Positions 1-64,000 of a stretch of 64,000 nucleotides of DNA are shown here, piece after piece. The notes beneath the pieces were generated by a model. That model was given only the letters and a program-made list of their open reading frames with translations, made no database searches and had not been told where the DNA came from. Position numbers and translations under genes: made by a program. How positions within the stretch are numbered: position 1 is the stretch's first letter; each line of letters begins with the position of its first letter. The stretch is taken from positions 335,158 through 399,157 of the forward strand of contig CBDAPE010000015.1 of NCBI GenBank assembly GCA_965198325.1, read 5' to 3'. Source of the DNA: Alphaproteobacteria bacterium. Lineage in GTDB: Bacteria; Pseudomonadota; Alphaproteobacteria; UBA828; JAPUJA01.

Positions 1-150
1 CTCGCCGTCGATGCCGACGCCGTTATCCGCGACGACGACCGAAGCGCCCCGGGAGGCCAGCGCGTGCGCGATCGCAAGGCCGATTCCCCGGCCAGCGCCC
101 GTGACGATTGCCACCCGGCCGGTAAGGCTCTGGTCGGTCCGATCTGTCAT
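1..150 (-). CDS. Short-chain dehydrogenase/reductase (SDR), N-terminal part. The gene runs off the left edge of the window.
   Basis: The reverse-complement of 1-150 reads MTDRTDQSLTGRVAIVTGAGRGIGLAIAHALASRGASVVVADNG. It contains the SDR TGxxxGIG Rossmann motif. The start overlaps the stop of the downstream gene by 4 bp. Confidence 0.7.
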   Translation of the reverse strand, partial: MTDRTDQSLTGRVAIVTGAGRGIGLAIAHALASRGASVVVADNGVGIDGE

Positions 151-1175
151 GCGGTCAACTCCAGGGCGGCCTTTTCCGCCGCCGTGTAAAACGCGTCCGC
201 ATGGCAATTCTCGCGCGCCACGCCCAGTTCGTAAAGCTGGACGAGACAGCTTTCCACCATCGGCGGGGGACCGGCGAGGTAGGCGCGTGCGCCCTCGCCG
301 GCGATGCGGTCTTCGCCAAGACCGTCCGCCAGCAGCCCGGTCCGCCGCTCCGTGGGCCCGACGGGCTCGGACAGCACGACCCGGTAGTCGAGATTTGCAT
401 GGGCCGACGCCAGGTCCTTGAAGTGATCCTCGAGATAAACGTCGCGCTCGTCGCGCACCCCGTGGTAGAGCCGGATCGGCGCTTTGAGCCCCGCGGCAAG
501 CGCCTCCTCGACAATCGCCTTGATGGGCGCAAGGCCCGAGCCCCCTGCGAGCGCGACCACGGGACCCGTGTGACGGGCCCGCCAGTAGGCGAAGCCGAAC
601 GGGCCTTCGGCGCGCACCGGATCGCCGAGGCTGAGGGTGTTGCGCACAAAGCCGCTGACCGCGCCGTTCTCGAGCGCCCGAACGTGGAAGTCGAGCGTCG
701 CCTCGTCGGGCCGGCTCGCCATGGAATAGTCGCGCACGGGCAGGCCGTCGAAGGTCAGTTCCGCATATTGCCCCGCGGTGAAGTGAAACGGCCCGCCCGC
801 GACCACGTCGAGGGTCACGCGCGTGATGTCGTGGGTCAGAGGGGTGAGCGCGGCGACCGTGCAGTCGAGCCGGCGGCGGGGATGAGCGACCAGCTCGTCG
901 TCTTCGAGGAACGCGATCTCGCAGTCGCTCCAGGGGACCGCACGGCAGGCCAGGATCAGGCCGGCGGCGGCTTGCTGCGCCGAGAGCGCGTGCTCCGAAT
1001 AGGGCGCCATCCGGACATCGCCCGAATGCAGGCGTGACTTACAGGCGCCGCAGTTGCCCGACTTGCAGCCGTGCGGATAGGGCCGCCCGAGGCCGAGCGC
1101 GGTTTCGAGGATCGTCGCGCCCATCTCGACAATGAACGGCTCGTTCCACTGCCGGACGGTTACCGTGTAGCTCAT
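147..1175 (-). CDS. Oxidoreductase with an N-terminal plant-type 2Fe-2S ferredoxin fused to an FNR-like FAD/NAD(P)-binding domain. Probable oxygenase reductase component.
   Basis: 342 aa. The N-terminus has CKSGNCGACK...C (Cx4Cx2C...C, 2Fe-2S). It is followed by an RDYSMAS (RxYS FAD-binding) motif and a GGSGLAP NAD-binding motif. Confidence 0.85.
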   Translation of the reverse strand: MSYTVTVRQWNEPFIVEMGATILETALGLGRPYPHGCKSGNCGACKSRLHSGDVRMAPYSEHALSAQQAAAGLILACRAVPWSDCEIAFLEDDELVAHPRRRLDCTVAALTPLTHDITRVTLDVVAGGPFHFTAGQYAELTFDGLPVRDYSMASRPDEATLDFHVRALENGAVSGFVRNTLSLGDPVRAEGPFGFAYWRARHTGPVVALAGGSGLAPIKAIVEEALAAGLKAPIRLYHGVRDERDVYLEDHFKDLASAHANLDYRVVLSEPVGPTERRTGLLADGLGEDRIAGEGARAYLAGPPPMVESCLVQLYELGVARENCHADAFYTAAEKAALELTA

Positions 1176-1308
1176 GCGTGGTCCGTCGTCGTTTCCAGGC
1201 AGGCATCTTGGGACCCGGGCGACCGGTTGGCAACGCGCAGACGCAGGCTATGAATTTTTCACCGGCTGGGCGAAGATTTACCGGTTCAAGATCAAGGGGG
1301 ACCGAATC

Positions 1309-1908
1309 ATGACCGACGAACGCGATCTCATAATCCCGCCTAAATCGGGGCGCGCCATCGTGGTGAAACGGGGCGAGACTCTCCGGGTGACCGACCTGGA
1401 AGGTCACCAGGTGGCCGACTTCGTGTGCTTCAACGAACACGACCATTCGGAATTTCTTTCCGCCGGGAAAACCCGGATGAACCCCTTCAAGGTCCGGATC
1501 TCGACTGGTGACAGACTCTATTCGAACCTGAGCACGGTCCTGTTTACGATCGGCAAGGACACGGTCGGCGTGCACGACCTGCTGTTCCCGCCGTGCAACC
1601 GCTGGCTCTACGAGAATGCGCTCGGCCAGCCGGGCGGCACCGGATGCCTCGAGAACCTGCGCGACGCGCTGGCGCCTTACGGGATCGAAGAATGGCAGGT
1701 GCCGGACCCGTTCAACCTGTTCATGAACACCCGCGTGGATGACGAAGACAATCTGGTCATCGAACTACCGAAATCCGGTCCGGGCGATTACATCGAACTC
1801 ACCGCCGAGATGGATTGTCTGGTCGGCGTGACCTCCTGCGCGGAGGAAAAGGCGAGCGACTGCAACGGCCGGCACGTGACCCCGATCGGGCTTGCGATCG
1901 TCCGCTGA
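1309..1908 (+). CDS. DUF1989-like (urea-carboxylase-associated family) protein
   Basis: 199 aa beginning MTDERDLIIPPKSGRAIVVKRGETLRVTDLEGHQVADFVCF. GGGGA lies about 8 nt upstream of the ATG. The longer ORF from 1174 has an Arg-rich leader and is probably not translated. The family call is from memory of the DUF1989 profile. Confidence 0.6.
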   Translation: MTDERDLIIPPKSGRAIVVKRGETLRVTDLEGHQVADFVCFNEHDHSEFLSAGKTRMNPFKVRISTGDRLYSNLSTVLFTIGKDTVGVHDLLFPPCNRWLYENALGQPGGTGCLENLRDALAPYGIEEWQVPDPFNLFMNTRVDDEDNLVIELPKSGPGDYIELTAEMDCLVGVTSCAEEKASDCNGRHVTPIGLAIVR

Positions 1909-2273
1909 TCCCGCGCGCGGCGCGCCGGCCAGGTGAAAGTCCAAGAATTGATGTCGTCATTGGATGATGGCTTGCCGAAGGGCATGGAGTAGTGGTCTCG
2001 GACGAGACTGGCTTCAAGGTCCACAGCGCCACCCTCTCGCGCGCGAGACCTTCACGAGACTTATGACGGCAGGATCGGGACAAGACGGAAGCAATATCAC
2101 GGCCCCATCGGGGGCATGATCGAAACGGGCTGTGCTCACGGTCGGGGGAAATTGGGGAGCGGGTCGATGGGCCAATCAATGCGACGTTCGAACCGGGCGC
2201 TACCCGATGAAGGCCGGTTTTGGTCTCGGCCGCGGGCTGTGCCAGCTTTTGGCGACAGGAGACGATTTATCGC

Positions 2274-2371
2274 GAAGAATTCAGCTAAGACGATTGTTCC
2301 AATGATTGCGGCCGTTATCGCCGCCTGAGGTTATTTTGGCGGACGAGGTTGGGGTAAATATAACGTGCGCC
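2274..2371. repeat. 98-bp repeat, copy A (~90% identical to 8309-8406). It carries a remnant of the Rieske-oxygenase start (GTG at 2365, reading MRHPKLTSRR then a stop).
   Basis: Direct alignment of 2274-2371 with 8309-8406 gives about 10 mismatches in 98 nt. Similarity ends exactly after gtgcgcc. Confidence 0.8.
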
Positions 2372-2450
2372 ATCCCAAGCTCACCTCCAGACGTTGACGC
2401 CCTCGCGCATCAGCCGTCCTACAACGGTACTGCGGCCGCCTGCGCAACAC

Positions 2451-2638
2451 CTTAGACGTAGTCCTTGGGGACAAGGGCTCGGCCGTCGAGCGCGAATGGT
2501 ACGATCACCTCATCGCGGCAGGGCTCGAGTCTTCCGGACATGGCACTCGCGAGGAGCCGCTTGCGTCCGGTCCTCTACCCAACAACCATGGTGGCGCAGC
2601 GAGTGTGATCGGAATCCTGGTCGGCAGGGCCGGACAGT
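2451..2638. repeat. 188-bp direct repeat, copy 1 (100% identical to 3002-3189)
   Basis: Identical 188-nt strings begin cttagacgtagtccttggggacaagg and end ggtcggcagggccggacagt. The next base differs (g vs a). Confidence 0.9.
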
Positions 2639-2639
2639 G

Positions 2640-2789
2640 CGAGAGAAGCTCATCAAGATCGGAGCGAAGATCGTGCGCCACGGGCGCTACGTCACGTTCC
2701 AGATGGCCGAGGTTGTCATTCCTCGTGACCTGTTCGCCGACATCCTGCGCCGTATCGACCGGCTCAGGCCGCCGCCAGCCCCGGCATGA
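2640..2789 (+). pseudogene. IS transposase C-terminal fragment (DDE transposase 3' end only). It starts directly at the end of the first 188-bp repeat.
   Basis: The translation REKLIKIGAKIVRHGRYVTFQMAEVVIPRDLFADILRRIDRLRPPPAPA then a stop is a characteristic transposase C-terminus. The preceding in-frame sequence is Arg-rich nonsense. No N-terminal or catalytic part is present. The IS family was not resolved. Confidence 0.6.
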
Positions 2790-3001
2790 GCGACGGCACC
2801 CCGTTCCTTCGCGTCGCCGCCGACAGGATCGGTGTGCCCGGATCGCCGGCAAAAATGCCATTCCGCGCCACCAACGCCGCCAATTGGTCCTCAATCATCC
2901 GGCTCGGCGCGAAGATGGCTGTCATTCGAAGGCAAATTGCACGTCGAGCGGTTTCGAGTCACACTCAACGGGCTGGGAGGGTTCCATATGGGGAATCCCG
3001 G

Positions 3002-3189
3002 CTTAGACGTAGTCCTTGGGGACAAGGGCTCGGCCGTCGAGCGCGAATGGTACGATCACCTCATCGCGGCAGGGCTCGAGTCTTCCGGACATGGCACTCG
3101 CGAGGAGCCGCTTGCGTCCGGTCCTCTACCCAACAACCATGGTGGCGCAGCGAGTGTGATCGGAATCCTGGTCGGCAGGGCCGGACAGT
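3002..3189. repeat. 188-bp direct repeat, copy 2
   Basis: See copy 1. Confidence 0.9.
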
Positions 3190-3500
3190 AGCTCAACTTA
3201 CAGTCGAAGCCGTCCAACGATTGGGGAGCAGCCCAATTCGGGGAGATAACAGTGAGAATTTCCGAACACATGGAACCCTACTTCCAGGGCTGAGTTACCA
3301 ACGATACCGCGGGCCACTTGAAGTCGGCCGCCAACAGAGTTTCTTTTTCGACGATCCCGACACCAGCAGAATTTCCAAGGCTGACTCCGAGGCGTATTTT
3401 GCCGCGCTCAATGTCGCGGTGGGCGAGAATCGCGCGGGCAAGACATTCAGCTATACTAACTGCCCCGAGGGCTCCCGTCGCAAAGCGAAAGGATCGCACC

Positions 3501-3872
3501 ATGACCGTGGCCGAACGCATCGAGGCCTATCTTCAGGCCTGGGTTACCGGCGATGTCTCAAGTCTGCTGGCGCAGTTTGCGGACAGTTTCTTATTCGACG
3601 ATCCCAATGTGGGCCGGATAACCCGACCTGGATTCAAAACCTACATGGAAGGTATCATGGCGAATGTCGAGCGTGTACGCGATGGCCGGAAATGCGAAAA
3701 TTTCGTGGAACTGAGCGAGATAGTCTCCAAGCACGAAGACGACGGCACAGCCACCCTCTGGTACTGGTGGGCCATCGCCGGCACGACGATCGAAGGATCC
3801 AGCCTCGTAAAGATCGGGCCCGAAGGCGTTCGCTCCGAGATCTACTGCTACTATGCCCGGACAGCGGAATGA
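3501..3872 (+). CDS. SnoaL-like/NTF2-fold small protein
   Basis: 123 aa beginning MTVAERIEAYLQAWVTGDVSSLLAQFADSFLFDDPNVG. The pattern is typical of SnoaL/NTF2-like proteins. AAAGGA lies 8 nt upstream of the ATG. Confidence 0.55.
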   Translation: MTVAERIEAYLQAWVTGDVSSLLAQFADSFLFDDPNVGRITRPGFKTYMEGIMANVERVRDGRKCENFVELSEIVSKHEDDGTATLWYWWAIAGTTIEGSSLVKIGPEGVRSEIYCYYARTAE

Positions 3873-4408
3873 CCGCGCGGCATTGTTCGGGGAAACAGAC
3901 ATCGTCAGGGTAAATTGGATGGAACCTCCTGACGAGTTTCATAACCTCCAGGGATGCAACACCGATTCCGCTATTTTGACATTTCGCTCGAAGTGACCCG
4001 CCTCGCGGAGATGATGTACGTCCACCACCCTAACCACTGCGATCTGTTCGAACAGAACCGCGCTGCCGCGCTCACGGAAAGGCGCCAACTCGCCGCGTGA
4101 GGGTCTTGATCGTTTCAAATCCCAAGGCTCAGCCCAATAATTTCTGTCCGCCCGTGGCCCGATCTATAACCTCTTCAACGCGCAACGCCATCTCGTTTTC
4201 CGCCACACGCTTCGAACCTTTTGCGATCACGCGATGGAGGAATGGAACGCTGTGACGGCGGCCGCGTGAATAGACCGGACTTCAAGTAAAAACCTGCCTC
4301 GCTTAAGTTAAGTTGACAGCTCCTATTTGACAACTCAGATACCTCAGCATTAAGGTCATAGAAAACGTTATAAATAATTTGCAGAGAGTGTCACAGGGAG
4401 ATTAAATC

Positions 4409-5476
4409 ATGACATCTGGCACATTTAAAATAGTCGCCGTGTCGGCCGCGCTGTTTGCTAGTACTGCGTTCAGTTACTTGGCCACTACGGCCACTACGGC
4501 ATTTGCAGGCGAGTTAAACCTACTCACGTGGGAAGGATACACTGACCAGAGCTTTATCGCCGCTTTCGAGGAGAGGACCGGATGTAAGATCACCGAGACC
4601 TTTATTGGGTCGCAGGAAGAGATCGCACCCAAGCTCTCGGGTGCCACGGGAGTCTACGACCTCGTCTCCCCCCAGATCGATTCGGCAAAAATCTTAGCTC
4701 AGATGGGTGTGGTTGAGCCTATTGACGTTCCGCGCCTCAAGCATTGGGGGGAATTCTACGGGTCGTTCATTGATCATCCCGGTCTCATCATCGACGGCGA
4801 GACGTGGGGTATGCCGTTTACCTGGGGTTCGGTCCCCCTGATGTATCGCACGGATAAGATCGACGATCCTCCGTCCTCGTTCTCGGTTCTCTGGGATCCG
4901 AGGTATGCCGGCAAGACCGCAGTGCAGGACGACAAGTCCAATATTTACATTGCTGCCCGTCTGCTCTTTGGGAGGGACTTTGACGCCTACAAGATGACCG
5001 ATGAGCAGCTTGAAACCGTGAAAGAAAAGTTAATCGAACAGAAAAAATACCTCCGCAAGTATTGGGCATCGGCGGGTGAACTTATAAATCTCTATGCGAA
5101 CGGTGAAGTCTGGATTTCTACCACTTGGGGCGGCTACCAAGTGGCTATACTCCAAGAACAGGGTATCCCAGTCGTTGAAGTCCTTCCCGAGGAGAGGGCC
5201 GAAGGATGGCAGGATGTCTGGATGATCGTAAAAGACACCGCCAATAGGGATTGTGCCTACGAGTGGCTCAACTTTGCGAGCGGATCCGAGGGCCAATGCG
5301 GAGTCGCAAGTGTCACGGGATATTGGGGAGCAAACCCGGTGGCGCTAGAGAGCTGCATGACGCCGGACATATTCCGTCCCTCCGAAGATTATACCGATAA
5401 CCTCTCGTTCCCAACTCAGCCGGAACCGCTTGAAGGCTATGTTAACACTTGGAATGCCGTAAAGACCGCCCCTTGA
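4409..5476 (+). CDS. Periplasmic substrate-binding protein, ABC family 1 (spermidine/putrescine PotD/PotF-like). It is an orphan: no permease or ATPase lies nearby.
   Basis: 355 aa with an N-terminal signal peptide (MTSGTFKIVAVSAALFASTAFSYLA...AFA). The codon usage is noticeably AT-richer than the flanks. An AT-rich promoter-like region with two TTGACA boxes lies at about 4310-4340. Confidence 0.7.
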   Translation: MTSGTFKIVAVSAALFASTAFSYLATTATTAFAGELNLLTWEGYTDQSFIAAFEERTGCKITETFIGSQEEIAPKLSGATGVYDLVSPQIDSAKILAQMGVVEPIDVPRLKHWGEFYGSFIDHPGLIIDGETWGMPFTWGSVPLMYRTDKIDDPPSSFSVLWDPRYAGKTAVQDDKSNIYIAARLLFGRDFDAYKMTDEQLETVKEKLIEQKKYLRKYWASAGELINLYANGEVWISTTWGGYQVAILQEQGIPVVEVLPEERAEGWQDVWMIVKDTANRDCAYEWLNFASGSEGQCGVASVTGYWGANPVALESCMTPDIFRPSEDYTDNLSFPTQPEPLEGYVNTWNAVKTAP

Positions 5477-5520
5477 TGGGCGATGACGGCGTCAAGTGAA
5501 CTAAACCACACTGGAGGAGT

Positions 5521-5547
5521 CCCGCCCCTTTGATGTCGAGGGGCGGG
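5521..5547 (+). terminator. Putative intrinsic terminator after the binding-protein gene
   Basis: cccgcccc-tttgatgtcga-ggggcggg forms an 8-bp GC stem, followed by atttcgtg. Confidence 0.45.
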
Positions 5548-5702
5548 ATTTCGTGCGAACTCCAAGCCGATCCTGGAAACGATCTCTTTGAGGCCGAAAT
5601 GGTTATCAAGAATAAGAGTGAATCCTGCATGCCTTGGCCAATTTTCTAATAGCCTTGAAGTCACTTCGAGAATGCACAACCAGAGACCCGTGAGAGGAAC
5701 AC

Positions 5703-8297
5703 GTGCCGTCGATTTATAAGATACAGCCCGAAGATCGGATTTACGCTGAAGAATTTCGTCGAAATCCGATTGGCCACCACAGCCCTGGGTTAAATCGCAT
5801 TCTCACCTTGTTTAGAGGTGAACCGGTCGAGAAGAAAGATGTTCTCGTATGCGTACAACCCCACCGAGAGTGGTGGCTGGGACAGTTGTCCGGGCACCGA
5901 GGAAGGCCAATCAGGATTATTCGAGATAAGTGTTTTAGAAATCTCTGGGACGCGGAGTGGGAGATTTTCAAAAGGCGGTGGAAAAAGCATACGGGCGAAG
6001 ACCTTGAAGGCCAGGATAAGCAGCGCGAAGCCCCCCACTCCTATCGGGACGACGGCATCAGGATTACAGGTTATAGCGACCGCATCGGTGTGAGGCCGGG
6101 CGAAACCATCCACTTCAAGGTCTCATGCGACCGCGTCAAGAGCTACCGCTCCGACATTGTCCGTCTCGTCTGCGGCGACACTGATCCTAATGGGCCGGGC
6201 TTCAAGGAGAAGCTCGTGAAGACTGGTGTGAGCGGGCGCTACAAAGGTCGAAAACAGGCGATTCGCGTGGGATCCCACACGATCGTGCCCACTGCATCCG
6301 CACTCGAAGCGCTGGAGAGCTTTTCCCTGCAAGCGATGATTTGGCCGACTACTCCCAGGAAAAGTATTCAAGGGATCATTTCAAAGTGGTCCGCAGGGTC
6401 AAAAAGTGGATTTGCACTAATCATCGACGAGAAGGGCGAGGCCGCCCTAATGGTCGGGGACGGAGCCGGCCGAGTGCACATCGTCAGCACGGGACGACGC
6501 CTGCTCGATCGGCAATGGTATTTCGTGGGGGCAAGTTTTGATGCCCGGGCGCAGCGAGTCCGTGTATTTCAGGAGCCGCTTGTGCAGTTTCCGGGACATG
6601 ATGACCCTGCTGTAAAAAGCCAAACGCTCGAGCTAGCTCGGGTCGGAGCAAATGACTGTCCGTTAATCATGGCCGGAATACAGCAGCGATCTTCGAAGGC
6701 TCGGATAATCGTGGGAAACCACTATAACGGCAAGATTGACAGCCCACGTCTTGCCAACCGAGCCCTTTCACCAGCGGAGGTGGAGACCCTTAAGCATGGC
6801 GTTCCCGCCGCTCTCGAAGATGCGGTCGTTGCCGCTTGGGACTTCTCGCGCGACATTGGCTCCGAGCGCATTGCAGACCTTTCGCCCAACCAGCTCCAGG
6901 GCACGATGGTCAACCTGCCCACGCGCGCGGTAACGGGCTGGAATTGGACGGGGCAGCATATGCGCTGGAGCGAGGCCCCCGAGCAATGGGGCGCGATTCA
7001 CTTTCATGACGACGATCTTTACGACGCGGGCTGGGAGACGGATTTTGAGTGGAAAGTGCCCGGGCGTATGAAGAGCGGTCTCTACGCTACGCGCCTTCGC
7101 TCCGGACGATCCGAGGAATACGTTCCTTTTGCCGTCGGGCCGAGGCCAGGGCACGAGTCGAAGGTAGCACTCCTTCTGCCAACCGCCAGTTACATGGCCT
7201 ACGCCAACGAGCACTCAGGAACGGACTCGGACACGATTGAACGGATGAACGGCGTTGTTTGCGTCCTGTACCCGCAAGACCTGTTTCTAAACAAGCATCG
7301 GGAATACGGTGCCTCGCTCTACGACACGCACACAGACGGGAGTGGTGTCGTCTACTCTTCGCGCCTGCGTCCGATCCTGAACATGCGGCCCAAATACGAA
7401 TCCAACATGGGCGGAGCGAAAGTCCACCAGTTCAACGCGGATACCCACATCATCGACTGGCTCGAGGCGAACGACATCGAATACGACGTCATTACGGACG
7501 AGGAGCTCGACCGACGTGGCATGGCGTTGCTGTCCCCTTACCGGGTTGTGCTCACCGGGACCCATCCGGAGTACTGGTCGCCTAAGATGCAGGACGGGAT
7601 GGTCGCCTACGAGCGCCGCGGGGGACGACTGATGTATCTGGGCGGCAACGGGTTCTACTGGAAGATCGCCTTTCACCCGGAATTGCCCGGCGTGATCGAA
7701 GTCCGCCGCAACGAGACCGGCATGCGCGCCTGGCCGTCGGCGCCCGGTGACTACTACCACGCCTTCGACGGCGAATACGGTGGCCTCTGGCTGAACCAGG
7801 GCGGCGGGAGAACACAACAGTCTATGGTCGGAACCGCCTTTTGCGCCCAGGGGTTCGATCTTTCCTCCTACTACCGGCGCAAGCCGGACAGTCTTGACCA
7901 GAAGGTGAAATTCATTTTCGAGGGGATCGAAGACGACGAGTTGATCGGCGATTTCGGGTTGCTTGGAGGGGGCGCGGCCGGCTGGGAGATCGACTGTATT
8001 TCCTATGATCAAGGGACGCCGTCAAACACATTCGTTTTGGCGAGTTCTGAGGACCATACGGACGTTTATCAGCTTACTGCCGAAGAGATGCTCGAAGGTT
8101 ACGCGGGCACCGGAGGACAAGAAAATCCTCGCGTTCGTTCAGATATGGTGTTTTTCGAGACTGCAGATGGCGGAGCCGTGTTCTCAGTCAGCTCGATTGC
8201 CTGGGCGGCGAGCTTGTCGCACAACAATTATAAGAACAATGTTTCGCGGATAACGAAAAACGTTTTGACTCGCTTCCTCGATCCAAGAGTCTTCTAA
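5703..8297 (+). CDS. Large (864 aa) protein resembling the N,N-dimethylformamidase large (beta) subunit family (GATase1-like C-terminal domain)
   Basis: GTG start with GAGAGGA 5 nt upstream. The C-terminal half has LLLPTASYMAYANE, RVVLTGTHPEYWSPKMQDGMVAYERRGGRLMYLGGNGFYWK and AFDGEYGGLWLNQGGG. I recall these as characteristic of DMFase large-subunit/GATase1-like proteins. No small-subunit gene is adjacent. The family call is from memory. Confidence 0.45.
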   Translation: MPSIYKIQPEDRIYAEEFRRNPIGHHSPGLNRILTLFRGEPVEKKDVLVCVQPHREWWLGQLSGHRGRPIRIIRDKCFRNLWDAEWEIFKRRWKKHTGEDLEGQDKQREAPHSYRDDGIRITGYSDRIGVRPGETIHFKVSCDRVKSYRSDIVRLVCGDTDPNGPGFKEKLVKTGVSGRYKGRKQAIRVGSHTIVPTASALEALESFSLQAMIWPTTPRKSIQGIISKWSAGSKSGFALIIDEKGEAALMVGDGAGRVHIVSTGRRLLDRQWYFVGASFDARAQRVRVFQEPLVQFPGHDDPAVKSQTLELARVGANDCPLIMAGIQQRSSKARIIVGNHYNGKIDSPRLANRALSPAEVETLKHGVPAALEDAVVAAWDFSRDIGSERIADLSPNQLQGTMVNLPTRAVTGWNWTGQHMRWSEAPEQWGAIHFHDDDLYDAGWETDFEWKVPGRMKSGLYATRLRSGRSEEYVPFAVGPRPGHESKVALLLPTASYMAYANEHSGTDSDTIERMNGVVCVLYPQDLFLNKHREYGASLYDTHTDGSGVVYSSRLRPILNMRPKYESNMGGAKVHQFNADTHIIDWLEANDIEYDVITDEELDRRGMALLSPYRVVLTGTHPEYWSPKMQDGMVAYERRGGRLMYLGGNGFYWKIAFHPELPGVIEVRRNETGMRAWPSAPGDYYHAFDGEYGGLWLNQGGGRTQQSMVGTAFCAQGFDLSSYYRRKPDSLDQKVKFIFEGIEDDELIGDFGLLGGGAAGWEIDCISYDQGTPSNTFVLASSEDHTDVYQLTAEEMLEGYAGTGGQENPRVRSDMVFFETADGGAVFSVSSIAWAASLSHNNYKNNVSRITKNVLTRFLDPRVF

Positions 8298-8308
8298 CTG
8301 TTTATTGG

Positions 8309-8406
8309 GAAGAACTCAGCTAAGATGATTGTTCCCATGATTGCAGCCACTATCGCCACCTGAGGTTATTTTGGCGGACGAGGTTGAGGTAAATTTAACG
8401 TGCGCC
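8309..8406. repeat. 98-bp repeat, copy B. It contains the leader and the GTG start (8400) of the intact Rieske oxygenase gene.
   Basis: See copy A. Confidence 0.8.
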
Positions 8407-9572
8407 TGGAAGATTTTATCGATCGCGAACGCTTGGCCGACCTTGACCGGCCGATAGGCGAAACGGCCGGTCTCCCGGGAAGCGCGTACAGCGAGGGATT
8501 TTACAAACTCGAACAAAGGGAATTTTTTCCCCGCACATGGTGTGCCATCGCCGTCGGATCGCAAGTTCCCAGACCGGGAGATGTGATACCCATCGACCTC
8601 GCGGGCTGGCCGCTCCTCCTTGTTCGCAATCAGTCGGGTCAAATCAAGGTTTTCCACAACATGTGTCAACACCGGGGCATGCGCGTCGTGACGAAGTCCG
8701 CATGTCGCCAGGAGCTTCGGTGCCCGTGGCATGCCTGGACCTACGATCTGGATGGCCGTCTCAAAACGCGGCGCGATTTCGCAGGTTGGAACGCGCCGGA
8801 TGCCGGAGACATGAATGCGGAGCTACCCGGACTTAAAGAAGTGCGGTCGGATCAGTGGCACGACTACGTAATGGTCAATATCGACGGCAAGGCGCCGCCG
8901 CTTCGAGATCATATCAAGCCTCTCGATGACTTCCTCCAGGACTACGATCTTGATGCTTTCGAGTACGCGAACACGCTGGAGCATTCTTACGAAGGCAACT
9001 GGAAGCTGGCGATGGAGGGTGGGCTCGAGGAATACCATCTACGTTCGGCGCATCCCCGCTTTGCCAAGGGCGTCATTTCGCAAAATCTTGAGTTCAGCCT
9101 CGATGCGGCCTGCCATTCGGGTTACCTGTTCTCTCGGAACTTTGGAGAAACCGAAAGGGCGGATCGAGTGGGCGAGCGCGGCATGCCGGCTCGTCCTGGT
9201 ACCCCACGCGACGTTGAGAACTATTACCTGATCAACCTATTTCCTGTGGGCCTGATGCTCCTTGAGGACGATCACGCAATCTTCATCTTGTTTACCCCCG
9301 ATGGTTGGAACCGCACGCGCGTCGTCAACTACCACTATTATTTTGGTGCCGCGGCTGTTGATCCGGCTTATGCCGAGGTCCGCAAGGAGTTTGAAGACGT
9401 TTGGACAGAGGTGATGTACCAGGACGCGGATTTCGTGAAATACGTCCATGAGAATGCGCAGCTGCGTGATGCGGTCGGCATCAATTCGCACTTCGCGCCT
9501 TATTGGGAAAGGCCGGTCCAGCATTTTCAACGACTCGTCATAGATACGATGAAAAATAGCTCGGACGGATGA
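8400..9572 (+). CDS. Rieske [2Fe-2S] non-haem iron oxygenase alpha subunit (GbcA/Stc2/CntA-like N-demethylating monooxygenase family)
   Basis: 390 aa. The Rieske motif is CQHRG...x17...CPWHAW (CxH...CxxH). A downstream catalytic domain is present. GAGG lies upstream of the GTG. Confidence 0.85.
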   Translation: MRLEDFIDRERLADLDRPIGETAGLPGSAYSEGFYKLEQREFFPRTWCAIAVGSQVPRPGDVIPIDLAGWPLLLVRNQSGQIKVFHNMCQHRGMRVVTKSACRQELRCPWHAWTYDLDGRLKTRRDFAGWNAPDAGDMNAELPGLKEVRSDQWHDYVMVNIDGKAPPLRDHIKPLDDFLQDYDLDAFEYANTLEHSYEGNWKLAMEGGLEEYHLRSAHPRFAKGVISQNLEFSLDAACHSGYLFSRNFGETERADRVGERGMPARPGTPRDVENYYLINLFPVGLMLLEDDHAIFILFTPDGWNRTRVVNYHYYFGAAAVDPAYAEVRKEFEDVWTEVMYQDADFVKYVHENAQLRDAVGINSHFAPYWERPVQHFQRLVIDTMKNSSDG

Positions 9573-9896
9573 GGGCGGGCGGCCAAGCTGGTTGAAGCCG
9601 GCTGAATTGGGATTGCCGGGCGAGTCAATTCCCAGCGCTCGCGGACGCCCGATCTGAATCTGATTCCAAGTCTTTAAAATATTTGCTTTGGGCCAGAAGC
9701 GGCCCCCGCTGGCGGAGAATTCGAACGGCCTGCAATGTGTCCGCGGACGGACTCTCGGATGGTGGCTCCAGACCCTAAATGAGAACGGCGGCGCAATAAT
9801 CCCCCCCTGAAGCGGCCGGTTGATCCGGCTGTGGCGGACCAAAATGGGACCGTCTATAGCCTTCTGTCAGGGTTGCTCTGACTGGAAGGCGGGGGG

Positions 9897-10253
9897 ATGT
9901 ATCGGGTGGATTTGTACGCGCGGGTTCGGCGGGCGTGTCGTGTCGAGGGAATGAGCACCCGCGAGGCCTCGCGGGTGTTCGGGCTGGACCGCAAGACGGT
10001 CCGCAAGATGCTGTCGTTCTCGGTGCCGCCGGGGTCTCGCCGCGGCAAGCCGCCACGGCGGCCGAAGCGGGGTCCGTTCACGGGGATCATCGATCGGATT
10101 CTGGAAGACGATCGGACCAGCCACCACAAGCAACGGCCCACGGCGAAGCGGATCTTCGACCGTCTCCGGGACGAGTACGGCTTTACGGGCGGCTACACCA
10201 TCGTGAAGGACTATGTCCGTGAGCGGCGGCTTCGGTCGCGCGAGATGTTCGTC
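9897..10253 (+). pseudogene. istA: IS21-family istA, 5' fragment
   Basis: The translation is MYRVDLYARVRRACRVEGMSTREASRVFGLDRKTVRKMLS...GYTIVKDYVRERRLRSREMFV. This is the HTH N-terminus of IstA. It is cut off after REMFV. Confidence 0.75.
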
Positions 10254-11432
10254 GCTGTCCAGATATCTTGTGTAAATGAGTGCCGTGGGTCCACCTACGA
10301 TGAGGACTATCAGACCTGAACTTCGACGAACTTCTGGCCGATTACGAGAAGCCGGATGACCTGCTGGGCGAAGACGGGCTTCGGTGCTCGAGCGGGCGCT
10401 TGGCGATGAGCGATCACCGGCTACGAGAAGGGTGACCCGGCGGTCGCGGCACGTAACAGCGGCTACTCGGACAAGACGGTGCTGAGCGAGGATGGCGAGA
10501 TCGATATCGCCGTGCCGCGCGACCGCACCGGCACGTTCGACCCGCTGATCGTGCCCAAGGGCGAACGCCGTCTCGAGGGCTTCGACGATCGCATCGTGTC
10601 GCTGTATGCCCGCGGCATGACGGTGCGCGAGATACGTGGCCATCTGCAGGAGCTTTACGGGGTCGCGGTTTCGCCGGACCTGATCAGCCGGGTCACCGAC
10701 GCGGTACTCGAGGAGGTCCGCGAATGGCAGAACCGACCGCTCGATGCGGTCTATCCGGTGGTGTTCTTTGACGCGCTGCGGGTCAAGATCCGCGACGAAG
10801 GCCTGGTGCGCAACAAAGCAGTCTACGTTGCACTGGCCCTCACCGCTGAAGGCGAGAAGGAGGTTCTCGGGCTGTGGATCGAGCAGACCGAAGGCGCCAA
10901 GTTCTGGCTCAAGGTGATGAACGACCTCAAGACCCGCGGCGTCGCTGACATCCTGATCGCCGTGGTCGACGGCCTCAAGGGCTTCCCCGAGGCGATAACA
11001 ACGGTGTTCCCCGAGACCACGGTGCAGACCTGCATCGTGCATCTGATCCGCAGTTCGCTGGCGTTCGTGTCGTGGAAGGACCGAAAGAGGATCATGCCCG
11101 ATATCAAGGCGATCTACCGCGCCGAAACCGCCGAGACCGCGGCGGCCAAGCTCGACGAGTTCGAGGCCAAATGGGGCGAGCGCTATCCGGCGATCGCGCC
11201 CAGCTGGCGCCGCGCCTCGCCGATGTTCGCGCGCCGGGATCCGCGATCTACACCACCAATGGAGCCTGCACCGGCGCAAGATCAAGACACGCGGTAGCAA
11301 CGACCGCGGTCAAGCGGTTCCTGGCGATCCGCAATGCCTTGGAAACGGCCTATTGAATGGACCGCCGCAATGGGGCGCGATCTGTTCGAGGATCCTTTCC
11401 GGCCTCAGCGCGCTCGAAACAATGTCGCCCCG
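10254..11432 (+). pseudogene. IS256-family transposase, degenerate (multiple frameshifts), inserted in istA
   Basis: Frame C reads FDELLADYEKPDDLLGEDGL, then there is a frame break. The central part is TGTFDPLIVPKGERR...DDRIVSLYARGMTVREIRGHLQELYGV...VYVALALTAEGEKEVLGLWIEQTEGAKFWLKVMNDLKTRGV...VVDGLKGFPEAITTVFPETTVQTCIVHLIR. The tail IYTTN...MPWKRPIEWTAAMGRDLFEDPFRP is in other frames. Confidence 0.8.
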
Positions 11433-11636
11433 CCACTTACACAGACAATCGGACACACCCATTCCCCCGGCCCCGCCCAGGCGGACTTCGGCGAGGCGAT
11501 GGCGGTGATCGGCTCCGAGCGGCTTACCGGCGCTCTCCTCGACCGCCGCACCCACCACGTCAACATCCTCGAGATGAATGGCGAGAGCTACAGGCTCAAC
11601 CAGAGCCGCAGGCGTCAAACCCCGACGGCGAACTGA
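11433..11636 (+). pseudogene. IS21 remnant: an istA fragment fused in frame to the istB C-terminus (internal deletion)
   Basis: PLTQTIGHTHSPGPAQADFGEAMAVIG (IstA segment that normally follows REMFV) runs directly into SERLTGALLDRRTHHVNILEMNGESYRLNQSRRRQ (IstB C-terminus). Confidence 0.65.
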
Positions 11637-11829
11637 ACCGACCACCCAACCCACGCTTGACCCCATGGGCCCACAGGTCCCTCCCGCGCGCGCCGCCGCG
11701 TCGGCCTGTTGAGGGCACGCCGCGTCGCACGCGGGGCCCGCCCATGGACTACGGGGACAAGCCCGCAGCCGCCAAGCGGTCCCTTCTTACACCGCCACGG
11801 TCGTCCCTTTTTGCTCCGCCATTGACACC

Positions 11830-13791
11830 CTAAAGCACTGCGGCGACCTTGAGCGCGTCGAGGGTCGCCTCTTCGACGGTCCGGGGCGTGGCGCAATCGC
11901 CGATCGCGATCACCTCGCCGTCATAATCGGATAACTCTTCGAGGAGCCCGGCATAGCGCTCGTGACCGAGCGCCAGAACGATGGTTTCGATGTCTTCGAC
12001 GACAATTGCCTCGCCGGTCATGATGTGCTGCAGATAGACCGAGTCGTCGTCGACCCCGAACAGCCGCGCATACGGGATCACCTCGACGCCGAGGCGATGC
12101 ATGGTTCCCGCCCCCATGTCTCGGATATAGGGCTGAAGCGATTGCCCGGCGGCGTAGCCGGCCACGGCGAGGCGCACCCGGCAGCCGTCGCGGGCGAGCT
12201 TCTCGGCCAAGCCGAGCCCGATCCAGTCGCAGCGCCAGTCGGCGACCAGCACCGAGGCCCCGACGTTGACCTCGTTCTTCAGCACCTGCCAGGCATCGAC
12301 CACATGCTCGCCCTCGAGACCATCGAGCGCGGGCCGGCGTGGGCCGGCACCGGTCGCGACGATCACCGCGTCGGGCGCTTCGCGGGCGATCAACTCGGGC
12401 GTGGCTGGCGTGTTCTTGACGACCGCGGCCCCGGCCAACTCCATCTCGCGGCTGAAATTGGTCACGATGCCGCCGAACTCCGCGCGGCCGGGGAGCGCCT
12501 GTGCAAGCAGGACCTGACCGCCAAGCTGGCCGCTCGCTTCGTAAAGCGTGACGGCGTGACCCCGCTCGGCGGCAACGATCGCGGCCTTCATGCCCGCGGG
12601 GCCACCACCGGCGACCAACACCTTGCGCACGGGGTCGGCTGGTTTGAGCGAGCCGTATTCGAGTTCGCGGCCGGTCTCGGGGTACTGGATACAGGAGATC
12701 GAATAACCGGTCATCATATGGCCTATGCAGGCCTGGTTGCAGGCGATGCAGGCACGAATATCGTCGACGCGCCCCGCTCGGGCCTTGTTGACCATCTCGG
12801 GATCGGAAATCTGGGCGCGGGTCATGCCGCACATGTCGGCCTGACCCGAGGCCAGAATGGTCTCGGCGATGTGGGGCTGGTTGATCCGCCCGGCGACGAA
12901 GACCGGCCGGGAAACCCGTTCGCGCACGGCGGCCGCGTAGGGCGCGACATAGCCCGTCTCCATGGCCATCGGCGGAACGATATGGGTCGCCGCGCCGAGA
13001 TTGACTGACGAGCCGGCGATGACATTGAAATAGTCGATCCCACCATCGCCGTCGAGCGCGACGCAGGCAGCCGCGGCTTCGTCGAGGCTCAGCATCTCCG
13101 CGTCGGTGCCGTCGCCGGTGATGCGCAGGCCGACGATCAATCCATCGTCGGTCTTGGACCGGACGTCAGTCACGACCTCGCGCAGAAACCGCAGGCGGTT
13201 ATCAACCGAGCCCCCATATTCGTCTTCGCGCAAGTTCACCCGCGGGCTCAGGAACTGGGCCGGCAGATAACCATGGCTGCCGACGATCTCGACACCGTCG
13301 AGACCCGCCTCGCGCATGCGCGCCGCGGCGTGGCCATAACCCGCCACAATTTCGCCGATCAGGTCGCGCGACATGGGCTCGGGTACGATGTGGAAGCGCT
13401 CGTTCGGCACCGCGGAGGGGGCATAGGCATGAGCCTGGGAGCCATCGGTCGAGCTGAAGATTTCGCGCCCCGGATGGAAGATCTGACCGAATATCCTGCA
13501 GCCGTGGGAATGAACCGTTTCGGCCAGCTCGGCGTAGCCCGGGATGCAGCTGTCGTCGTAGGCGATGATGGAATTGAGGTTGAATACGCCGGTCGGATGC
13601 ACCGCGCCGATCTCGACGATAATCAGACCGGCCCCACCCTTCGCGCGCGCCTCGTGATACGCCCTGAGCGCATCGTTGGGAGCGGTGCCTTCGACGAGCA
13701 GGGTTTCATGCCCCGTCGAAAAAATGCGGTTCCGGATCTCGAGTCCCCGGATGGTAAGCGGACTGAACAGGGTCGGAAACATTTGGCTCAT
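11830..13791 (-). CDS. Old-yellow-enzyme-family FMN/Fe-S flavoprotein fused to an FAD/NAD(P)-binding domain (dimethylglycine/N-methylproline demethylase StcD/DgcA-like, TMADH/2,4-dienoyl-CoA reductase family)
   Basis: 653 aa from MSQMFPTLFSPLTIRGLEIRNRIF (GAGGAAGAG RBS). An OYE TIM-barrel N-domain is followed by a 4Fe-4S motif CIACNQACIGH...C. The C-terminal Rossmann motif is KVLVAGGGPAGMKAAIVAAERGHAVTLYE. Confidence 0.85.
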   Translation of the reverse strand: MSQMFPTLFSPLTIRGLEIRNRIFSTGHETLLVEGTAPNDALRAYHEARAKGGAGLIIVEIGAVHPTGVFNLNSIIAYDDSCIPGYAELAETVHSHGCRIFGQIFHPGREIFSSTDGSQAHAYAPSAVPNERFHIVPEPMSRDLIGEIVAGYGHAAARMREAGLDGVEIVGSHGYLPAQFLSPRVNLREDEYGGSVDNRLRFLREVVTDVRSKTDDGLIVGLRITGDGTDAEMLSLDEAAAACVALDGDGGIDYFNVIAGSSVNLGAATHIVPPMAMETGYVAPYAAAVRERVSRPVFVAGRINQPHIAETILASGQADMCGMTRAQISDPEMVNKARAGRVDDIRACIACNQACIGHMMTGYSISCIQYPETGRELEYGSLKPADPVRKVLVAGGGPAGMKAAIVAAERGHAVTLYEASGQLGGQVLLAQALPGRAEFGGIVTNFSREMELAGAAVVKNTPATPELIAREAPDAVIVATGAGPRRPALDGLEGEHVVDAWQVLKNEVNVGASVLVADWRCDWIGLGLAEKLARDGCRVRLAVAGYAAGQSLQPYIRDMGAGTMHRLGVEVIPYARLFGVDDDSVYLQHIMTGEAIVVEDIETIVLALGHERYAGLLEELSDYDGEVIAIGDCATPRTVEEATLDALKVAAVL

Positions 13792-13975
13792 GGCGTCTCT
13801 TCCTCGGCTGCGCCCTAACCAACCCCGAATTGCCGTGCCAATCAAGGGCACAGCGCATCGGGCGGGCTCACGGCCTTGTGAGGGCAGTTGATTTGTCTGG
13901 CGTGGTCAAGCGGCCTATCTCTGTCGGCGTGTGACGGCGATCAACGCGGCGCCCGCGATTTAGATGCAAAAGACC

Positions 13976-14260
13976 ATGGCAAGAGCAATTTGGAACGGTA
14001 CCGTTATCGCAGAAAGCGAATCCGCAAAAATCGTGGACGGGACCCTTTACTTTCCGCCCGAGGCTCTCCATCTCGAGTACTTCCGGGCCAGTGGAACCGA
14101 GACGGTCTGCCCCTAGAAGGGCACGGCGTCCTATTTCACCCTTGAGGTGGAGGGCGTTTGCAACGAGGATGCGGCCTGGGCCTATATTGATCCCAATCCC
14201 CAGGCCGATGCGATCCGCGGCCATGTCGCGTTTCAGAAAGACGTTAACGTTGTTTCTTAA
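13976..14260 (+). pseudogene. DUF427 family protein with an in-frame TAG at a conserved Trp position
   Basis: MARAIWNGTVIAESESAKIVDGTLYFPPEALHLEYFRASGTETVCP-TAG-KGTASYFTLEVEGVCNEDAAWAYIDPNPQADAIRGHVAFQKDVNVVS. The DUF427 consensus has CPWKG here. The TAG at 14114-14116 replaces TGG. Confidence 0.6.
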
Positions 14261-14324
14261 CCGGGCATTGGCAATTCTCGCCCTAAACTGGGCACCATTG
14301 GCAGGTAGCCCGAGGACGACCACG

Positions 14325-14759
14325 ATGGTCCGCAGATTCCTTCTCACCACCGCCCTGGCGGTATTCATTCCTGGCCTCGCGCCGGCGTTGACCAGCGCCC
14401 CGATCGCCGTCGAGATCGTCGGCGTGCGCAGCGCGTCCAGCGTCATCGAACTCGCCGTCTACGACAGCGCCGAGAGCTTCCTCGAAGACGGCCAAAGCGT
14501 CGCCACGGCGACCTTCGACGCGAGCGACGGCCGGGTGGCCGGCGAGGTCCTCGGACTTCCCGCGGGCCGCTACGCCATCGCGGTCTTCCACGACGAGAAC
14601 GGCAACGACGAGTTCGATACGAACTTCATCGGCCTGCCCACCGAGGGCTACGGCTTCTCGAACGGCGCGACCGTATTCCTGGGCCCGCCCGCGTTCGACG
14701 ACGCTGCCTTCGAGACCGGCGCCGAAGGCGCCCGACTGACCGTAAACCTGTCCTACTAG
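14325..14759 (+). CDS. DUF2141-like secreted protein
   Basis: The signal peptide is MVRRFLLTTALAVFIPGLAPALTSAP. The mature part is IAVEIVGVRSASSVIELAVYDS...AGRYAIAVFHDENGNDEFDTNFIGLPTEGYGFSN, which is typical of DUF2141. Confidence 0.6.
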   Translation: MVRRFLLTTALAVFIPGLAPALTSAPIAVEIVGVRSASSVIELAVYDSAESFLEDGQSVATATFDASDGRVAGEVLGLPAGRYAIAVFHDENGNDEFDTNFIGLPTEGYGFSNGATVFLGPPAFDDAAFETGAEGARLTVNLSY

Positions 14760-14796
14760 GTAGATCCGACCGTCTGAACGGCGGACGCCGACCGCT

Positions 14797-15870
14797 TTAG
14801 GCTGCGGCGAAGTCGGCCAGGCGGATCGGCGCACGGCGCGCGCCCCAAGTGCCGGCGGGGCCGTCGAAGCGCCCCGCAAGCGGGGTCGCGCAGTGGGTAC
14901 AGCGGCCGTCGTCGGTGAGGTTCCAGGCGCCGAGCCGGTACCAATCGCGCTCGATCAGGAGACCGCCGCAACCGTGGCAATAGGTGGAGCCGCCGTCCGA
15001 ATCATGGACGTTGCCCGTATAGGCGTAGCGCACGCCGTTGCGCATGGCGATACCCCTGGCCCGGGTCAGCGTCGCAGGCGGGGTTGCCGGCTGGTCGCGC
15101 ATCTTCCAGTCCGGGTGAAAGGCGGTGAAGTGCATCGGCACGTCGGGTCCGAGCTCGTCGACGACCCAGCGGGTCATAGCATCGAGTTCCTCGTCGGAAT
15201 CGTTCTCGCCCGGGATCAACAGGGTCGTGAGCTCGAACCAGACATCGGTCTCATGCTTGAGCCAGACCAGGGTATCGAGCACCGGCGCGAGCTCGGCACC
15301 ACAGATCTTGCGGTAGAAAACGTCGGTGAAGGCCTTCAGGTCTATGTTCGCGGCGTCCATGTCGCGGTAGAACTCGACGCGAGGCTCCTTGCAGATATAG
15401 CCCGCAGTGACCGCAACCGTGCCGATCTCCGCCTCGCGGGCGGCGCGCGCGATGTCGAGCGCATATTCGAAGAAGATGACCGGGTCGTTGTAGGTGAACG
15501 CGATCGAGCGGCAGCCGGTCGCCTTCGCGGCACGCACGATCACTTGCGGCGACGCGGCGTCGGCAAGGGTGTCGATCTCGCGCGACTTGCTGATGTCCCA
15601 GTTCTGGCAGAATTTGCAGGTCAGGTTGCAACCCGCCGTGCCGAACGACAGGACGGGGGATCCCGGCAGGTAGTGGTTGAGCGGCTTCTTCTCGATTGGG
15701 TCGATGCAGTATCCGGACGAGCGGCCGTAGCTCGTCATCACCAGACCGTCGCCGGCCCGTGCCCGGATGAAGCACAGGCCCCGCTGACCTTCGTGAAGCT
15801 TGCAGTAGCGCGGGCAAATATCGCACTGGATACGGCCGTCTTCGAGCGCATGCCAATAGCGCCCCGGCAC
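14797..15870 (-). CDS. amrS: AmmeMemoRadiSam system radical SAM enzyme (AmrS)
   Basis: Contains GRYWHALEDGRIQCDICPRYCKLHEGQRGLC and a CNLTCKFCQN radical-SAM cluster motif (CxxxCxxC). A C-terminal CHGCGG...CTHC motif is present. The start chosen is the GTG at 15870, giving VPGRYW. The annotated ORF extends to 16125 but would overlap the divergent neighbour by 55 bp. Confidence 0.8.
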   Translation of the reverse strand: MPGRYWHALEDGRIQCDICPRYCKLHEGQRGLCFIRARAGDGLVMTSYGRSSGYCIDPIEKKPLNHYLPGSPVLSFGTAGCNLTCKFCQNWDISKSREIDTLADAASPQVIVRAAKATGCRSIAFTYNDPVIFFEYALDIARAAREAEIGTVAVTAGYICKEPRVEFYRDMDAANIDLKAFTDVFYRKICGAELAPVLDTLVWLKHETDVWFELTTLLIPGENDSDEELDAMTRWVVDELGPDVPMHFTAFHPDWKMRDQPATPPATLTRARGIAMRNGVRYAYTGNVHDSDGGSTYCHGCGGLLIERDWYRLGAWNLTDDGRCTHCATPLAGRFDGPAGTWGARRAPIRLADFAAA

Positions 15871-16070
15871 GATCGACGGATCGCGCGCAGCCTCTTCGGC
15901 TGTAACCGCGTTATCGATGACACCCTCCTCGCCGGACTTGATGCTGCGCCCGACCGTACTAAGGTAAGCAAGGAGCTTGCCGGTTTCAATCGGCAGGCGG
16001 CGGCCTCGCTTTACGGCTCCGCCGGTGCGCGCTAGGCTTCCGGCCCGGGCGAGCGCCCAAGGAGGAGACG

Positions 16071-17510
16071 ATGACGAGTGTGCGACCCGCGGCGGTGGCG
16101 GGTACATTCTACCCCGGCGATGCACGCAATCTTACGGACGCGATCCAAGGCTACCTCGCCGGCGTTGCAGCCCAAGGACCCGCGCCCAAGGCGCTGATCG
16201 CGCCCCATGCGGGCTATATCTATTCGGGTCCGATCGCCGCGTCCGTGTACGGCCGGTTACGGGAGGCGGCGGGCCGGATCCGCCGGGTCGTGCTTCTCGG
16301 CCCCTCTCACTACGTTGCCCTCAGCGGTCTTGCGGTCCCGTCCGTCGATTTTTTCGAGACGCCGCTGGGAAAGATTGCCATCGATACCAAGGCGCGGGCG
16401 CGGGTTGCCGGGCTCGCACAGGTCACCATCGACGACGGGCCGCACGCCCGGGAACACAGCCTGGAGGTCCAGTTGCCGTTCCTGCAGGACGTGCTCGACG
16501 ATTTTGTCCTTCTGCCGCTGTCGGTCGGCCAGGCGACGGCGGCCGAGGTTGCCGAAGTGATCGAGGCACTGTGGGGCGGCGAAGAGACCCTGATCGTCAT
16601 CAGCTCCGATCTTTCCCATTATCACGACTACGCCACAGCCCAACGGCTTGACGCGGAAACCTCCAAGGCCATCGAGCAGCTCAGCCTTCACGATATCGGG
16701 CAGGCTTCGGCCTGCGGCCGGGTGCCGATCTACGGCCTGTTGACCGTTGCACAGCGCCGAGGCCTGTCGGCCACAACGATCGACCTGCGCAACTCAGGTG
16801 ATACGGCGGGCCCGCGGGATCGGGTCGTAGGCTATGGCGCCTACGTGTTTGGGCCTGAGGGCAGCGGCGCGAAAACCAGCGATGGCACCGGCTTGGCGGG
16901 CGATGACGACACGGAAGACCCGGCGCTCGCCCGTCTACTCGCGAGTCACGGCGATACGCTGCTCCACGTCGCCCGGGTCTCGCTCGAATCGGGCGTAAAT
17001 CGTGGCCGGGCGGCCGATGTCGAAATCGCGAATGCACCTGACGCACTCAAGATCCACGGCGCCAGCTTCGTCACTCTCGAAGAGGCGGGGCGCCTTCGGG
17101 GTTGCATCGGTTCGCCCCAGGCCTGGCGGCCGCTGGCCATCGACGTCGCCGAGAACGCCTACCGGGCAGGCTTCGAGGATCCCCGGTTCGAGGCAATCGA
17201 GGCACCGGACCTCGACCGCGTCGATGTCTCGGTCTCGGTGTTGGGTGAGCCCCGACGCTTCGCAGTGGAGTCCGAAGACGATCTGATCGCCAAGCTACGG
17301 CCGGGTGTCGACGGTCTGATCCTGCGCGACCAGGGAAAAAGCGGCCTGTTTCTGCCCGCGGTCTGGGAGAAATTACCCGAGGCGCCGGACTTCGTCGGCC
17401 GCCTCAAACTCAAGGCAGGTCTCACGGCCGATCACTGGTCGGATCAGATGGAGATCTGGCGTTTCGTCAGCGCCTCGGTTTCACAGCCGGCAACGACTGC
17501 CACGCGGTAA
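16071..17510 (+). CDS. Fusion protein: an N-terminal Memo-like (AmrB) domain and a C-terminal AMMECR1 (AmrA) domain
   Basis: N-terminus: AGTFYPGDARNLTDAIQGYL...ALIAPHAGYIYSGPIAASVY...LLGPSHY (Memo/MEMO1 family). C-terminus: HGASFVTLEEAGRLRGCIGSPQAWRPL (AMMECR1 LRGCIG motif). A strong AAGGAGG RBS is present. Confidence 0.85.
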   Translation: MTSVRPAAVAGTFYPGDARNLTDAIQGYLAGVAAQGPAPKALIAPHAGYIYSGPIAASVYGRLREAAGRIRRVVLLGPSHYVALSGLAVPSVDFFETPLGKIAIDTKARARVAGLAQVTIDDGPHAREHSLEVQLPFLQDVLDDFVLLPLSVGQATAAEVAEVIEALWGGEETLIVISSDLSHYHDYATAQRLDAETSKAIEQLSLHDIGQASACGRVPIYGLLTVAQRRGLSATTIDLRNSGDTAGPRDRVVGYGAYVFGPEGSGAKTSDGTGLAGDDDTEDPALARLLASHGDTLLHVARVSLESGVNRGRAADVEIANAPDALKIHGASFVTLEEAGRLRGCIGSPQAWRPLAIDVAENAYRAGFEDPRFEAIEAPDLDRVDVSVSVLGEPRRFAVESEDDLIAKLRPGVDGLILRDQGKSGLFLPAVWEKLPEAPDFVGRLKLKAGLTADHWSDQMEIWRFVSASVSQPATTATR

Positions 17511-17604
17511 GCCGGCGACAAATTCGAATTCGATATTGATGCTGTGGATGCCCAATCCGGACCCGGCTAAACATGCGAATTGCGGAACGGATTAGGCGCC
17601 GGCG

Positions 17605-18239
17605 CTAGAACCGGTAGCTGACGGCGACTTCGAAGTTGTGGGTCTGGTACTCGTCGCCGATCATGCCCATGTCGACGTCGGACGTCGCAACAAAGCGGTA
17701 TCCGCCGCGCACGGCGAGATCCTCGGAGAACGCGAGCGCGATGCCGGCGAGCCCCTTGAAGGCGAACAGGGTGTCGCCGTCGGACGTGCCAGTGCCGTGG
17801 AAATCGATATCGACGTCCGTCAGGCCGAGCCCGCCGCCGAGATAGGGCAGGACCTTCGAACTCTCGTGTCGAAGTCGTAGAGCATGTTCAACATGCCGCC
17901 CAGGGCGCGCAGATCGCCGGTCGTGTTGTCGGGCAATGTGGTCACTCCCAGATCGACCGATCCATCGTCGACGCCGCTCAGGCGGAAGCTGACCTCGAAC
18001 TCAGTCCGCAGGCCGCTATCGTAGAGATAGCCGAGCGAGCCGGTGAAATCGATCGAGTTGTCGGCCGCGCGCGTGTCGCTCACGGGGAGCATCGTATCGG
18101 CAAAACTGGGTCTTTCGATCGCGACATATCCGGCGCCGAGGTTGCCATAGTAGCCGGCATCACTATCCTCGGCCCCGGCAACGGACGATATCGCCGTCGC
18201 GATTACCCCGGTCAGACAAAGAAGCATGAGCTTCTTCAA
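17605..18239 (-). pseudogene. Outer-membrane beta-barrel (OMP_b-brl/OmpA-like porin family) protein, frameshifted
   Basis: The N-terminal part MKKLMLLCLTGVIATAISSVAGA...MLNMLYDFDTR is followed by a break near 17860. The real C-terminus SKVLPYLGGGLGLTDVDIDFHGTGTSDGDTLFAFKGLAGIALAFSEDLAVRGGYRFVATSD...EVAVSYRF then a stop continues in another frame. It is a paralogue of 20335-20976. Confidence 0.7.
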
Positions 18240-18476
18240 CGGCCTTTCCCCTCCCGGATCCGGTCAGGCCCAACCGGATCGCTCGGTCAATGATAGGCGC
18301 GTGGCCGATCAGGTCAACCGTCTCCGATCGCCAGCCCTGCGAGTTCTCCGGGTTGATGAAGCTTTGATTATGGTTAACAACGGGTTAACCACGCCGAGGA
18401 CGCACCGGCGACCGCGCACTCCATGGCACGGCCCGGAGGGCGGCCCGCGGGTTTTCGGGCGCGGATCGTGCCGTGG

Positions 18477-18920
18477 CTATTTCACCGTGACGACGGTGCA
18501 GTCGGCATGATGATTGAGTTTGGACGACACGCTGCCGAGCAGAACGCCCTCGATCGGACCCAGGCCGCGACGCCCGGTGAACACCATATCGATGTCGTGG
18601 TCCGTGATGTAGTCGAGGATGGTTTCGACGGGATTACCGGCCAGCGCGTGACCCTGCACGTCGACGACGCCCTGCTCCGTGAGCGCCCGCTCGACCGGGC
18701 CGACAATCCTCTCGTGTGCCACATCGAGCTCCAGGTTGCCCGAACTATCCATATGCTCCACCGAGGGGAAGTCTTTGATCTCGTCGGGGACTTCATGACG
18801 GGGCAAGACGTAGAGAATATGGATCGCCGCGCCCAGTGATTCCGCGATCTCGCCCGCGAGATCGGCGGCGCGCCGGGCATGATCCGATCCGTCCATGGCG
18901 ATGACGATATTTCTGACCAT
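18477..18920 (-). CDS. Universal stress protein (UspA family)
   Basis: MVRNIVIAMDGSDHARRAADLAGEIAESLGAAIHILYV...DMVFTGRRGLGPIEGVLLGSVSSKLNHHADCTVVTVK. The RBS is AAAGGACGAAAAGG. Confidence 0.85.
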   Translation of the reverse strand: MVRNIVIAMDGSDHARRAADLAGEIAESLGAAIHILYVLPRHEVPDEIKDFPSVEHMDSSGNLELDVAHERIVGPVERALTEQGVVDVQGHALAGNPVETILDYITDHDIDMVFTGRRGLGPIEGVLLGSVSSKLNHHADCTVVTVK

Positions 18921-19147
18921 GTCGCCTTTTCGTCCTTTCGTTACGGCTCGTTCGTTCGACCGTCCGCCTCGAACTTGCCTCCAACCGGGTTCCGGTTGGT
19001 GCGCAGGACGCCGGTCTACTTCACGAACCCAACCGCGGAACCCGACCGGCCAACGCACGCTCATGCTTTAGGCCGGTACCAGCCTGACTGGACCACCCCC
19101 AACATGCATTGACCTGGATCAACGGCCGCGGGGGCTGCGTGGTTCCG

Positions 19148-20221
19148 TCAGTCGGCCCCGGAGATATCGACGTCGTCGATCAAGTTGAGGAGATCGCGAA
19201 GCAGCTCCGCTTTTTCGCCTTCGAGTCCCCCGGGAAGCTTGACGGAGAGGCGAACCAACTGGTCGCCCCGTCCCTCGCCCTCGCGACGGGGCAGGCCGAA
19301 TCCCCTCAGCCGGTAGAGTCCGTGACTCTGGGCACCCGGTCGAATTCGCACCTTGCGGGGCCCGTCGATCGTTTGCACCGCGACAGTGCCGCCGAAGATC
19401 GCCTGCTGGAGACTGATGTTGGCCTCGCTGTATAGATCATCGTCGCGCGGCTCGAAATAGGTGTGGGAGGCGAGCTTCAGAACGATATAAAGATCTCCGG
19501 CAACACCACCATGGTCACCATCGTGACCCCTGCCCCGCAGTAAAATGGGAATCTCATCGGGCGCCCCCGGCGGGAAGTCGATGTCGACACGGCGGTTTCC
19601 CCCGACCCGGCCGCCGCCGTGGCAGGCGAGGCACGGGTTATCGAAGACGACGCCGCGTCCCCGGCAGGCCGGGCAATCGGTTCGCTCGCGGAACAGCTCT
19701 CCACCGTCCGGGCGTTCGCTGTAGACAGTGCCCGAGCCGCTGCATGGCCCGCAGGCAGTGACCCGACCATCGAGCGAGCCCCGGCCCGAACAGGCTTCGC
19801 AGCGGCGCAGGGCACGAACCGTCACGGAGCGCGTGCCGCCCGTCAGGGCGTCTTCCAGTGGAATCGCCAGCTCGATCACGACGTCACCGCCCGGCTCGGG
19901 CTCTGGCCACCAGCCGCTGGTTTCCTCCGCGCCCATGCCGAACAGCTCGGCCAGCCCCGTTTCGCCGAAAATCTCCGTGAAGCTGAAGGATCCGCCGCGG
20001 AAATCCGCGCCGTCGAAAACACCCGCGCCAGCCCGGCGCCGGGCTGGTTCGCTCAAGCGCTGGTAGGCTTCGTTGATCTCGCGGAAGCGTTCGGCAGCCT
20101 CGGGCGTATCGCCGCTGACGTCCGGATGGTATTGGCGCGCGAGCCGCCGATAGGCCGCCTTGATTTCATTCTCGCTCGCGTTCCGCCGAACGCCAAGGAC
20201 ATCGTAGGATTCGCGCTTCAT
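19148..20221 (-). CDS. DnaJ-type chaperone paralogue (J domain, G/F region, four CxxCxGxG zinc-finger repeats, C-terminal domain)
   Basis: The J domain is YDVLGVRRNASENEIKAAYRRLARQYHPD. The zinc-finger repeats are CEACSGRGS, CGPCSGSG, CPACRGRG and CLACHGGG. Confidence 0.85.
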   Translation of the reverse strand: MKRESYDVLGVRRNASENEIKAAYRRLARQYHPDVSGDTPEAAERFREINEAYQRLSEPARRRAGAGVFDGADFRGGSFSFTEIFGETGLAELFGMGAEETSGWWPEPEPGGDVVIELAIPLEDALTGGTRSVTVRALRRCEACSGRGSLDGRVTACGPCSGSGTVYSERPDGGELFRERTDCPACRGRGVVFDNPCLACHGGGRVGGNRRVDIDFPPGAPDEIPILLRGRGHDGDHGGVAGDLYIVLKLASHTYFEPRDDDLYSEANISLQQAIFGGTVAVQTIDGPRKVRIRPGAQSHGLYRLRGFGLPRREGEGRGDQLVRLSVKLPGGLEGEKAELLRDLLNLIDDVDISGAD

Positions 20222-20334
20222 TGCTTCATACGGGGTTTGGGCGACCGCTCACCAGACACCATCAGGGCCGCCAACGCTACCATCCAACTGTCTGAAAACA
20301 AAGCATTCGCGGCCGTTTCGCCCAAGCCTGCCGA

Positions 20335-20976
20335 TCAGAATGCGACGAAGCCGATTTGCAGACCGATCCCGAGAATATGGTTCTGAACCTCGAATTCGGC
20401 GCCGGCAATCTCGGGGTCGCTCGTCGCGAAGTAGCGGTAGCCGCCTCGCGCCCAGACGTTGTCGGAAATCCGGTAGGACGCCCCGATCAGGGCCTGATAG
20501 GCGAGCACCGTATCGGTATCGTCGACGTCTAAGGTCGTGCTATCGAGCTCGACGCTCGCGCCCCCGATCCCCGCTCCGACATAGGGCGACCAGGCCGAGC
20601 GCATATCGATGTCGTAATACAGGTTGATCAGGCCATAGGCGGTCGATACGTCGCCATTGAGGGCCGCGTTGGCCGCGACCGCGGTGCCGAAGAAGGTGCC
20701 GGCGGCCGAGACGCTGTCGAGATCGTTACGCCGGAAGCCCACCTCGAACTCGCTGCGAAAGCCGCCGCCATAGCGGTAGCCGATGGCGACAGCTGCGCCC
20801 AAGCCGTCCTCCGCCGACAACTCGGCGCCACTCGAAAGCTCGGAATCACCGAACACGGCGTAGCTCGGTCCGATATCAAAGTAATAGCCCTGCCCTTTAT
20901 CGCGCGCCGAAACCGGCGGCGCCGAGGCAGCGATGGCAAACGCAACCACGCCAAACAGGAGATAAACCCTTCGCAT
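20335..20976 (-). CDS. Outer-membrane beta-barrel protein (OMP_b-brl family), intact paralogue
   Basis: A signal peptide (MRRVYLLFGVVAFAIAASAPPVSA), alternating beta-strand pattern, and a C-terminal aromatic residue (IGFVAF then stop). Confidence 0.75.
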   Translation of the reverse strand: MRRVYLLFGVVAFAIAASAPPVSARDKGQGYYFDIGPSYAVFGDSELSSGAELSAEDGLGAAVAIGYRYGGGFRSEFEVGFRRNDLDSVSAAGTFFGTAVAANAALNGDVSTAYGLINLYYDIDMRSAWSPYVGAGIGGASVELDSTTLDVDDTDTVLAYQALIGASYRISDNVWARGGYRYFATSDPEIAGAEFEVQNHILGIGLQIGFVAF

Positions 20977-21044
20977 GGCTCCCTATTTAACGCGAAATGG
21001 ACAGCCGTGCATCGGATCATTTCGATCAGCTCATCCCGTTCTTC

Positions 21045-22367
21045 CTAGGTTACCGTGCTGATAATCCGTTGATGCTCCATGCGCTTGATCCTGCCGAATA
21101 GCTCGAAGAAATCCCCGCCCATGCCCTGCGGAATCCAGGCGGAATTATCGAAATTATCAAGCAACTTGGACCAGTCGGTCGTGATTTTGGGGACACTCTC
21201 ATCCAAATCGAGATGGCCCTTGGCCGGGGGGCCGGGGTCGAGCTCGTTCTTGATGCCGTCGAGGCCGCCGGCAATCAGCGCAGCGAGCCCGAGATGCAGG
21301 CAAATGTCGCCGCCCGGAACGCGCAGCTCGATCCGCGTCCCTTTCGGGGTGACGTTGATCGCGCGCACCGCCGCGACGCGGTTGTCCATGCCCCAGGCGA
21401 TGGAGATGGGCGCGAAGCTTTCCGGCGCGATGCGCTTGCACGAGTTGGGATAGGGCAGATAGATCGTGGCAAGCTCTTCGAGATGGGCGAGGACGCCGCC
21501 GATGAAATAGCGACAGACCCGGCTGATCTTGAGCGGATCGTTATCGTCGGCGAAGGCGTTGCTGCCGTCTTTGTTCGCGAGAGAGAAATGCAAGTGGCAG
21601 GAACTGCCCGCCTCTTCGGTGTAGGGCTTGGCCATGAAGGTCACCTGCCGGTCCATGGCGACGGCGGTCTCCTTCAGGGTCGCGCGGAAGAGGTGCCCGG
21701 CATCGGCGATGGCCATCGCCTCGCCATATTCCGCGGTGATCTCGAACTGACCGGGGCCGTATTCGTAGTTGCACGCCTCGTAGTCGACATGGGCCGAGGC
21801 GGCGTCGATCAACGCCTGTTCTTCCTCACGGAAACCCCAGCGCTTGAGCATCGAGTAGGCGTTCGCCCCGGTGTCGCACAGCTGATGATCCGCATCGAGA
21901 AAATAGAACTCGAACTCGGGCGCCGCGTAGGCCGTGAAACCAAGCTCGTTGAGCTGGGCCAGGCCGCTTTTTAACAGGTTGCGCGGATCTTCGACGACGG
22001 GGCTGCCGTCGGCCCAGTGCAGGTTGGTCAGGCATTGGGCGGTGTTGGGCTCGTGACGGAGCAGGCGCATCGAGCCGAGATCGGGCACGGCGTAGAAATC
22101 GCCGAACCCGATCTCCTCGCCGAACCGGGTGTTGCGCAGCCAGCGAGCCTGGAGATCGATGGCGAACAGCAGGGCGGCGAAGAGCACGCCCTTGTGGCGC
22201 AGATCGTCGAAGGTGTCGAGCGCGAGGCGTTTTCCTCGGGGGATGCCGTGCAGGTCCATCCATTCGACGCGCACCTTCTCGACCCCGTTGGCGCGAAGCC
22301 AATCCATGACTTCGCCGTCGCCGCCCTGGAACCGCCGAATGTTGCCGTGATCCCCCGTTGCCACCAT
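21045..22367 (-). CDS. Glutamine synthetase family protein (GSI-like; candidate gamma-glutamyl-amine ligase of the GlnA3/PuuA/GmaS type)
   Basis: 440 aa from MVATGDHG (GGAGA RBS). A GS catalytic-domain pattern is present: EFEFYFLD...NYEYGPGQFE...HLHFSL. Confidence 0.8.
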   Translation of the reverse strand: MVATGDHGNIRRFQGGDGEVMDWLRANGVEKVRVEWMDLHGIPRGKRLALDTFDDLRHKGVLFAALLFAIDLQARWLRNTRFGEEIGFGDFYAVPDLGSMRLLRHEPNTAQCLTNLHWADGSPVVEDPRNLLKSGLAQLNELGFTAYAAPEFEFYFLDADHQLCDTGANAYSMLKRWGFREEEQALIDAASAHVDYEACNYEYGPGQFEITAEYGEAMAIADAGHLFRATLKETAVAMDRQVTFMAKPYTEEAGSSCHLHFSLANKDGSNAFADDNDPLKISRVCRYFIGGVLAHLEELATIYLPYPNSCKRIAPESFAPISIAWGMDNRVAAVRAINVTPKGTRIELRVPGGDICLHLGLAALIAGGLDGIKNELDPGPPAKGHLDLDESVPKITTDWSKLLDNFDNSAWIPQGMGGDFFELFGRIKRMEHQRIISTVT

Positions 22368-22478
22368 TGATGGTCTCCCCATTCCTGAGTCGAACGCCGA
22401 ACGTGCCCCATCCGCAGGGTGCCCGACCATTCAAGGCAGATTATATCAGCCATGGGGGAGCGTCACCCGGTGCGTCGA

Positions 22479-23302
22479 TCAGGCCGGGCGCTCCCAGACC
22501 CGCGGAAACTGCAGATCGAGATCGAACGAATCTCCGGTCTTGAGATCGGTCGGGTATTTCGGAAACTCGGCGGGCGGGTCGCGCAGGACGAACCAGGAAT
22601 TCTCGGACAGCCAGCGATGGGTCAGCGAGCGGCGCGTCTGGTTCGTCGTCGGATTGGCGCGTCCCTGATGGAGCGTCAAGCCATGAAAAAACAAGACATC
22701 GCCAGGCTCCATTTCCCAAAAGACGATGTCGTAATTGTCCCGGTTGGCCTCGATCTCGGGAACGCGTTCGAAGACGTCGCCGGGATAGCGCGAGCCGTCG
22801 GCCAGGCTGTCGATCGGCGCAAACCAACGGTTCCATTTATGGGAGCCGCGGATGAACTCGACGCAGAATTCCTCGCCCATACAGAACAACGGAATCCAGT
22901 TCGAACTCATCTGCCCATCGACCGCCATGTAGGGCAGATCCTGGTGCCAATTGGTCAGCGCGAGCGTGCCGGCCTCCTTGACAAAGACGTGGTCGTCAAA
23001 AAGGTTTACCCGGCTTGCCCCGATGAGCCTGCCCGCGAGCTCGGCGCAGGGCCCCTCGAACGCGAAACGTTTGAGCTCCGGCACGTGACGCCACATATAG
23101 AAATCGTTGAAGAAATAACCGGGGCGCCTTCCTTCGTGTAGATCTCCGCATAGGGGCCGGGATCCGCCATATCCTGTTCGACGCCGGTTCGGATCATTTC
23201 AATCCACGCAGGCTCGATGGCGCCCCGCAGGCAGACGACACCGTCTTCTTCGTAGGCCCGGATATGCTCGTCGGTGATCTCGAAGCTGGCCGCCTTCGTC
23301 AT
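22479..23302 (-). pseudogene. Phytanoyl-CoA dioxygenase (PhyH) family Fe(II)/2OG oxygenase, frameshifted. Tandem paralogue of 23358-24182.
   Basis: MTKAASFEITDEHIRAYEEDGVVCLRGAIEPAWIEMIRTGVEQDMADPGPYAEIYTKEGAP is followed by a frame break in a C/G homopolymer near 23105-23112. It continues as YFFNDFYMWRHVPELKRFAFEGPC...HWHQD-like in another frame. Confidence 0.7.
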
Positions 23303-23357
23303 TCGGCGTCGCTCTTCTCTCCCGGTCAGCCCGCCGCTACGCCGCCCGGTACGTCGA

Positions 23358-24182
23358 TCAGGCCGCCTGCTCCCAGACCCGCGGGAACTGGGGATCGAGG
23401 TCGATCGGATCGCCGGTCTTGAGCCCGGTCGGATATTTCGGGAATTCGGCGGGCGGGTCGCGCAGAACGAACCGGGCGTCGTCGGCCAGCCACCGGTGGG
23501 TCAGCGAGCGGCGGGTCTCGTTCGAGGTCGGGTTGGCGCGGCCCTGGTGGACCATCAGGCCTTGGAAGAAAAGGATGTCGCCGGGCTCCATTTCCCAAAA
23601 GACGATGTCGTAGTCGGCGCGATTGGCCTCGATCTCCGGGACCCGCTCGAAGACCCTGCTGGGATGGCGGGAGCCATCGAGCAGGCTGTCGACTGGCGCG
23701 AACCAGCGCTCCCATTTATGGGAGCCGCGAACGAACTCGACGCAGAGCTCTTCGGGAGCCGAAAACAGTGGAATCCAGTTCGAGCACATCCGTCCATCGA
23801 CGGCCATGTAAGGCTGATCCTGATGCCAGTGAGTGGGTGTCTGCGTGCCCGCCTCCTTGACGAAGATGTGGTCGAAAAAAAAGTTGACCCGGTTCGTCTG
23901 CATGAGCTTGCCAGCGATTTCGGCGCAGGGTCCCTCAAAGACGAATTGTTTAAGTTCGGGCACGTGGCGCCACATGTCGAAATCATTGAAGAAATAACCG
24001 AGATCGCTGGCGTCTGTATAAATCTCCACATTGGGGCCCGGTTCCGCCATGTCCTTCTCGACGCCGGTCTTGATCGTCTCGATCCATTTGGGCGAGATGG
24101 CACTTCGCAGGCAGACCACGCCGTCTTCCTGAAAGGCCCTGACCTGCTCGTCGGTAATCTCGAAGCTGTCGGGTTTCATCAT
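23358..24182 (-). CDS. Phytanoyl-CoA dioxygenase (PhyH) family Fe(II)/2-oxoglutarate-dependent oxygenase
   Basis: 274 aa from MMKPDSFEITDEQVRAFQEDGVVCLRSAI (GAGGGA RBS). HWHQDQPYMAVDG (HxD) is present, and a downstream His in FFQGLMVHQGRANPT. Confidence 0.75.
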   Translation of the reverse strand: MMKPDSFEITDEQVRAFQEDGVVCLRSAISPKWIETIKTGVEKDMAEPGPNVEIYTDASDLGYFFNDFDMWRHVPELKQFVFEGPCAEIAGKLMQTNRVNFFFDHIFVKEAGTQTPTHWHQDQPYMAVDGRMCSNWIPLFSAPEELCVEFVRGSHKWERWFAPVDSLLDGSRHPSRVFERVPEIEANRADYDIVFWEMEPGDILFFQGLMVHQGRANPTSNETRRSLTHRWLADDARFVLRDPPAEFPKYPTGLKTGDPIDLDPQFPRVWEQAA

Positions 24183-24308
24183 TCGTTGTCCCTCGTTCCC
24201 GCCAATCAAACGATCCCGTCTCCCACCCGCCCCAGCCCGAGGGCGATCGCGCCCCGCTGGCAGCGAGGATCGATGCATTGTCTAAAAAAACAGACAGTAG
24301 ATGCAAGT

Positions 24309-25028
24309 TCAAAATAAACCGCGCTGCGGGTCGCCAGGGCCGTCGGTGAGCGGCTCGATACAGGCGGGATCGTCGTGGGCCGGGGAATTGACGTGGGTCG
24401 AGACCGGCCAGGCGTCGAGACTGTTCGCCGGGCAGGGCCGCAACAGAGCTTCGAGGATCGGCCGGTCGCCGACTCCAGGGTCGAGCCACAGGGAATAATC
24501 GGAAGGCTCGAGAATGACTGGCATGCGGTCGTGAATGGGCGCAAGGCGCTCGTTGGCGTCGGTCGTGACGATGGTGCAAGTCTCGACCGGCGGGGCATCG
24601 ACCAAACCATCGCCCATGCCCTCCCAGTGCTCCCAGAGCCCGGCAAATGCGAACGGCGCACCATCGGCCGGAGCGATGTAGAAGGGCTGCTTGGCGCCGT
24701 TCCGTTTCTGCCATTCGTAGAAGCCGTCGGCCGGTATCAGGCATCGCCGGCGCCGGAAGGCCGCTCGAAAGGACGGCTTGTCGGCCGCGGATTCGGCGCG
24801 TGCGTTGATCATGCGGCTGCCGATCGATGGATCCTTGGCCCAAGAGGGGATCAGGCCCCAGCGGAGAAGGACCGCCTCGCGGTTCGGCCCGCCGATTTTC
24901 GCACGCACGGCCGCAATCGGTTGGCTCGGCGCGACGTTGTAGCGGGGCGGCGGATAATCGCCAGGTTCGCCGCCGAATGCGACCGCCAGGCGATCGGCCG
25001 GCGTTTTCAGGGTGAAGCGTCCACACAT
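24309..25028 (-). CDS. SOS-response-associated peptidase (SRAP/YedK, DUF159)
   Basis: MCGRFTLKTPADRLAVAFG...YNVAPSQPIAAV...LLRWGLIPSWAKDPSIGSRMINARAE. The catalytic Cys2 follows Met1. Confidence 0.85.
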   Translation of the reverse strand: MCGRFTLKTPADRLAVAFGGEPGDYPPPRYNVAPSQPIAAVRAKIGGPNREAVLLRWGLIPSWAKDPSIGSRMINARAESAADKPSFRAAFRRRRCLIPADGFYEWQKRNGAKQPFYIAPADGAPFAFAGLWEHWEGMGDGLVDAPPVETCTIVTTDANERLAPIHDRMPVILEPSDYSLWLDPGVGDRPILEALLRPCPANSLDAWPVSTHVNSPAHDDPACIEPLTDGPGDPQRGLF

Positions 25029-25206
25029 GGCGGCTCAGGCTCCGGCCGGACGCGCCCGGTGCACGGGACAGACCCGGCGCCGGAACGAGGGGAGGCTTCG
25101 GTTTGGCACCGGGTGATTATATTTGCTATAAAGGCGCGGCCCGGAAGACCCCTTGCGGGCGAAAGGGCCGTCTGACAAGGCCCAATAAAACCGGAGGAAC
25201 AAGATC

Positions 25207-25323
25207 GTGTGGGAACTGTGGCTACCACTGCTCGTCTGCGCAGCAACGCTCGGCGTCAGCATTCTGCTCTACTACGCCGCCAAGAAGCTGCTGTTCGAGG
25301 GGCGGGAGAAGGACTATTCCTGA
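25207..25323 (+). CDS. Small (38 aa) single-TM membrane protein, hypothetical
   Basis: GTG start with GGAGGA 8 nt upstream. The protein is MWELWLPLLVCAATLGVSILLYYAAKKLLFEGREKDYS: a hydrophobic helix followed by a KK anchor. It is not in the ORF track because it is under 60 aa. Confidence 0.4.
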   Translation: MWELWLPLLVCAATLGVSILLYYAAKKLLFEGREKDYS

Positions 25324-25393
25324 ACGGTGACCCGGGGCTCGCTGCGAGGCACTCCAGCGGTCCTCAAGACCAAGCTATTCGATGCCGGGCGGC

Positions 25394-25580
25394 GATAAGA
25401 CGGGGCTTACATACTTAACTTGACAGGCGGCAATCCCGCGCTCGCGTCAGTCGGTACGAACGTAACACAACGGCCCATGACTGGAAAAACCACGCTTCGG
25501 CGACCGCATTGCAGCTAAAATGGGGCCACGGCAGCTGGCGAACCTGCCCGTCAAGCTAAGTATGTAAGCCCCGATAAGAC
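25394..25580. promoter_or_regulatory. Long inverted repeat (28-bp arms with 2 mismatches, about 117-bp spacer) in the leader of the alcohol dehydrogenase gene. Each arm abuts a direct gataagac motif.
   Basis: Arm 1 (25401-25428) is cggggcttacatacttaacttgacaggc. Arm 2 (25546-25573) is gcccgtcaagctaagtatgtaagccccg, the reverse complement. The gataagac motif sits at 25394-25401 and 25573-25580. Confidence 0.5.
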
Positions 25581-25614
25581 CGGCCCGACGGGCGCCACAA
25601 CCGGGGAGAGGGTC

Positions 25615-26796
25615 ATGAGCGATCTCGCACAGCTGCGCGGTAATTTCGGTTTCCCGACGGTCATACGGTTCGGCATCGGGCGAATCACGGAATTGCCGGA
25701 GGTTTGCAAGAGCCTGGATATCGCCCGCCCGCTGCTGGTCACCGATCCGGGGCTCACCGCACTGCCCATGATCGGCGCGGCGATCGCCGCCAACGAGGCG
25801 GCTGGCCTGCCGACCGGCCTGTTTTCCGACATCAAGCCCAATCCGGTCGGTCAGAACGTACTCGACGGGGTCGCGGCCTACCGGGAGGGCAACCATGACG
25901 GCGTCATCGCCTGGGGTGGCGGCTCGGGGCTCGACGTCGGCAAGTCGATTGCGTACATGACGGCCCAGAGCAAGCCCTGGACGGACCTCGCAGGGTTGGG
26001 CGACGAATGGCTAGAGGCCAATGCCGAGGGGATCGCACCAATTGTCGCCGTGCCGACAACCTCGGGCACAGGCTCGGAGGTGGGACGCGCAACCGCCCTG
26101 ATCGAAGAGGCCACCGAGATGAAGAAGTGCCTGTTCCATCCCGATCTGATGCCCGCGGCGACGATCGCGGACCCGGACCTCACGGTCGGCCTGCCCCCGA
26201 AATTTACGGCGGGCACAGGGATGGACGCGCTGGCCCACTGCATCGAGGCCTATTGCGTGCCCGATTATCATCCGCTCGCGGAAGGTGTTGCGGTCGAGGG
26301 CATCCGTCTGGTCAAGGAATGGCTGCCGGCGGCGGTCAAGGACGGCACCGACCTGATCGCGCGCTCGCACATGATGATCGCCTCGATGGCGGGCGCGACG
26401 GCGTTTCAGAAGGGCCTGGGCGCGATCCATTCCCTGAGCCACCCGGTGGGCGGCCATTTCGACAGCCATCACGGCGAGACCAACGGCGTGGTGATGCCCT
26501 ATGTGCTGGCCTACAACGGCCCGGCAATCGAGGAGAAGCTGATCCGGCTCGCGCGCTACCTGAACCTGCGCAACCCGTCTGTTCAGGCGGTGGTCGAGTG
26601 GACGATCGAACTTCGGGCCGAAATCGGCATTCCCAACACGCTTGTGGACTATGGCGTGACCGACGGACACGTCGCCCAGCTCGCCGCCGACGCAGTTGTC
26701 GACCCGGCGGGTTTCGGCAATCCGCGGCCGCTATCGGAGGAGATGCTGGCCGGGCTGTTCCGAAACGCCATCCGCGGCGAGATTCCCACGCCATAG
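25615..26796 (+). CDS. Iron-containing (group III) alcohol dehydrogenase
   Basis: 393 aa. GGGSGLDVGK is the NAD-binding motif and HSLSHPVGGHFDSHHG is the metal-binding motif. Confidence 0.85.
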   Translation: MSDLAQLRGNFGFPTVIRFGIGRITELPEVCKSLDIARPLLVTDPGLTALPMIGAAIAANEAAGLPTGLFSDIKPNPVGQNVLDGVAAYREGNHDGVIAWGGGSGLDVGKSIAYMTAQSKPWTDLAGLGDEWLEANAEGIAPIVAVPTTSGTGSEVGRATALIEEATEMKKCLFHPDLMPAATIADPDLTVGLPPKFTAGTGMDALAHCIEAYCVPDYHPLAEGVAVEGIRLVKEWLPAAVKDGTDLIARSHMMIASMAGATAFQKGLGAIHSLSHPVGGHFDSHHGETNGVVMPYVLAYNGPAIEEKLIRLARYLNLRNPSVQAVVEWTIELRAEIGIPNTLVDYGVTDGHVAQLAADAVVDPAGFGNPRPLSEEMLAGLFRNAIRGEIPTP

Positions 26797-26815
26797 GACC
26801 TGCCGGCGCGTCTGT

Positions 26816-27697
26816 TCAGCGGGTGACAGGCATGTTGTCGATCAGCCGGACGACCCCGATATACGCGGCCACGAAGAGGCGCGCCGGGCGCGTCAGATCG
26901 CTTGCCGTCTCCAGGGTACGGGCGTCGCGCAGCTCGAGATAGTCGAGCCGGCCGATCCCCGCCGCCGCCAGCTCCGCCCGACCCCAGGCGAGCGTCGAAG
27001 CGACGTCTCCCTCGCCCGCGGTCAGGCGCCGCACGATCTCGTCCAGCGCCCGGGGCAGCGCGCCTGCCTGGACCCGCTCCGCGGCCGTCAGATGGGAATT
27101 GCGGGAGGACAGGGCGAGACCGTCCGCCTCGCGCACGGTCGGCACGGCGAGGATATCGACAGGTAACCCGAGATCGCGAACCATCCTGCGAACCACGAGG
27201 AGCTGCTGGTAATCCTTCTCGCCGAACAGGGCGATATCGGGGCCGCACTGGGTGAACAGCTTTGCAACGACGGTGGTCACGCCGTCGAAATGGCCAGGCC
27301 GGTGGATGCCACACAGGGGTTCACTCAGGCCGGGAACCGTGACGGTCGTCACAAAGCCGTCGGGATACATCGTCTCGACCGCGGGCGCGAACAGGAGGTC
27401 GACGCCCGCTGCGGCAAGCTGGGCGGTGTCCGCGGCTTCGGTCCTGGGGTAACCGGCGTAGTCCTCGCCTTCGCCGAACTGGGCGGGGTTGACGAACAGG
27501 CTGACGACGGTGCGATCCGCCCCCTGCATCGCCGCTTCGACCAGCGCCATGTGACCCGCATGCAGCCCGCCCATGGTGGGCACCAGGGCAATTCGCTCGC
27601 CGGCCGCACGCCAGCCCGCGACCGTGTTGCGCAGTTCGGCGATGCCGCGAACGAGCGTGAGCCCCGCGAGGGAGCCGGACGCAGGCTCAGGCGTCAT
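26816..27697 (-). CDS. panC: Pantoate--beta-alanine ligase
   Basis: LVPTMGGLHAGHMALV, the HxGH nucleotidyltransferase motif. Confidence 0.9.
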   Translation of the reverse strand: MTPEPASGSLAGLTLVRGIAELRNTVAGWRAAGERIALVPTMGGLHAGHMALVEAAMQGADRTVVSLFVNPAQFGEGEDYAGYPRTEAADTAQLAAAGVDLLFAPAVETMYPDGFVTTVTVPGLSEPLCGIHRPGHFDGVTTVVAKLFTQCGPDIALFGEKDYQQLLVVRRMVRDLGLPVDILAVPTVREADGLALSSRNSHLTAAERVQAGALPRALDEIVRRLTAGEGDVASTLAWGRAELAAAGIGRLDYLELRDARTLETASDLTRPARLFVAAYIGVVRLIDNMPVTR

Positions 27698-27709
27698 GGG
27701 ATTGGGGAA

Positions 27710-28561
27710 TCAGCCAGCCGAGCGGCCGGTGGGCGAGACCAGGCTGGGCGCGCCCGAGACGTGCTCGGGGCCCGGGAAACGGCGGGCGCGGACGTCTTCG
27801 GCGTAGACCCGGGCGGCGGCAGCAATGTCGTCATGCAGATTGGCGTACTGGCGAACGAAGCGCGGCACCCGGCCACCACCTAATCCCAGCATGTCCTCGG
27901 CGACGAGGATCTGGCCGTCGCAGGCGGGCGACGCGCCGATCCCGATGGTCGGAACCGCAAGCCGCGCGGTGATCGCGCGGGAGACCGGTTCGCGCGTGTT
28001 TTCCACGACGACGGCGAACGCGCCAGCCGCGGCGGCGGCTTCCGCGTCGGCGATGATTGCCGCCGCGCTCTCGGCGTCCTTGCCCTGCACCCTGAAGCCA
28101 CCGGCGACGTTGACCGACTGGGGCTTCAGGCCGACATGGCCCAGCACGGGAACACCGCGCTCGACTAAGAAGCGCACGCTCGGCGCCATCTCGACGCCGC
28201 CCTCGATCTTGACCGCCGCGCAGCCGGTTTCGGCCAGCGCGCGACCGGCGTTGCGGAAGGCCTGCTCGGGGCTTTCCTGATAACTGCCGAAGGGCATATC
28301 GATGACGACGCAGGCGGTCTTCGAGCCGCGCATGACCGCTTTGGTATGATTGATCATCATATCCAGGGTCACGCCGAGCGTCGTCTCGAGACCGTAGATC
28401 ACCATGCCGAGCGAATCGCCGACCAGCAGAAGATCGACGGCCGGATCCAGCGCGTCCGCCATGGGTGCCGTATAGGCGGTCAGGCAAACGACCGGTTCGG
28501 CCCGTTTGCGGGCGGTGATATCAGGCGGGGTGAGACGGCGGGTGCACGTGGTTTCGGCCAT
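27710..28561 (-). CDS. panB: 3-methyl-2-oxobutanoate hydroxymethyltransferase
   Basis: Start at [39 protein letters not shown] and VKIEGG motifs are present. The ORF track extends to 28672 with an Arg-rich leader. Confidence 0.85.
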
Positions 28562-28782
28562 GATGCTTGAGACCCTCCCCTCGAAGTCGGCGCGCATGAC
28601 GTGCGAGCAACGACGTGGGATTGTCATCGAAGCCATCGCCGCTGTCCACCGGTTTCTGCTGCAACGCAACAAACTAAATATTTAATTTTTAATTTCATAT
28701 AGTTACACGTGACGCAAAAGCGTCTAACGGCAGAAAAGGGGATCAACCCAGGCACTGCGGCCGGAGCCCGGCCGGTTTCCGA

Positions 28783-29556
28783 TTAGTCGGCCGTATTGAG
28801 CAGTGCCGGGAGGTCGGCGATTGAATTCAAGCGGAAATCCGGATTGATCAGGGGATGGCTTTCGTCGGTTTCGCGAAATTTTCCGGTGCGCACCTGGACG
28901 GCGCGAAGCCCGGCGTTCTGGCCGCCGCCCACATCGCCCTCGATGTCGTCGCCGATCATCAGGGTTTCGCCGGCGCTCACATTCATGTCCGCGAGCGCGA
29001 ACTCGAAGAATGCCCTGGCAGGCTTGCCGACGATGCGGGCCTCAGTGTCGGCGGCGTATTCCAGCAAGGCCACGAACGGGCCCAGGTCGAGGATCAGATT
29101 CCGATCCTTCCGCCAGTAGCGATTCTTATGGAGCGCGATCAGCCGCGCGCCGCTGACCAGCATCGCGAAGAGCGAATTCAGCCGATCGAAATCGTAACCC
29201 GGGCCAAGATCGCCCATCACGACGGCGTCCGGTGCGTCGTCGACCAGCTCGAAGCCGACGAAATCCTCGGCCAGGGCCGGAACGGTCGCGAGATGGACGC
29301 GGCGCATGCCGGCCGCCTCCAAATCGCGGCGGGCCGCCAGCGGCGGGGAGAACACCTCGCCCGGCTCGACGGCGAAGCCCATCGCGTTCAGCCGCCCGAC
29401 GATGGCCGAGCGCGGCTTGGTCGTGGTGTTGGTCAGGAAGCGAACAGGGAGGCCGCGTGCGCGAACCTCGGCGATGACGTCAAGTGCGCCCGGGATCGGC
29501 ATGTCGCGCTGATAGAGCACACCTTCGAGATCGAACAGGATCGCACGGATGCTCAT
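28783..29556 (-). CDS. HAD-superfamily hydrolase, subfamily IIA
   Basis: MSIRAILFDLEGVLYQ carries the DxD motif I. ...LTNTTTK and ...GDDIEGDV motifs are also present. Confidence 0.75.
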   Translation of the reverse strand: MSIRAILFDLEGVLYQRDMPIPGALDVIAEVRARGLPVRFLTNTTTKPRSAIVGRLNAMGFAVEPGEVFSPPLAARRDLEAAGMRRVHLATVPALAEDFVGFELVDDAPDAVVMGDLGPGYDFDRLNSLFAMLVSGARLIALHKNRYWRKDRNLILDLGPFVALLEYAADTEARIVGKPARAFFEFALADMNVSAGETLMIGDDIEGDVGGGQNAGLRAVQVRTGKFRETDESHPLINPDFRLNSIADLPALLNTAD

Positions 29557-29595
29557 GGTCGAGACGCCTTCCTGTTCCGCGCACCGCGCCACCGT

Positions 29596-29913
29596 TCAAT
29601 TGGCCGGACGCACAGGCCGGTAGTGCCCGTCTTCGAAGCCGGAAAACAGCTCGTCGATCGCCCCATGGCGGATCGGCTCGCCGCTGTCGTCGGGCTCGAG
29701 GTTGCGTTCGGCCACGTAGGTCGTGTGGCTCGCGTCGTGAACCAGCACATGGTACCAGGGCGCATCCTTGGGCGGGCGCGAGCGGGCCATCGCCTCGTAC
29801 CACTCCTCGCTGCCGGAAAACACCGGATCGACGTCGAAGCAGACGCCGCGATAGTCGAACAGCTTGTGATGCACGAGCTGGCCGACCTGGAATTTGGCGC
29901 GCGCCTCGCTCAT
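29596..29913 (-). CDS. hspQ: Heat-shock protein HspQ (YccV-like hemimethylated-DNA-binding domain)
   Basis: MSEARAKFQVGQLVHHKLFDYRGVCFDVDPVF...WYHVLV. Confidence 0.8.
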   Translation of the reverse strand: MSEARAKFQVGQLVHHKLFDYRGVCFDVDPVFSGSEEWYEAMARSRPPKDAPWYHVLVHDASHTTYVAERNLEPDDSGEPIRHGAIDELFSGFEDGHYRPVRPAN

Positions 29914-30404
29914 TGTCTACGTCCGGCCCCGGCAAGCGCCGCTTCGATGGTGCCGACGACCACATCGTCGAGAGGTTCGATGCTGGACGGCCAGAGCTCG
30001 ACGAGTTCGCCATCCGCGCCGATCAGGTATTTGTGGAAATTCCATTCGGGGCTCGCCGCCTCGCCGACGCTCTCGACGATCCAGCGATAAAGCGGGTGGG
30101 CGTCGCCGCCGATCACCGGCTCCTTGGCGGTCATCGGGAACCCGACGCCGTAGGTGGTCTCGCAAAACGTCTTGATCGCCGCCTCGTCGCCGGGCTCCTG
30201 GGCGCCGAAATCGTTCGACGGCACGCCAAGCACGATCAGGCCGCGGTCGCGATATCGCTCCCAAAGCGCCTGCAGGCCTTCATATTGCGGCGTATAGCCA
30301 CATTCGGACGCGGTATTGACCAGGAGGATCGGATGGCCGGCGAAATCGCTCAAGGGCAACGGATCGCCGTCGATCGTGCGAAATGCGAAGTCGTGAGCGG
30401 ACAT
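29910..30404 (-). CDS. gpx: Glutathione peroxidase
   Basis: MSAHDFAFRTIDGDPLPLSDFAGHPILLVNTASECGYTPQYEGL...WNFHKYLI. There is a 4-bp overlap with hspQ. Confidence 0.85.
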   Translation of the reverse strand: MSAHDFAFRTIDGDPLPLSDFAGHPILLVNTASECGYTPQYEGLQALWERYRDRGLIVLGVPSNDFGAQEPGDEAAIKTFCETTYGVGFPMTAKEPVIGGDAHPLYRWIVESVGEAASPEWNFHKYLIGADGELVELWPSSIEPLDDVVVGTIEAALAGAGRRQ

Positions 30405-30586
30405 GGTGGTGCGTCCCGACCAGTTCTGAACCGAAGCCAAGTCTAGCCCGAATCGCCGCGCGTTTCGATCTCACCGGCGCGCCTGCCGAGAATGGCGCCG
30501 GGCGTGCCCGGTACAAGAGACCCCACTCGCACGGCAATCCTTCACACAACGCGAACGGCGGCGCAATTCGCGTCCCGATACCCGGA

Positions 30587-31042
30587 TCAGGTCGGCCCGT
30601 CGGCGGCGGCGGGCAACAGATAAACCCCGGCGATGCGCCACTCGCCGCCGGCCTGGCGCTCCATGATGTAGTGCGCCGTCACCAGCAGGCCGTCCGGGCC
30701 GACCAGGAAGACCTTTTGCACGGGCAGGCGGCTTTCCGGCGCCAGGATCTCTCCGAACGCTACCTTCCGGGGCCGGTAGACCGCCTGATACGCGTCACGC
30801 ACCATGCGCATGAAGTTTGCGACATCGCCGAATCGCTCGCGAATCAGCGGTGCTGCAAACGCAAAAGCCGCCTCGCCGTCGTCTCGCTGGAATGCCTCGA
30901 GCTGGCCGCTGATGACGGCCTGGATGGCCTGACTATCCTCGGGGCCGACCACTCTGTCCTGTGCCCGCGTTGGCGAAGGGGATGCGAGAGCGATCAGGAG
31001 CAGGACAATCGACAGCGCGGCAAAGGGGATGGAGCGGTTCAT
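30587..31042 (-). CDS. Secreted DUF4864-like protein
   Basis: Signal peptide plus ...DSQAIQAVISGQLEAFQRDDGEAAFAFAAPLIRERFGDVANFMRMVRDAYQAVYRPRKV... Confidence 0.5.
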   Translation of the reverse strand: MNRSIPFAALSIVLLLIALASPSPTRAQDRVVGPEDSQAIQAVISGQLEAFQRDDGEAAFAFAAPLIRERFGDVANFMRMVRDAYQAVYRPRKVAFGEILAPESRLPVQKVFLVGPDGLLVTAHYIMERQAGGEWRIAGVYLLPAAADGPT

Positions 31043-31161
31043 GGCAGCAGACCTCGCGATCGAGCGACAGGCGTTCGACGCCCGTCGCTCCCACTATAGT
31101 CTTGATGGCCCAGCGCTTCCGGTGATGGGCGCCACAGGCCGGCGCTCGATTGATGGAAAGA

Positions 31162-31238
31162 TGGTCGGAGCGGCGGGATTCGAACCCACGACCCCTTGTC
31201 CCCCAGACAAGTGCGCTACCAGACTGCGCCACGCTCCG
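31162..31238 (-). tRNA. tRNA-Pro (anticodon GGG)
   Basis: The reverse complement folds as a canonical cloverleaf: CGGAGCG-TG-GCGC-AGTCTGGTA-GCGC-A-CTTGT-CTGGGGG-ACAAG-GGGTC-GTGGG-TTCGAAT-CCCGC-CGCTCCG-A-CCA. Confidence 0.9.
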
Positions 31239-31345
31239 AAGATCGCGCCGGCACTATAGCCGCCTGCTACAATCGCGACAACGGGCCGGGTGAATACCCG
31301 TAGGAGCCTTCACGCTGAGCCACTCGATCGGATTATTTCGTTCGA

Positions 31346-31825
31346 TCAAACACGCCCGCGAAGCATGTCGCGCAGCTCGCCCAGCTCGTCGGCCAGCGTA
31401 CTCAACTGCTCGCGCTGCTCCGGGCTGAGGTTCGCCGGCGGGGACGCCGGCGAGGACGCCGGAGCGGACGCGGCCTTGGCCGGTTCGGAGGCTGCGGCGG
31501 CCCGTGCGGGCACGGCCGCGGGCGGTGCGCTCGATGCGCCCTCGGACAGCTTGCCGCCACTCTCGCGCAGCAGCTTCTGCACGCCCTTGATCGTGTAGCC
31601 CTCGACGTAGAGCAGCGAGCGGATACGCCGGAGCAAGGCGATATCCTCCGGCCGGTAGTAGCGTCGCCCGCCGCCGCGCTTGAGCGGCTTGATCTGCGTG
31701 AACTTGCTTTCCCAGAATCGCAGGACGTGCTGGGGAACGTCGAGTTCCTCGGAGACTTCCCGGATGGTTCGAAAGGCGTCGGGCGCTTTGCCCGTGCTGC
31801 CCCCGGAGGTTCCCGATGTCGCCAC
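31346..31825 (-). CDS. MerR-family transcriptional regulator (conserved ihfA neighbour)
   Basis: The HTH is [25 protein letters not shown]...[17 protein letters not shown]. The C-terminus is Ala/Pro-rich. Confidence 0.8.
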
Positions 31826-31837
31826 GGTCGACGGCCG

Positions 31838-32164
31838 CTAAGCTTCTGGCCGGTCGCCCCTTGGGGCGCTGAGCGATTGGGCGATCAAGTCCTTGAGAAC
31901 ATGGGAGGCCCGAAAGACCAGGACGCGGCGGGGCGGGATCGGGACCTCCTCACCGGTTTTCGGATTGCGACCCATGCGCTGGCCCTTGCCGCGCACGGAA
32001 AAACTTCCGAACGACGAGATCTTAACCGTATCGCCCCGGGTCAGGCTGCCGACCATGAGATCGAGCACGGAATCGACGAGCTTCATGGAGTCGTTGCGCG
32101 AAAGCCCGACTTCAAGAAACACCGCTTCACCCAAATGCGCCCGGGTCACCGTCTTGCCGGCCAT
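31838..32164 (-). CDS. ihfA: Integration host factor subunit alpha
   Basis: [41 protein letters not shown]...[23 protein letters not shown]. Confidence 0.9.
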
Positions 32165-32461
32165 TTTTCGGCCTGATCTCCCATTTCCGAACGGGACGAC
32201 GGTACAGCGCCCGGATCAGGGCGTCAATATCAAAGGATTTCAATGCCTTCCGCGAAATCGTCGAGTCAAGAAGAAAGAATTCGGCCGGGGAACGCCTCGC
32301 ACGGGCAGCGGATCTTCGCGAATTCCCACCGGGCGAAACCGACCGCGACCGCGGCCCCGCTCTCCAGAACAGAATCGGCCGAACCCGCGGGTATTAAGAA
32401 CCCTCTATACTACGATTGCGAGAAACCCGGGGTGCGAATGATCGCTGACCGGCAGCAGAAC

Positions 32462-33433
32462 CTAGAGACGGATCACCCCCGCACCCCAGGTAAAGCCGCC
32501 GCCCATCGCTTCCACGACGATCACCTGGCCCGGCGTGATGCGACCGTCTTCCACGGCTTCGGCCAAGGCAAGGGGAATCGACGCCGCCGAGGTGTTGGCG
32601 TGCCGGTCGACGGTGACGATCATCTTCTCCGCAGGCAGGCCAAGGCGACGGGCTGTTGCGTCGAGAATTCTTTTGTTGGCCTGGTGGGGAACAAGCCAGT
32701 CGACGTCCGCGGGCACAATGCCCGCCGCTTCCAGCGCCTCTTCGGTCACGGCCGCAAGATTGACCACCGCATGGCGGAATACCTCGCGCCCCGCCATTCG
32801 CAGATGGCCGGTGGACTGCGTCGAGGAGACGCCGCCATCAACGTAAAGCAAGTCCCGATGTCGACCGTCGGAATGGATGCAGGTGGCGAGAATGCCCCGG
32901 TCGGAAGCCGATTGCTCGCCCTCTTCGGCCCGCAGCACGACTGCACCAGCGCCGTCGCCGAACAGGACGCAGGTTGCGCGATCGTCCCAGTCGAGAATTC
33001 GGGAGAAGGTTTCCGCGCCGATCACCAGCGCGGTACCGGCCGCATCGGCCTTCAGGAAGTTATCGGCCGTGGCCAGTGCGAATACGAACCCGGCGCATAC
33101 GGCCTGAACATCGAAGGCAGCGCCGGCGGACATGCCAAGTTTGGCCTGAACCCGAGTGGCGGTCGCCGGGAACGTGTCGTCCGGGGTCGACGTGGCGACG
33201 ACGACCAGATCGATATCTTCGGCGCCGAGCCCGGCGCGTTCAAGCGCCGCCTCAGCCGCCTTGAGCGCCAGATCCGAGGTAAATTCGCCAGCGTCGGCGA
33301 TATGGCGTTCCCGAATCCCGGTTCGTTCGACGATCCATTCGTCCGAGGTATCGACCCTGGCGGCAAGGTCGTCGTTGGTGAGAATCTGCTCGGGGAGATA
33401 GCTCCCGCAACCGATGACGCAGGAGCGGCGCAT
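32462..33433 (-). CDS. fabH: 3-oxoacyl-ACP synthase III
   Basis: A Cys-His-Asn triad context is present: [10 protein letters not shown]...VPHQANKRI...GGGFTWGA. Confidence 0.9.
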
Positions 33434-33435
33434 CC

Positions 33436-34485
33436 TCAGACGGCAACCGTCTTGGGCTCGGGCGCGCGGTCGGCGTGAAGCCGATGGAGTTCGTCGATGA
33501 TCTTCGTATTGAAACCCTGGCTGACCATGTCGACGGCAACGCCGATGGCGCTCGCGAAGCCCTTGTGGTCCGTGCCGCCATGGCTTTTGACCACAACGCC
33601 GTTCAGCCCCAACAGGGTCGCTCCGTTGTAGCGCCGTGGATCGATCCGGTTGCGCAAACTGCGAAGCGCGGGCCGCGCCAGAAAATAGCCGAAGCGCGAA
33701 ACGATCGACCGGCGAAACGCGCCACGCAGATATTCCGTGAACAGCACCGCGACACCCTCTGCGGTCTTCAGGGCCACATTGCCGGTGAAGCCGTCGGTGA
33801 CGATAACATCGACGGTGCCCTCGGGAATATCGTTACCTTCGACGAAGCCGTGAAACTCGATAGGCAATTCCCAGCCGCGCAACGTGGTGGCCGCCTCTTG
33901 CAGGCGCTCGGTTCCCTTGAGTTCCTCCTGCCCGACATTGAGCAAACCGATGGTAGGGTTGGTCCGACCCAGAACGGTTCGCGCGAATACCTCGCCCATG
34001 ACCGCAAACTCGACCAGATTGTTGGCGTCGCACTCGATATTCGCCCCCAAATCGAGCATAACGCTCTCACCCCGTTGGGTCGGAAAGATCGAGGCGAAGG
34101 CCGGTCGCGATATGCCCGGCATCGTCTTGAGCACGACTTTGGCAAGCGCCATGAGCGCGCCGGTGTTGCCCGCCGACACAATCCCGGCGGCTTCGCCCTC
34201 ATGAACCGCGTCGACGGCGCGCCGCATGCTCGAACCGCGGAGTTGGCGTAGGGCAACCGACGGCTTTTCGTGCGCCTCGACCACTTCCTCGGTGTGGCGC
34301 ACCTCGCTCACGGCCGCGAGCCGCTTGAAACGGCTCAGCGTCGGCTCAAGCTTCCGGCGATCGCCGAACAATAGAAAGTGGAGTTCGGGATGGCGTACCC
34401 GTGCGAGATTGGCGCCGCGGATCACAACACCGGGTGCGAAGTCGCCTCCCATCGCATCGAGCGCCAAGACGATATCGTCAGCCAT
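33436..34485 (-). CDS. plsX: Phosphate acyltransferase
   Basis: [22 protein letters not shown]... Confidence 0.9.
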
Positions 34486-34517
34486 GATTGACAGCTCCCC
34501 GCGCCAGCTTGGACGGA

Positions 34518-34703
34518 TTACGCAGCGCCCTCGGCCTCAACGATTTCGCGGCCGTCATAATGGCCGCACGCCTTGCACACATGATGCGGGAGCTTGAGTT
34601 CACCGCAGTTCGGACACTCGTTCGATCCCGTCATTGCCAGCCGATCATGCGACCGGCGCACGTCGCGTCGCGCCTTGGAGGTTTTTCTCTTTGGTACCGC
34701 CAT
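34518..34703 (-). CDS. rpmF: 50S ribosomal protein L32
   Basis: [22 protein letters not shown]...[20 protein letters not shown]. Confidence 0.9.
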
Positions 34704-34801
34704 CGACCCGTTTCCTTCTTTTGCACGTCGAAGCTCCCCGCTCCGAAGCCATCAGTCTACCGTCTTCGCGCAGCCGCAGTGACCCACAGATTTACTCACT
34801 C

Positions 34802-35398
34802 TTACCCGGAACCGTCGGTCTCGCGCAACCGCGCAAATGGGTTCGTCGTTTCGCCCCGATCGACCGATCGGTTGCTCGACGACTCTTGGTCGAGCGCTGC
34901 GCCGGGTGCGCGCGGATAGGGATCAAGCACCAGCGCCAGATGCTCGGCAACGACTTCGCCAATGTCGATGGCGTCGCCCACGAGCGGCTCCGGCGGGTCG
35001 TTCGCGTCAACAACGATGTCAACCGTCGCCGCCTCGTCGCTTTCGACCGCCGGCGCAAAGACCAGCGCGACCGAGTTGTCGAGGTGGGTCGCGACGGGTT
35101 CGAGGGTAACGACACAGGTCTGGACCACATCGGCGCTCACGTCGCCCTGCACGATCACTGAACCCGGTAACGGGCCGCAGCGCAACCGGAGCCGTGCATC
35201 GAGCGACTCGACTGCGCACAGGTCAAAGCGGTCCGCCAGGGCGGCGCGCTCGACGGCATCGGCACTTATCTCTACGATTCGCTCGGCGCTTTCGATGTCT
35301 GCAACCGGGACACACCGCGAAAATTCGGGCGTCGGCTCGGATTGAATCACGGGCTTCTCGCTGATCGATGAGGATGGACCGGTCCCGTCGGGCAACAC
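34802..35398 (-). CDS. yceD: YceD/DUF177 family protein. The start is uncertain: TTG at 35398, with an alternative GTG at 35350.
   Basis: PEFSRCVPVADIESAERIVEISADAVERAALADRFDL... It sits in the conserved position upstream of rpmF-plsX. Confidence 0.65.
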   Translation of the reverse strand: MLPDGTGPSSSISEKPVIQSEPTPEFSRCVPVADIESAERIVEISADAVERAALADRFDLCAVESLDARLRLRCGPLPGSVIVQGDVSADVVQTCVVTLEPVATHLDNSVALVFAPAVESDEAATVDIVVDANDPPEPLVGDAIDIGEVVAEHLALVLDPYPRAPGAALDQESSSNRSVDRGETTNPFARLRETDGSG

Positions 35399-35440
35399 CC
35401 CGCCGAGACGGCGCCTCGACGGCGCCGGATCAATGCTTTT

Positions 35441-36016
35441 TCAGGCCCCTTCGGGAGCCGCATCAACGCCCGGCACGGGCAGAAAATTGATCCGGCCCGC
35501 GAGCAGTCGCACGCCCGACTGCGCCGCTAGATCGTCGGCCTGGACCCGGACGTAAGCCGCGAGACGCCGGACGTCTTCGGCATGGGGCTCGCGAGCGCTG
35601 TAGAGATTGCGCGTCAGCGCGCGTACGAGCGTGGTTTCGCCTTCATCCAAACCCTTCTCGTAGGCGGAAATTCGGCCGTAGAACGCGCTCGCCATCGCCT
35701 TGACCTTCTTGCCCACAGACAAATCACCGACGCCCATCTCACGGAGGTCCTGATCCATATAGTCGAACATCACATCGAAAAGCTTCTGGGCAAGGGCCGC
35801 ACCGCCGTCGCCCTCATCGCGCAGCCGACGGAGCACGAGGAAGACGTGGAGCGCGATCATGTCGAACCGCCCATCGACCGTATCCGGCGCGCCGTATATC
35901 GTATAAAAGCCCGGCTGACGGGCCTGGCCCACCACGGCGAGATACAGCGCCTCGGCCGGTTCACGCCACCGGGACCGACGAAAAAGACGATCGATGATCA
36001 TTCGAATCATGTCCAA
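35441..36016 (-). CDS. Ubiquinol-cytochrome c chaperone family protein (Cbp3-like)
   Basis: IIDRLFRRSRWREPAEALYLAVVGQARQPGFYTIYGAPDTVDGRFDMIALHVFLVLRRL. Confidence 0.65.
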   Translation of the reverse strand: MDMIRMIIDRLFRRSRWREPAEALYLAVVGQARQPGFYTIYGAPDTVDGRFDMIALHVFLVLRRLRDEGDGGAALAQKLFDVMFDYMDQDLREMGVGDLSVGKKVKAMASAFYGRISAYEKGLDEGETTLVRALTRNLYSAREPHAEDVRRLAAYVRVQADDLAAQSGVRLLAGRINFLPVPGVDAAPEGA

Positions 36017-36119
36017 TTTTTGCGATAATCACTTTTCAGGCGCCCCCGGACGCCTTACCTAAGAACCCAAGCAAGCTAGGGACCCCGATCCCGCCCGTCA
36101 ACGATTGGAACCCATCTCG

Positions 36120-36620
36120 ATGACCTCGCCTGCTTCGACCCTACGCCGCGTCCGTGGCCTCAGCGCCGTCGGTGCAATTATCCTGCTCGGCACCAGCCTG
36201 CTGGCCTGCGCCCCGGCCGTGGAAACCCACGGCTTCGTGCCCAAGCCCGAGGCGTTTCAGGAGATCGAGATTGGCGTGACCACCGAGGATCAGGTCTGGA
36301 CGCTGCTCGGCACCCCGACCAGCCGGTCGACGATCGATGAACGGCGCTGGTACTACGTCACGCGTATAACGGAGCGCCTGGCGTTCTACGACCCCGATTT
36401 TATAGACGGTGCGGTCATCGTCGTCGAATTCGACGAGAGCGGCACCGTGAGCAATCTGGGCTTGCGGCGCCTCGACGAAGGCACGGAAATCGTCTTCGTC
36501 GACCGCCAGACACCGACCCAAGGCAGGGATCTTGGGATTCTCGAACAGTTGTTCGGCAATCTCGGCCGCTTCGAACGTGGCTCGGAAGTGCCTCCGGGGG
36601 GGAGGCGTTTCGATAACTAG
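36120..36620 (+). CDS. bamE: Outer-membrane protein assembly factor BamE (SmpA/OmlA)
   Basis: The lipoprotein signal is ...LLGTSLLAC. The BamE domain is GFVPKPEAFQEIEIGVTTEDQVWTLLGTPT. The stop TAG at 36618-36620 abuts the IS630 end. Confidence 0.8.
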   Translation: MTSPASTLRRVRGLSAVGAIILLGTSLLACAPAVETHGFVPKPEAFQEIEIGVTTEDQVWTLLGTPTSRSTIDERRWYYVTRITERLAFYDPDFIDGAVIVVEFDESGTVSNLGLRRLDEGTEIVFVDRQTPTQGRDLGILEQLFGNLGRFERGSEVPPGGRRFDN

Positions 36621-37675
36621 AGCGTTTTCCGATCATTCGCAGTCATATCCAGCGGCGGCGAAGTAGTTTTGGCATTCTTTTGGTGTGAAGGTCTCGATAC
36701 CGTGTGCGATGGCGTCGCAGAGATCGTCGACGGTTCGGGCGGCGGTCTTTTTGAGGGAGGCCTTGAGCTTTGAAAAGGCCATCTCGATGGGATTGAAGTC
36801 TGGGGAATAGGGCGGCAGGAAGTGCAGGTCGGCACCGGTGGCTTCAATGGCGTGGCGCACGGCGAGGGGTTTGTGCGCGGGCAAATTATCCATGATGACG
36901 ATGTCTCCGGGCGACAGCGTCGGTGCGAGGACCTGCTCCACATAGGCCAGGAAGGCGGCGCCGTGCATGGCGCCGTCGAGGATCATGGGCGCGGTTATCC
37001 CCTCCAGCCTGAGTGCGCCGACGAAGGTCGTCGTCTTCCAATGCCCATGGGGTACCGGCGCCCGGCAGCGTTCGCCGCGAGGCGAGCGACCATAACGCCG
37101 GGCCATCTTGGTCGAGGCGCCGGTCGCGTCGATGAATACCAGTCGCTTCGGTTCCAGATCGGGCTGGGCCTCGAACCAGACCCGCCGCCGACGCAGAACA
37201 TCAGCCCGCTGCTGTTCGCTGGCGTGCGCGGTTTTTTTTGAATGTCATGCCGCGCCGGTCAAGCAGACGCCAGACGGTGCTTTGGGCAACCTTCAGCCCA
37301 TGCGCCTGATCCAGATGCCCGGCGATCTCGACCAGGGTGATGTCCGGCGTTTCCTTAATCAGAGCCAGGATTTCCTCGGCATGGGCTTCAATCCGGTGCG
37401 AGCGATAATCCCCGCCCTGCCGACGGGGCCGAACATGGCCCGTCTGTCGCCACTGATCGACCCACTTGATAGCCGTCGATGCGGCGACCCCGAACCGTTC
37501 CGCCGCAGAACGACGCGACATCCCGCATTCAACCGCTGATATCAGCCGTTCCCGCAAATCAATCGAAAGAGGTTTCGTCATGCAGGCTGGCCTCCTTCAC
37601 CAGCCCACATCTTGAATCACAATCCCCGACCCATGGGAATCCCCTGAGATTCAATCAGGTCAGAAAACGCTCTAG
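36618..37675 (-). mobile_element. IS630-family insertion sequence (about 1.06 kb) with 12-bp perfect terminal inverted repeats and flanking TA
   Basis: Left end: TA|GAGCGTTTTCC (36618...). Right end: GGAAAACGCTC|TA (...37674). The TIR is TAGAGCGTTTTC. It is inserted at the bamE stop codon. Confidence 0.8.
36633..37581 (-). CDS. IS630-family transposase, split into orfA (37201-37581, HTH) and orfB (36633-37106, DDE) by a frame change in an A8 run
   Basis: orfA is [41 protein letters not shown] with an AAGGAGG RBS. The A8 tract is at 37232-37239. The fused frame reads ...[61 protein letters not shown]...DNLPAHK...YSPDFNPIE, about 340 aa total. Confidence 0.75.
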
Positions 37676-37771
37676 AGGATGGGCCCGATCATGGGGCTCC
37701 GGGCCGGGGCAAGAAATAAAGCCCCGCGGGCGACGGCCAGCAGGGCTTTCGGGTGGTCACTTGCGCGGCGC

Positions 37772-39868
37772 TTAGTGCGTGCCGACGATCCCGCCCAAAA
37801 CTGCGAGCAAAAGAAGCGCCACGATATTGGTGATCTTGATCATCGGGTTGACGGCAGGCCCGGCGGTGTCCTTGTAGGGATCGCCGACCGTATCGCCGGT
37901 CACCGCCGCCTTGTGGCTTTCGGAGCCCTTGCCGCCGTGATGGCCGTCTTCGATGTACTTCTTTGCGTTGTCCCACGCGCCGCCGCCCGAGGTCATCGAG
38001 ACCGCGACGAACAGCCCGGTGACGATGGTGCCCACGAGCATCGCGCCCAACGCCGAGAAGGCTGCGGACTGGCCCGCAATCAGCCAGATCACGATATAGA
38101 GGATGATCGGCGCCAGAACCGGCAGCAGCGAGGGCGCAATCATTTCACGGATCGCCGAGCGGGTAAGCAGATCGACGGCCCGGCCGTATTCCGGCTTGCC
38201 CGTGCCCTCCATGATGCCTGGGATCTCCTTGAACTGACGGCGTACCTCTCGCACCACCGCACCGGCCGCCCGTCCGACCGACAGCATCGAGAGGGAGGCG
38301 AACAGATAGGGCAACAGGCCGCCATAGAATAGACCGACGATTATGTACGGATTGGCGAGGTCGAAGGTGACGGTCACGTTTGGAAAATAGCGCCCAAGGT
38401 CCATCGTGAAGGCGGCGAAGAGCACGAGTGCGGCGAGACCGGCAGAGGCGATCGCGTACCCCTTGGTCACCGCCTTGGTCGTGTTGCCGACCGCATCCAG
38501 CACATCTGTCGTCTTGCGCACGTCCTCGGGCAGTTCGGCCATTTCGGCGATACCGCCCGCGTTATCCGTCACCGGGCCATAGGCGTCGAGCGCCACGACC
38601 ATGCCCGCCAGAGCGAGCATCGCGGTAACCGCGATAGAGATGCCGAAGAGGCCGCCCAGGAGATAGGACGCCACGATGGCCGCGGCGATCACAATCGCAG
38701 GCAGCGCGGTTGCCTGCATGGAGATGGCCAACCCGTGGATGATGTTGGTGGCGTGTCCGGTCTCGGACGAGCGGGCAATGGAGCGAACCGGGTTGTATGC
38801 CGTCGAGGTGTAGAACTCGGTGATCCAGACCATCAAGCCGGTCACGACGAGACCGATCAGACCGCAAATGAAGAGCTTCCAGCCCGCAGTCGCGACACCG
38901 CCGACCATGAGCTCTGTGTTCATGCCCACGATCCACTCGGTAATCGGCCACAGCGCCACGCCCGAGAGCACTGCCGTGACGATGAAGCCCTTATAGAGCG
39001 CGGCCATGACGTTCCCGCTGGAACCCAGGCGGACGAACAGCGTGCCGATGATCGAGGTCAGGATGCACACACCGCCGATCGCGAGCGGGTAGATCATCAT
39101 GGCGGTTGCCTGCGTGCCCGTGAAGTAAAGCGCCGTCAGCAGCATGGTCGCGACGATCGTAACGGCGTAGGTCTCGAACAGGTCTGCCGCCATGCCCGCG
39201 CAGTCGCCGACATTGTCGCCGACATTATCGGCGATTACCGCCGGGTTGCGCGGATCGTCCTCGGGAATGCCCGCTTCGACCTTGCCCACGAGATCGGCGC
39301 CGACATCGGCACCCTTGGTGAAGATTCCGCCACCCAGCCGCGCGAAGATCGAGATCAGGGAGCCGCCGAATCCGAGCGAGATAAGCGCCTCGAGGATTTC
39401 GCCGCGCCCGACACCGACCGCGACCAGGATGCCGTAATAGCCCGCCACGCCGAGCAGGGCGAGACCGACGACCAACATGCCGGTAACCGCGCCCGAGCGA
39501 AACGCAATGCCGAGCGCCGGCTTCAGACCGCCGCTACGCGCCGCTTCGGCTGTACGCACATTGGCCTTGACCGAGACGTTCATGCCGATATAGCCGGCCG
39601 CCGCCGACAACACCGCGCCGATTCCAAACCCGATTCCCGACAGGTAACCGAGCAGACCGGTGAGGACGCCGAAGATCACCAAACCGACCAGGCCGATGGT
39701 GAGATATTGGCGGTTGAGGTAGGCGCGGGCGCCTTCCTGGATGGCACCGGCGATTTCCTGCATCCGCTCGGTGCCGGCATTCGCCCCGACCACCGACCGC
39801 GCGGCAACGATGCCATAGAGAAGCGCAACGCCCCCGCAAATCAGGGCGAACCAGTAAGCAGCAATCAT
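37772..39868 (-). CDS. hppA: Membrane-bound proton-translocating pyrophosphatase
   Basis: 698 aa, polytopic, with GGG-rich H+-PPase motifs (e.g. [18 protein letters not shown]). Confidence 0.9.
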
Positions 39869-40035
39869 GGATCTCTCGTCCTCTGCCGAAGCAAGAAAAC
39901 AGGGCGCGACCGGCTCTTCGGAACACCGAAGCCGAATCGGCCCTTTAATGGAGGCGCGAGAATGCCAGAAGAGCCTGGGCGATGCAACCTTGGTCTGGCC
40001 GGCTTGTGTACGCAGCAGGCGCGTCGAAATCGCGG

Positions 40036-40458
40036 CTAGCTGCGCCGCTCCATGGCGCTGTCGACGAGCACGTCGGAGACGATTCCCGGCCCGATCACCC
40101 GCTCGACGATCAGGAGAAAGCGTTTCTTGACCCGGAAGATATTGATGCTGGGCTCGTCTTTGCGCCGGAGCATGGCCTGAAGATGCAAATCGTGAATAAA
40201 GGCGTCGCGCAGGGGTGCGATGCTGGCGTTGACAGTTTCCAGGTCGCGCGAATCGGACAGTTCGAGTTGGAGCGTCAAGAGGACGTAGCCCTTGAACTGG
40301 TGCTCGCGCACGACCGGGGCGAACAGCGGATCGAGCGGCACGAAGGCGAGCTCCGGCTCATGGCTTTCCTGCTCGCCGCCCATGAACTGCATCACGCCGA
40401 ACCCGCCCGCAACCACAACGACGAGCAGTATTGCGATGAGCTTGATCTTCTTTTTCAC
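40036..40458 (-). CDS. FliL-like (PF03748-like) single-pass membrane protein, hypothetical
   Basis: The N-terminus is [22 protein letters not shown]. The rest is ...[33 protein letters not shown]...[14 protein letters not shown]..., which matches the FliL-family pattern. Confidence 0.45.
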
Positions 40459-40571
40459 CGTCGACCTCGCTCCGGCCCCGAAAATCCAGACCGCTCTCCT
40501 TGTGCCTGAAATCCGTGAACAAAGCGTGAAGCCGCGCGCTGACGTGAGTTTTGCGGCACAAGCCGGCGTAT

Positions 40572-41561
40572 CTAGAAGTGACGGTAGCCGCCCGCACCCA
40601 GGGCCATCGGTGCGCCGCCCGGATCGATCACCCGGACCCCCGGATCAGCCTCGATCCAGCCGATTGCAGTCAGCTTCAAGGTGAGCTCGGCACTTAAGGA
40701 GGAGATCGCCCCGGTGGAATCAGCGGGAACGGTGAATGCGAGTTCGTAATCGTCGCCTCCCGTCAGGGCCTCGTTCAATCGCTGCGCACCCAGTGCCACT
40801 GCGGCTCGGGCGGCCGCGGATAAGGGCACCGCGGCGGCCTCAATCGTTGCGCCGACGCCGGAAGCGACCGCGATATGACCGAGATCGGCAACCAAACCGT
40901 CCGAGAGATCGATCGCCGCGCTCGCCAAGCCGATTAGGCGGCAACCCAGCGCAAGACGGGGTTCGGGGCGACGAAACCGGGCCAGGAGATGCGCCTGGTC
41001 GGCAGCATCGAGCGCACCCAGTTCGCCCCGGTGGGTGGCAAGACCGAGTGCGCCGTCGCCCACGGTTCCCGAAACATACACCCGATCCCCTGGCCGGGCG
41101 TCGCTGCGCGTCAACGCGGCGCCCGTTACGACACGACCCAGCGCCGTGAGCGACAACGTGAGCGGACCCGGTGTCGAGACCGTATCACCGCCAAGCAATC
41201 CCACCCGGTAGTGCGTTTGATCGGCGGCCAGCCCGGACGCGAAACCCTCGAGCCAGTCGAGCGGCGTCTCGGCCGGCAGGGCCAGACCCAGCAGATAACC
41301 GATTGGGCTCGCACCCATCGCCGCCAAATCGGAGAGGTTGACCCGAAGCAGCTTTGCCCCGACGGCGCCAGGTTCCTCGTCGGCCGGAAAATGCACCCCG
41401 GCGACCATGACGTCCGTCGTTACGATAAGCGATTCTCCCAGCGGCGGGTCGACGCTCGCCGCATCGTTGAGGAGCCCGAAGGCGCCGGCCTCCCCGGCCG
41501 CGAGCGGTGCGAACAGCTGCTCGATCAGTGCGAATTCGCCGGGCCGGACGCGCTCAGCCAT
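40572..41561 (-). CDS. thiL: Thiamine-monophosphate kinase
   Basis: GEFALIEQLFAPL...TTDVMVAGVHF... Confidence 0.85.
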   Translation of the reverse strand: MAERVRPGEFALIEQLFAPLAAGEAGAFGLLNDAASVDPPLGESLIVTTDVMVAGVHFPADEEPGAVGAKLLRVNLSDLAAMGASPIGYLLGLALPAETPLDWLEGFASGLAADQTHYRVGLLGGDTVSTPGPLTLSLTALGRVVTGAALTRSDARPGDRVYVSGTVGDGALGLATHRGELGALDAADQAHLLARFRRPEPRLALGCRLIGLASAAIDLSDGLVADLGHIAVASGVGATIEAAAVPLSAAARAAVALGAQRLNEALTGGDDYELAFTVPADSTGAISSLSAELTLKLTAIGWIEADPGVRVIDPGGAPMALGAGGYRHF

Positions 41562-42060
41562 CGCCTGCCTGCTCGAATTCGGCAGCCCGCAGGTCGCGCG
41601 CCAGCCGATCCAGCGCAGCGTTTACGAACGCGCTCTCCCCACCCTCGTCGAAAGCATGCACAACGTCGACATATTCACTGACCACGACCCGGGCGGGAAT
41701 ATTGGGACACGCAACCAATTCGTAGGCGGCCGCCCGAAGCACGGCGCGTACGACGCCGCCTAGCCGTTGAAGCGACCAACCTTCACCGAGCAAGGGCAGA
41801 AGGCGCGCATCGAGCGCGTCGTGCCGGGCCGTTACGCCCCTGACCACACCGTCGAACCAGGCCCGGTCGACCGCCGTGAACTGCAACCCCTCGATCTCGC
41901 GATCGAGCCGATAGACAGAAAATTCGGCGATCACCGTGTCCGCATCCGCGCCACCGAATTCGATCTGGAAAAGCGCCTGAACCGCGGCGAGCCGCGCGAC
42001 GCTTCGCTCGGCGGCGCGCGGCGCCGAGCGCTCGTCCGCCTCATCCGGCGACGGACTCAC
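41554..42060 (-). CDS. nusB: Transcription antitermination factor NusB
   Basis: The GTG start overlaps the ribH stop. AAVQALFQIEFGG is the NusB N-terminal helix. Confidence 0.8.
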   Translation of the reverse strand: MSPSPDEADERSAPRAAERSVARLAAVQALFQIEFGGADADTVIAEFSVYRLDREIEGLQFTAVDRAWFDGVVRGVTARHDALDARLLPLLGEGWSLQRLGGVVRAVLRAAAYELVACPNIPARVVVSEYVDVVHAFDEGGESAFVNAALDRLARDLRAAEFEQAGDG

Positions 42061-42500
42061 GTGCTGCTGGCGCCGAACCGCCGTTTGAGCGCGACCATGG
42101 CCAGACAGGCCTTGGCGGCGGTGGCGCCCTTGTTTATCTCGTTGGTCCAGGCTCGAGCCCAGGCTTGGTCGCGGTTCTCCGTCGTCAAAATGCCGTAGCC
42201 GATGGCAACGTCCCGTTCGAGCGCCAGATCCGCCAACCCCCGGGCGCTCTCGCCGCAAACATAATCATAATGCGTCGTCTCGCCGCGGATGACGCAGCCG
42301 AGCGCAATATAACCGTCAAAGGCACCCGATCCGATTGCGAACCCGATTGCAGCCGGGATTTCGAAGCAGCCGGGTACGGTGATCCGCTCAAAGCTCGCGC
42401 CCGACGCTTCGAGCTCAGCGACAGCACCCTTCACGAGCTCATCGGCGATATCGTCGTAGAATCGGGCATCGACGATCAGGATATGCGGTGTATCGGCCAT
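42057..42500 (-). CDS. ribH: 6,7-dimethyl-8-ribityllumazine synthase
   Basis: ILIVDARFYDDIADELVKGAV...GCFEIP...GETTHYDYV. Confidence 0.9.
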   Translation of the reverse strand: MADTPHILIVDARFYDDIADELVKGAVAELEASGASFERITVPGCFEIPAAIGFAIGSGAFDGYIALGCVIRGETTHYDYVCGESARGLADLALERDVAIGYGILTTENRDQAWARAWTNEINKGATAAKACLAMVALKRRFGASST

Positions 42501-42545
42501 GGGCTCCTCCGTCCGGACTTGCTGGAATGGCGCGGCCTGCGGATA

Positions 42546-43142
42546 TCAGGCGCCGTCCGCCTCCCGGAGACGGGCAACGTAGCGCGAGAGCACGTCGACC
42601 TCAAGATTGACCGGCGCGCCGGAATCCAAGTCGGCAAAGCTGGTCGCCTCGAGCGTGCGGGGAATGATATTGACGCCGAAGCGCGCGCCGTCGACCTCGT
42701 TCACCGTGAGCGAGACGCCATCGACGCAAATTGACCCCTTGAGCGCGATGAAGCGCGCGATCGCCGCAGGCGCGACAATCGCGAAGCGAGCCGAGCCCCC
42801 GTCGGGCCACCGCTCGACGAGCTCGCCGACGCCATCGACATGCCCCAGGACCATGTGGCCGCCCAGCTCGTCGCCGACCCCGAGCGGACGCTCGAGATTG
42901 ATCGCCCGGCCCACCTGCCAGTGTCCCAGCGTCGTGCAGGCCAGCGTCTCGGCGGAAACATCGGCGGCGAACCAGTCGGGGCCGAGCTCGACCGCCGTGA
43001 GACAGGCGCCCGAACAGGCGATCGACGCGCCGATTGGAATCGCCGCCGTCTCGTAAGCAGTCTCGACCTCGAGCCGGCGACCCCCGTCGGCGTCGGCAAT
43101 GGCACGCAAGCGCCCGCGATCAGTAATGATGCCCGTAAACAT
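42546..43142 (-). CDS. ribE: Riboflavin synthase alpha chain
   Basis: MFTGIITDRGRL...SIACSGACLT...GHMVLGHVDG. The duplicated lumazine-binding motifs are present. Confidence 0.9.
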   Translation of the reverse strand: MFTGIITDRGRLRAIADADGGRRLEVETAYETAAIPIGASIACSGACLTAVELGPDWFAADVSAETLACTTLGHWQVGRAINLERPLGVGDELGGHMVLGHVDGVGELVERWPDGGSARFAIVAPAAIARFIALKGSICVDGVSLTVNEVDGARFGVNIIPRTLEATSFADLDSGAPVNLEVDVLSRYVARLREADGA

Positions 43143-43151
43143 GGCTTCTAT

Positions 43152-44231
43152 TTACGCCGTGACGGCGTAGCTTTCCAGCAGGTCGTCACCTATGGGCTCG
43201 ACGGATAGGCGCTGAAAACGGGGTGCGGCGGCCAGCCGGTCGACACCGAACGCGGCGGCACCCGGCACGCCGTCGCCACCGATCATCGAAGCGGCGCGGA
43301 ACCAAGCCAGGCGATCGATCAGCCCCGCAGCCAGGAGAGTTGCGGCAAGATGACTGCCGCCCTCGACCAGCAGGCGGGTGATGCCGCGCGCGCCGAGCGC
43401 CGTCAGGACGCGCCCGAGATCCGGCCGGCCGGCCGCATCCGGCTCGACCTCGACGAGATCCACACCCGCACCCCGATAGGCCGCCTCACGGGCGGCATCA
43501 CCACCCGCCAGCGTGAACACCCAGCACGGATGCTCGCCTGCCACGGCGACGAGACGGCTGGTCAGCGGCAGACGCATCCGGCCATCGACGACGACCCTTA
43601 CAGGCGTGCGGGTCTCCAGTCCGGACAGACGGCAGGTGAGTTCGGGATCGTCCGCCAGTCCAGTGCCGACCCCGATCATCACGGCGTCGGCCTCGGCGCG
43701 CAGGAGATGAGCGCGGGCGCGCGCCGCCTCGCCGGTAATCCAGCGACTCTCGCCTGCACGAGTCGCAATCCGGCCGTCGAGCGTCGTCGCGAGTTTGAGG
43801 GTAGCCAGCGGTCGGCCGTCGGCGATGCGTCGGATGAAGCCCGCGTTGAGCTCGGCCGCGGCCGCGGCGCAAACCCCCAGGGTGACCTCGACGCCGGCTT
43901 CGCGCAGCCGGACGAGCCCCTGACCGTCGACCCGAGGGTCGGGATCCCTGAGCGCGACGACCGCGCGGGCGATACCGGCTTGGATCATCGCGTCGACGCA
44001 GGGCCCGGTCTGGCCGTGATGGGCGCAGGGTTCGAGGCTGACATAGGCTACGGCACCCCGAGCCGCTTCGCCCGCCCGGCCGAGTGCCTCGGCTTCGGCA
44101 TGGGGCCGGCCGCCGGGTTGGGTCCAGCCCCGCCCGACGACGGTGCCATCACGCACGAGCACACAACCGACGGCCGGGTTCGGCCAGACGACGCCCAGAC
44201 CGCGCCGCGCCAAATTGAGCGCAGCACCCAT
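43152..44231 (-). CDS. ribD: Bifunctional riboflavin biosynthesis protein RibD (deaminase/reductase)
   Basis: Start at MGAALNLARRGLG...PNPAVGCV...HAEAEAL...SLEPCAHHGQTGPC. A C-terminal reductase domain is present. The ORF track runs to 44339, overlapping nrdR. Confidence 0.85.
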   Translation of the reverse strand: MGAALNLARRGLGVVWPNPAVGCVLVRDGTVVGRGWTQPGGRPHAEAEALGRAGEAARGAVAYVSLEPCAHHGQTGPCVDAMIQAGIARAVVALRDPDPRVDGQGLVRLREAGVEVTLGVCAAAAAELNAGFIRRIADGRPLATLKLATTLDGRIATRAGESRWITGEAARARAHLLRAEADAVMIGVGTGLADDPELTCRLSGLETRTPVRVVVDGRMRLPLTSRLVAVAGEHPCWVFTLAGGDAAREAAYRGAGVDLVEVEPDAAGRPDLGRVLTALGARGITRLLVEGGSHLAATLLAAGLIDRLAWFRAASMIGGDGVPGAAAFGVDRLAAAPRFQRLSVEPIGDDLLESYAVTA

Positions 44232-44244
44232 ATGACGGCGGTCG

Positions 44245-44709
44245 TCAGCCGCCGTCGCGATCGCCGCTGAGCTGGCCAAGAAACTCCTCGAAATCCTTGG
44301 CCTCGCGGAAATTCCGGTAGACCGAGGCGAAGCGCACATAGGCGACCTGATCGAGCCCGGCGAGTGCGTCCATCACGAGCTCGCCGATCACCTCGGAAGG
44401 AATATCACTTTCCCCCATGGTTTCAAGCCGGCGCACGATGCCGTTGACCATCTGGTCGACGCGCTCCGGTTCGACCGGGCGGCGGCGCATTGCAATGTCG
44501 ATCGAGCGGGCCAGCTTGTCGCGGTCGAACAGGACGCGCTGCCCGCCGCGCTTGACGACGGTGAGCTCGCGCAGCTGAACCCGTTCGAAGGTCGTGAACC
44601 GCGCACCGCAGTTCTGGCATTGCCGGCGACGGCGGATCGCCGCGTTATCCTCGGTCGGCCGGGAATCCTTGACCTGTGTGTCGTCACCTCCGCAAAACGG
44701 ACAGCGCAT
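44245..44709 (-). CDS. nrdR: Transcriptional repressor NrdR
   Basis: [18 protein letters not shown]...[12 protein letters not shown]. Confidence 0.9.
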
Positions 44710-44723
44710 GGGTTGCCTCCCCT

Positions 44724-46025
44724 TTAAGCTCCGCCGAGAGCACGGTAGATCGGAAAGCGCGCACAGAGTGCCCGAGCCTGCGCCGCTGCCGCCGCCTCTG
44801 CAGCGGAATTGTCATCGGGATGGGCTGCAAGTCCGTCGAGCACATCGCCGATGAGATGCCCGACGGTGCGGAATTCCGCCGTGCCGAAGCCGCGACTGGT
44901 CGCCGCCGGCGTACCCAACCGGATGCCCGACGTCACGGTCGGCTTCTCGGGATCGAACGGTATCGCGTTCTTGTTGCAGGTCATGCCGGCGTTCTCGAGG
45001 CTGATCTCGGCGGCTTTGCCGGTCAGCGTCTTTGACCGCAAATCGACCAGCATGAGATGGGTGTCGGTCCCGCCCGAGACGATATCGACACCGCGCTCGA
45101 CGAGGCTGTCCGCCAGAACTTTGGCGTTCTCCGCCACTTGAGCAGCATAGGCTTTGAATTCGGGCGTCAGCGCTTCGCCGAAAGCGACCGCCTTCGCCGC
45201 GATCGCGTGCATCAGCGGGCCGCCCTGAAGCCCCGGAAAGATCGCTGAGTTGATCTTCTTCGCGATCTCCTCGTCGTCCGACAGAATGATGCCACCACGC
45301 GGGCCGCGCAGGGTCTTGTGCGTGGTCGACGTGACCACATGGGCGTGGGGAAACGGGCTCGGGTGCACGCCGGCGGCGACCAGGCCGGCGAAGTGCGCCA
45401 TGTCGACCATGAAGTAGGCACCGGCGGAATCGGCGATCCCGCGGAACCGGGCAAAGTCGATGATCCGGGGATAGGCCGAGCCGCCCGCGATGATCAGCTT
45501 GGGCCGATGTTCCGTGGCCAGCGCCTCGACCTCGTCGAAATCGATCTGGTCGTCCTGACTGCGCACGCCGTACCCGATCGCGTCGAACCACTTGCCGGAA
45601 AGATTGGGCTTCGCGCCGTGGGTCAGGTGACCACCTGCAGCCAGGCTCATGCCCAGGATCGTATCGCCGGGCTTGATCAGGGCGAGAAAGACCCCCTGGT
45701 TGGCCTGGGAGCCGGAGCTCGGCTGGACGTTGGCGAAGCCGCAGCCGAACAGCTCTTTGGCCCGGTCGATGGCCAACTGCTCTGCGATATCGACAAATTC
45801 GCAACCGCCGTAATAGCGCCGGCCAGGATAGCCCTCGGCATATTTATTGGTCAGGACCGAGCCTTGGGCCCGGAGAACCGCCGCACTCACGATATTCTCC
45901 GAGGCGATCAGCTCGATCGTGTTCTGCTGGCGCTCGAGTTCGAAATCAAGGGCGCGTTGGAGTTCGGGGTCGGTCTCCGCGAGTTCGGCGGAAAAGATCG
46001 GCAATTCGGAAGCACTCATTTCCAT
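44724..46025 (-). CDS. glyA: Serine hydroxymethyltransferase
   Basis: [15 protein letters not shown]...[12 protein letters not shown]. The start is MEMSASELP, with an alternative at 46019. Confidence 0.9.
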
Positions 46026-46121
46026 AACGTTTCGTTCTCGTGGCTGCACTACTGTTTCAACCTGTCGTTACCCGGGCGATCCGATGCCGTCCAGCCGCGG
46101 TCGGCGGGTCATCGCCGCCGA

Positions 46122-46556
46122 TCAACTCATCTTTGCGACACGCCTCCCGTGCCGCCCCCCCTCGAACGGGGTATCCAGGAACACCCGCAAACAATCCTGG
46201 GCGACTTCGGCCCCCGTGGTTCGCGCACCCAGGACCAGCACGTTCGCATCGGTGTGGGCCCGGCTCATACGCGCGCTCACCGCATCGTGACACAGCGCGG
46301 CCCGAAGTTCGCGATGACGGTTGGCTGCAATGCTGATGCCAATCCCGGTGCCGCAAATCAGCACGCCCCGGGTTGCGTCACCGGCGGCAAGCGCCTTGGC
46401 CATGCGATCGGCGAAATCGGGATAGTCGACTGCTTCGGGTCCCCGTGTCCCGAGATCCCGGACCGCGTACCCCATCGCCTCCAGCACCGCAGTCAGGTCG
46501 GCTTTCAACTGCACGCCAGCGTGGTCGGATGCGATCGCGATCGTTTCGTCCGTCAT
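46122..46556 (-). CDS. rpiB: Ribose-5-phosphate isomerase B
   Basis: MTDETIAIASDHAGVQLKADL...GVLICGTGIGISIAANR. Confidence 0.85.
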   Translation of the reverse strand: MTDETIAIASDHAGVQLKADLTAVLEAMGYAVRDLGTRGPEAVDYPDFADRMAKALAAGDATRGVLICGTGIGISIAANRHRELRAALCHDAVSARMSRAHTDANVLVLGARTTGAEVAQDCLRVFLDTPFEGGRHGRRVAKMS

Positions 46557-46816
46557 GGTTCGCCCCGTATCCCGCCCTCCGCAATCGAGCAGAACAGAAA
46601 TGTCCGAACTCCAAACCGAGGGCAATATATTGCATAAACCCGCCGCGACGCCACAACTTAGGCGATCGCGAGCGGCGTGGCGAACTCCAAGGGTTTGACA
46701 ACCACACGAGCGCATGTAAAGAAATAGGTTTCATCTGGCAAATTACTGAAGAACAATGAATTTTCGTCAAGCGAATAAGTACTCGAATGAAACGTCAGAA
46801 AAATGGATTACGACCA

Positions 46817-47272
46817 ATGAGTGATGTGACAGACAGCTCCATTCCTAATGACGAACTCGTGCGCATGGCAGCGGAAATCGCCTCGGCTTATGTCGGTCGG
46901 AACCGGTTGGCCAGTGGCCAAGTTTCCGACGTCATTCGCGCAGCCCATGCATCCTTGCTGGGAACGCAGACCCCAGGACCCGCCGGAGCCCAACGACCGA
47001 AACCGGCGGTTTCCGTCCGCCGCTCGATCACACCCGATTATCTGATATGCCTTGAGGACGGAAAAAAGCTGAAGATGCTCAAGCGGCATCTGCGGGCGCG
47101 CTACGACATGACGCCCGACGACTACCGGAATAAATGGGGCTTGCCCGCCGATTATCCGATGGTCGCACCGAACTACTCGAAGAAGCGGTCCGCCTTCGCG
47201 AAGCAGATCGGGCTCGGACGCAAGCCCGGCGCCCGCCGTAAGAAAGCCAGCGCAAAGAGCAAGAAGAAATAA
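46817..47272 (+). CDS. MucR/Ros-family zinc-finger transcriptional regulator
   Basis: MSDVTDSSIPNDELVRMAAEIASAYV...ITPDYLICLEDGKKLKMLKRHLRARYDMTPDDYRNKWGLPADYPMVAPNYS. Confidence 0.85.
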   Translation: MSDVTDSSIPNDELVRMAAEIASAYVGRNRLASGQVSDVIRAAHASLLGTQTPGPAGAQRPKPAVSVRRSITPDYLICLEDGKKLKMLKRHLRARYDMTPDDYRNKWGLPADYPMVAPNYSKKRSAFAKQIGLGRKPGARRKKASAKSKKK

Positions 47273-47385
47273 ACCGCGACAGCCGTCCTTGTCGCGGCGG
47301 CCAGCCCTTGCGCATCCCCGGACCGCCCGTTAGGCTTTCTCTAAAGAGCCGTAACCGGCTGCGGAACCGAAAGGGAGCGCCGCTC

Positions 47386-48633
47386 GTGGCACGCCGAGCC
47401 GCAATCGCATTTCAACCAGGCCCCCTCGTGCGGGCAACGCTCGCACTGGCCGTTGCCGGTGCGGTTGCCCTCGGCACTGAGCGGGCCGAGGCCGACGACA
47501 TCACGATCGGCACCCTGGTTCCGCTGACGGGCGATCTGCAGGCCTACGGCGGGGACATCCTGAACGGGTCGATCCTCGCGGTCGACGAGATCAACGCGGC
47601 CGGTGGTGTGCTTGGCCAGACCCTCGCGCTTGCCGTCGGCGATACCCAGACGAAACCCCAGGCGGGTGTTGACGCCGCCCAGAAACTCCTCTCATTGGAA
47701 GGTGCCGTGGCGCTGGTGGGCGCGTTGTCGAGCGGCGTGACGATCCCGATCGCCTCTTCGGTTTCCAAGCCCAATAGGATCGTCCAGATCAGCAACGCAT
47801 CGACTTCGCCGGTCATTTCCACGCTCGACGACGACGATTTCCTGTTCCGCACGATTCCGTCGGACGCGTTTCAGGGTGTGGCTCTCGCCCAGGTCGTGGT
47901 CGAGAGCGGACTGATGAACGTGGGAACCCTCTACATCAACAACGATTACGGCGAGGGGCTGGCCAACAGCTTCAGGGACGCGTTCGAGGCGCTAGGCGCG
48001 GACAATTCCGCAGCCCTGCCCTACGAGCCGGGCAACGCCTCCTATCGGGGCGAGCTCGCGGCGGTTTCGCGGGACGGCGCCGAGGCGCTGCTGCTGATCG
48101 GCTATCCCGAGAACGGCGTCATCATTCTTCGCCAGGCGCTTGAGGAAGGTTATTTCACCAAGTTCATTTTCACCGACGGTATGAAATCTCCTAAGATTAT
48201 CGAGGCAATCGGCTCCTATCTCGACGGCTCGATCGGCACCAACCCCCAAGCCTTGGGCGACAGCGACCCGGCGATGCATTTTGCAACGGCTTACGAAGAG
48301 CACTTCGGCGCGCCCGTACTCACCCCCTTCGTCGACGCCGCCTACGACGCCGTCTATATCCTGGCGCTCGCCATCGAAGCGGCTGGCAGTTCCGACAAAG
48401 TTGCGATTCGCGACCACTTGCGCAACGTCGCCAACCCGCCCGGAACCAGCGTCGGGCCCGGCGAATGGGCCAAGGCGAAGGCTTTGATCGCCGAAGACGA
48501 GGCGGTAAATTACATCGGCGCGGCCGGGGCCCACGATTTCGACGCCGGCGGCGACGTCGAGGGTACCTTTGCATTCTGGACGATCGAGAACGGCGAATTC
48601 GTCACGCTCAAGGTGTTCCGGCCCGAAAGCTGA
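47386..48633 (+). CDS. Branched-chain amino acid ABC transporter substrate-binding protein (LivJ/K-like)
   Basis: GTG start with AAGGGAG upstream. The signal peptide is ...ATLALAVAGAVALG. The type-I PBP body is ...ITIGTLVPLTGDLQAYG. Confidence 0.8.
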   Translation: MARRAAIAFQPGPLVRATLALAVAGAVALGTERAEADDITIGTLVPLTGDLQAYGGDILNGSILAVDEINAAGGVLGQTLALAVGDTQTKPQAGVDAAQKLLSLEGAVALVGALSSGVTIPIASSVSKPNRIVQISNASTSPVISTLDDDDFLFRTIPSDAFQGVALAQVVVESGLMNVGTLYINNDYGEGLANSFRDAFEALGADNSAALPYEPGNASYRGELAAVSRDGAEALLLIGYPENGVIILRQALEEGYFTKFIFTDGMKSPKIIEAIGSYLDGSIGTNPQALGDSDPAMHFATAYEEHFGAPVLTPFVDAAYDAVYILALAIEAAGSSDKVAIRDHLRNVANPPGTSVGPGEWAKAKALIAEDEAVNYIGAAGAHDFDAGGDVEGTFAFWTIENGEFVTLKVFRPES

Positions 48634-48647
48634 CGCGGTTCGGACGC

Positions 48648-49613
48648 TTAGCCGTCTTCCGGTTTGCCGGGCGGCTTGGTCCGCCGGCGACGGCCACCAA
48701 GCAGGCCCTCCGGGCGGGCCAGCAGGATTATCTGGAGCAGCACGCCAATCAGCAACAGCCGGAGCGCACCGGCCTGGGTGACCATGTCGGCGGGCAGGCG
48801 ATTGGTCAGATACTCTGTGCCCGACCAAACCAGCCAGATCGCGAACGCGCCCAAGATCGCGCCGCGGTTGTTGCCCGACCCGCCCGCGATCAGCATGACC
48901 CAGACGAGGAAGGTGGCGAGCTCGGGCTCGAACGCCTCGGGGCTGATGAAACCGAAGAAATGCGCGTAGAACGCGCCCGCCAGCCCCATGATCATGGAGC
49001 CCAGCACGAACGCCTCGAGGCGGAAGCGCACGACGTTCTTGCCTGCGGCCTGGGCGGTTTCCTCGTTCTCGCGAATGGCGCGCAGGACCCGGCCCCAGGG
49101 TGATTTGTGAGCCCGTTCGAGCGTCACATAGACGAGCAGCAGGGCGGCGAGCACGATGGCGAGAAATACCAACTGGGCCCAGCCCGGTCCGAGCAGGGTA
49201 GCATGGGGCTTGAGGATGCCCGCAATACCGCGCACGCCGTTGGTGAGCCAGCCCTCGTTCTTGAGCACGAGGCGCAGAATCTCGGCGATGCCGATGGTCG
49301 CGATGGCCAGATAGTCGGCCCGCAGGCGGAGCGTGATCAACCCGATGAGGAGCGCCACGACGCCCGAAACAGCCATCGCGCCAGCCAACCCGACGATGAA
49401 GGGCGCGCCGAAGCCGCCGAGATAGAACTCGGAGGAACCGGTGGTGAGAATCGCGCTGGCATAGGCGCCGACGGCGAAGAAACCGGCGATACCGATATTG
49501 AACAGGCCCGTGCCGCCCCACTGCAGATTGAGCCCGAGAGTAAGCAGACCGAAGATGGCCGCGAAGATAACGAAGTGGACGAGAATGCCCCAGGCCCCGA
49601 CGAGCTCAATCAT
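48648..49613 (-). CDS. livM: Branched-chain amino acid ABC transporter permease
   Basis: MIELVGAWGILVHFVIFAAIFGLLTLGLNLQWG... The ATG overlaps the livH stop. The 652-aa ORF in the track is an N-terminal read-through. Confidence 0.85.
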   Translation of the reverse strand: MIELVGAWGILVHFVIFAAIFGLLTLGLNLQWGGTGLFNIGIAGFFAVGAYASAILTTGSSEFYLGGFGAPFIVGLAGAMAVSGVVALLIGLITLRLRADYLAIATIGIAEILRLVLKNEGWLTNGVRGIAGILKPHATLLGPGWAQLVFLAIVLAALLLVYVTLERAHKSPWGRVLRAIRENEETAQAAGKNVVRFRLEAFVLGSMIMGLAGAFYAHFFGFISPEAFEPELATFLVWVMLIAGGSGNNRGAILGAFAIWLVWSGTEYLTNRLPADMVTQAGALRLLLIGVLLQIILLARPEGLLGGRRRRTKPPGKPEDG

Positions 49614-50473
49614 TGTTTCGCTCCGCCGCCGAGCAGGCCCGCAGGACGCAAGACCAGGATGATGACCATCAGGGCAAAGGCAACAGCGGGTTTGTAGTCC
49701 GGCGTAATGACCAAGGTCGACATCTCCTGGGCGATGCCGATGACCATGCCGCCCGCAATCGCGCCGTAGGGTTTGCCGATACCGCCCAATATTGCGGCGG
49801 CGAACAGCGGCAACAACAGCCGCCAGCCCATTACCGGATGGAGCTGGGTGTCGATCGCGAGAAAGATACCGGCCGCGGCCGTGAGCGATGCACCGATCAC
49901 CCAGGTCCAGATGATCACCCGTTCCGTATCGATTCCGCTCACCCGGGCGAGCGAGGGGTTGTCGCTCATCGCGCGCATCGCCTTGCCGATCCGGGTGTAC
50001 TGGAGAAACACGTGCAGCGCCGCGACCAGCAGAATCGAGCCGCCCAGGATGTAGAGTTGGTCCGGCTTGATCCCGAGACCCCAGAAGCAGATGGGCAGCT
50101 TGATGCCCTGCTCGTAGACATGGATCGAGGGACCCCAGATGAGCTGGATCAGGCTGCGCAGGATGAGTGCCACGCCGAACGACGAGATCAGCAGAATGAC
50201 CGGCGAGGTACGCCGCAGACGGCGGTAGAGCACCTGGTCGATGACGATCGCCAGCACAGCGCCGCCCAGCATGGCGAGCGGGAAGGCAACGAACATGGGG
50301 AAACCCAGGGTCACAACGAAGAAAAAGGCGAAATAGGCGCCCGCCATCATCATGTCGCCGTGGGCGAAGTTCGCGAACCGGATGATGCCGTAGACCAGCG
50401 AGAGACCGATCGCGCCGAGCGTAATAATCGCGCCCAGCACGATGCCGTAGATCAGGAGTTGCAGGATCTCCAT
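49610..50473 (-). CDS. livH: Branched-chain amino acid ABC transporter permease
   Basis: MEILQLLIYGIVLGAIITLGAIGLSLVYGI. Confidence 0.85.
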   Translation of the reverse strand: MEILQLLIYGIVLGAIITLGAIGLSLVYGIIRFANFAHGDMMMAGAYFAFFFVVTLGFPMFVAFPLAMLGGAVLAIVIDQVLYRRLRRTSPVILLISSFGVALILRSLIQLIWGPSIHVYEQGIKLPICFWGLGIKPDQLYILGGSILLVAALHVFLQYTRIGKAMRAMSDNPSLARVSGIDTERVIIWTWVIGASLTAAAGIFLAIDTQLHPVMGWRLLLPLFAAAILGGIGKPYGAIAGGMVIGIAQEMSTLVITPDYKPAVAFALMVIILVLRPAGLLGGGAKQ

Positions 50474-50478
50474 CGCGT

Positions 50479-51183
50479 TCAGCCCCCGAGGAACATGTCG
50501 GCGACTTCGCGGTTGGCGAGCAGGTTGGTGCCCGTATCGTCGGCCCGGTTCCGCCCCATGGCGAGGACGTAGCCGCGATGGGCGAGCGAAAGCGCTGCGC
50601 GGGCATTCTGCTCGACCATGAGCACGGCGACGCCCAGCGCGTTGATCGCGACGATCCGTTCGAAGATCAGATCGGTGTAGCGCGGCGAAAGACCCGCTGT
50701 CGGCTCATCGAGCAGCAGGAGACGGGGCTCGAGCATGAGCGCGCGGCCGATCGCGACCATCTGGCGCTCGCCGCCCGAAAGCTGGCCTGCCGGACGACGG
50801 CGCTTTTCCGCCAGAGGCGGGAAGATCTCGTAGATGTTCTCGATCCGGGCGGTGTAATCGTCGGTGCGGATGAACGCTCCCATGTCGAGGTTTTCACGCA
50901 CGGTCAGCGACGGGAAGACGTTCTCTTCCTGGGGCACGTAACCCATGCCGAGACGGACGATCCGGTCCGGGCGCCGGTTGGCGATCTCATCGCCGTCAAA
51001 CCGGATCGAGCCGTCCTGTGTCTTGACCAGACCGAAAACCGCCTTCATGACGGTTGATTTTCCCGCACCGTTGGGCCCGACGATGACGACGATCTCGTCG
51101 TCGCCAATGTCGAGGTCGATGCCGTGGAGGATATCGACCGCGCCGTAGCCGCCGTAAAGCCCACGGACCTCGAGCAGGCTCAT
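50479..51183 (-). CDS. livF: Branched-chain amino acid ABC transporter ATP-binding protein
   Basis: The Walker A is GPNGAGKST and the ABC signature is LSGGERQ. Confidence 0.85.
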   Translation of the reverse strand: MSLLEVRGLYGGYGAVDILHGIDLDIGDDEIVVIVGPNGAGKSTVMKAVFGLVKTQDGSIRFDGDEIANRRPDRIVRLGMGYVPQEENVFPSLTVRENLDMGAFIRTDDYTARIENIYEIFPPLAEKRRRPAGQLSGGERQMVAIGRALMLEPRLLLLDEPTAGLSPRYTDLIFERIVAINALGVAVLMVEQNARAALSLAHRGYVLAMGRNRADDTGTNLLANREVADMFLGG

Positions 51184-51959
51184 CAGGCTCGCCCGCGACC
51201 GCCGAGATAGGCTTCGATGACCTGCTCGTGGCGGCGGATCTCGTCCATGCTGCCTTGGGTGAGCACCCTACCCTCGGCCATAACCACGACCGGATGGCAG
51301 AGGCTCGCGATCAAGTCCATGTCGTGCTCGATGATGCAGAAGGTGTAGCCTTCGTCGCGGTTGAGACGGACTATATTCTCGCGCAGCTTGACCATCAGCG
51401 TCGGGTTGACGCCGGCGCCGGGCTCATCGAGCAGCAACGTGCGCGCGCCCGACATCATGGTTCGTCCGAGCTCGAGGAGTTTTTTCTGTCCGCCCGAGAG
51501 ATTTCCGGCGAGCTCGTCGTGCAAATCGGCAAGCTCGAGAAAGTCCAGCACGCTCTCGGCGCGACGGGCGAGTTCGCGCTCCTGGGCGCGCACCCGGCCC
51601 CAGTAAAACCAGGAGACGGCGAGGTTCTCGCCCACCTGGCCCGCCGGCACGACCATGAGATTCTCCAGAACGGTCATCTCCTGAAGTTCATGGGGGATCT
51701 GGAAGGTCCGCATGAGGCCGCGCGCAAACAGCTTGTGCGGCGGGGCGCCCGTAATGTCGTCGTTATCGAGCCGGACGTGGCCGGAATCGGGTTTGAGCGC
51801 GCCGGCGATAATGTTGAACAGGGTCGTCTTGCCCGCCCCGTTCGGCCCGATCAAACCCGTAATCGAACCCCGGGGAATCTCGAAGGAGCAGCCGTCGACG
51901 GCACGCACGCCGCCGAATGTCTTGACGACGTCGCTGACGGCGATTGCCGCAACGCTCAC
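51183..51959 (-). CDS. livG: Branched-chain amino acid ABC transporter ATP-binding protein
   Basis: The Walker A is GPNGAGKTT and the ABC signature is LSGGQKK. Confidence 0.85.
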   Translation of the reverse strand: MSVAAIAVSDVVKTFGGVRAVDGCSFEIPRGSITGLIGPNGAGKTTLFNIIAGALKPDSGHVRLDNDDITGAPPHKLFARGLMRTFQIPHELQEMTVLENLMVVPAGQVGENLAVSWFYWGRVRAQERELARRAESVLDFLELADLHDELAGNLSGGQKKLLELGRTMMSGARTLLLDEPGAGVNPTLMVKLRENIVRLNRDEGYTFCIIEHDMDLIASLCHPVVVMAEGRVLTQGSMDEIRRHEQVIEAYLGGRGRA

Positions 51960-52171
51960 CGGCGTCGTCCCGATGTCTTGCCCTGCTTCGAGAGCACGTA
52001 ATCGAGTTTCTGCATCGCAAGCCGGGTCAGCTCCGATTCGCTGGCCGTGGGGTCGCCCACGATCGAGGCTTCGGTCAGGCTCTCGACATCCATCGCCGAG
52101 ACCTTGACGTAGCTGCCCACTGAATGGAACTCGATGATGACTTCACGGCCTCCGGCCGTGCGTTCCTTCAT
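51956..52171 (-). CDS. Small hypothetical protein (71 aa), translationally coupled to livG
   Basis: MKERTAGGREVIIEFHSVGSYVKVSAMDVESLTEASIVGDPTASESELTRLAMQKLDYVLSKQGKTSGRRR. The composition is balanced and not Arg-rich. The stop overlaps the livG ATG (ATGA). Confidence 0.45.
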   Translation of the reverse strand: MKERTAGGREVIIEFHSVGSYVKVSAMDVESLTEASIVGDPTASESELTRLAMQKLDYVLSKQGKTSGRRR

Positions 52172-52325
52172 GCCCGCCTGCCACCCTTCGGTACCTGTAC
52201 GGTTCGGGACGCCAGCATGCCCCGCGGCCCGGCGTGGCGCAAGGCGAGCTGGGGCATCGGGGGGACTGGACAGACGGCCCTAACTGACCAACATTAGGAC
52301 CGTAGCGACCGACAAGGAGACCGCC

Positions 52326-53549
<1,224 letters not shown>

Positions 53550-53602
53550 CCGAACCTCCGGCCACCCGGTTCTCGATGGAGCGCGATGATGCTCGCGTTC
53601 CC

Positions 53603-54415
53603 CTAGTCCTCGCCGCCCTCCCAACCGCGAGTCATCACCGTGCCGCCATCGATCGAGAGCAACACGCCGGTGACGTTGTCGGCGCCGTCCGACGACAGGT
53701 AGAGCACGGCGTTGGCCACATCCTCGACCGTCGAGACCCGGCCCAGCGGAATGATGTCCGCCGCCATCTGGCGCCAGACTTTCTCCTCGAGCCCGGTGCC
53801 GCTCCAGACCTTGACATGCATCGGCGTATCCACATCTCCCGGGTTGACCGCGTTGACCCGGATGTGATCCCCGGCGAGATCGGCGGCCATGCCCTGGGTC
53901 AGATGGTTGACCGCGCGCTTCGTGACGCCGTAGAGGGTCGTGTGGGGATAGCAGACGAGGCCAGACTCAGACGACATGTTGACAATGGAGCCGCCCTGGC
54001 CCTGTTTCTTCATCTGCCGGACCGTGGCGCGCGCCATGTAGAATTGGGCATTCAGGTTCACGTCGAGGATCTCGTGCCAGAGCTCGTCGGTTATCTCGTC
54101 GAACGGCTGGGTGGTGAACTTGCCCGCGTTGTTAAACAGAATGTCGAGCTTGCCGAAGCGCTCGACCGTCCCGGCAACCAGAGCGTCGGCGAAGGCCGAC
54201 TCGGTGACGTCGCCCGCGGTGAAGGCCGCCGCACCGCCCGCCGCCTCGATCTCGCCCACGATACGGCTGCCGTTCGTCTCGTTACGCCCCGTGATCATGA
54301 CCGACGCGCCGCATTCGGCGTAGGCCTTGGCCGTGCCCTCGCCGATGCCCGAGGTGCCGCCGGTGACCAGGGCCACCTTGCCGGCGAACGCGTTCTTCGC
54401 AAATAGTTGAGCCAT
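53603..54415 (-). CDS. SDR-family oxidoreductase
   Basis: VALVTGGTSGIGEG...NNAG...YGVTKRAV (YxxxK). Confidence 0.85.
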   Translation of the reverse strand: MAQLFAKNAFAGKVALVTGGTSGIGEGTAKAYAECGASVMITGRNETNGSRIVGEIEAAGGAAAFTAGDVTESAFADALVAGTVERFGKLDILFNNAGKFTTQPFDEITDELWHEILDVNLNAQFYMARATVRQMKKQGQGGSIVNMSSESGLVCYPHTTLYGVTKRAVNHLTQGMAADLAGDHIRVNAVNPGDVDTPMHVKVWSGTGLEEKVWRQMAADIIPLGRVSTVEDVANAVLYLSSDGADNVTGVLLSIDGGTVMTRGWEGGED

Positions 54416-54448
54416 TGTCGTCTTCTCCCCTGAAATAGCCGTCGAGGC

Positions 54449-55234
54449 CTAGCGGCCGCACATCCCGCCGTCGACCTGGATCATGGCGCCGGTCATGAAG
54501 CTCGCGCCGTCGGAGGCCATGAAAACGACGCACTGGGCGAGTTCCTCGACCGTGCCGATGCGCCCCATCGGCGTAATCTCCTTGAGCCATTCCCGCAAGG
54601 CCACCGGGTCTTTGCCCACAGGCGCGTAAAATTCGTCGGTCATGCCGGTATCGATGTCGCCTGGACAAATCGCGTTGACCCGGATGTTGTCCTTGGCGTG
54701 GTCGAGCGCGAGAACCTTGGTGAACATCACGATCGCGCCCTTGGTCGCCGAATAGGCGGCGCTGTTCTCTGCGCCCTGAAAACCGGACAGTGACGAGTTG
54801 TTGATGATCACGCCGCCGCCGTCGCGCTTCATCTGGCGTACGCCGGCCCGCGCCATATAGAAGGTCGCGTTCACGTTGACGTCGAAGATACGCAGCCAGT
54901 CCTGATCGGAAAACCGGTCGATCTCGCCGACCAGCGCGATGCCCGCGTTGTTGAACAGCACGTCGACATGGCCGAAACGCTCGGCGGTCTCGGTCACCAG
55001 GGTATCGCAGAAAATCGAATCCGTGACGTCGCCGGCGATGAATTCGGCGGTGCCCCCGGCGGAGCGGATCAATTCGACCAGGGTTTCGCCCCGCTCTTCA
55101 TCGCGCCCCGAGCACATCACATTGGCGCCGCACGCAGCGAACGCTTCGGCGCTCGCCCAGCCGATCCCAGACGTCGCTCCGGTTATCAGAACCCCACGGC
55201 CCGCAAAGGCGTCCGATGCGAAAAGCTGCCCCAT
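54449..55234 (-). CDS. SDR-family oxidoreductase (paralogue)
   Basis: VLITGATSGIGWA...NNAG...YSATKGAI. Confidence 0.85.
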   Translation of the reverse strand: MGQLFASDAFAGRGVLITGATSGIGWASAEAFAACGANVMCSGRDEERGETLVELIRSAGGTAEFIAGDVTDSIFCDTLVTETAERFGHVDVLFNNAGIALVGEIDRFSDQDWLRIFDVNVNATFYMARAGVRQMKRDGGGVIINNSSLSGFQGAENSAAYSATKGAIVMFTKVLALDHAKDNIRVNAICPGDIDTGMTDEFYAPVGKDPVALREWLKEITPMGRIGTVEELAQCVVFMASDGASFMTGAMIQVDGGMCGR

Positions 55235-55249
55235 GAGATCTCCCTCTCT

Positions 55250-55558
55250 TCAGTAGATTTGCCAGCCGCCGTCGACGGGAAGCTGTATGCCCGTAATGTA
55301 ACTCGCTTCGTCCGACAGCAGGTAGGCAACCGCGCTCGCGATCTCGACGGCCTTGTCGTCCCGCCCGAGCGCCCGGCCACCGGCGGTACGGATCGCCCCG
55401 GCCGATGCGTCCGCCGAATCGCCCCGCAGGTCGAGACAGACCACCGCCCCGCCCTCAGCGGCGAGACGCGACGTCGCGCGCGCGCCCGATGCCCGAACCC
55501 GCGCCGGTGACCATTGCCACCATGTCGCTAAATCGCATCGCGGCCCTCCCAGGCGCAT
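55250..55558 (-). pseudogene. Decayed SDR paralogue (frameshift plus internal deletion of the catalytic core)
   Basis: MRFSDMVAMVTGAGSGIGRA then a frame break, then ...TSRLAAEGGAVVCLDLRGDSADASAGAIRTAGGRALGRDD joined directly to the C-terminal ...AVAYLLSDEASYITGIQLPVDGGWQIY. The NNAG/YxxxK region is missing. Confidence 0.65.
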
Positions 55559-55573
55559 CGTGCCGGGCCGGTG

Positions 55574-57601
55574 TCAGCCCGCCGGACCGACGCTGACCTC
55601 GACTCCGTGCACGCAGGTGCTTTCACCCATGTCGGTTTTCTGTCCGGGATTGAGTGCGTTGACGTTAACCTCCTGACCTTCGCGCTTGGGCCAACGGCCC
55701 TTGTGGGTCAGCGCCGCGCCCGGCGGGATGATCTCTGAAATCTCGGCGGTCATCACCAGCGCCCCGGTCTCGTTGGCGAGCTTGATTGCCGCGCCCGACT
55801 GGATGCCGAGGCGCGCCGCATCGTCGGGGTGGATCGCGACGGAGACGGCGCCGATCTGCTCTTCGACGTTGGGATCGTTGGCGTAGGTGTCGTTCATGAT
55901 CCACTTGCTGGCAGGCGAAAGCAGGCGCAACCGGCCAGCCGCGGGCCGCGCATCGTAGCTCGGCTGGGGCACGCGCGGATGACCGTCGGCTTCGGCTCGG
56001 GCGCTCGCCACCTCGATCTTGCCCGACGGGGTCGGGAAGCCGAGATCGGCGAACTGGATGTAGGGCTCGGGCAGCAGGTCGACCCAGCCCAGCGTCTTGA
56101 GATCTTCGAAGCTGCCCTCGAACGGGCTGCTCTCAAGCATCCGCGCGATCATCGAGACGTCGCTCTCGTAGAGCGCCTCTTCCTCGTAGCCCATGGCGCG
56201 GGCGAGGCGACGGAATATCTCCTGGTTCGGCAGGGACTGGCCGACGGGCTCTTGGCATTTCACCACGGCGCCCAGATTGAGGTTGAAATAGGACGGCATG
56301 AGGTCGTCGAGCTCAAGGAAGCTCGCCGCAGGCAGGACGTAGTCTGCAAAGTCGGCGGTGTCGGTCTGGAACAGGTCGATGACCACCGTCAACAGGTCCT
56401 CGCGGGCGAGCGCCGCGCGCAGCCGCGCCTGCTCGGGGCTCGAGGCGGCGGGATTGATATTCCAGGTCATGAAGGCGCGGATGTCGCTGGCGTCCTCCAG
56501 GCGCGCGGCGAGATCCATCTGGGAAAACGCATTGCGCGGGCTGGCGCGCAGCTCCTCGCCTTCGATGAAACCGTCATCGAAGCCGCGGGTGCCCCCGCCA
56601 TTGAGGTAGTAGAGCCCCGCGCCGGGCTTGGCGAAGTTGCCTGTTGCCGCCGGGAGAAGCGCGCACGCCCGGAAAATGTTGCCACCGTGATACTGACGCT
56701 GGAGACCCTGGCCCAGCCACAGAAGCGCCGGGCCGTCGCCGTAAATTCGCGCCGCCTCCTCGATCGCGGCCTGCTCGACGCCGGTGATCTCGGCGCCCCA
56801 TTCCGGGGTGCAGGGATCGAGCAGCGGCTCGACCTCCTCCCAGCCGAGCAGGTTCGCGGCAATGAAGTTCCGGTCGAACCGGCCGTCGCGCCGCAGAATA
56901 TGAAGCAGGGTGAAGGCGAGCGCCGCATCGCTGCCGGGAAACAGCTGGAGGTGGAGATCGGCCGCCTCGGCCGTCGCGTGGCGGACCGGGTCGACGACGA
57001 TCTTGGTGCCCGGCGCCTCGGGCAGCCAGTGCTTGTGGGCATGGGGCGCCGAGGCGGACGGGTTGGCGCCCCAGACAACGATGCTGTTGGCGTCCTTCGC
57101 GGTGCGCGGATCGAAGCCGATCACCGAACTGCCGAGGATGTATTCGAGCGCGACATGGCCGGCCAAATTGCAGACCGAATCCGGCTCGACCTCGCGCGCG
57201 CCCAGACGATTGAAAAAGCGCATGGGAAAGCCGCCGGCGATGCGCGAGCAGGTGCCCGTATAGTGCGCATGGACGATTGATTCGGCGCCCCGTTCATCCA
57301 CGATCGCCGTCAACCGGGCTGCGATCGCCGCGATCGCCTCCTCCCAGGAGACCGGCTCGAACTTGCCCTCGCCCTTGGGCCCGACCCGCTTGAGCGGAGT
57401 CGCAAGCCGCGCCGCCGGATCGCGCCACACGCCGTTGTAGCCGAGCGCACATTTGCCGCAGAGCGCGCCACGGGAAACCGGATGGTCGGGATTGCCGACC
57501 ACCTTGCGAATCTCGCCGCCCCGCTTGATTACCGCGATGCCGCAGGAATCGTAACAGTCCCGCGGGCAGGTCGTCAGAACGATTTCCTTCTCGCCTGGCA
57601 T
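55574..57601 (-). CDS. Molybdopterin (bis-MGD) oxidoreductase with an N-terminal 4Fe-4S domain. Stand-alone catalytic subunit.
   Basis: MPGEKEIVLTTCPRDCYDSCGIAV...CGKC, followed by MopB domains. Confidence 0.8.
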   Translation of the reverse strand: MPGEKEIVLTTCPRDCYDSCGIAVIKRGGEIRKVVGNPDHPVSRGALCGKCALGYNGVWRDPAARLATPLKRVGPKGEGKFEPVSWEEAIAAIAARLTAIVDERGAESIVHAHYTGTCSRIAGGFPMRFFNRLGAREVEPDSVCNLAGHVALEYILGSSVIGFDPRTAKDANSIVVWGANPSASAPHAHKHWLPEAPGTKIVVDPVRHATAEAADLHLQLFPGSDAALAFTLLHILRRDGRFDRNFIAANLLGWEEVEPLLDPCTPEWGAEITGVEQAAIEEAARIYGDGPALLWLGQGLQRQYHGGNIFRACALLPAATGNFAKPGAGLYYLNGGGTRGFDDGFIEGEELRASPRNAFSQMDLAARLEDASDIRAFMTWNINPAASSPEQARLRAALAREDLLTVVIDLFQTDTADFADYVLPAASFLELDDLMPSYFNLNLGAVVKCQEPVGQSLPNQEIFRRLARAMGYEEEALYESDVSMIARMLESSPFEGSFEDLKTLGWVDLLPEPYIQFADLGFPTPSGKIEVASARAEADGHPRVPQPSYDARPAAGRLRLLSPASKWIMNDTYANDPNVEEQIGAVSVAIHPDDAARLGIQSGAAIKLANETGALVMTAEISEIIPPGAALTHKGRWPKREGQEVNVNALNPGQKTDMGESTCVHGVEVSVGPAG

Positions 57602-57741
57602 TTCGCCGTCTCCCCTGCCGTAACCTCCGTCCGTTTACGGAGGGCTCGGCGCGCCCCTTGGGCGGACCAGATTCAGTGCCGATCTCGACCCTAACGCCGC
57701 CGCGAGAGCGCGGCAAGCGGCAGCGCCGCCGCTCTCCCGCG

Positions 57742-58632
57742 TCAGTCGGCTTGCTCGATCATCTTGATGATGCCGGAAAAATCGAGGCCGCCGTTGTCCG
57801 CCGCGACGAACTTGTCGTAAAGCGCGCGCGCTTCGGTGCCGAGCGGCGTGGCCGCCCCGGCGCTGGCCGCCGCCGCCTGCGCCAGGGCCAGGTCCTTGAC
57901 CATCATTGCCGCAGTGAACCCCGGCTGGTAATCCCGGTTCGCAGGCGAGGACGGCACGGGTCCCGGCACGGGACAATAGGTTGTCATCGACCAGCATTGG
58001 CCCGACGACTGAGAGCTGATCTCGAACAGCTTGGCGGGTTCGAGCCCGAGCTTTTGACCAAGTACGAAGGCTTCGGAGACCGCGATCATGGAGATGCCAA
58101 GGACCATGTTGTTGCAAATCTTCGCCACCTGCCCGTTGCCGGCGGGTCCGGCATGAATCATCGCCTTTCCCATTGCGCCCAAGATGGGCTCTGCGCGGGC
58201 AAACGCGCCGTCCGAGCCGCCGACCATGAAGGTGAGCGTGCCGGCCGCGGCACCGCCGACGCCGCCGGACACCGGGGCGTCGATCATCTCGAACCCCGCC
58301 TTGGCCGCCTCGGAATTGACCAGACGCGCCGACTCCACGTCGATCGTCGAGCAGTCGATAAGCAGCGCGCCGGGGGTTGCCGCGCTCAACACGCCCTCGG
58401 CGCCGGTATAGACCTCGGCGACATGCTTGCCGGCAGGCAGCATCGTAACGACCATATCGGCGCCTGCGGCAGCATCGGCGATGCTCGCAGCCGCACTGGC
58501 GCCTTTTTCGACCAGTGCACCAACCAGAGCCGGGTCGAGGTCGAACACCCGGACCGCATGCTCCGCCTCGATCAGGTTGGCGGCCATGGGCCCGCCCATA
58601 TTGCCGATGCCGATGAATCCAATCTCCGTCAT
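57742..58632 (-). CDS. mmsB: 3-hydroxyisobutyrate dehydrogenase
   Basis: MTEIGFIGIGNMGGPMAANL... Confidence 0.85.
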   Translation of the reverse strand: MTEIGFIGIGNMGGPMAANLIEAEHAVRVFDLDPALVGALVEKGASAAASIADAAAGADMVVTMLPAGKHVAEVYTGAEGVLSAATPGALLIDCSTIDVESARLVNSEAAKAGFEMIDAPVSGGVGGAAAGTLTFMVGGSDGAFARAEPILGAMGKAMIHAGPAGNGQVAKICNNMVLGISMIAVSEAFVLGQKLGLEPAKLFEISSQSSGQCWSMTTYCPVPGPVPSSPANRDYQPGFTAAMMVKDLALAQAAAASAGAATPLGTEARALYDKFVAADNGGLDFSGIIKMIEQAD

Positions 58633-58644
58633 GACACTCTCCCG

Positions 58645-59724
58645 TCAGTCGAAATTCAGCTCGCCGTCCTCGAGCGCGGAAAAATAGGCCTCGACATCGC
58701 TCTCGCTCACCCGATCGAGGCTCGCCGGCTGCCATTGGGGTGCGTTGTCCTTGTCGACCACGACGGCCCGGATCCCTTCGTAGAAATCGTGACTTTCCGA
58801 GAAGCGCCGCGCGAGGCGATATTCGAGCCGCATGGCCTCGTCGAAATCGAGCGCGCGTCCGCACATGATTTGCCGGAAGACGACCTTCAGGCTGGTCGGC
58901 GACTTGGCGGCGAGCCTGGCGAGCTGGCCGGTGGCCCACTCGTCGGGCTCCGCCTCCAGCGCCTTGATGATCCATTCCATGGAGCTCTGGGTAAACAGTC
59001 GATCGATTCGCGCCTGCAGGTCCGCGAGCGGGGGTGGGCCTGGATCCGTCGCGAAGGAGCCGATCACGGCAGCTGCACGGGTATGCACATCGTCCGATAG
59101 ATCGGCGGCGATGAAAGCCGCCTCCAAATCCGCCAGCCGGCTGCTTGGGACCGCGTCGGTGGCGACGCCCACATAGCAGGCGTCGGCCCATTTGAGACGG
59201 GTGCCCGTCAGGGCCAGATACATACCGATGCTGCCAGGACAGCGGGGCAGGAAATAGGTGCCGCCAACATCGGGGAACAAGCCGATGCCGGTTTCGGGCA
59301 TGGCGAAGATCGCATTCTCGGTCATGATCCGGTGCGAACCGTTGATCGATACCCCGACACCGCCGCCCATCACGACGCCGTCGACAATCGCGATGTAGGG
59401 CTTCGGGTAGTGAAAGATGCGCCGGTCGAGACGGTATTCGTGCCGGAAGAAGTTCCTGGCGAACGTCTTTTCGGGGTCGTCCCGGCCGTCGAAGATCGCC
59501 TGGATGTCGCCGCCGGCGCAGAACGGCACCTTGCCGTTGTCGCGCGGCGCTCCGACGACGACGACCGCCGCGATTCCGTCATCGCCGCTCCAGTCGTCCA
59601 GCACCCGGTCCATCTCGAGCGACATCTCGAGGGTCAGTGCGTTCAACGCCGCGGGCCGGTTGAGCGTGATATGGCCGATCTGCCCGCGGCGTTCAAAGAG
59701 GACGTCGCCCTGTGTTCCGTCCAT
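58645..59724 (-). CDS. 3-hydroxyisobutyryl-CoA hydrolase (enoyl-CoA hydratase/isomerase family)
   Basis: Start at MDGTQGDVLFERRGQIGHITLNRPAALNAL...FCAGGDI. The ORF track has an Arg-rich 70-aa leader up to 59934. Confidence 0.8.
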   Translation of the reverse strand: MDGTQGDVLFERRGQIGHITLNRPAALNALTLEMSLEMDRVLDDWSGDDGIAAVVVVGAPRDNGKVPFCAGGDIQAIFDGRDDPEKTFARNFFRHEYRLDRRIFHYPKPYIAIVDGVVMGGGVGVSINGSHRIMTENAIFAMPETGIGLFPDVGGTYFLPRCPGSIGMYLALTGTRLKWADACYVGVATDAVPSSRLADLEAAFIAADLSDDVHTRAAAVIGSFATDPGPPPLADLQARIDRLFTQSSMEWIIKALEAEPDEWATGQLARLAAKSPTSLKVVFRQIMCGRALDFDEAMRLEYRLARRFSESHDFYEGIRAVVVDKDNAPQWQPASLDRVSESDVEAYFSALEDGELNFD

Positions 59725-59729
59725 CGCCC

Positions 59730-60875
59730 CTAGCCCACGGCGTCGAGCAGCTTGCGGGCGATAATGACGCGCATGATCTCGCTCGTGCCTTCGAGAATCT
59801 GGTGAACCCGCGCGTCGCGCAGATAGCGCTCGATCGGAAAATCCAACAGATAGCCGTAGCCGCCATGGAGTTGAAGGGCGTCGTTGCAGATATCGAAGCA
59901 GGCATCCGCGGCAAAGCGCTTGGCCATGGCGCAATAGAGCGCCGCGTCGGGGTCCTCGCTGTCAAGCCGGGACGCCGCGCGATAGACCATGAGACGCGCC
60001 GCCTCGAGCCCGGTCGCCATATCGGCGAGCTTGAACTGAAGCGCCTGGAACTGGGCTAGCGCCTTGCCGAACTGCTTACGCTCGCCCAGATAGCCGCGCG
60101 CCGCATCGAGACAGGCCCCGGCAGCGCCGAGCGAACAGGCGGAGATGTTGATCCGCCCGCCATCGAGCCCCTGCATTGCGATGGCAAACCCCTGCCCCTC
60201 GTCGCCGACCCGGTTGGCGACCGGCACGCGGCAATCCTCGAAGATCACCATCGCGGTCGGCTGGCTGTGCCAGCCCAGCTTCTTCTCCTGCTTGCCGAAG
60301 GAGAGCCCGGCCGCGTCTTTCTCGACGGCGAGGCAGGAAATTCCCTTCGGCCCTTCGCCGCCGGTGCGCACCATACAGAGATAGAGATCGGACGCCGAAG
60401 CCCCCGAGATGAACGCCTTCGAACCGTTCAGCACATAGTCGTCGCCGTCACGCACCGCCTGGGTCTTGAGCGCTGCGGCGTCGGAGCCCGCGCCGGGCTC
60501 GGTCAGGCAGTAGCTCGACAGCGCCACCATGCTGGCGAGGTCCGGCAGCCAACGCCGGCGCTGCTCGTCGGCACCGAAGCGGTCGATCATCCAGGCAACC
60601 ATGTTGTGGATGGAGAGGTAGGCCGCCGTCGAAGGACAGCCTCTGGAGAGCTGCTCGAAGATCAGCGCAGACTCGAACCGGGCAAGGTTTGAACCGCCCA
60701 CGTCGTCGCCAACGCAGACCGCCCCGAACCCGAGTGCGGCGGCCTTGCGCAAGGTCTCGACCGGGAAGGTGCAATCTCGGTCCCACGCGGCGGCGAAGGG
60801 CGCCATCTCGGCTTCGGCGAAGTCGCGGGCGACCTGGCGGAAGGCCCGTTGCTCCTCGGTGAGCTCGAAATCCAT
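59730..60875 (-). CDS. Acyl-CoA dehydrogenase (probable isobutyryl-CoA dehydrogenase of valine catabolism)
   Basis: [32 protein letters not shown]... The operon continues with the hydrolase and mmsB. Confidence 0.8.
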
Positions 60876-61114
60876 GAGCGCTGTTTTATCCGCTCGCGGC
60901 GGTGAAGCAAAGCCGCGACTTGGGCCATGCCCAAAATTCGCCTGTTGTTCTATCGGTTTAGGGTATTGTGATGCCTCGAAAGGGCACTTAGTATCCGCCG
61001 TTCAATCGCCAAACGTGGCAATCGGGTCCGCCGCCGACACCGGACCGGCAGCCGGAGAGGAGCAGGACGGCTCCATACGAACTAAAAAATCAGCCCACCC
61101 AGGGGGAAATCAAT

Positions 61115-62407
61115 ATGACAGTCAAGAGCACTCACAACGAAACCAACGTTCTGCACGCCGGTTATCGCTGCGACCCCACGACGAACGCCGTGGCCGTTCC
61201 GATCTACCAGACGACGTCCTATCAGTTCGACAGCTCCGAACACGCGGCGAACCTGTTTTCGCTCAAGGAGCTGGGCAACATTTACACCCGGATCATGAAC
61301 CCGACGAACGCGGTGCTCGAGGAGCGCATTGCGACCATCGAGGGCGGGGTTGCCGCGCTTGCCGTGTCATCGGGACAGGCGGCGTCGATGATGGCGATCC
61401 AGAACATCGCTCAGGCCGGCGACAACGTGGTGAGCTCGACCGATCTCTACGGTGGCACCTGGAACCTGTTCGCAAGCTCGCTCAAGCAGATGGGCATCGA
61501 GGTCCGGTTCGTCGACCCCGCGAATCCGGAAGATTTCGCCAAGGCGAGCGACGAGAAGACCCGCTGCTACTACGCCGAGACGCTCCCCAACCCGAAGTTG
61601 CAAGTCTTCCCGATCGCCGAGGTCGCCAAGGTCGGACGCAGGCTCGGTATTCCGCTGATCGTGGACAACACGGCGGCGATCGGGATGTGCCGGCCCCTAG
61701 AGCACGGGTCCGCGATCCTGGCCAGCTCCTGCACGAAATACACCGGCGGGCACGGCAACTCGATCGGTGGCATCATCGTCGACGGCGGCAATTTCGACTG
61801 GGAGAAGCATGCCAAACGCTTCCCGCTGCTCAATGAGCCCGATCCCAGCTACCACGGCGCGGTCTGGACCCAGGCGGTCAAGCCGCTGGGCCCCATCGCC
61901 TACATCATCAAAACACGGGTCACCTTGCTGCGCGACTGCGGCCAGGCAATGAGCCCGTTCAACGCGTTTCTCTTCCTGCAGGGCCTCGAGACCCTGCCGT
62001 TGCGCATGGAGCGCCACTGCTCGAATGCCATGGCCGCTGCCAAATGGCTGAGCAAGCATAAGAAAGTGACGAAAGTCGTCTATCCCGGTTTGATGCGGGG
62101 CAAATACCGTGAGCGCGCCGACAAATATCTCTCGATCGGCTATGGCGGACTCATCGGCTTCCATCTGAAGGGGGGCCGCAAGGCAGGCGACAAGTTCGTC
62201 AACGCCCTGCAGATGTTCTATCACCTGGCTAATATCGGCGACGCCCGGAGCCTGGCAATTCACCCGGCGACGACGACCCATTCCCAGCTTACACCGGACG
62301 AACTCGCGGCATCGGGCGCGCCGGAGGGTTTCGTCCGCCTCTCGATCGGTCTCGAGCATATCGACGATATCCTCGGCGACCTCGAACAAGCCTTGAAGAA
62401 GGCCTAA
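61115..62407 (+). CDS. metY: O-acetylhomoserine aminocarboxypropyltransferase (sulfhydrylase), PLP-dependent
   Basis: 430 aa, Cys/Met-metabolism PLP family. ...SCTKYTGGHG contains the PLP-binding Lys. Confidence 0.8.
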   Translation: MTVKSTHNETNVLHAGYRCDPTTNAVAVPIYQTTSYQFDSSEHAANLFSLKELGNIYTRIMNPTNAVLEERIATIEGGVAALAVSSGQAASMMAIQNIAQAGDNVVSSTDLYGGTWNLFASSLKQMGIEVRFVDPANPEDFAKASDEKTRCYYAETLPNPKLQVFPIAEVAKVGRRLGIPLIVDNTAAIGMCRPLEHGSAILASSCTKYTGGHGNSIGGIIVDGGNFDWEKHAKRFPLLNEPDPSYHGAVWTQAVKPLGPIAYIIKTRVTLLRDCGQAMSPFNAFLFLQGLETLPLRMERHCSNAMAAAKWLSKHKKVTKVVYPGLMRGKYRERADKYLSIGYGGLIGFHLKGGRKAGDKFVNALQMFYHLANIGDARSLAIHPATTTHSQLTPDELAASGAPEGFVRLSIGLEHIDDILGDLEQALKKA

Positions 62408-63427
<1,020 letters not shown>

Positions 63428-63456
63428 GGCCTCGAGAGAGCGAGCACCAGCAATCC

Positions 63457-64000
63457 GTGGCGGACGAGTCGAAACCGGACCCCGGCGAGCCTGGTACGGC
63501 CCCGCCCTCGCGTCCTCCGCCGGTCCGGCGCGGGCCCCGTTCCCTCACGATCTTCGTGGTCGCGGTCGCCGCGATCGCCGCCGGGGTCGGTGCCTGGTTC
63601 GTCACCCCCGGGCCGCCGGAACCGCCGGGCCAGGAAGCCGGCGTCGCGCTCACCGACGCATCCATCGGCGGCCCGTTCAGCCTGATCGATCATCACAGCA
63701 AGCGGGTTAGCGACGCCGATTTCCGCGGCCGTTACATGCTGGTCTTCTTCGGCTTTACCCACTGCCCCGACGTCTGCCCGTCGACCTTGCGGAATATCTC
63801 GCTCGCTCTCGATCATCTCGACCGGGCGGCCGACGAAATCCGGGCCGTCTTCATCACCGTCGACCCCGAGCGGGACGGGCCCGAGGATATGGCCGCCTAT
63901 GTGGAGCTTTTCGATTCCCGCATTCTGGGACTGACGGGCACGCCAGAGGAAATTGTTCAGGCGACCGCCGCATACCGGGTGTTTGCCGCCAAGGTTCCGA
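63457..64000 (+). CDS. SCO1/SenC-family copper chaperone (partial; continues past the window end)
   Basis: GTG start. TM anchor SLTIFVVAVAAIAAGVGAWF. The thioredoxin-like part is ...GPFSLIDHHSKRVSDADFRGRYMLVFFGFTHCPDVCPSTL (CxxxC). Confidence 0.8.
   Translation, partial: MADESKPDPGEPGTAPPSRPPPVRRGPRSLTIFVVAVAAIAAGVGAWFVTPGPPEPPGQEAGVALTDASIGGPFSLIDHHSKRVSDADFRGRYMLVFFGFTHCPDVCPSTLRNISLALDHLDRAADEIRAVFITVDPERDGPEDMAAYVELFDSRILGLTGTPEEIVQATAAYRVFAAKVP

Follow-up and report, generated by a model that had tools for sequence, protein, structure and literature searches.

Results

A cargo region bracketed by two diverged repeats

The window analyzed here is a stretch of 64,000 nt. Toward its left end, convergent backbone genes for a DUF1989 protein (stop codon at 1906–1908) and an OYE/FadH-type flavoprotein (stop codon at 11830–11832) flank a run of genes and gene relics that includes two direct repeats. 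The repeats (copy A, 2266–2371; copy B, 8301–8406) align without gaps over 106 nt and are identical at 95 of 106 positions (89.6%), the remaining 11 being differences. Within them, a 98-nt core (2274–2371 and 8309–8406) is 90.8% identical (blastn within the window, E = 1e-29), and the longest identical run, of 28 nt, has these two occurrences and no others in the window, where chance predicts none. No IS termini or inverted-repeat termini were found abutting the repeats at 2372 or 8300.

Copy B, on the plus strand, begins 3 nt past the stop codon (8295–8297) of a dimethylformamidase-like (DMFase-like) gene and fills the gap up to the GTG start codon (8400) of a live oxygenase gene. It provides a ~100-nt leader with a Shine-Dalgarno motif (GAGG) and the first 7 nt of the open reading frame (ORF). 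No terminator-like site was found between the DMFase-like gene and the oxygenase gene. The oxygenase (8400–9572, plus strand; 390 aa) is an alpha-only Rieske protein of the GbcA/CntA/Stc2-like group, with Pfam Rieske and Ring_hydroxyl_A domains. Assignment as GbcA was rejected, since the NCBIfam equivalog NF058607 scored 122.7 bits against a 670-bit cutoff and matched the N-terminal half alone. PDB matches to CntA, Stc2 and a demethylase were at about 1e-22; outside the 90% cluster of the protein, the closest homologue is 57% identical, and among sequenced species representatives the best is 37% identical. At the DNA level, window 8303–9557 matches positions 9904–11158 of locus L015 at 92.8%. 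This homology begins ~100 nt upstream of the GTG and stops 15 nt short of the oxygenase stop codon, the last 15 nt being junction-derived; the live oxygenase is evidently a trimmed fragment of an L015-type module. The gene neighborhood in L015 is different and has no DMFase-like gene.

Copy A is the right-hand part of a longer relic of the oxygenase 5ʹ region, module A (2124–2371, plus strand), which is 81% identical to L015 9761–10006, the sequence directly upstream of the L015 oxygenase, P0121. The left-hand 142 bp (2124–2265) are native upstream sequence missing from copy B; no homology was found left of 2124. Copy A has its GTG at 2365 and is severed 7 nt into the ORF, leaving a stub (2365–2397) that reads MRHPKLTSRR-stop. 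In place of the oxygenase body, after codon 3, there is an unstranded 79-bp spacer (2372–2450) with no coding-frame signal and no match in plasmids, any fetched locus or the rest of the window, and neither an IS terminus nor any known sequence was found at the 2371/2372 junction. No other oxygenase fragment was found in the window.

To the right of the spacer, two unstranded 188-nt repeats that are 100% identical (2451–2638 and 3002–3189) enclose a 363-bp IS1380-family 3ʹ tail (2639–3001, plus strand). The tail consists of a transposase C-terminus to 2789 (Pfam DDE_Tnp_1_4, positions 387–434 of 435) and then the IS end (…CCCGG at 3001), with blastn matches to IS1380-family transposase genes of Microvirga and L016. 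An ISEcp1/IS1380-type one-ended transposition unit was considered and rejected: the tail has the right orientation but is all that is left of the element, sibling contigs lack it, and no flanking 5-bp duplication was identified.

The genes between the repeats all share the orientation of the oxygenase. A SnoaL-like pseudogene fragment (3253–3445, plus strand), which preserves ~65 N-terminal codons interrupted by an in-frame TGA and a frameshift, precedes a SnoaL-like gene (3501–3872, plus strand; 123 aa; Pfam SnoaL_2, E = 2.8e-5, below the gathering score), with which its frameshift-corrected translation is 33% identical (E = 2e-11). IS6-family transposase relics follow (3940–4271, plus strand; blastn matches to a Microvirga IS6-family transposase and the L015 IS6 gene), and then a gene for a PotD/YdcS-like periplasmic solute-binding protein (SBP; 4409–5476, plus strand; 355 aa), which matches Pfam SBP_bac_8 and scores below cutoff for NCBIfam YdcS/PotD. 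The last gene before copy B (5703–8297, plus strand; 864 aa) encodes a DMFase-like amidohydrolase that is a single-chain alpha+beta fusion (PF26354, DMF_alpha; PF20254, DMFA2_C, E = 1.2e-97). Its match to the large subunit of PDB 6lvb (E = 2.5e-169) is nearly equaled by that to an N-acetyl-(R)-beta-Phe acylase (E = 4e-161), and there is no NCBIfam equivalog match. The iron-ligand Glu is kept, the Glu in THPEYW aligning with the one replaced in mutant entry 6lve; this residue and the overall sequence place the protein in the DMFA2 family.

The SBP and DMFase-like genes have 69% and 74% DNA identity, respectively, to an adjoining pair in L016. There, the pair lies between ~2.9-kb inverted IS blocks that are 99.3–100% identical, so that two copies of the same IS bracket the cargo, and no oxygenase is present. 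A Rieske gene is also absent in two further contexts of fused DMFase-like homologues. By these comparisons, the SBP and DMFase-like genes are evidently a separate mobile module, carried in L016 as composite-transposon cargo.

To the right of the oxygenase lies an IS21-family relic (9865–11827, plus strand) with ends TGTCAGGG… and …CATTGACA, the termini being read from the sequence. It holds an istA N-terminus (9897–10319) and an istB C-terminus (~11480–11636), both identified by blastn to L016 istA/istB, and a decayed IS256-family element is nested in it at ~10255–11460 (transposase fragment 10479–11297; Pfam Transposase_mut). The right end of the IS21 relic is 2 nt from the OYE stop codon.

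Base composition

Cargo genes have a G+C content of 53.7–57.3%, compared with 64.5% for 14–64 kb. The third-position G+C content (GC3) of the four cargo genes is 0.62–0.69 (0.685 for the SnoaL-like gene), compared with 0.79–0.85 for flanking backbone genes and a background of 0.789 ± 0.041 (16–64 kb). The low-GC tract extends from ~3190 to 9860. It takes in the oxygenase gene to the right of copy B, which is of cargo type (56.3% G+C, GC3 0.642), and leaves out the IS debris at 2372–3189 (63–65% G+C).

A first-pass annotation made from the sequence alone had described much of this correctly: ~98-bp direct repeats of ~90% identity, copy B as the leader and GTG start of the intact oxygenase, copy A as a stub of the same start, and, between them, perfect 188-bp repeats, an IS transposase fragment, and SnoaL-like, PotD-like and DMFase-like genes. 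Its reading of copy A gains from the additional 142 bp of leftward homology to the region upstream of the 93%-identical L015 oxygenase. Its proposal that foreign, mobile DNA separates the two copies agrees with the deviant GC3, the IS1380 and IS6 relics, and the recurrence of the SBP/DMFase-like module as composite-transposon cargo in L016. The lower G+C content it reported for the insert is real, but the limits of the low-GC tract are not those of the repeats.

The insert is 9.9 kb long and includes the oxygenase

In a syntenic but distant relative (L017/L018; ~75% DNA identity), the genes for the reductase (window 147–1175), the DUF1989 protein and the OYE-type protein are contiguous, the latter two overlapping by 4 nt, and the oxygenase is absent. 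L017 8690–10593 is collinear with window 2–1901, and L017 10610–12559 with window 11843–13792; the two blocks are separated by 16 nt in L017 and the same site in the window holds 9,921 bp. The whole of 1909–11829 (~9.9 kb; unstranded), spanning both repeat copies and the oxygenase gene, is therefore the insert. Its limits follow from the L017 collinearity, the L017/L018 gene order and the alignment of the junctions. Besides being missing at the syntenic site of a relative, the insert has the two other hallmarks of a genomic island, a composition unlike the host backbone (four cargo genes by GC3) and remnants of mobility genes at borders and seams (IS1380, IS6, IS21 and IS256). The island is chromosomal: collinearity with L017 continues to window 22287, through the DnaJ/Gln-synthetase region, and there are tRNA genes in the window.

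The reductase, of the BenC/AntC/MmoC type, comes last in a conserved backbone operon on the minus strand (PaaA/C-like, SDR, reductase), overlaps the SDR gene by 4 nt, and is not a neighbor of this oxygenase in L015 or L017.

Discussion

Our analysis identifies 1909–11829 as an ordinary mosaic genomic island and not as an insertion into a native oxygenase gene. How did two copies of an oxygenase leader come to bracket the cargo? We think it probable, though well short of certain, that the island was assembled by IS elements between two convergent chromosomal genes, and that copy A is the relic of a second, diverged oxygenase module. It would combine three or more modules of independent history: an L015-type Rieske oxygenase module, present as two diverged pieces; the mobile two-gene unit of a PotD-like SBP and a fused alpha/beta DMFase-like amidohydrolase; and the SnoaL-like gene, with its decayed paralogue ahead of it. 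Several of the seams have IS1380, IS6, IS21 or IS256 relics on or close to them. The 106-bp bracket would be what both pieces still share of the oxygenase 5ʹ region. Piece A (2124–2371), which retains ~240 bp of native upstream sequence, would have been cut 7 nt into the ORF by a rearrangement and is now a dead stub. Piece B (8301–9557), which retains no more than the ~100-nt leader with its ribosome-binding site, would have been placed 3 nt downstream of the DMFase-like stop codon and deprived of the last 15 nt of its ORF at the other junction. Having no distal upstream region, it is probably co-transcribed with the SBP and DMFase-like genes as a newly built operon. The cargo may allow some N-substituted amide or amine to be taken up and degraded.

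We infer that A and B derive from two copies of the module that were already ~10% diverged, whether paralogous or separately acquired, and that A was truncated afterwards. The second full copy is inferred and not seen, because no contig with an A-type leader joined to an intact oxygenase was found. The identity between A and B (89.6%) exceeds that of either copy with L015 (82–85%), which fits a within-lineage duplication equally well, including one by recombination inside the leader. Such recombination, at an earlier stage of island assembly, is a possible but rather unlikely source of the bracket. Incoming DNA, circular or linear, with the SnoaL-like, SBP and DMFase-like genes and ending in a ~106-bp leader relic, would have integrated into an oxygenase module acquired beforehand. 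The crossover, Campbell-type or homology-facilitated and illegitimate, would have fallen in the ~90%-identical leader and duplicated it on both sides of the incoming DNA; this is the mechanism of the first-pass annotation shifted inside the island. It accommodates direct repeats that bracket exactly the non-oxygenase cargo, the common orientation of that cargo with the oxygenase, and the character of A, with native distal upstream sequence, and B, which runs into the ORF, as halves of one resident module. Consistent with this, A and B group as sisters with L015 outside them, and divergence from L015 is alike for the A flank (~20%), the leaders (15–18%) and the fourfold sites of the ORF (16%). 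The 28-nt identical run is about the minimum for RecA-dependent exchange. However, the leader relic, trimmed at both ends, would have to pre-exist on the incoming DNA, which makes the scheme no more economical than two module copies. Furthermore, exchange between 90%-identical segments of 106 bp is inefficient, and such an element was not seen in free form. With L015 as the third sequence, 12 changes are unique to L015, 7 to A and 4 to B, those of A being interspersed among those of B with no switch point, although with 11 sites this test has little power.

In the mechanism of the first-pass annotation, a ~6-kb foreign segment entered a native oxygenase start, duplicated ~100 bp of target and split the oxygenase and its partner reductase apart. 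The repeat and the stub ORF do exist, the interval does contain IS debris and lower-GC genes, and a BenC/AntC/MmoC-type reductase is able to serve Rieske oxygenases. Nonetheless, we regard this mechanism as highly improbable, and in our judgement the L017/L018 gene order and collinearity refute it as written: the relative has no oxygenase at this site. The oxygenase has a cargo-type GC3, and it is truncated at its 3ʹ end too. The adjacency of reductase and oxygenase expected in related genomes was not seen in L017/L018, and the reductase is coupled instead to the SDR gene of its own operon. A bracket made by recent insertion is also contradicted by sequence divergence: A and B are 10% diverged, against no difference between the 188-nt repeats and ~0.1% or less between sibling contigs and the window, so they are not a newly made target duplication.

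A regulatory role for the repeat, as a promoter, operator or 5ʹ UTR kept twice so that one regulator controls the SnoaL-like, SBP and DMFase-like genes from A and the oxygenase gene from B, seems doubtful to us. Both copies face genes on the same strand, unique changes are fewer in copy B than in copy A, and L015 shares the conserved upstream region, in which a 24-mer (2204–2227) is identical. However, the 24-mer lies outside the duplicated part, copy A is separated from the first intact gene by a 10-codon stub and ~1.1 kb of debris from IS elements and a pseudogene, the unit has only two copies in the window, and the island contains no regulator gene. No σ70-like promoter was found in the 106-nt unit. 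A riboswitch or structured leader RNA was likewise rejected: the unit has no Rfam match at gathering score, and its fold stability does not differ significantly from shuffles (z-scores +1.1 for A, -1.0 for B and -1.7 for L015). The duplicated junction is not an assembly artefact, even though the source is metagenomic and the nearby 551-bp unit of 188-nt repeat, IS1380 tail and repeat varies between assemblies. Both copies, with the same 11 differences, are found in independent ENA assemblies from two other samples (L001 and L002/L004). Their spacing there is the same apart from the 551-bp unit, the 188-nt repeat being single-copy and the tail missing, and Logan contig L003 covers copy B. Hence, there is next to no chance that a chimeric or mis-joined contig produced the bracket.

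What known systems does the island resemble? Transposon target-site duplications are also direct repeats flanking mobile DNA, but they are identical and 2–15 bp long; those described here are 106 bp long and 89.6% identical, far longer than any such duplication, and have no element termini at 2372 or 8300. We therefore rejected transposon insertion with target-site duplication. Campbell-type and homology-facilitated illegitimate recombination do duplicate a homologous segment directly on both sides of the integrated DNA, but here the homology is short and 90% identical, the divergence pattern reveals no crossover point, and no circular or donor form was seen. The oxygenase has the domain architecture of alpha-only Rieske N-demethylases and monooxygenases (GbcA, CntA, Stc2, Ndm-type), which give its best NCBIfam and PDB matches, but it has no dedicated reductase gene in the island and falls far below the GbcA cutoff.

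Horizontally acquired, often plasmid-borne DMFase genes have been described in Paracoccus and Rhizobiales (bioRxiv 10.1101/2021.03.18.435917); the enzyme encoded in the window differs in being a single-chain alpha+beta fusion, DMFase-like by sequence. The L016 locus, with its 77%-identical DMFase-like and SBP pair bounded by inverted IS blocks, resembles a classical composite transposon. The island itself was rejected as one, because no IS sequence has a second copy in the window, where the only long repeats are the 188-nt pair, the 106-nt pair and one unrelated paralogue pair. Unlike known IS-assembled catabolic mosaic islands and composite transposons, the island is chromosomal and has neither an intact IS nor a bracketing pair of intact IS copies. 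It nonetheless shares with them a foreign composition, several IS families at the seams, truncated gene relics, and the same cargo in different genomic contexts.

An island between two convergent backbone genes

The first-pass annotation had proposed comparison with related genomes, and two ENA contigs, L017 and L018, show the locus without the insert. In both, minus-strand genes for a cupin, a PaaA/C-like protein, an SDR and a reductase are followed on the plus strand by the DUF1989 gene, whose product is 81% identical to that of the left flank of the island. Next come a convergent gene for an OYE/FadH-type flavoprotein, which overlaps the DUF1989 gene by 4 nt, and genes for DUF2141, radical-SAM and Memo/AMMECR1 proteins. 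By blastn, L017 8690-10593 corresponds to window positions 2-1901, L017 10610-12559 corresponds to 11843-13792, and collinearity extends to window position 22287. Hence, the 9,921 extra bases at 1909-11829, between the stop codons of the DUF1989 and OYE genes, are additional DNA of the window. Both copies of the duplicated oxygenase leader (copy A, 2266-2371; copy B, 8301-8406) and the Rieske oxygenase gene itself (8400-9572) sit within this insert. Insertion in the window is favoured over deletion in L017 by the composition of the cargo and by the IS relics, among which an IS21-family end (…CATTGACA) lies at 11827, 2 nt from the OYE stop codon. Further arguments are that the flanking genes overlap by 4 nt in L017 and that the cargo modules are found elsewhere in unrelated settings.

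These comparisons change the interpretation of the locus. Insertion of foreign DNA into a native oxygenase gene, as first suggested, is not borne out, since the oxygenase is itself part of the insert. Nor was the oxygenase split from a partner reductase at 147-1175: this BenC/MmoC-type reductase gene overlaps the SDR gene by 4 nt and belongs to a backbone operon conserved in L017. The reductase is not an ancestral neighbour of the oxygenase, and proximity is no ground for a partnership here; it could act as an electron donor in trans.

The cargo genes, all on the plus strand, encode a SnoaL-like protein (3501-3872), a solute-binding protein (SBP; 4409-5476), a DMFase-like protein (5703-8297) and the oxygenase. 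They have a GC content of 53.7–57.3%, against 64.5% for 14-64 kb, and their GC3 values (0.685, 0.624, 0.669 and 0.642, respectively) compare with 0.79–0.85 for the six flanking backbone genes and a mean of 0.789 ± 0.041 for other long ORFs of the window. The oxygenase therefore groups with the cargo by composition. The first description of a low-GC insert between the repeats was right in that the cargo is lower in GC than the backbone, but the limits of the tract do not match the repeats, because the oxygenase, which follows copy B on the right, has 56.3% GC and the IS debris immediately to the right of copy A has 63–65%.

IS relics are found at or near the seams and to the right of the oxygenase. 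An IS1380 tail (2639-3001) and IS6 relics (~3940-4271) lie at or near seams, and an IS21-family relic with the ends TGTCAGGG… and …CATTGACA occupies 9865-11827, to the right of the oxygenase. Nested in the latter is a decayed, frameshifted IS256-family element (~10255-11460) that replaces most of istA and istB. No target duplication matching the ends of the IS21 relic was found, and none of these IS sequences recurs elsewhere in the window. Megablast of 1200-9700 gave no plasmid match, and distant blastn of 1909-4408 against plasmids returned IS6 and IS1380 fragments only. Four stretches (1909-2123, 2372-2450, 9558-9864 and a 188-nt repeat unit) resemble none of the fetched loci at the nucleotide or translated level and show no GC3 signal of a coding frame; of these, 2372-2450 takes the place of the oxygenase ORF after copy A. 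The two copies of the 188-nt unit, R1 (2451-2638) and R2 (3002-3189), are 100% identical, as first described, so that 2451-3189 consists of R1, the 363-bp IS1380 tail and R2. The ENA contigs L001 and L002/L004, otherwise ~99.9% identical to the window, have one repeat and no IS1380 tail, a difference of 551 bp. The single-repeat state is easy to explain by loss through recombination between R1 and R2; the difference could also be one of assembly.

Two further features lie outside the island. Tandem diverged repeats at 22461-24000 (300 nt at 83% and 237 nt at 79%, with a spacing of 879 bp) are probably two adjacent paralogous genes. A 97-nt tRNA-Cys called by ARAGORN at 44792-44888 is doubtful; an Rfam gathering-score scan gives only the tRNA at 31165-31238.

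A duplicated gene start and a trimmed oxygenase

The duplicated junction and its coordinates stand. A gapless alignment of copies A and B spans 106 nt, of which 95 are identical (89.6%); the 98-nt core originally named is 90.8% identical (E = 1e-29 in a search within the window), and a 28-nt core occurs exactly twice in the window, with 0 occurrences expected. Copy B takes up the DNA from just after the DMFase-like stop codon (8295-8297) to the GTG of the oxygenase (8400) and includes 7 nt of the ORF. The sequence also confirms the stub in copy A, where the shared GTG (2365) opens a reading frame of 10 codons. We rejected an assembly artefact as the source of the pair, since both copies are present in the independent ENA assemblies L001 and L002/L004.

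The exact oxygenase protein is recorded in this population only. The second member of its 90% cluster, P0121, is encoded on a 100-kb ENA contig, L015, and the nearest homologue beyond that cluster is 57% identical. In species-representative genomes the best relative of the oxygenase is 37% identical, and hence no orthologous locus was found in cultured or reference species. In L015 a second Rieske gene, a RidA gene and a 99-aa ORF lie upstream of the oxygenase on the opposite strand, genes for RidA, GST and an OpuAC-type transporter lie downstream, and the neighbourhood contains no DMFase-like gene. By blastn, L015 9904-11158 matches window 8303-9557 (92.8%) and L015 9761-10006 matches window 2124-2370 (81%). 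The three-way alignment shows that the native upstream region of the oxygenase family is represented by copy A together with 142 bp on its left. Further left, beyond 2124, the local alignment score does not exceed that of shuffles. Copy B retains only the proximal ~100 nt, including the Shine-Dalgarno GAGG 10 nt before the GTG, and lacks the distal region. A 24-mer in that distal region, CCGATGAAGGCCGGTTTTGGTCTC (2204-2227), is identical at L015 ~9841-9864 amid ~20%-diverged surroundings and is absent from copy B; it may act as an operator or promoter element.

At the other end, homology to L015 stops at 9557, 15 nt short of the oxygenase stop codon. The last 5 residues (9558-9572) stand for the 20 C-terminal residues of P0121 (L015 11159-11218), and the C-terminus was therefore rebuilt by a junction. 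With only ~100 nt of leader and this truncated 3ʹ homology, the live oxygenase is a fragment trimmed at both ends. By tblastn there are no further oxygenase or cargo relics within the window. An A-type leader joined to an intact oxygenase ORF was not found among plasmids, fetched loci or JGI metagenome scans, and neither a 22-mer of the leader nor the 24-mer of the native upstream region had a match in JGI metagenomes. On another contig, L012 (6512-12053), two genes for 341-aa IS256-type transposases flank an MFS transporter gene and the gene for P0023, a homologue of the oxygenase with 45% identity; this oxygenase clade is repeatedly IS-associated in these ENA sample series.

What is the origin of the duplication? 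Compared with the A/B identity, A/L015 and B/L015 identities are lower (82.1% and 84.9%), and unique changes over the 106 nt number 12 in L015, 7 in A and 4 in B. These values make A and B sister lineages, with a split roughly two-thirds as deep as that from L015; the window and L015 oxygenase ORFs differ by 16% at fourfold-degenerate sites. The A/B split thus long predates the identical 188-nt repeats and the differences between the window and L002 (≤0.1%). This age excludes target duplication during a recent insertion. We prefer a route in which two module copies, already diverged, either paralogous or separately imported, would have been present first; one would then have been cut at codon 3, and capture would have brought the other to its place behind the DMFase-like gene. 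The other route is an exchange inside the leader, of a homeologous Campbell type or facilitated by homology; the longest identical A/B run is 28 nt, and a crossover-point test with L015 as third sequence found A-unique and B-unique changes interleaved. The sequence data fit either route.

Separately mobile modules

In the DMFase-like protein, alpha and beta subunits are fused into a single chain of 864 aa (alpha, small subunit, PF26354; beta, large subunit, PF20254). Fused forms (864–882 aa) are a minority among its best 120 homologues, most of which are beta-only proteins of ~745–750 aa. A 77%-identical homologue, P0125, is encoded on contig L016 next to a 355-aa SBP gene. There (6616-17091), the fused DMFase-like gene and the SBP gene form a ~4.4-kb cargo with no oxygenase, bordered by ~2.9-kb inverted IS blocks that are 99.3–100% identical (IS256-type, rve_3 and IS3-type genes), a composite-transposon arrangement. 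Two more neighbourhoods, of 55%-identical fused homologues, have no Rieske gene and have SnoaL_2 genes nearby; these genes are 2–3 genes away on L021/L022 and a JGI contig. In the window, a decayed SnoaL paralogue fragment (3253-3445) lies directly upstream of the intact gene (E = 2e-11 after correction of one stop and one frameshift), with an in-frame TGA in place of a Trp codon of the paralogue.

Together, these observations identify the locus as a mosaic island of the usual kind, assembled by IS elements and carrying the relic of a gene start at one of its seams; the finding is real but ordinary. The first-pass annotation was correct in coordinates, description and gene calls (the IS1380-type transposase tail, SnoaL-like, SBP, DMFase-like and Rieske oxygenase genes), and largely wrong in mechanism as to what is host and what is cargo. 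The main value of our analysis is this correction: the repeat pair does not mark insertion into a native gene but is a scar within a larger island built by IS elements. The island is also a clean, datable case of a pathway put together from modules that move separately, since other metagenomic contigs (L015, L016 and L017) show each of the parent arrangements.

Expression and possible function

Copy B begins 3 nt after the DMFase-like stop codon, on the same strand. Given this spacing, the lack of a terminator-like site between the two genes in a crude scan and the loss of the distal upstream region, we infer that the oxygenase would be read through from the SBP/DMFase-like transcription unit. 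A crude scan also found no σ70 promoter consensus in the leader. A structured RNA or riboswitch in the leader was rejected (no Rfam match and no significant fold), and a leader peptide in copy B, MIVPMIAATIAT, was set aside, as copy A has ACG in place of its ATG. Copy A, with ~1.1 kb of IS and pseudogene debris ahead of it, is most likely inert.

What might the cargo do? The DMFase-like protein matches the large subunit of Paracoccus DMFase (E = 2.5e-169) with the Glu ligand retained, and matches N-acetyl-(R)-beta-phenylalanine acylase in the PDB nearly as well. Among characterised proteins, the oxygenase is closest to N-demethylases and monooxygenases of the alpha-only type (CntA, Stc2, a demethylase and GbcA), with all of these matches far short of equivalog level. 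From these similarities, it is plausible that the cargo serves to take up and degrade an N-substituted amide or amine. A little-known Rieske oxygenase now lies behind a fused DMFase-like enzyme, and the pairing is open to biochemical test; our literature search found no paper naming both DMFase and Rieske, and none citing the sample accessions.

DMFase genes are often horizontally acquired (bioRxiv 10.1101/2021.03.18.435917). A further reading, which as a whole we consider quite improbable, takes the seam at 8298-8301 as a possible record of a recent operon birth, in which an alpha-only Rieske gene of the N-demethylase type, cut from an L015-type locus, would have come to lie behind a mobile SBP and single-chain DMFase-like module. 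In that reading, the oxygenase may carry out one step of a novel route of amide catabolism. Alternatively, if both enzymes act on one N-alkyl amide family (for example DMF, NMF or DMAc), it would be a candidate for the missing N-demethylase of the oxidative DMF pathway, since that enzyme is noted as still unidentified (bioRxiv 10.1101/2021.03.18.435917).

Follow-up and report, generated by a model that had tools for sequence, protein, structure and literature searches.

How did the tail of a transposase gene come to lie between two identical copies of a 188-nt sequence? The question is raised by positions 2451 to 3189 of the window, by which we mean the whole 64-kb stretch of DNA analyzed here (64,000 nt). 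An earlier note, made from the letters alone, had described two 188-nt direct copies with 100% identity (2451-2638 and 3002-3189). This was borne out at every base, and no third copy is present in the 64-kb window. The identity has sharp edges. On the left, copy 1 is preceded by ...CAACAC and copy 2 by ...CCCGG; on the right, copy 1 runs into GCGAGAG and copy 2 into AGCTCAA. A perfect match of 188 nt cannot have arisen by chance. The features of the region are as follows.

1309-1908: DUF1989 gene, flanking the 188-mer site
2451-2638, no strand assigned: copy 1 of the 188-bp resident (target) DNA, joined to the native left flank
2451-2455, plus strand: CTTAG, resident copy of the 4-5 bp target attacked by the IS end (flank consensus N-T-(T/A)-A-R)
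2638, plus strand: left (illegitimate) junction; T2638 can be assigned to the 188-mer or to IS nt 1293
2639-2789, plus strand: C terminus of an IS1380-family DDE transposase, 49 codons and stop, a 5′-truncated pseudogene fragment (Pfam, NCBIfam)
2790-3001, plus strand: right end of the IS, 212 bp, noncoding, including the right terminal inverted repeat (IRR); 97-98% identical to copies L001, L003, and L027
About 2982-3001, plus strand: IRR, TTCCATATGGGGAATCCCGG, at the tip of the IS right end
3002-3189, no strand assigned: copy 2 of the 188-bp resident DNA, with CTTAG directly after the IS tip; joined to the native right flank
3501-3872: SnoaL-like gene, flanking the 188-mer site

The repeats enclose the right end of an IS1380-family element

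The 363 bp between the two copies correspond to the last part of an IS (IS nt 1293-1656). Here the earlier note had placed about 50 C-terminal codons of a DDE transposase and about 210 bp of presumed IS end, with the transposase fragment starting at the first base after copy 1. All of this agrees with what was found. IS homology begins at 2638/2639, T2638 being common to the 188-mer and the IS, and 49 codons (2640-2786; REKLIKIGAK...RPPPAPA, REKLIKIGAKIVRHGRYVTFQMAEVVIPRDLFADILRRIDRLRPPPAPA) lead to a stop at 2787-2789, followed by the 212 bp of noncoding end. The fragment matches positions 392 to 434 of the 435-position Pfam profile DDE_Tnp_1_4 (E value, 1.6e-8) as well as the end of the NCBIfam IS1380 profile. 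Taken alone, the 49 residues score under the cut-offs of both collections (33.7 against 34.7 bits for Pfam, 19.2 against 180 bits for NCBIfam).

A protein search with the fragment yielded many near-identical C-terminal fragments. Three contigs that carry them (L001 to L003) align to window 2638-3001 at 97-98% identity. Since these three diverge from one another immediately past ...GGGTTCCATATGGGGAATCCCGG, the IS tip was placed at 3001. The presumed IS end is thus that of an IS1380 element and stops at a true terminal inverted repeat. The terminal IRR 20-mer was then scanned against one genome per species, a set in which the 30 loci found do not include the window's own genome. Nearly all of the 30 lie in Alphaproteobacteria or Rhodospirillales metagenome-assembled genomes (MAGs), one of which is named as a Spongia bin, and in all of the roughly 30 copies the flanks diverge right past ...CCCGG.

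Several of these loci hold full-length copies. The reference copy, L027, is 1,656 bp long and has a 449-amino-acid open reading frame (ORF) whose product scores 396.4 bits against the NCBIfam IS1380 profile (cut-off, 180 bits). Its left terminal inverted repeat (IRL) is CCCGCATTTCCCAAGTGA..., beginning CCCGCATTTCCC, and its IRR is ...CCATATGGGGAATCCCGG, with the tip ...GGGGAATCCCGG. In full copies, the IRL and the reverse-complemented IRR match at 12 of 18 positions. Target-site duplications are seen around L018 (CTTTG/CTTTG) and L027 (TAAA/TAAA), while the two halves agree at 3 or 4 of 5 positions around older full copies; the norm for the IS1380 family is a direct repeat of 4-5 bp (PMC12116815). 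A consensus of N-T-(T/A)-A-R emerged from the right flanks of 25 distinct insertions, with T at position 2, T or A at position 3, and A at position 4 in 22 sites each. Sites of this kind are often TTAA or TTAG in this IS1380 clade. As judged from the profile and contig comparisons made here, the parent appears to be an IS1380-family member that had no earlier name. The analysis thereby defines a 1,656-bp element, with its ends and its N-T-(T/A)-A-R preference, that is widespread in MAGs of uncultured Alphaproteobacteria.

Two further observations concern the parent element. Copies L026 and L037 are otherwise full length with intact ORFs but their similarity to the reference ends at nt 81, shortly before the start codon; this may mark a common 5′ truncation point or a variant IS with another left end. 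In two genomes, an identical IRR-flank junction (40 flank bases) occurs twice: L009 and L031 in OZ253490.1, where the two lie on opposite strands with tails of 118 and 500 bp, and L011 and L030 in OZ243926.1. The doubled junctions suggest segmental duplications that included IS remnants.

By comparison, the window copy is a dead remnant without IRL or catalytic domain. Where a complete mobile IS has both ends and an intact transposase gene, only nt 1293-1656 are there, 98.1% identical to L027 over 364 nt. A search with up to 3 mismatches found no IRL in the 64-kb window, and neither other pieces nor a second copy of the parent IS were found in it. The flanking direct repeat is 188 bp, not the 4-5 bp of a canonical transposition product. 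No promoter, terminator, or Rfam family was detected in or around the IS tail.

The 188-mer is single and free of IS DNA in near-identical contigs

The earlier note had raised the possibility that the 188-mer is a normal internal part of an IS. It does not occur in the 1,656-bp parent. Exact look-ups of both flanking proteins, DUF1989 and SnoaL-like, retrieved three contigs from separate assemblies in which the site is empty: a 395-kb contig (ERZ25071897), a 3x long-read contig (ERZ25072670), and a short-read Logan contig (ERR13605531). Compared with window 1-2638 and 3002-9871, they show 99.85-99.96% identity, and in each of them exactly 188 bp belong to both alignment blocks. All three contain the 188-mer once, identical to both window copies, and contain no IS DNA; the window is longer by exactly 551 bp (363 + 188). 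L004, L005, and L006, each with a single 188-mer, align to window 1-2638 in one gap-free block, and window 3002-9871 is colinear with L004 5502-12372.

Because it is single and IS free in three near-identical contigs, the 188-mer is, as judged from these alignments, resident intergenic DNA between the DUF1989 and SnoaL-like genes. The same three contigs identify the outer junctions (2450/2451 and 3189/3190) as native. The comparison also shows no footprint in the native left flank. Most likely, then, the window bears a strain-specific 551-bp insertion in noncoding DNA, made up of an IS tail and a second 188-bp copy. The idea that the 188-mer belongs to an IS or repeat family was dropped, as it is absent from the parent IS, has no plasmid match, and is single in the empty alleles.

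The 188-mer has an open frame through all 62 codons, which the earlier note had reported together with the lack of a recognizable domain. Both observations stand: neither Pfam nor NCBIfam gave a match to the frame. Among 5.8 billion proteins, its sole match is P0121, the product of a 67-amino-acid ORF on one contig, probably the window's own. P0121 consists of MGNPG and the 62 residues; its start lies inside the IRR, so that it crosses the IS/188-mer junction. The codon-position GC content of the 188-mer is unlike that of the neighboring genes. The frame lacks the homologues or domain and the ORF conservation expected of a protein-coding sequence, and it is probably fortuitous and not coding. 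A suspected IS5-like "DKGY" motif had suggested a coding fragment, a candidate that was rejected for want of any Pfam or NCBIfam match or homologue.

Two other explanations bear on the empty alleles themselves. In the first, the direction of change runs the other way: 188-tail-188 came first, and homologous recombination later removed 551 bp from the three empty contigs. Recombination between perfect 188-bp repeats would yield exactly the empty allele, and the three lineages form an unrooted star with no single-nucleotide polymorphism position shared, so that one change fits either direction. Against this, the repeats are free of differences and the arrangement is unstable, and hence it is expected to be young. 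We regard a reversed polarity as very unlikely, and it would leave the nature and first origin of the structure unchanged.

In the second, the arrangement is an assembly or library artifact that conceals either the empty allele or a full IS insertion. The 551 bp are indeed missing from three other assemblies of the same population, and the junction-spanning ORF is recorded on a single contig. Two scans of JGI metagenomes returned neither the junction nor the 188-mer itself and so do not bear on the question either way. However, the edge between the 188-mer end and IS nt 1293 occurs in neither allele, and correct reads would thus have given an assembler no way to produce it; nor would a chimera formed at random break off exactly at the IS tip beside a consensus target. 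The repeat is, moreover, direct and not inverted, and 188 bp exceeds the k-mer overlaps familiar as assembly artifacts. An artifact is accordingly improbable.

The two ends of the insertion have different signatures

At the right junction (3001/3002), the exact IS tip (...GGGGAATCCCGG) abuts CTTAG, which fits N-T-(T/A)-A-R. By our own estimate, from the 25-site counts at roughly 60% GC, about 1% of random sites would fit. That an authentic IS tip meets a preferred N-T-(T/A)-A-R site is strong evidence that this joint was made by the transposase.

The left junction (2638/2639) lies inside the transposase gene. Its parents are resident DNA, in which ...GGACAGT is followed by AGCTCA, and IS DNA, in which ...CCAGCCT is followed by GCGAGAG; they share 1 nt of microhomology, T2638. 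Given its place inside the IS and a microhomology of just 1 nt, it is illegitimate and host made. The inner boundary, TGCGAGAGAAGC, has no inverted-repeat likeness: by our comparison it matches the IRL at 3 of 20 positions, and it lacks the terminal G that is said to matter for the IS1380 family. A pseudo-IRL inside the IS at the breakpoint was rejected on these grounds. On the target, the two joints lie 188 bp apart, compared with the 4-5 bp of the family.

These junctions divide an earlier proposal, according to which the repeats arose in a recent event such as tandem duplication or illegitimate recombination across an IS end. The 1-nt microhomology of the left junction supports illegitimate recombination across an IS end. 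Simple tandem duplication is rejected because copy 1 is preceded by native flanking sequence instead of IS DNA.

Could both joints have been made without a transposase? In a templated insertion, by fork stalling and template switching or by microhomology-mediated break-induced replication, synthesis would pass from the 188-mer to nt 1293 of a remote IS copy, continue to the IS end and a CTTA flank, return to the resident CTTAG through 4-5 nt of microhomology, and copy the 188-mer again. The 1 nt of microhomology at the left junction is in keeping with this path, and a donor with a CTTA flank is plausible, since about 5 of the 25 distinct sites of the parent IS have a flank starting CTTA. The path leaves to chance, however, that the second switch fell within a few bases of the IS tip, and the closest IS copy found is only 98.1% identical to the tail. 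Such an origin has a slim chance of being correct.

Aberrant transposition is the most likely origin of the arrangement

Together, these results make aberrant transposition the most likely origin of the 188-tail-188 arrangement. Within it, the reading we favor, at a probability of roughly 45%, is a one-ended, abortive insertion of the IRR that was finished by host repair. An IS copy, excised or broken, would perform strand transfer through its IRR only, on the top strand, between A and CTTAG. The freed target 3′-OH would then be extended by 188 nt through strand-displacing synthesis, and the nascent end would pass onto the tethered IS fragment at its broken inner end, by switching or by joining. 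Once the fragment had been copied out to the IRR and the strand had rejoined the target, one strand would read 188-tail-188, and the next round of replication would fix the 551-nt loop. The repair steps in this series are ones that we infer. The absence of an IRL or a second IS copy from the window and the footprint-free left flank support a one-ended origin, which would need one rare event, fewer than the multistep alternatives. Against it stand the other truncated tails and the fragment searches described below, which show no recurrent pathway of this kind. In addition, the junction between the 188-mer and the IS is on record in one contig only, and the product is unlike the known one-ended products of the IS1380 family, those of ISEcp1/ISEc9, which use the IRL with a surrogate IRR and keep 5-bp repeats.

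A two-ended start is possible but more doubtful. A full IS would have inserted normally at CTTAG, and a host-mediated illegitimate rearrangement would have followed by one of three routes. Illegitimate exchange between filled and empty sister chromosomes could have joined the 188-mer end to IS nt 1293 (route a). Alternatively, a 551-bp tandem duplication of the IS tail and the 188-mer could have formed first, the intact upstream IS then being excised precisely (route b). Finally, a single replication pass could have made two template switches, a slip between the target-site duplications across the IS and a return to nt 1293 (route c). These routes predict a filled-site left junction of the form ...CGCAACAC-CTTAG-CCCGCATTTCCC, and a reciprocal deletion product would join the 5′ part of the IS to AGCTCAACTTAC.

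Such a start accounts equally well for the IRR-target joint and for the target consensus, and related MAGs hold intact, apparently active copies of the parent IS. In bacteria, duplications across short junctions with 0-1 nt of homology are frequent. IS1380 transposases are treated as distant prokaryotic relatives of piggyBac, whose excision is precise; if precise excision is common to both, route b becomes natural and explains the footprint-free left flank. On the other side, such a history packs two or three rare events into a tiny divergence, as the empty-site strains differ from the window at only 4-10 positions in about 9.5 kb. Nor is a filled intermediate on record: the IRR-starting 67-amino-acid ORF marker occurs on one contig only (four related contigs were sampled).

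Under the favored reading of a one-ended insertion, the 188-tail-188 structure is without function, neither a gene nor a functional system. It is young and prone to loss by homologous recombination, because perfect 188-bp repeats are liable to recombinational loss. It is a separate claim, and an unlikely one, that an IS1380-family transposase completes insertion by its right end alone, with the host finishing the product through target-primed synthesis and template switching. If this were true, the arrangement would be a DNA-transposon counterpart of 5′-truncated LINE insertions with long target-site duplications, and some solo IS tails in these genomes would have been defective since insertion and not decayed later.

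Other truncated tails lack flanking repeats

About 21 of about 28 IRR-bearing copies are 5′ truncated, with tails of 64 to 1,073 bp and many breakpoints. At least one of these tails was simply cut by an IS21 insertion. In the 30 other IRR-bearing copies, no repeat joins DNA upstream of the breakpoint to DNA downstream of the IRR. The window arrangement is a one-off, since the roughly 21 other truncated tails have no long flanking repeat, and a recurrent mechanism was rejected on the same 30-copy result. The notion that the tail is a MITE was also abandoned in view of the many breakpoints at the 30 loci, the missing IRL, and the absence of flanking repeats.

An asymmetry between heads and tails was considered as a sign of polar truncation. 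A C-terminal transposase query returned only proteins of up to 90 amino acids, and an N-terminal query did likewise, at similar abundance. Polar truncation was therefore rejected; the short-protein pattern reflects either the search itself or general fragmentation. Neither fragment abundance nor the 30-copy repeat test gave any sign of a recurrent, polar, IRR-primed pathway.

As a separate observation, four independent tails break within about 16 nt of one another: L002 at about nt 1283, L013 at 1292, the window at 1293, and L029 at 1298. The L001 tail breaks at IS nt 1264. Under a uniform model for the approximately 21 tails, this clustering has a rough P value of about 0.02 to 0.05, although tail lengths are not uniformly distributed. 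A breakage hotspot near IS nt 1283-1298 is only a suggestion.

Relation to known elements and significance

The parent element resembles IS1380 elements such as ISEcp1/ISEc9 in its DDE transposase, its imperfect terminal inverted repeats ending in G, and its 4-5 bp target duplication; the window insertion differs in consisting of the last 363 bp only, with 188 bp of duplicated target. ISEcp1-type units show that the family tolerates noncanonical end usage. Those units, however, use the IRL with a downstream surrogate IRR, carry adjacent DNA, and have 5-bp repeats, whereas in the window the IRR is the sole end, resident DNA is duplicated, and no foreign DNA is carried. With no IRL, an inner boundary that is not IR like, and a 188-bp repeat, the window insertion is not such a unit.

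In LINE insertions made by target-primed reverse transcription, the 3′ end is intact at a preferred target and the 5′ end is randomly truncated; the 5′ junction has microhomology, and the target duplication is long and variable. The anatomy of the window insertion matches that of 5′-truncated LINE insertions. The differences are that it is a DNA element with a DDE transposase, without reverse transcriptase or poly(A), and a single case. It shares with bacterial short-junction tandem duplications and IS remnants an illegitimate joint with 0-1 nt of homology and unstable perfect repeats, but here foreign IS DNA lies between the copies, and native DNA adjoins the left one. The frequent use of TTAA or TTAG by the parent IS clade recalls eukaryotic, TTAA-specific piggyBac; the N-T-(T/A)-A-R preference, however, is degenerate, not strict.

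For the organism, the insertion is of little consequence: noncoding debris between two genes that is likely to be lost again. It is a real and ordinary kind of object with an unusual scar. Its interest is that of a natural, datable example of aberrant DDE transposition, in which the empty site is known, one junction was made by the transposase and the other by the host, and the 188-bp target duplication is about 40 times the IS1380 norm. The mechanism of the IS1380 family, which mobilizes blaCTX-M genes, is poorly known, and such scars hint at the outcome when only one IS end engages.

Other repeats and remnants in the window

Mobile-element debris has accumulated over 1909-4300. The intergenic stretch that holds the insertion also holds the remnant of an IS6-family transposase C terminus at approximately 4107-4269 on the plus strand (RFKSQGSAQ*FLSARGPIYNLFNAQRHLVFRHTLRTF..., with an in-frame stop). 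By tblastn, this remnant is 55% identical to an annotated IS6 transposase from a Skermanella plasmid; it had no match in NCBIfam.

A 106-nt direct repeat with 90% identity and sharp edges occurs at 2266-2371 and 8301-8406. The copy at 8301-8406 covers the first codons of a Rieske oxygenase gene (GTG start near 8399) and the DNA immediately preceding them, while the copy at 2266-2371 is an orphan with a stop after 10 codons. The two bracket about 6 kb with the SnoaL-like, solute-binding protein, and DMF_alpha (N,N-dimethylformamidase-like) genes. GC content is 0.67-0.72 in the first 1.2 kb, compared with 0.47-0.55 around 4.2-6 kb. The segment with the binding-protein and DMF_alpha genes is consistent with acquired DNA bordered by IS debris.

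A degenerate, partial copy of the N-terminal part of the SnoaL-like gene lies just upstream of it in another frame (about 3320-3430 compared with 3580-3690), as seen from a 21-nt repeat (3338-3358 and 3585-3605, 95% identity) and from 33% identity over 36 amino acids. Farther along, at 22461-24000, adjacent minus-strand paralogues repeat with a period of 879 bp and 79-83% DNA identity. Their ORFs span 22479-23096 (205 amino acids, the N-terminal part apparently absent) and 23358-24278 (306 amino acids), and the pair looks like an older tandem gene duplication.

Follow-up and report, generated by a model that had tools for sequence, protein, structure and literature searches.

Within the analyzed stretch of 64,000 nucleotides (referred to below as the window), three genes of the + strand form a cassette: (i) the gene of a secreted PotD/PotF/YdcS-type solute-binding protein of 355 aa (positions 4409..5476), (ii) an open reading frame (ORF) coding for a single-chain alpha-beta amidohydrolase of the N,N-dimethylformamidase (DMFase) family (5703..8297; 864 aa plus stop codon), and (iii) the gene of a Rieske non-haem iron oxygenase alpha subunit of 390 aa (8400..9572). 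The binding protein was recognized by its SBP_bac_8 domain (E 6e-30) and has a hydrophobic, signal-peptide-like N-terminus; its matches in PDB and NCBIfam are polyamine-type binding proteins, and no transporter genes lie alongside. The oxygenase contains Rieske and Ring_hydroxyl_A domains and is nearest, weakly, to the GbcA/CntA/Stc2 group: its PDB matches cover only residues 31-225, and it scores 122.7 bits against a GbcA family cut-off of 670. The amidase is thus placed between an orphan periplasmic binding protein and an oxygenase, as described in an earlier note on this DNA. None of the other DMFase-family loci examined has a Rieske gene beside it, and this partner is unique to the present locus. 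A 106-nt repeat was considered as the mark of a second copy of the Rieske gene, which was ruled out, since no upstream Rieske remnant was detected by tblastn.

The cassette is bordered by remnants of insertion sequences, all on the + strand. On the left side there is a C-terminal fragment of an IS1380-type (DDE_Tnp_1_4) transposase (2394..2789; PF13701, E 3.1e-9), which matches profile positions 387-434 of 435. On the right side, an HTH-bearing ORF (9897-10319; weak HTH matches), possibly a truncated transposase, is followed by a fragment of an IS256-family transposase (10479-11297; Transposase_mut, E 2.6e-94, profile positions 72-315 of 379). The latter was the only match when positions 1-12000 of the window were compared with plasmids by megablast. 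The GC3 of the cassette genes (0.53-0.69) is lower than that of the flanking genes (0.78-0.85), in agreement with the low-GC insert noticed earlier. A related arrangement was found at another locus (L002), where a fused amidase of 77% identity is accompanied by a 59%-identical copy of the binding protein, with transposase genes on both sides. The low GC3, the IS fragments on both sides and the L002 arrangement together support the horizontal acquisition of the cassette (the PotD-like binding protein, the fused amidase and the Rieske oxygenase), which the earlier note had also proposed.

At the left of the low-GC segment lies a SnoaL_2-like ORF of 123 aa (3501..3872, + strand; E 2.8e-5, below the gathering score), which is also called as a gene in a public assembly; its membership in the cassette is uncertain. 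A 375-aa ORF at 2786-3913 was rejected as a gene, given its Arg-rich nonsense translation and the lack of family matches. The oxidoreductase encoded at 11830-13851 matched an OYE of the mycofactocin system, an assignment that was discarded because the adjacent radical-SAM genes represent an AmmeMemoRadiSam system. Scanning for promoters and terminators gave counts no higher than expected by chance, and the sole match in an Rfam search was a tRNA.

The amidase ORF starts with GTG, preceded by GAGAGGAA, and its reading frame is not interrupted. The identical protein (P0001) is present in public assemblies, including a separate ENA assembly. The ORF is genuine and codes for a member of the DMFase family, as the earlier note had recognized: Pfam DMFA2_C matches residues 407-844 (E 1.2e-97; cut-off 27 bits), and a PDB sequence search aligned residues 119-860 with residues 4-755 of the 775-residue Paracoccus DMFase large subunit (6lvb_A; E 2.5e-169, identity of 41%). 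The AF2 model of the whole protein (pLDDT 90.8, pTM 0.90) superposes on 6lvb_A with a TMt of 0.94 and an rmsd of 2.1 A (Foldseek). On the basis of this alignment and fold match, residues 118-864 (6054..8294, + strand) constitute a complete large (beta) subunit. With the domain limits taken from PMC7686228, we mapped an Ig-like domain I (residues about 119-187 plus 440-484), a LamG-like domain II (residues about 188-439) and a catalytic domain III (residues about 485-864). The N-terminal 300 or so residues, previously regarded as unassigned, therefore shrink to an extra part of only about 117, since the alignment includes both the Ig-like and the LamG-like domains.

The HMM search proposed in the earlier note gave both the DMFA2_C and a LamG-type match (Laminin_G_3, residues 196-360). 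The latter, together with distant fold matches of the LamG domain (and only this domain) to pentraxins and carbohydrate-binding modules, might point to a non-catalytic, lectin-like or carbohydrate-active protein. We consider this extremely unlikely, because LamG is domain II in every DMFase-family enzyme, and because the protein retains its catalytic domain with every catalytic residue. Apart from a spurious weak TafC match on the LamG region, the NCBIfam search returned nothing for the amidase.

Mapping of residues onto the Paracoccus DMFase delimited an active-site span at 7200..7988 (+ strand). In the Paracoccus enzyme, the iron is bound by Y399, Y440 and E521, and H519, N547 and E657 are catalytic (PMC7686228). 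The corresponding residues here are the predicted Fe ligands Y500 (7200-7202), Y540 (7320-7322) and E623 (7569-7571), and the predicted catalytic residues H621 (7563-7565), N649 (7647-7649) and E762 (7986-7988). Judged from the sequence, the Tyr/Tyr/Glu iron site, which the earlier note had singled out for checking, is thus kept. Of eight Paracoccus positions compared, seven are identical here, namely the six functional ones and the non-essential S395. Among 120 homologues the six functional ones show little or no variation, with Y500, Y540 and E623 each invariant. The gating residue Phe693, which limits substrate size in the Paracoccus enzyme and acts from the neighbouring subunit, is not kept; it aligns with Glu798, which lies in a loop variable among family members, and the specificity may therefore differ from that of the Paracoccus DMFase.

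DMFases are among the few enzymes with a mononuclear iron site formed by two tyrosines and one carboxylate. Their small subunit is essential, and its role is poorly understood. The earlier note described the amidase as lacking a small subunit. A separate small-subunit gene is indeed absent: when the alpha and beta parts were used as tblastn queries against the whole window, only the present ORF was returned. The subunit itself is not missing, as it is fused in frame and occupies residues 1-102 (5703..6008, + strand). This assignment is based on four lines of evidence: a Pfam record, a profile match, a fold match and the synteny of split relatives.

First, a precomputed match to DMF_alpha (PF26354) is recorded on the identical protein. 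Second, a profile built from 11 fused N-termini (A1) matched the Paracoccus small subunit 6lvb_B in PDB with E 0.001, the only match below 0.1 (the next at 0.45), and covered chain residues 37-124 only. Such a profile was needed because a single-sequence phmmer search of residues 1-124 against PDB and a local Pfam scan of the same residues gave no match. Taken alone, this sequence match to the solved small subunit (E 0.001; 31% identity over 74 residues) is marginal. Third, the model of the isolated N-terminal domain (pLDDT 84.6) matched only DMFase small-subunit chains in PDB (6lvv_B, 6lvb_B and 6lvd_B; E 5e-5 to 1.6e-3, TMq 0.64-0.71), followed by nothing better than E 0.58. The best of these was 6lvv_B (E 5e-5, TMq 0.71, rmsd 1.8 A). 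The elements predicted for this domain are H9-20, H28-38, E46-52, E56-61, E70-78 and H81-97.

Fourth, the nearest unfused relatives, which are metagenomic, carry the two parts as separate, co-oriented genes, alpha first and beta second, with alpha in the same position as the fused domain here. In P0005 (locus L003; beta 67% identity) a DMF_alpha gene of 102 aa (alpha 66% identity) lies 28 bp upstream, and in P0012 (L005; beta 62% identity) one of 101 aa (alpha 65% identity) lies 20 bp upstream. Both differ from the present locus in retaining a stop codon, a spacer of 20-28 bp and a separate start codon, and in their neighbours, which in L003 are a 2OG oxygenase, a glyoxalase, an Oxidored_FMN/Pyr_redox_2 flavoprotein and a Liv-type ABC system.

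The earlier note had implied an enzyme that consists of the large subunit only, carries an unrelated extension at its N-terminus and works without a small subunit. The empty single-sequence search and local Pfam scan of residues 1-124 would agree with this, as would the deposited structures of beta-phenylalanine acylase, which list the large chain alone. All four lines of evidence given above nevertheless identify the small subunit, which leaves such an enzyme scarcely credible. Similarly, the protein had been called much longer than typical members of the family; the excess over the norm of 745-775 aa is only about 100-115 residues, and the fused small subunit accounts for all of it.

The two parts are joined by the linker EGQDKQREAPHSYRD (residues 103-117; 6009..6053, + strand), which stands where the two-gene relatives have a stop codon, a spacer and a start codon. 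The AF2 model is less confident here (pLDDT of 58-69 in the blocks spanning residues 101-120), and the stand-alone alpha proteins stop exactly at the linker position (ending in HTGEDIA and HTGETIR, each followed by the stop codon). Between residue 63 and residue 129 the frame lacks any ATG, GTG or TTG codon; the fusion is therefore obligate, a separate beta product having no available start codon.

The spacer-plus-start region of L003 measures 61 nt, compared with 60 nt for the linker region here, so that one indel and one substitution would interconvert the split and fused forms. For the same reason the fusion could be suspected of being an error of assembly or sequencing, in which a stop codon was lost or the frame shifted and which conceals two genes. 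This is very improbable, given that ten other homologues (52-77% identity), which come from independent samples, as well as L010, show the fused architecture with a similar linker length, that two additional representatives (P0231 and P0248) are likewise fused, that the separate ENA assembly contains the identical protein, and that a start codon for a separate beta product is absent.

The most probable reading of the locus is that a single cytoplasmic polypeptide, encoded within a horizontally acquired low-GC segment, comprises both subunits of a DMFase-type amidohydrolase. The fusion would have arisen from a two-gene ancestor in which the alpha gene lost its stop codon and the frame was adjusted across the short spacer; it would guarantee a 1:1 stoichiometry and allow a working enzyme to be carried between genomes by one gene. 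The fused form is in the minority (one of 80 representative genome loci), and it apparently originated several times independently, according to a neighbour-joining tree that is indicative only. Our literature searches yielded no account of alpha and beta being fused in nature.

The Paracoccus sp. DMF enzyme (DmfA1/DmfA2; PDB 6LVB, 6LVV) shares with the fused protein the three-domain large subunit, the small-subunit fold, the two-Tyr-one-Glu iron ligands and the catalytic residues His, Asn and Glu. In contrast to the single chain found here, it consists of two polypeptides (132 aa and 762 aa) that form an alpha2beta2 heteromer, and its alpha subunit has a long N-terminal helix wedged between the large subunits, whereas the alpha domain of the fused protein is shorter and lacks this helix. 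By analogy with this enzyme, Fe(III)-bound water, activated by Glu762, would attack the carbonyl of a small N-substituted amide, the oxyanion would be stabilized by Asn649, and a carboxylic acid and an amine would be released. The alpha domain would pack on the catalytic domain, stabilize it and form part of the substrate entrance. The Paracoccus large subunit is inactive by itself, which indicates that alpha is needed (PMC7686228).

Our best guess at the substrate is a small N-alkyl amide, of which DMF is only one candidate. At 41% identity to DMFase the protein may or may not act on DMF itself, and a role in amide or methylamine catabolism is plausible. Two homologues illustrate the range of activities. 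AceAB of Pigmentiphaga sp. D-2 is a two-subunit (alpha plus beta) DMFase homologue which hydrolyzes acetamiprid and is inactive on DMF or its analogues (PMC11573777). Its subunits are separate, in contrast to those fused here, and since it is homologous yet lacks DMF activity, such activity is not predicted by homology. N-acetyl-(R)-beta-phenylalanine acylase (PDB 8HUY, 8I5A; the entries list the large chain alone) acts on a bulky N-acetyl amino acid; it matches the large subunit over residues 119-859 (E 4e-161, TMt 0.90), with a poorer fit (rmsd 3.9 A).

Whether the protein is a true N,N-dimethylformamidase, with DMF and N-methylformamide as its physiological substrates and the island as a xenobiotic solvent-degradation cassette, is doubtful. 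The retention of all catalytic residues is consistent with such a function, and the Paracoccus DMFase is the nearest solved structure, its rmsd of 2.1 A comparing favourably with that of the acylase. The IS-rich, low-GC setting resembles that of the known plasmid-borne dmfA1A2 genes, the L003 relative lies beside a flavoprotein (725 aa) of a kind that includes amine dehydrogenases, and a relative on plasmid pMK-2 is found near fghA, gfa and the gene of a formaldehyde-sensitive repressor. However, the identity to DMFase is only 41%, the gating Phe693, which restricts the pocket to small formamides, is not conserved, and AceAB provides an example of a close family member without DMF activity. 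Moreover, DMF_alpha loci are widespread in MAGs recovered from soil, from marine samples and from deep Lake Baikal, environments in which DMF is not a likely substrate, no genes for dimethylamine or methylamine utilization were seen in the cassette, and the neighbouring binding protein is of the polyamine type. A DMFase in the strict sense (EC 3.5.1.56) hydrolyzes DMF to dimethylamine and formate and is a heteromer of two polypeptides; here the protein is encoded by one ORF that lacks an internal start codon.

Analysis of conserved neighbours at the 80 loci did not reveal a single shared pathway, the most frequent neighbours being a class-III aminotransferase, present at 10 loci, and peptidase S58, present at 8, and for this reason the gene context does not disclose the substrate. 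A much more speculative reading, to which we give little weight, is that the cassette constitutes a mobile pathway, hitherto undescribed, for N-methylated or N-alkylated amides. In such a pathway, the secreted PotD-like protein could capture the compound, the divergent GbcA/CntA-like oxygenase could remove an N-alkyl group (e.g. converting DMF to N-methylformamide), and the single-chain amidase could then cleave the amide. To our knowledge, no enzyme has been assigned to the oxidative demethylation of DMF to N-methylformamide.

The natural single chain implies that alpha and beta function as an obligate unit with a 1:1 ratio, and it establishes which of their ends lie close to each other. It could also be used as a one-gene construct in biochemistry, bioremediation or amide biocatalysis. 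In annotation, such fused proteins should not be mistaken for a large subunit without a partner.

Fusions of alpha are not restricted to beta. Reading of the DNA revealed that in Rhizobium plasmid pMK-2 alpha is fused to a LivM-type permease, a layout that is also annotated in pMDW2, and in P0268 DMF_alpha is fused to an alpha/beta-hydrolase. Together with the several fusions to beta, these permease and esterase fusions suggest that alpha works as a modular adaptor, which provides a testable idea of the role of the small subunit. More speculatively, DMF_alpha could be a portable module by which the iron amidase is docked to various partners. Three single-piece matches obtained with plasmids by tblastn (H24, H31 and H33) were rejected as alpha-beta fusions, as alpha merely lies in the frame of beta, and in Halalkalicoccus the DNA encodes a stand-alone alpha of 180 aa.

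The ORF at positions 5703..8297 of the window (+ strand) is unbroken, comprises 864 codons and has a GTG start with GAGAGGAA directly ahead. Comparison with Pfam bore out the assignment of its product to the N,N-dimethylformamidase (DMFase) family made in the earlier note: DMFA2_C was recognized at residues 407-844 (E 1.2e-97) and Laminin_G_3 at residues 196-360. In a search of PDB sequences, residues 119-860 aligned without large gaps with residues 4-755 (of 775) of 6lvb_A, the large (beta) subunit of Paracoccus DMFase (E 2.5e-169), and nearly as well with the N-acetyl-(R)-beta-phenylalanine acylase 8huy (E 4e-161). The N-terminus therefore does not contain about 300 unassigned residues, as had been claimed; its excess over the Paracoccus large subunit is only about 117 residues. 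Transfer of the domain limits published in PMC7686228 delineated an Ig-like domain I (residues about 119-187 and 440-484), a LamG-like domain II (about 188-439) and a catalytic domain III (about 485-864).

For residues 1-124, no match was found in the local Pfam copy or in a single-sequence PDB search. The homologue search yielded 2810 proteins (E <= 1e-10) among 8000 candidates scored, and the best 120 were inspected. Eleven of these, counting the query, are 864-882 aa long and carry an extra precomputed Pfam domain, PF26354, named in the contig record as DMF_alpha, the DMFase small (alpha) subunit, so that the alpha-beta domain combination is already visible in precomputed annotation; the remainder (734-769 aa) are without this domain.

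The DMF_alpha identity of the N-terminus was tested in three independent ways. (i) A profile built from the eleven fused N-termini, with 23 invariant columns, matched the solved small subunit 6lvb_B (E 0.001; profile 7-93 on chain residues 37-124), the runner-up having an E value of 0.45. (ii) Modelled on its own with AlphaFold (pLDDT 84.6), the N-domain matched only small-subunit chains of DMFase in the PDB (top 6lvv_B; E 5e-5, TMq 0.71, rmsd 1.8 Å over 92 columns), with E above 0.5 for all other chains. (iii) The nearest unfused relatives, P0005 (67% identical) and P0012 (62%), are each preceded by a separate DMF_alpha gene, encoding 102 aa and 101 aa and separated from the large-subunit gene by 28 bp and 20 bp, respectively. 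The proteins encoded by these separate genes share 66% and 65% identity with ORF residues 1-102 and terminate in ...RWKQHTGEDIA and ...RWKKHTGETIR, each followed by a stop codon; at the same point the window reads on as ...RRWKKHTGEDLE-GQDKQREAPHSYRDDG-IRITGYSDR. From the profile match, the N-domain fold and the adjacent alpha genes of the unfused relatives, we conclude that the ORF product is an alpha-beta subunit fusion. The earlier view that the small subunit is missing holds only in that no further alpha or beta copy is present elsewhere in the window; the alpha subunit corresponds to residues 1-102, fused in frame. In-frame ATG, GTG and TTG codons are absent between residues 63 and 129, which prevents a separate beta product from starting at the homologous position.

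The same architecture, with a linker of similar length, occurs in ten other proteins (52-77% identity) originating from different samples, which makes it very unlikely that the fusion is an assembly artefact. The fused form is nevertheless a minority architecture. A DMF_alpha profile scan of one-genome-per-species contigs identified 219 relatives; of the best 80, only L010 is fused, while at the other 79 loci the reading frame stands alone and extends about 97-109 codons from the start of the match. DMF_alpha is carried (E <= 0.001) by 568 of 1.84 billion cluster representatives, and nearly all of the best 150 are 85-130 aa long, the full-length fusions being P0231 (854 aa) and P0248 (872 aa), with P0192 a fused fragment. 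A rough NJ tree built on the large-subunit portion, indicative only, intersperses the fused proteins with unfused ones at four or more distinct positions, suggesting repeated fusion or fission. At the P0005 locus, the stretch between the alpha stop and the conserved ITGYSDR motif measures 61 nt, and the equivalent region of the window 60 nt; removing the stop codon and changing a single base would be enough to fuse the two frames. We found no published description of a natural alpha-beta fusion of DMFase in the literature. The fusion is useful in that it packs an unusual iron amidase into one gene and provides evidence on the role of the small subunit.

DMF_alpha was also found joined to other partners. 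In plasmid pMK-2 of Rhizobium sp. NIBRBAC000502774 (CP041205.1; locus L087, 3597-5255) it forms the C-terminus of a 552-aa LivM-type ABC permease (BPD_transp_2), encoded directly upstream of a DMFase-beta-family gene. Annotation and match position indicate the same layout in pMDW2 of Aminobacter sp. MDW-2 (NZ_CP060199.1; L088, 4600-6255), where a 551-aa permease is followed by two beta genes. Such a fusion would tether the amidase to its own importer. A third kind of partner is present in the metagenomic representative P0268 (424 aa), with an Abhydrolase_3 esterase at residues 89-294 and DMF_alpha at C-terminal residues 335-422. The permease and esterase fusions suggest that alpha is a portable adaptor, which may be a more interesting lead than the alpha-beta fusion. 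In the archaeon Halalkalicoccus jeotgali B3 (plasmid 2, NC_014299.1; L086, 4761-5303) a stand-alone DMF_alpha of 180 aa shares its frame with the beta gene, from which it is divided by a single stop codon, and is adjacent to a primary-amine oxidase; its annotation as 'inner-membrane translocator' looks misleading.

The full-length model (pLDDT 90.8, pTM 0.90; the linker is the sole weak region) superimposed on 6lvb_A with TMt 0.94 and rmsd 2.1 Å, and more poorly on the acylase (TMt 0.90, rmsd 3.9 Å). In Paracoccus DMFase, Y399, Y440 and E521 bind iron, and mutation of H519, N547 or E657 abolishes activity (PMC7686228). Residue mapping revealed that the Fe-binding Tyr/Tyr/Glu set, singled out in the earlier note, is conserved as Y500, Y540 and E623, while the catalytic residues correspond to H621, N649 and E762; all these positions are invariant or nearly so in the 120 homologues. 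Phe693, supplied in the Paracoccus enzyme by the neighbouring large subunit and proposed to limit it to small formamides, aligns with Glu798, in a loop variable across the family. The Paracoccus alpha subunit (132 aa) has an N-terminal helix wedged between large subunits, whereas the ORF alpha domain is shorter and lacks this helix. The product matched both DMFase subunit families in every sequence and fold test, but departs from a DMFase in the strict sense in two features, having neither two separate polypeptides nor the Phe693 gate.

All functional statements on the ORF product are made by homology. By analogy with Paracoccus DMFase, Glu762 would activate an Fe(III)-bound water, which would attack the amide carbonyl, with the oxyanion stabilised by Asn649, yielding an amine and a carboxylic acid. 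The Paracoccus large subunit by itself shows no activity and reduced stability, and both subunits contribute to the substrate entrance (PMC7686228); the fused alpha domain is thus predicted to be required for activity. The product has no signal peptide, and its substrate would therefore have to be imported.

The ORF product shares 41% identity with the one DMFase whose structure has been characterised. Among its homologues, the two-subunit AceAB hydrolyses acetamiprid but not DMF or its analogues (PMC11573777), and another is an N-acetyl-beta-amino-acid acylase. Loci bearing DMF_alpha occur in MAGs of Binatia, Alphaproteobacteria, Arenicellales and other groups, recovered from lakes, oceans and soils, a distribution that favours natural amides as substrates. 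Neighbour genes across the 80 loci are heterogeneous, the commonest encoding class-III aminotransferase (10/80) and peptidase S58 of the DmpA/BapA type (8/80), followed by various ABC transport proteins. The first two lie upstream of split alpha/beta genes, as in the Arenicellales MAG loci L068 (4616-5998) and L079 (3519-4604), and hint that the substrates of this branch are amides of amino compounds or beta-amino acids. Other relatives adjoin a 725-aa Oxidored_FMN/Pyr_redox_2 flavoprotein (the P0005 locus), the primary-amine oxidase (Halalkalicoccus), or fghA, gfa and a formaldehyde-sensitive repressor (pMK-2); these amine/C1 neighbours fit amine release and leave the amide itself unspecified.

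In the window, the amidase gene lies between genes for a secreted polyamine-type (PotD/PotF/YdcS) binding protein (4409-5476) and a Rieske oxygenase alpha subunit (8400-9572). The genes scanned within the first 16 kb of the window included no ABC permease or ATPase. The Rieske protein is only weakly related to the GbcA/CntA/Stc2 group: it scores 122.7 bits (cut-off 670), and its PDB matches span only residues 31-225. None of the other DMFase-family loci examined has the Rieske gene as a neighbour. The binding protein does travel with the fused amidase: at locus L002, P0003 (a 77% identical fused amidase) adjoins a 59%-identical copy of it. One functional pathway joining all three genes is not well supported.

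Horizontal acquisition of this cassette, proposed earlier, is well supported by its low GC3 (0.53-0.69 vs 0.78-0.85 in flanking genes), by IS fragments at both edges, and by the setting of the L002 pair, which is flanked by two 398-aa Transposase_mut genes amid IS3-, IS21- and IS1380-type genes. The left edge carries the C-terminal 48 residues of an IS1380-type transposase (2394-2789), and the right edge an HTH-bearing fragment (9897-10319) and an IS256-family transposase fragment (10479-11297). The two L002 transposases (IS256-type; 6798-7994, + strand, and 14566-15762, - strand) bracket the amidase and binding-protein genes in opposite orientation, an arrangement that looks like a composite transposon.

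Two direct repeats were observed in this region. The first (106 nt, 90% identical) occupies 2266-2371, upstream of the IS debris and with no Rieske remnant after it, and 8301-8406, from just past the amidase stop codon to the Rieske GTG start; it could represent a promoter or leader present in two copies, or the scar left by recombination on either side of the segment with the binding-protein and amidase genes. The second, an exact 188-nt duplication (2451-2638 and 3002-3189, 551 nt apart) beside or within the IS1380-type remnant, reflects either genuine local duplication or misassembly. A 375-aa ORF at 2786-3913 (+ strand) is probably not a gene, having an Arg-rich, nonsense-like translation and no family matches; the only gene called there in the public assembly is a weak SnoaL_2-like ORF (3501-3872).

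Elsewhere in the window, an AmmeMemoRadiSam system (14797-17510) consists of a radical-SAM enzyme (14797-16125, minus strand, 643 bits) and a fused B plus A protein (16071-17510). It is adjoined by a FadH/OYE-type flavoprotein (11830-13851), whose best model is the mycofactocin-associated OYE, with a score under that model's cut-off. A 97-nt tRNA-Cys predicted by ARAGORN at 44792-44888 and unreported by the Rfam tRNA model at gathering score could be either spurious or an atypical tRNA.

Follow-up and report, generated by a model that had tools for sequence, protein, structure and literature searches.

What the two divergent genes at 14,797 to 17,510 encode, and whether anything sets them apart from the many related loci already annotated, is the question that this region raises. 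The window analyzed is a stretch of 64,000 nucleotides from an Alphaproteobacteria contig, in which mechanically called open reading frames run from 14797 to 16125 on the minus strand (442 aa) and from 16071 to 17510 on the plus strand (479 aa). A first-pass annotation had read them as an AmmeMemoRadiSam system, with a radical-SAM gene transcribed divergently from a gene for fused B and A proteins, and had proposed three family models as a check. The coordinates and strands of the frames agree with that layout, and all three models, once run, scored far above cutoff: TIGR04337 on amrS gave 643 bits against a curated cutoff of 220, covering model positions 2-349 of 349, TIGR04336 on the Memo part of amrBA gave 263.9 bits against 26, and TIGR04335 on its AMMECR1 part gave 181.2 bits against 99. 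Pfam matches at the locus are to Radical_SAM (PF04055, 64 bits), Memo (176.8 against 27), and AMMECR1 (136.7 against 25). With E-values of 1e-194, 1e-79, and 1e-54 for the HMM matches, chance matches are excluded. As in the three-gene system that the models describe (TIGR04335, AmrA; TIGR04336, AmrB; TIGR04337, AmrS), the components adjoin and their signature residues are intact; nothing essential differs, except that B and A form one polypeptide here and amrS is divergent rather than part of an operon, and both states are common. Judged from its sequence, the locus is a genuine, standard proteobacterial AmmeMemoRadiSam module, an ordinary copy of a widespread system, and it adds nothing over thousands of other annotated loci save detail of start site and promoters. 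Taken together with the mechanism, the overlapping promoters, and the ATC 15918 start proposed below, a standard divergent amrS/fused amrBA module is very probably the best explanation of the region (Table 1).

Table 1. Positions in the window of the genes, domains, motifs, and predicted signals discussed in the text.
Feature	Position	Strand	Details
DUF2141 gene	14325..14759 (ORF 14091..14759)	+	PF09912 108 bits; likely start ATG 14325, 144 aa; convergent with amrS
amrS (AmmeMemoRadiSam radical-SAM enzyme)	14797..15918	-	preferred model 373 aa, ATC 15918 to stop TAA 14797-14799; TIGR04337 643 bits, cutoff 220
AmrS C-terminal motif CX2C-X22-CX2C	14890..14979	-	C314, C317, C340, C343; invariant among homologues
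AmrS radical-SAM cluster motif CNLTCKFC (CX3CX2C)	15607..15630	-	C97, C101, C104; invariant in 31 homologues
AmrS N-terminal four-Cys motif CX2CX3CX9C	15772..15825	-	C32, C35, C39, C49 (373-aa numbering); invariant in 31 homologues
GTG, public-annotation start of amrS (alternative)	15868..15870	-	357 aa (P0121, NCBI/ENA); no upstream SD
ATC, proposed non-canonical amrS initiation codon (codon -16)	15916..15918	-	homologous codon in relatives ATG/ATA/ATC
GAGGAGG, Shine-Dalgarno-like	15924..15930	-	5 nt ahead of ATC 15918; relatives show AAGG-type purine runs in this place
Predicted amrBA promoter	15938..15965	+	TTGATG (15938..15943), 16 nt, TAAGGT (15960..15965); predicted TSS ~15972
Predicted amrS promoter	15961..15989	-	TTGAAA (15989..15984), 17 nt, TACCTT (15966..15961); predicted TSS ~15954
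amrBA (fused AmmeMemoRadiSam protein B, Memo, and protein A, AMMECR1)	16071..17510	+	479 aa; AAGGAGGA before ATG 16071
Memo/AmrB domain	16083..16850	+	residues 5-260; TIGR04336
Gly/Asp-rich inter-domain linker GPEGSGAKTSDGTGLAGDDDTEDPALARLLASHGD	16851..16955	+	residues 261-295, 35 aa
AMMECR1/AmrA domain	16956..17471	+	residues 296-467; TIGR04335; R343-G344-C345-x-G347

The fusion of B and A had been put forward as notable. By its domain content it is one of the standard architectures of the family and already known: a "ring-opening dioxygenase" fused to AMMECR1, with the same radical-SAM neighbor as here, has been published (Balaji and Aravind, 2007, NAR 35:5658; PMC2034487), and JGI product names already read "protein B/protein A" for fused homologues. 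Both domains are carried by every one of the best 120 database matches (120/120), and about 130 of the best 150 representatives of 50%-identity clusters are full-length fusions. Across 80 genome loci, the two are fused in 25 and encoded by adjacent genes, B then A, in 47, and the stop codons that separate them are real in many loci checked; the fused form is common and recurrent, set apart from the adjacent one only by loss of a stop codon. Methylococcus capsulatus is a cultured carrier of the adjacent form. The short distance in those 47 of 80 loci, a few bases, means that one error could fuse the genes, as it would if the fusion here were an assembly or sequencing artefact in which a stop codon had been lost, or the frame shifted, between neighbors. 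The probability of such an artefact is negligible: NCBI/ENA and a Logan assembly of an independent read set (ERR13605531) both contain the same 479-aa protein with 100% identity, fused homologues number in the thousands and occur in cultured strains too, their linkers vary from about 10 to 78 aa, and the linker here is 35 aa of in-frame sequence rather than a few-base junction. The fusion had also been recommended as a convenient construct; for testing the function of the system, this locus offers no advantage over thousands of others. The divergent layout is likewise shared, with amrS divergent in 50/80 genome loci (54/84 with four close-relative loci included) at a median extrapolated gap of about 150 bp; the gap here is 152-200 bp.

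Two other families, DUF2141 and DUF427, had been named as conserved nearby. A DUF2141 gene does adjoin amrS here, but as a partner of the system it was rejected, being present in 0/80 genome loci and either apart from amrS or missing in close relatives, a case of local synteny only; the ORFs scanned from 9.9 to 28.7 kb include no DUF427. When the ORFs of the 80 loci were clustered all against all in search of a fourth conserved gene, any other family reached at most 21/80, a figure that reflects lineage synteny. No other gene is consistently linked to amrS or amrBA. Elsewhere in the window, the paired ORFs of 441 aa each (44.7 and 47.3 kb) are unrelated genes and form no repeat.

The product of amrBA was described from the start as a 479-aa protein in which a Gly/Asp-rich linker joins Memo to an AMMECR1 domain with LRGCIG, and both the HMM spans and the sequence agree, LRGCIG lying at residues 341-347. 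Ten residues are invariant in 43 fused proteins: H46, H80, H129, D180, H183, and C215 in the Memo part, and R343, G344, C345, and G347 in the AMMECR1 part. Homology to structures of human MEMO1 (PDB 7KQ8, 3BCZ) and of archaeal AMMECR1 (1WSC, 1ZQ7, 1VAJ) is significant, with profile E-values of 6e-40 and 2e-31, respectively; those structures are of separate proteins, whereas here the two form one chain, which keeps the catalytic-candidate Cys of the AMMECR1 structures. A PDB search that used the C-terminal Memo fragment alone returned no match, while a profile search gave the correspondence of C215 to C244, and in the profile alignment to 7KQ8 the residues H46, H80, and C215 align to H49, H81, and C244, the iron ligands of MEMO1 (PMC11081632). 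AmrB departs from the 2-His-1-carboxylate triad of class III extradiol (LigB-type) dioxygenases, its third ligand position being C215, a Cys as in MEMO1; LigB and DesB have Glu at this position, and tests of MEMO1 detected no dioxygenase activity (PMC11081632). The fusion had been taken to argue for a physical B-A complex. It does imply that B and A act together, but an AF2 model (pTM 0.63) places no confident packing or interface between the domains, and residues 267-280 fall below a pLDDT of 50, the linker being flexible and disordered.

In AmrS, the CxxxCxxC motif and C-terminal Cys cluster recognized earlier were both found and are invariant in homologues. A further N-terminal CX2CX3CX9C group had escaped the first reading. 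Outside TIGR04337, the next-best NCBIfam matches are all glycyl-radical activases, namely PflA, YjjW, and PFLE_PFLC, at scores below cutoff (PflA, TIGR02493, 48.8 against 231.75; PFLE_PFLC, TIGR02494, 40.8 against 174.35). PflA (PDB 3C8F) is the closest characterized relative and shares the radical-SAM core and CX3CX2C; unlike PflA, AmrS has additional invariant four-Cys motifs at its N and C termini. No glycyl-radical enzyme gene was found near amrS among the ORFs scanned, and the JGI product name "pyruvate formate lyase activating enzyme" for AmrS homologues is a mis-transfer. While Balaji and Aravind called the radical-SAM enzyme MiaB-related (PMC2034487), AmrS here is nearest to the PFL-activase type by HMM and PDB searches. 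The PDB search returned neither a solved AmrS structure nor a solved fused B-A structure.

A search of the accessible literature for biochemical characterization of any of the three proteins found none, and the chemistry and substrate can only be proposed. A [4Fe-4S] cluster held by CX3CX2C in AmrS would cleave SAM to a 5′-deoxyadenosyl radical, which would abstract a hydrogen atom from a substrate, be it a small molecule, an RNA base, or a partner protein, for AmrA and AmrB to process further. AmrA may hold or transfer the intermediate on Cys345, the invariant Cys of the RGCIG cleft, and AmrB, with its LigB-type fold, may run a metal-dependent step at a mononuclear Fe(H46, H80, C215). Radical-SAM enzymes are oxygen-labile and a dioxygenase-like fold would use O2; the pairing of a radical-SAM enzyme with Memo is awkward if Memo really is an oxygenase. 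Instead of co-processing a small substrate, AmrBA might be the radical enzyme itself, with AmrS acting as its activase, like the PFL-activating enzyme, to install a radical (glycyl or thiyl) in the RGCIG loop of AMMECR1. We regard this as unlikely: to our knowledge, AMMECR1 has neither a glycyl-radical-enzyme fold nor an RVxG motif, and every activase model fell far under its cutoff. The activase matches themselves (PflA at 48.8 bits), 3C8F as the nearest solved structure, and the invariant Gly344-Cys345 within a conserved loop speak in its favor, as does the proposal of organic-radical transfer onto a conserved cysteine, the role put forward for the Cys of LRGCIG (PMC2034487). An activase role is also hard to square with B-A functioning without AmrS in eukaryotes (PMC2034487) and in L084 (such numbers denote loci of relatives). 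Association with the radical-SAM enzyme was reported for prokaryotes, eukaryotes having no AmrS partner (PMC2034487); the conservation "from archaea to humans" first claimed for the whole system holds for Memo and AMMECR1. In L084 and L085, amrS has been deleted and amrBA kept. Because the B-A pair persists both there and in eukaryotes lacking amrS, it would be the functional core of the system, a view that the relative with amrBA and without amrS supports. Both Memo and AMMECR1 are linked to human disease; their function is worth pursuing, and bacterial systems with a radical-SAM partner are a sensible way in.

The one new detail of the locus is the amrS start, which is probably ATC 15918, 16 codons upstream of the annotated one. 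Canonical in-frame starts are confined to GTG 16125, ATG 16107, and GTG 15870. The long AmrS frame had been described as annotated and as overlapping its partner by 55 bp; the overlap is exactly 55 bp, but the frame is only the mechanical ORF, the public record giving 357 aa from GTG 15870. That the 442-aa frame is the real amrS, overlapping amrBA head to head by 55 bp (from GTG 16125) or 37 bp (from ATG 16107), is very improbable. The frame is open and its overall GC3 is 0.82, a value dominated by the core, while the 85-aa extension has no homologue in at least 80 loci and a composition that is not coding-like (GC1/2/3 of 0.69/0.62/0.68, against 0.62/0.50/0.85 in the core); in close relatives an in-frame stop interrupts it 30 codons before the GTG equivalent, and both starts lie upstream of the predicted amrS promoter.

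GTG 15870 had been proposed as the true start, and it is already the publicly annotated one; it is probably not correct, since relatives point to codon -16. Across a close-clade sample of only four to five independent sequences, this codon is ATG in L087, ATA in L082, L086, and L084, and ATC in L088, L094, and L096, with an SD before it in each clade member compared. The peptide is conserved with relatives from codon -16 onward, and a 1-nt indel among relatives upstream of it shows that the stretch beyond is non-coding. An ATT/ATC at codon -24 was considered as a start and rejected, because in L088 the reading frame from -24 to -16 is broken by a 1-nt indel. ATC and ATA are rare initiation codons in bacteria. 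If amrS were instead translated from GTG 15870 (357 aa), the conserved upstream peptide would be the relic of a recently lost ATG start. This is a serious option, if the more doubtful one: of the three canonical starts GTG 15870 is the only one near the family HMM match, which starts just past the GTG, at residue 89 of the long ORF; gene callers chose it (P0121), L087 has GTG at the equivalent codon, and the N-terminal tail of AmrS is not conserved in the wider family. Its equivalent is GTC in L082 and GTT in L088, however, and so cannot be the clade's start, and in L082 canonical starts are absent from the in-frame stop at -30 up to +12, as they are anywhere upstream of the invariant Cys motif. 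The GTG also lacks an SD, all homologues with DPSIVP carry 16-29 residues before its position, and relatives differ by synonymous third-position changes within codons -16 to -1. Typical AmrS homologues are 364-381 aa long, and of the 120 listed no non-truncated one is shorter than 357 aa. The 442-aa start is almost certainly not real and GTG 15870 less likely than ATC 15918, with translation most likely beginning at this ATC behind GAGGAGG. Cloning of AmrS or its close relatives should begin at codon -16 (IDNAVT...), as a protein begun at the annotated GTG or a truncated Met loses a conserved N-terminal segment and, in relatives, the invariant four-Cys motif too. This is one of two practical points that the locus offers, the other being the natural amrS-less relative as support for a B-A core.

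The divergent region had been put at about 200 bp, and 15871..16070 is indeed 200 bp. Within it are two predicted overlapping divergent promoters of sigma-70-like type, with conserved hexamers at fixed spacing, whose -10 boxes overlap on opposite strands. For amrS, the window and L082, L087, and L088 each give one match, its position shared although the spacers have diverged, and the promoter is lost in L084 along with amrS; the amrBA promoter is kept there and reads TTGAAT-N16-TA(A/G)(C/T)GT in relatives, L084 included. Both have weak hexamers, their -10 boxes matching at 3/6 positions, and a generic promoter and terminator scan gave no match, the amrS promoter being missed because its -10 box matches only 3/6. 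A search of the intergenic region for riboswitches and other known RNAs matched nothing in Rfam beyond one meaningless lncRNA hit at E = 0.45. A 5′-leader hairpin (GGGCGGG...CCCGCCC in relatives, GUCGGGC...GUCCGGC here) was predicted in 4/4 sequences and rejected: its folding z-scores (-0.1 to -1.8) fall short of significance, and its conservation is equally explained by the amrBA -35 box on the opposite strand. We infer that mutually exclusive sigma-70-type promoters could drive amrS leftward (TSS ~15954) and amrBA rightward (TSS ~15972). The joint reading for this small alphaproteobacterial clade, in which amrS is translated from an AUC or AUA codon and its promoter shares part of the -10 box with that of divergent amrBA, stands at about even chances. 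If true, the radical-SAM partner would be kept low and competitively coupled to expression of the B-A core, and every current AmrS annotation of the clade (357 aa, 323 aa, 394 aa) would be wrong at the N-terminus. In some relatives, codon -16 adjoins the stop of a 13-codon upstream ORF.

The radical-SAM gene (amrS) and the gene fusing Memo (AmrB) to AMMECR1 (AmrA), amrBA, lie where the first-pass annotation placed them, and its 55-bp overlap between the long minus-strand ORF and the plus-strand gene is borne out by their coordinates (see table). The three TIGRFAM models it proposed as a check all scored above cutoff: the radical-SAM protein gave 643 bits against TIGR04337 (cutoff 220; model positions 2-349 of 349), and residues 5-260 and 296-467 of the 479-aa protein gave 264 bits against TIGR04336 (AmrB; cutoff 26) and 181 bits against TIGR04335 (AmrA; cutoff 99). 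Pfam agreed, with Radical_SAM, Memo and AMMECR1 matched, while generic activase models reached only 20-49 bits on the radical-SAM protein, far under their cutoffs (PflA, 48.8 vs. 231.75 bits). Because the system models were passed and the generic ones were not, the locus, judged by profile searches, truly encodes the AmmeMemoRadiSam system, as opposed to an unrelated Memo homologue with some generic radical-SAM enzyme for a neighbour. The JGI label for the majority of AmrS homologues is 'pyruvate formate lyase activating enzyme'; with PflA models scoring far under cutoff, this naming is a systematic annotation over-transfer.

Features of the amrS-amrBA locus, its relatives and the rest of the window
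Feature	Position	Strand	Details
amrS, long ORF	14797..16125	minus	442 aa
amrBA	16071..17510	plus	479 aa; start ATG 16071, AAGGAGGA ahead of ATG
Predicted amrS promoter	15989..15984; 15966..15961	minus	TTGAAA, 17 nt, TACCTT; conserved block
Predicted amrBA promoter	15938..15943; 15960..15965	plus	TTGATG, 16 nt, TAAGGT; conserved block
amrS N-terminal region, window			IDNAVTAEEAARDPSIVPGRYWH
amrS N-terminal region, L082			IDNPVTLDAARTDPSIVPARYWH
amrS N-terminal region, L087			MDQPVTLDAARTDPSIVPGRYWH
amrS N-terminal region, L088			IDHSVTLDAVRTDPSIVPARYWH
AmrS N-terminal Cys group			CX2CX3CX9C
AmrS radical-SAM Cys group			CX3CX2C
AmrS C-terminal Cys group			CX2C-X22-CX2C
13-codon upstream ORF, L082	~5893-5935		
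13-codon upstream ORF, L084	~5913-5952		
13-codon upstream ORF, L088	~2962-3003		
Outer-membrane beta-barrel ORF	17820-18239	minus	139 aa
DUF1989	1174..1908		
Lower-GC insert	1909-11829		~10 kb
Solute-binding protein	4409..5476		in insert
N,N-dimethylformamidase-beta-like protein	5703..8297		864 aa; in insert
Rieske oxygenase alpha subunit	8400..9572		in insert
Mutator-family transposase fragment	10479..11297		IS debris; in insert
IstB fragment	11334..11636		IS debris; in insert
OYE-type flavin oxidoreductase	11830..13851		
tRNA-Pro	31162..31238		
Serine hydroxymethyltransferase	44724..46049	minus	
tRNA-Cys call	44792-44888	plus	97 nt

The locus is real and correctly identified, yet already known and ordinary. 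The fusion had been regarded as notable; a B-A fusion is a common form and not unusual. Both Pfam domains occur in all of the 120 best matches out of at least 8000, and JGI product names for the fused homologues already give both components. When cluster representatives at 50% identity were searched exhaustively, 17,892 proteins matched; of the 150 best, ~130 exceed 430 aa and are matched across both domains. Among 80 loci from species-representative genomes, B and A were fused in 25, adjacent (B then A, with a real stop codon between) in 47, and Memo lacked an adjacent A in eight. Fused and adjacent states are both present in the Methylococcaceae, which points, going by taxon labels, to repeated fusion or fission. 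Divergent amrS is the usual layout (50/80 loci; 54/84 with four close-relative loci added), the extrapolated gap typically being 90-300 bp.

The claim that DUF2141 and DUF427 are conserved nearby fared less well. A DUF2141 gene (PF09912, 108 bits) is present, convergent with amrS, but it occurs in 0/80 genome loci, and DUF427 was not found in the window between 9.9 and 28.7 kb. In close relatives DUF2141 adjoins the OYE-type oxidoreductase gene; one relative has a histidine kinase-response regulator pair between it and amrS, another has transposase debris there, and a third lacks DUF2141 altogether. When all ORFs from the 80 loci were clustered, every other family was confined to 21 loci or fewer. 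Downstream of amrBA, the beta-barrel ORF is equally short in the related locus L084, its syntenic counterparts in other relatives having 215-242 aa; with a Pfam score of 24.4 (gathering threshold 28.7), it may be a truncated gene or a shorter paralogue.

The only canonical in-frame starts of the long amrS ORF are GTG 16125, ATG 16107 and GTG 15870. The first-pass annotation was right to doubt the long ORF: its 85-codon extension has no homologue and a GC1/2/3 of 0.69/0.62/0.68, vs. 0.62/0.50/0.85 in the amrS core, and in relatives a stop codon closes the frame 30 codons ahead of the GTG 15870 equivalent. The extension is thereby ruled out as coding, and it is very improbable that the long ORF is the real amrS. 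GTG 15870, proposed as the true start and already used in public records (P0121, 357 aa), is a weaker candidate than it appears, and we hold it to be possible but doubtful. It would yield the shortest non-truncated AmrS among the 120 homologues listed (typically 364-381 aa), and two loci of close relatives have other codons in its place, L082 GTC and L088 GTT. All homologues with the DPSIVP motif have 16-29 residues ahead of this position. Among close relatives, conservation of the peptide sets in at codon -16 (16 codons upstream; ATC 15918..15916 in the window) and does not reach further back; downstream of this codon there are synonymous third-position changes, and a 1-nt indel lies upstream. 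A purine-rich SD precedes every codon -16 (in the window, GAGGAGG with a 5-nt spacer). Given this conservation, the SD, and loss of the GTG equivalent in L082 and L088, relatives favor ATC 15918, which we consider the probable start, if by no means a secure one (373 aa). Codon -16 is ATG in L087, ATA in L082, L086 and L084, and ATC in L088, L094 and L096; bacteria can initiate at ATC and ATA but rarely do so. In L082 no canonical start codon precedes the invariant N-terminal Cys motif at any point, which explains why its gene is called as a truncated 323-aa protein. A probable mis-annotation of the amrS start, with possible non-AUG initiation, is a new, modest finding. The amrS leaders of relatives also contain a 13-codon upstream ORF, MG(R/W)(E/K)FKPA(R/Q)GR(T/A)P, whose stop (TAG/TAA) overlaps the ATA at codon -16, an arrangement in which translational coupling to amrS is possible. 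In L088-type loci a 1-nt insertion joins it in frame to amrS, resulting in a 394-aa gene call; it is absent from window positions 15919-15960, where ACG replaces the relatives' ATG.

Intergenic DNA has diverged between the window and its relatives except in three blocks. The predicted amrS promoter recurs as TTGAAA-N17-TACGTT in L082, L087 and L088, its spacing to codon -16 unchanged, and the amrBA-strand pattern is TTGAAT-N16-TAACGT in relatives. Each is the sole match in ~170 nt per strand, and the -10 boxes, one on either strand, overlap each other. L084, from which amrS is deleted, provides a natural control on this assignment: the amrS-strand hexamers have decayed and the amrBA-strand ones are kept as TTGAAT-N16-TAGTGT. 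Transcription would start at ~15954 and ~15972. With only 3 of 6 positions matching in the -10 boxes, a generic promoter scan of the intergenic region gave no hits, and Rfam gave no family match there. These predicted overlapping divergent promoters are likewise new and modest.

The fusion had been taken to argue for a physical complex, which holds in part. Fusion implies joint action of B and A, but an AF2 model of AmrBA built on a 43-sequence alignment combined a mean pLDDT of 90.3 with a pTM of only 0.63 and a linker disordered at residues 267-280, so it offers no confident prediction of the relative placement of the Memo and AMMECR1 domains. In L084/L085 (70%-identical AmrBA), amrS and DUF2141 are deleted and amrBA is intact; positions 5463-6000 retain only the intergenic region and the first ~18 amrS codons (INNPVTLDDARTDPSIVP). 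The fetched flank also lacked amrS in 6/25 fused genome loci, two more having too little upstream sequence to judge. Because of these losses and absences, B-A looks like the core and AmrS like an accessory, which fits the literature, where the radical-SAM association is prokaryotic and AMMECR1 itself archaeo-eukaryotic (PMC2034487).

Across 43 fused proteins (49-70% identity), H46, H80, H125, E128, H129, D180, H183 and C215 of the Memo part and R343, G344, C345 and G347 of the AMMECR1 part are invariant. H46, H80 and C215 align on H49, H81 and C244 of human MEMO1, the iron-coordinating residues in structure 7KQ8 (PMC11081632). AmrS has three invariant cysteine groups. No solved structure was found for AmrS or for a fused B-A protein; the closest to AmrS is PFL-activating enzyme (E = 1e-6). 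That AmrS works like a PFL activase and places a radical on AmrBA is an unlikely, minority alternative. MEMO1 binds iron in an extradiol-dioxygenase-like site, with no dioxygenase activity detected (PMC11081632), and a literature search returned no functional study of a bacterial AmmeMemoRadiSam system; for these reasons the best-supported working model is the comparative-genomics one (Balaji and Aravind, 2007; PMC2034487). AmrS would generate a 5'-deoxyadenosyl radical, and AmrA, via Cys345, and AmrB, via its iron site, would belong to the same pathway and handle a common substrate.

Elsewhere in the window, lower-GC DNA (52-60% vs. ~65%) separates DUF1989 from the OYE-type oxidoreductase, genes that are directly adjacent in L084 and L088; from its gene content, this insert looks like a transposon-borne catabolic island. 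The ARAGORN tRNA-Cys call falls within the gene for serine hydroxymethyltransferase and, since Rfam gave it no support at the gathering threshold, is probably a false positive; tRNA-Pro is backed by both ARAGORN and Rfam.
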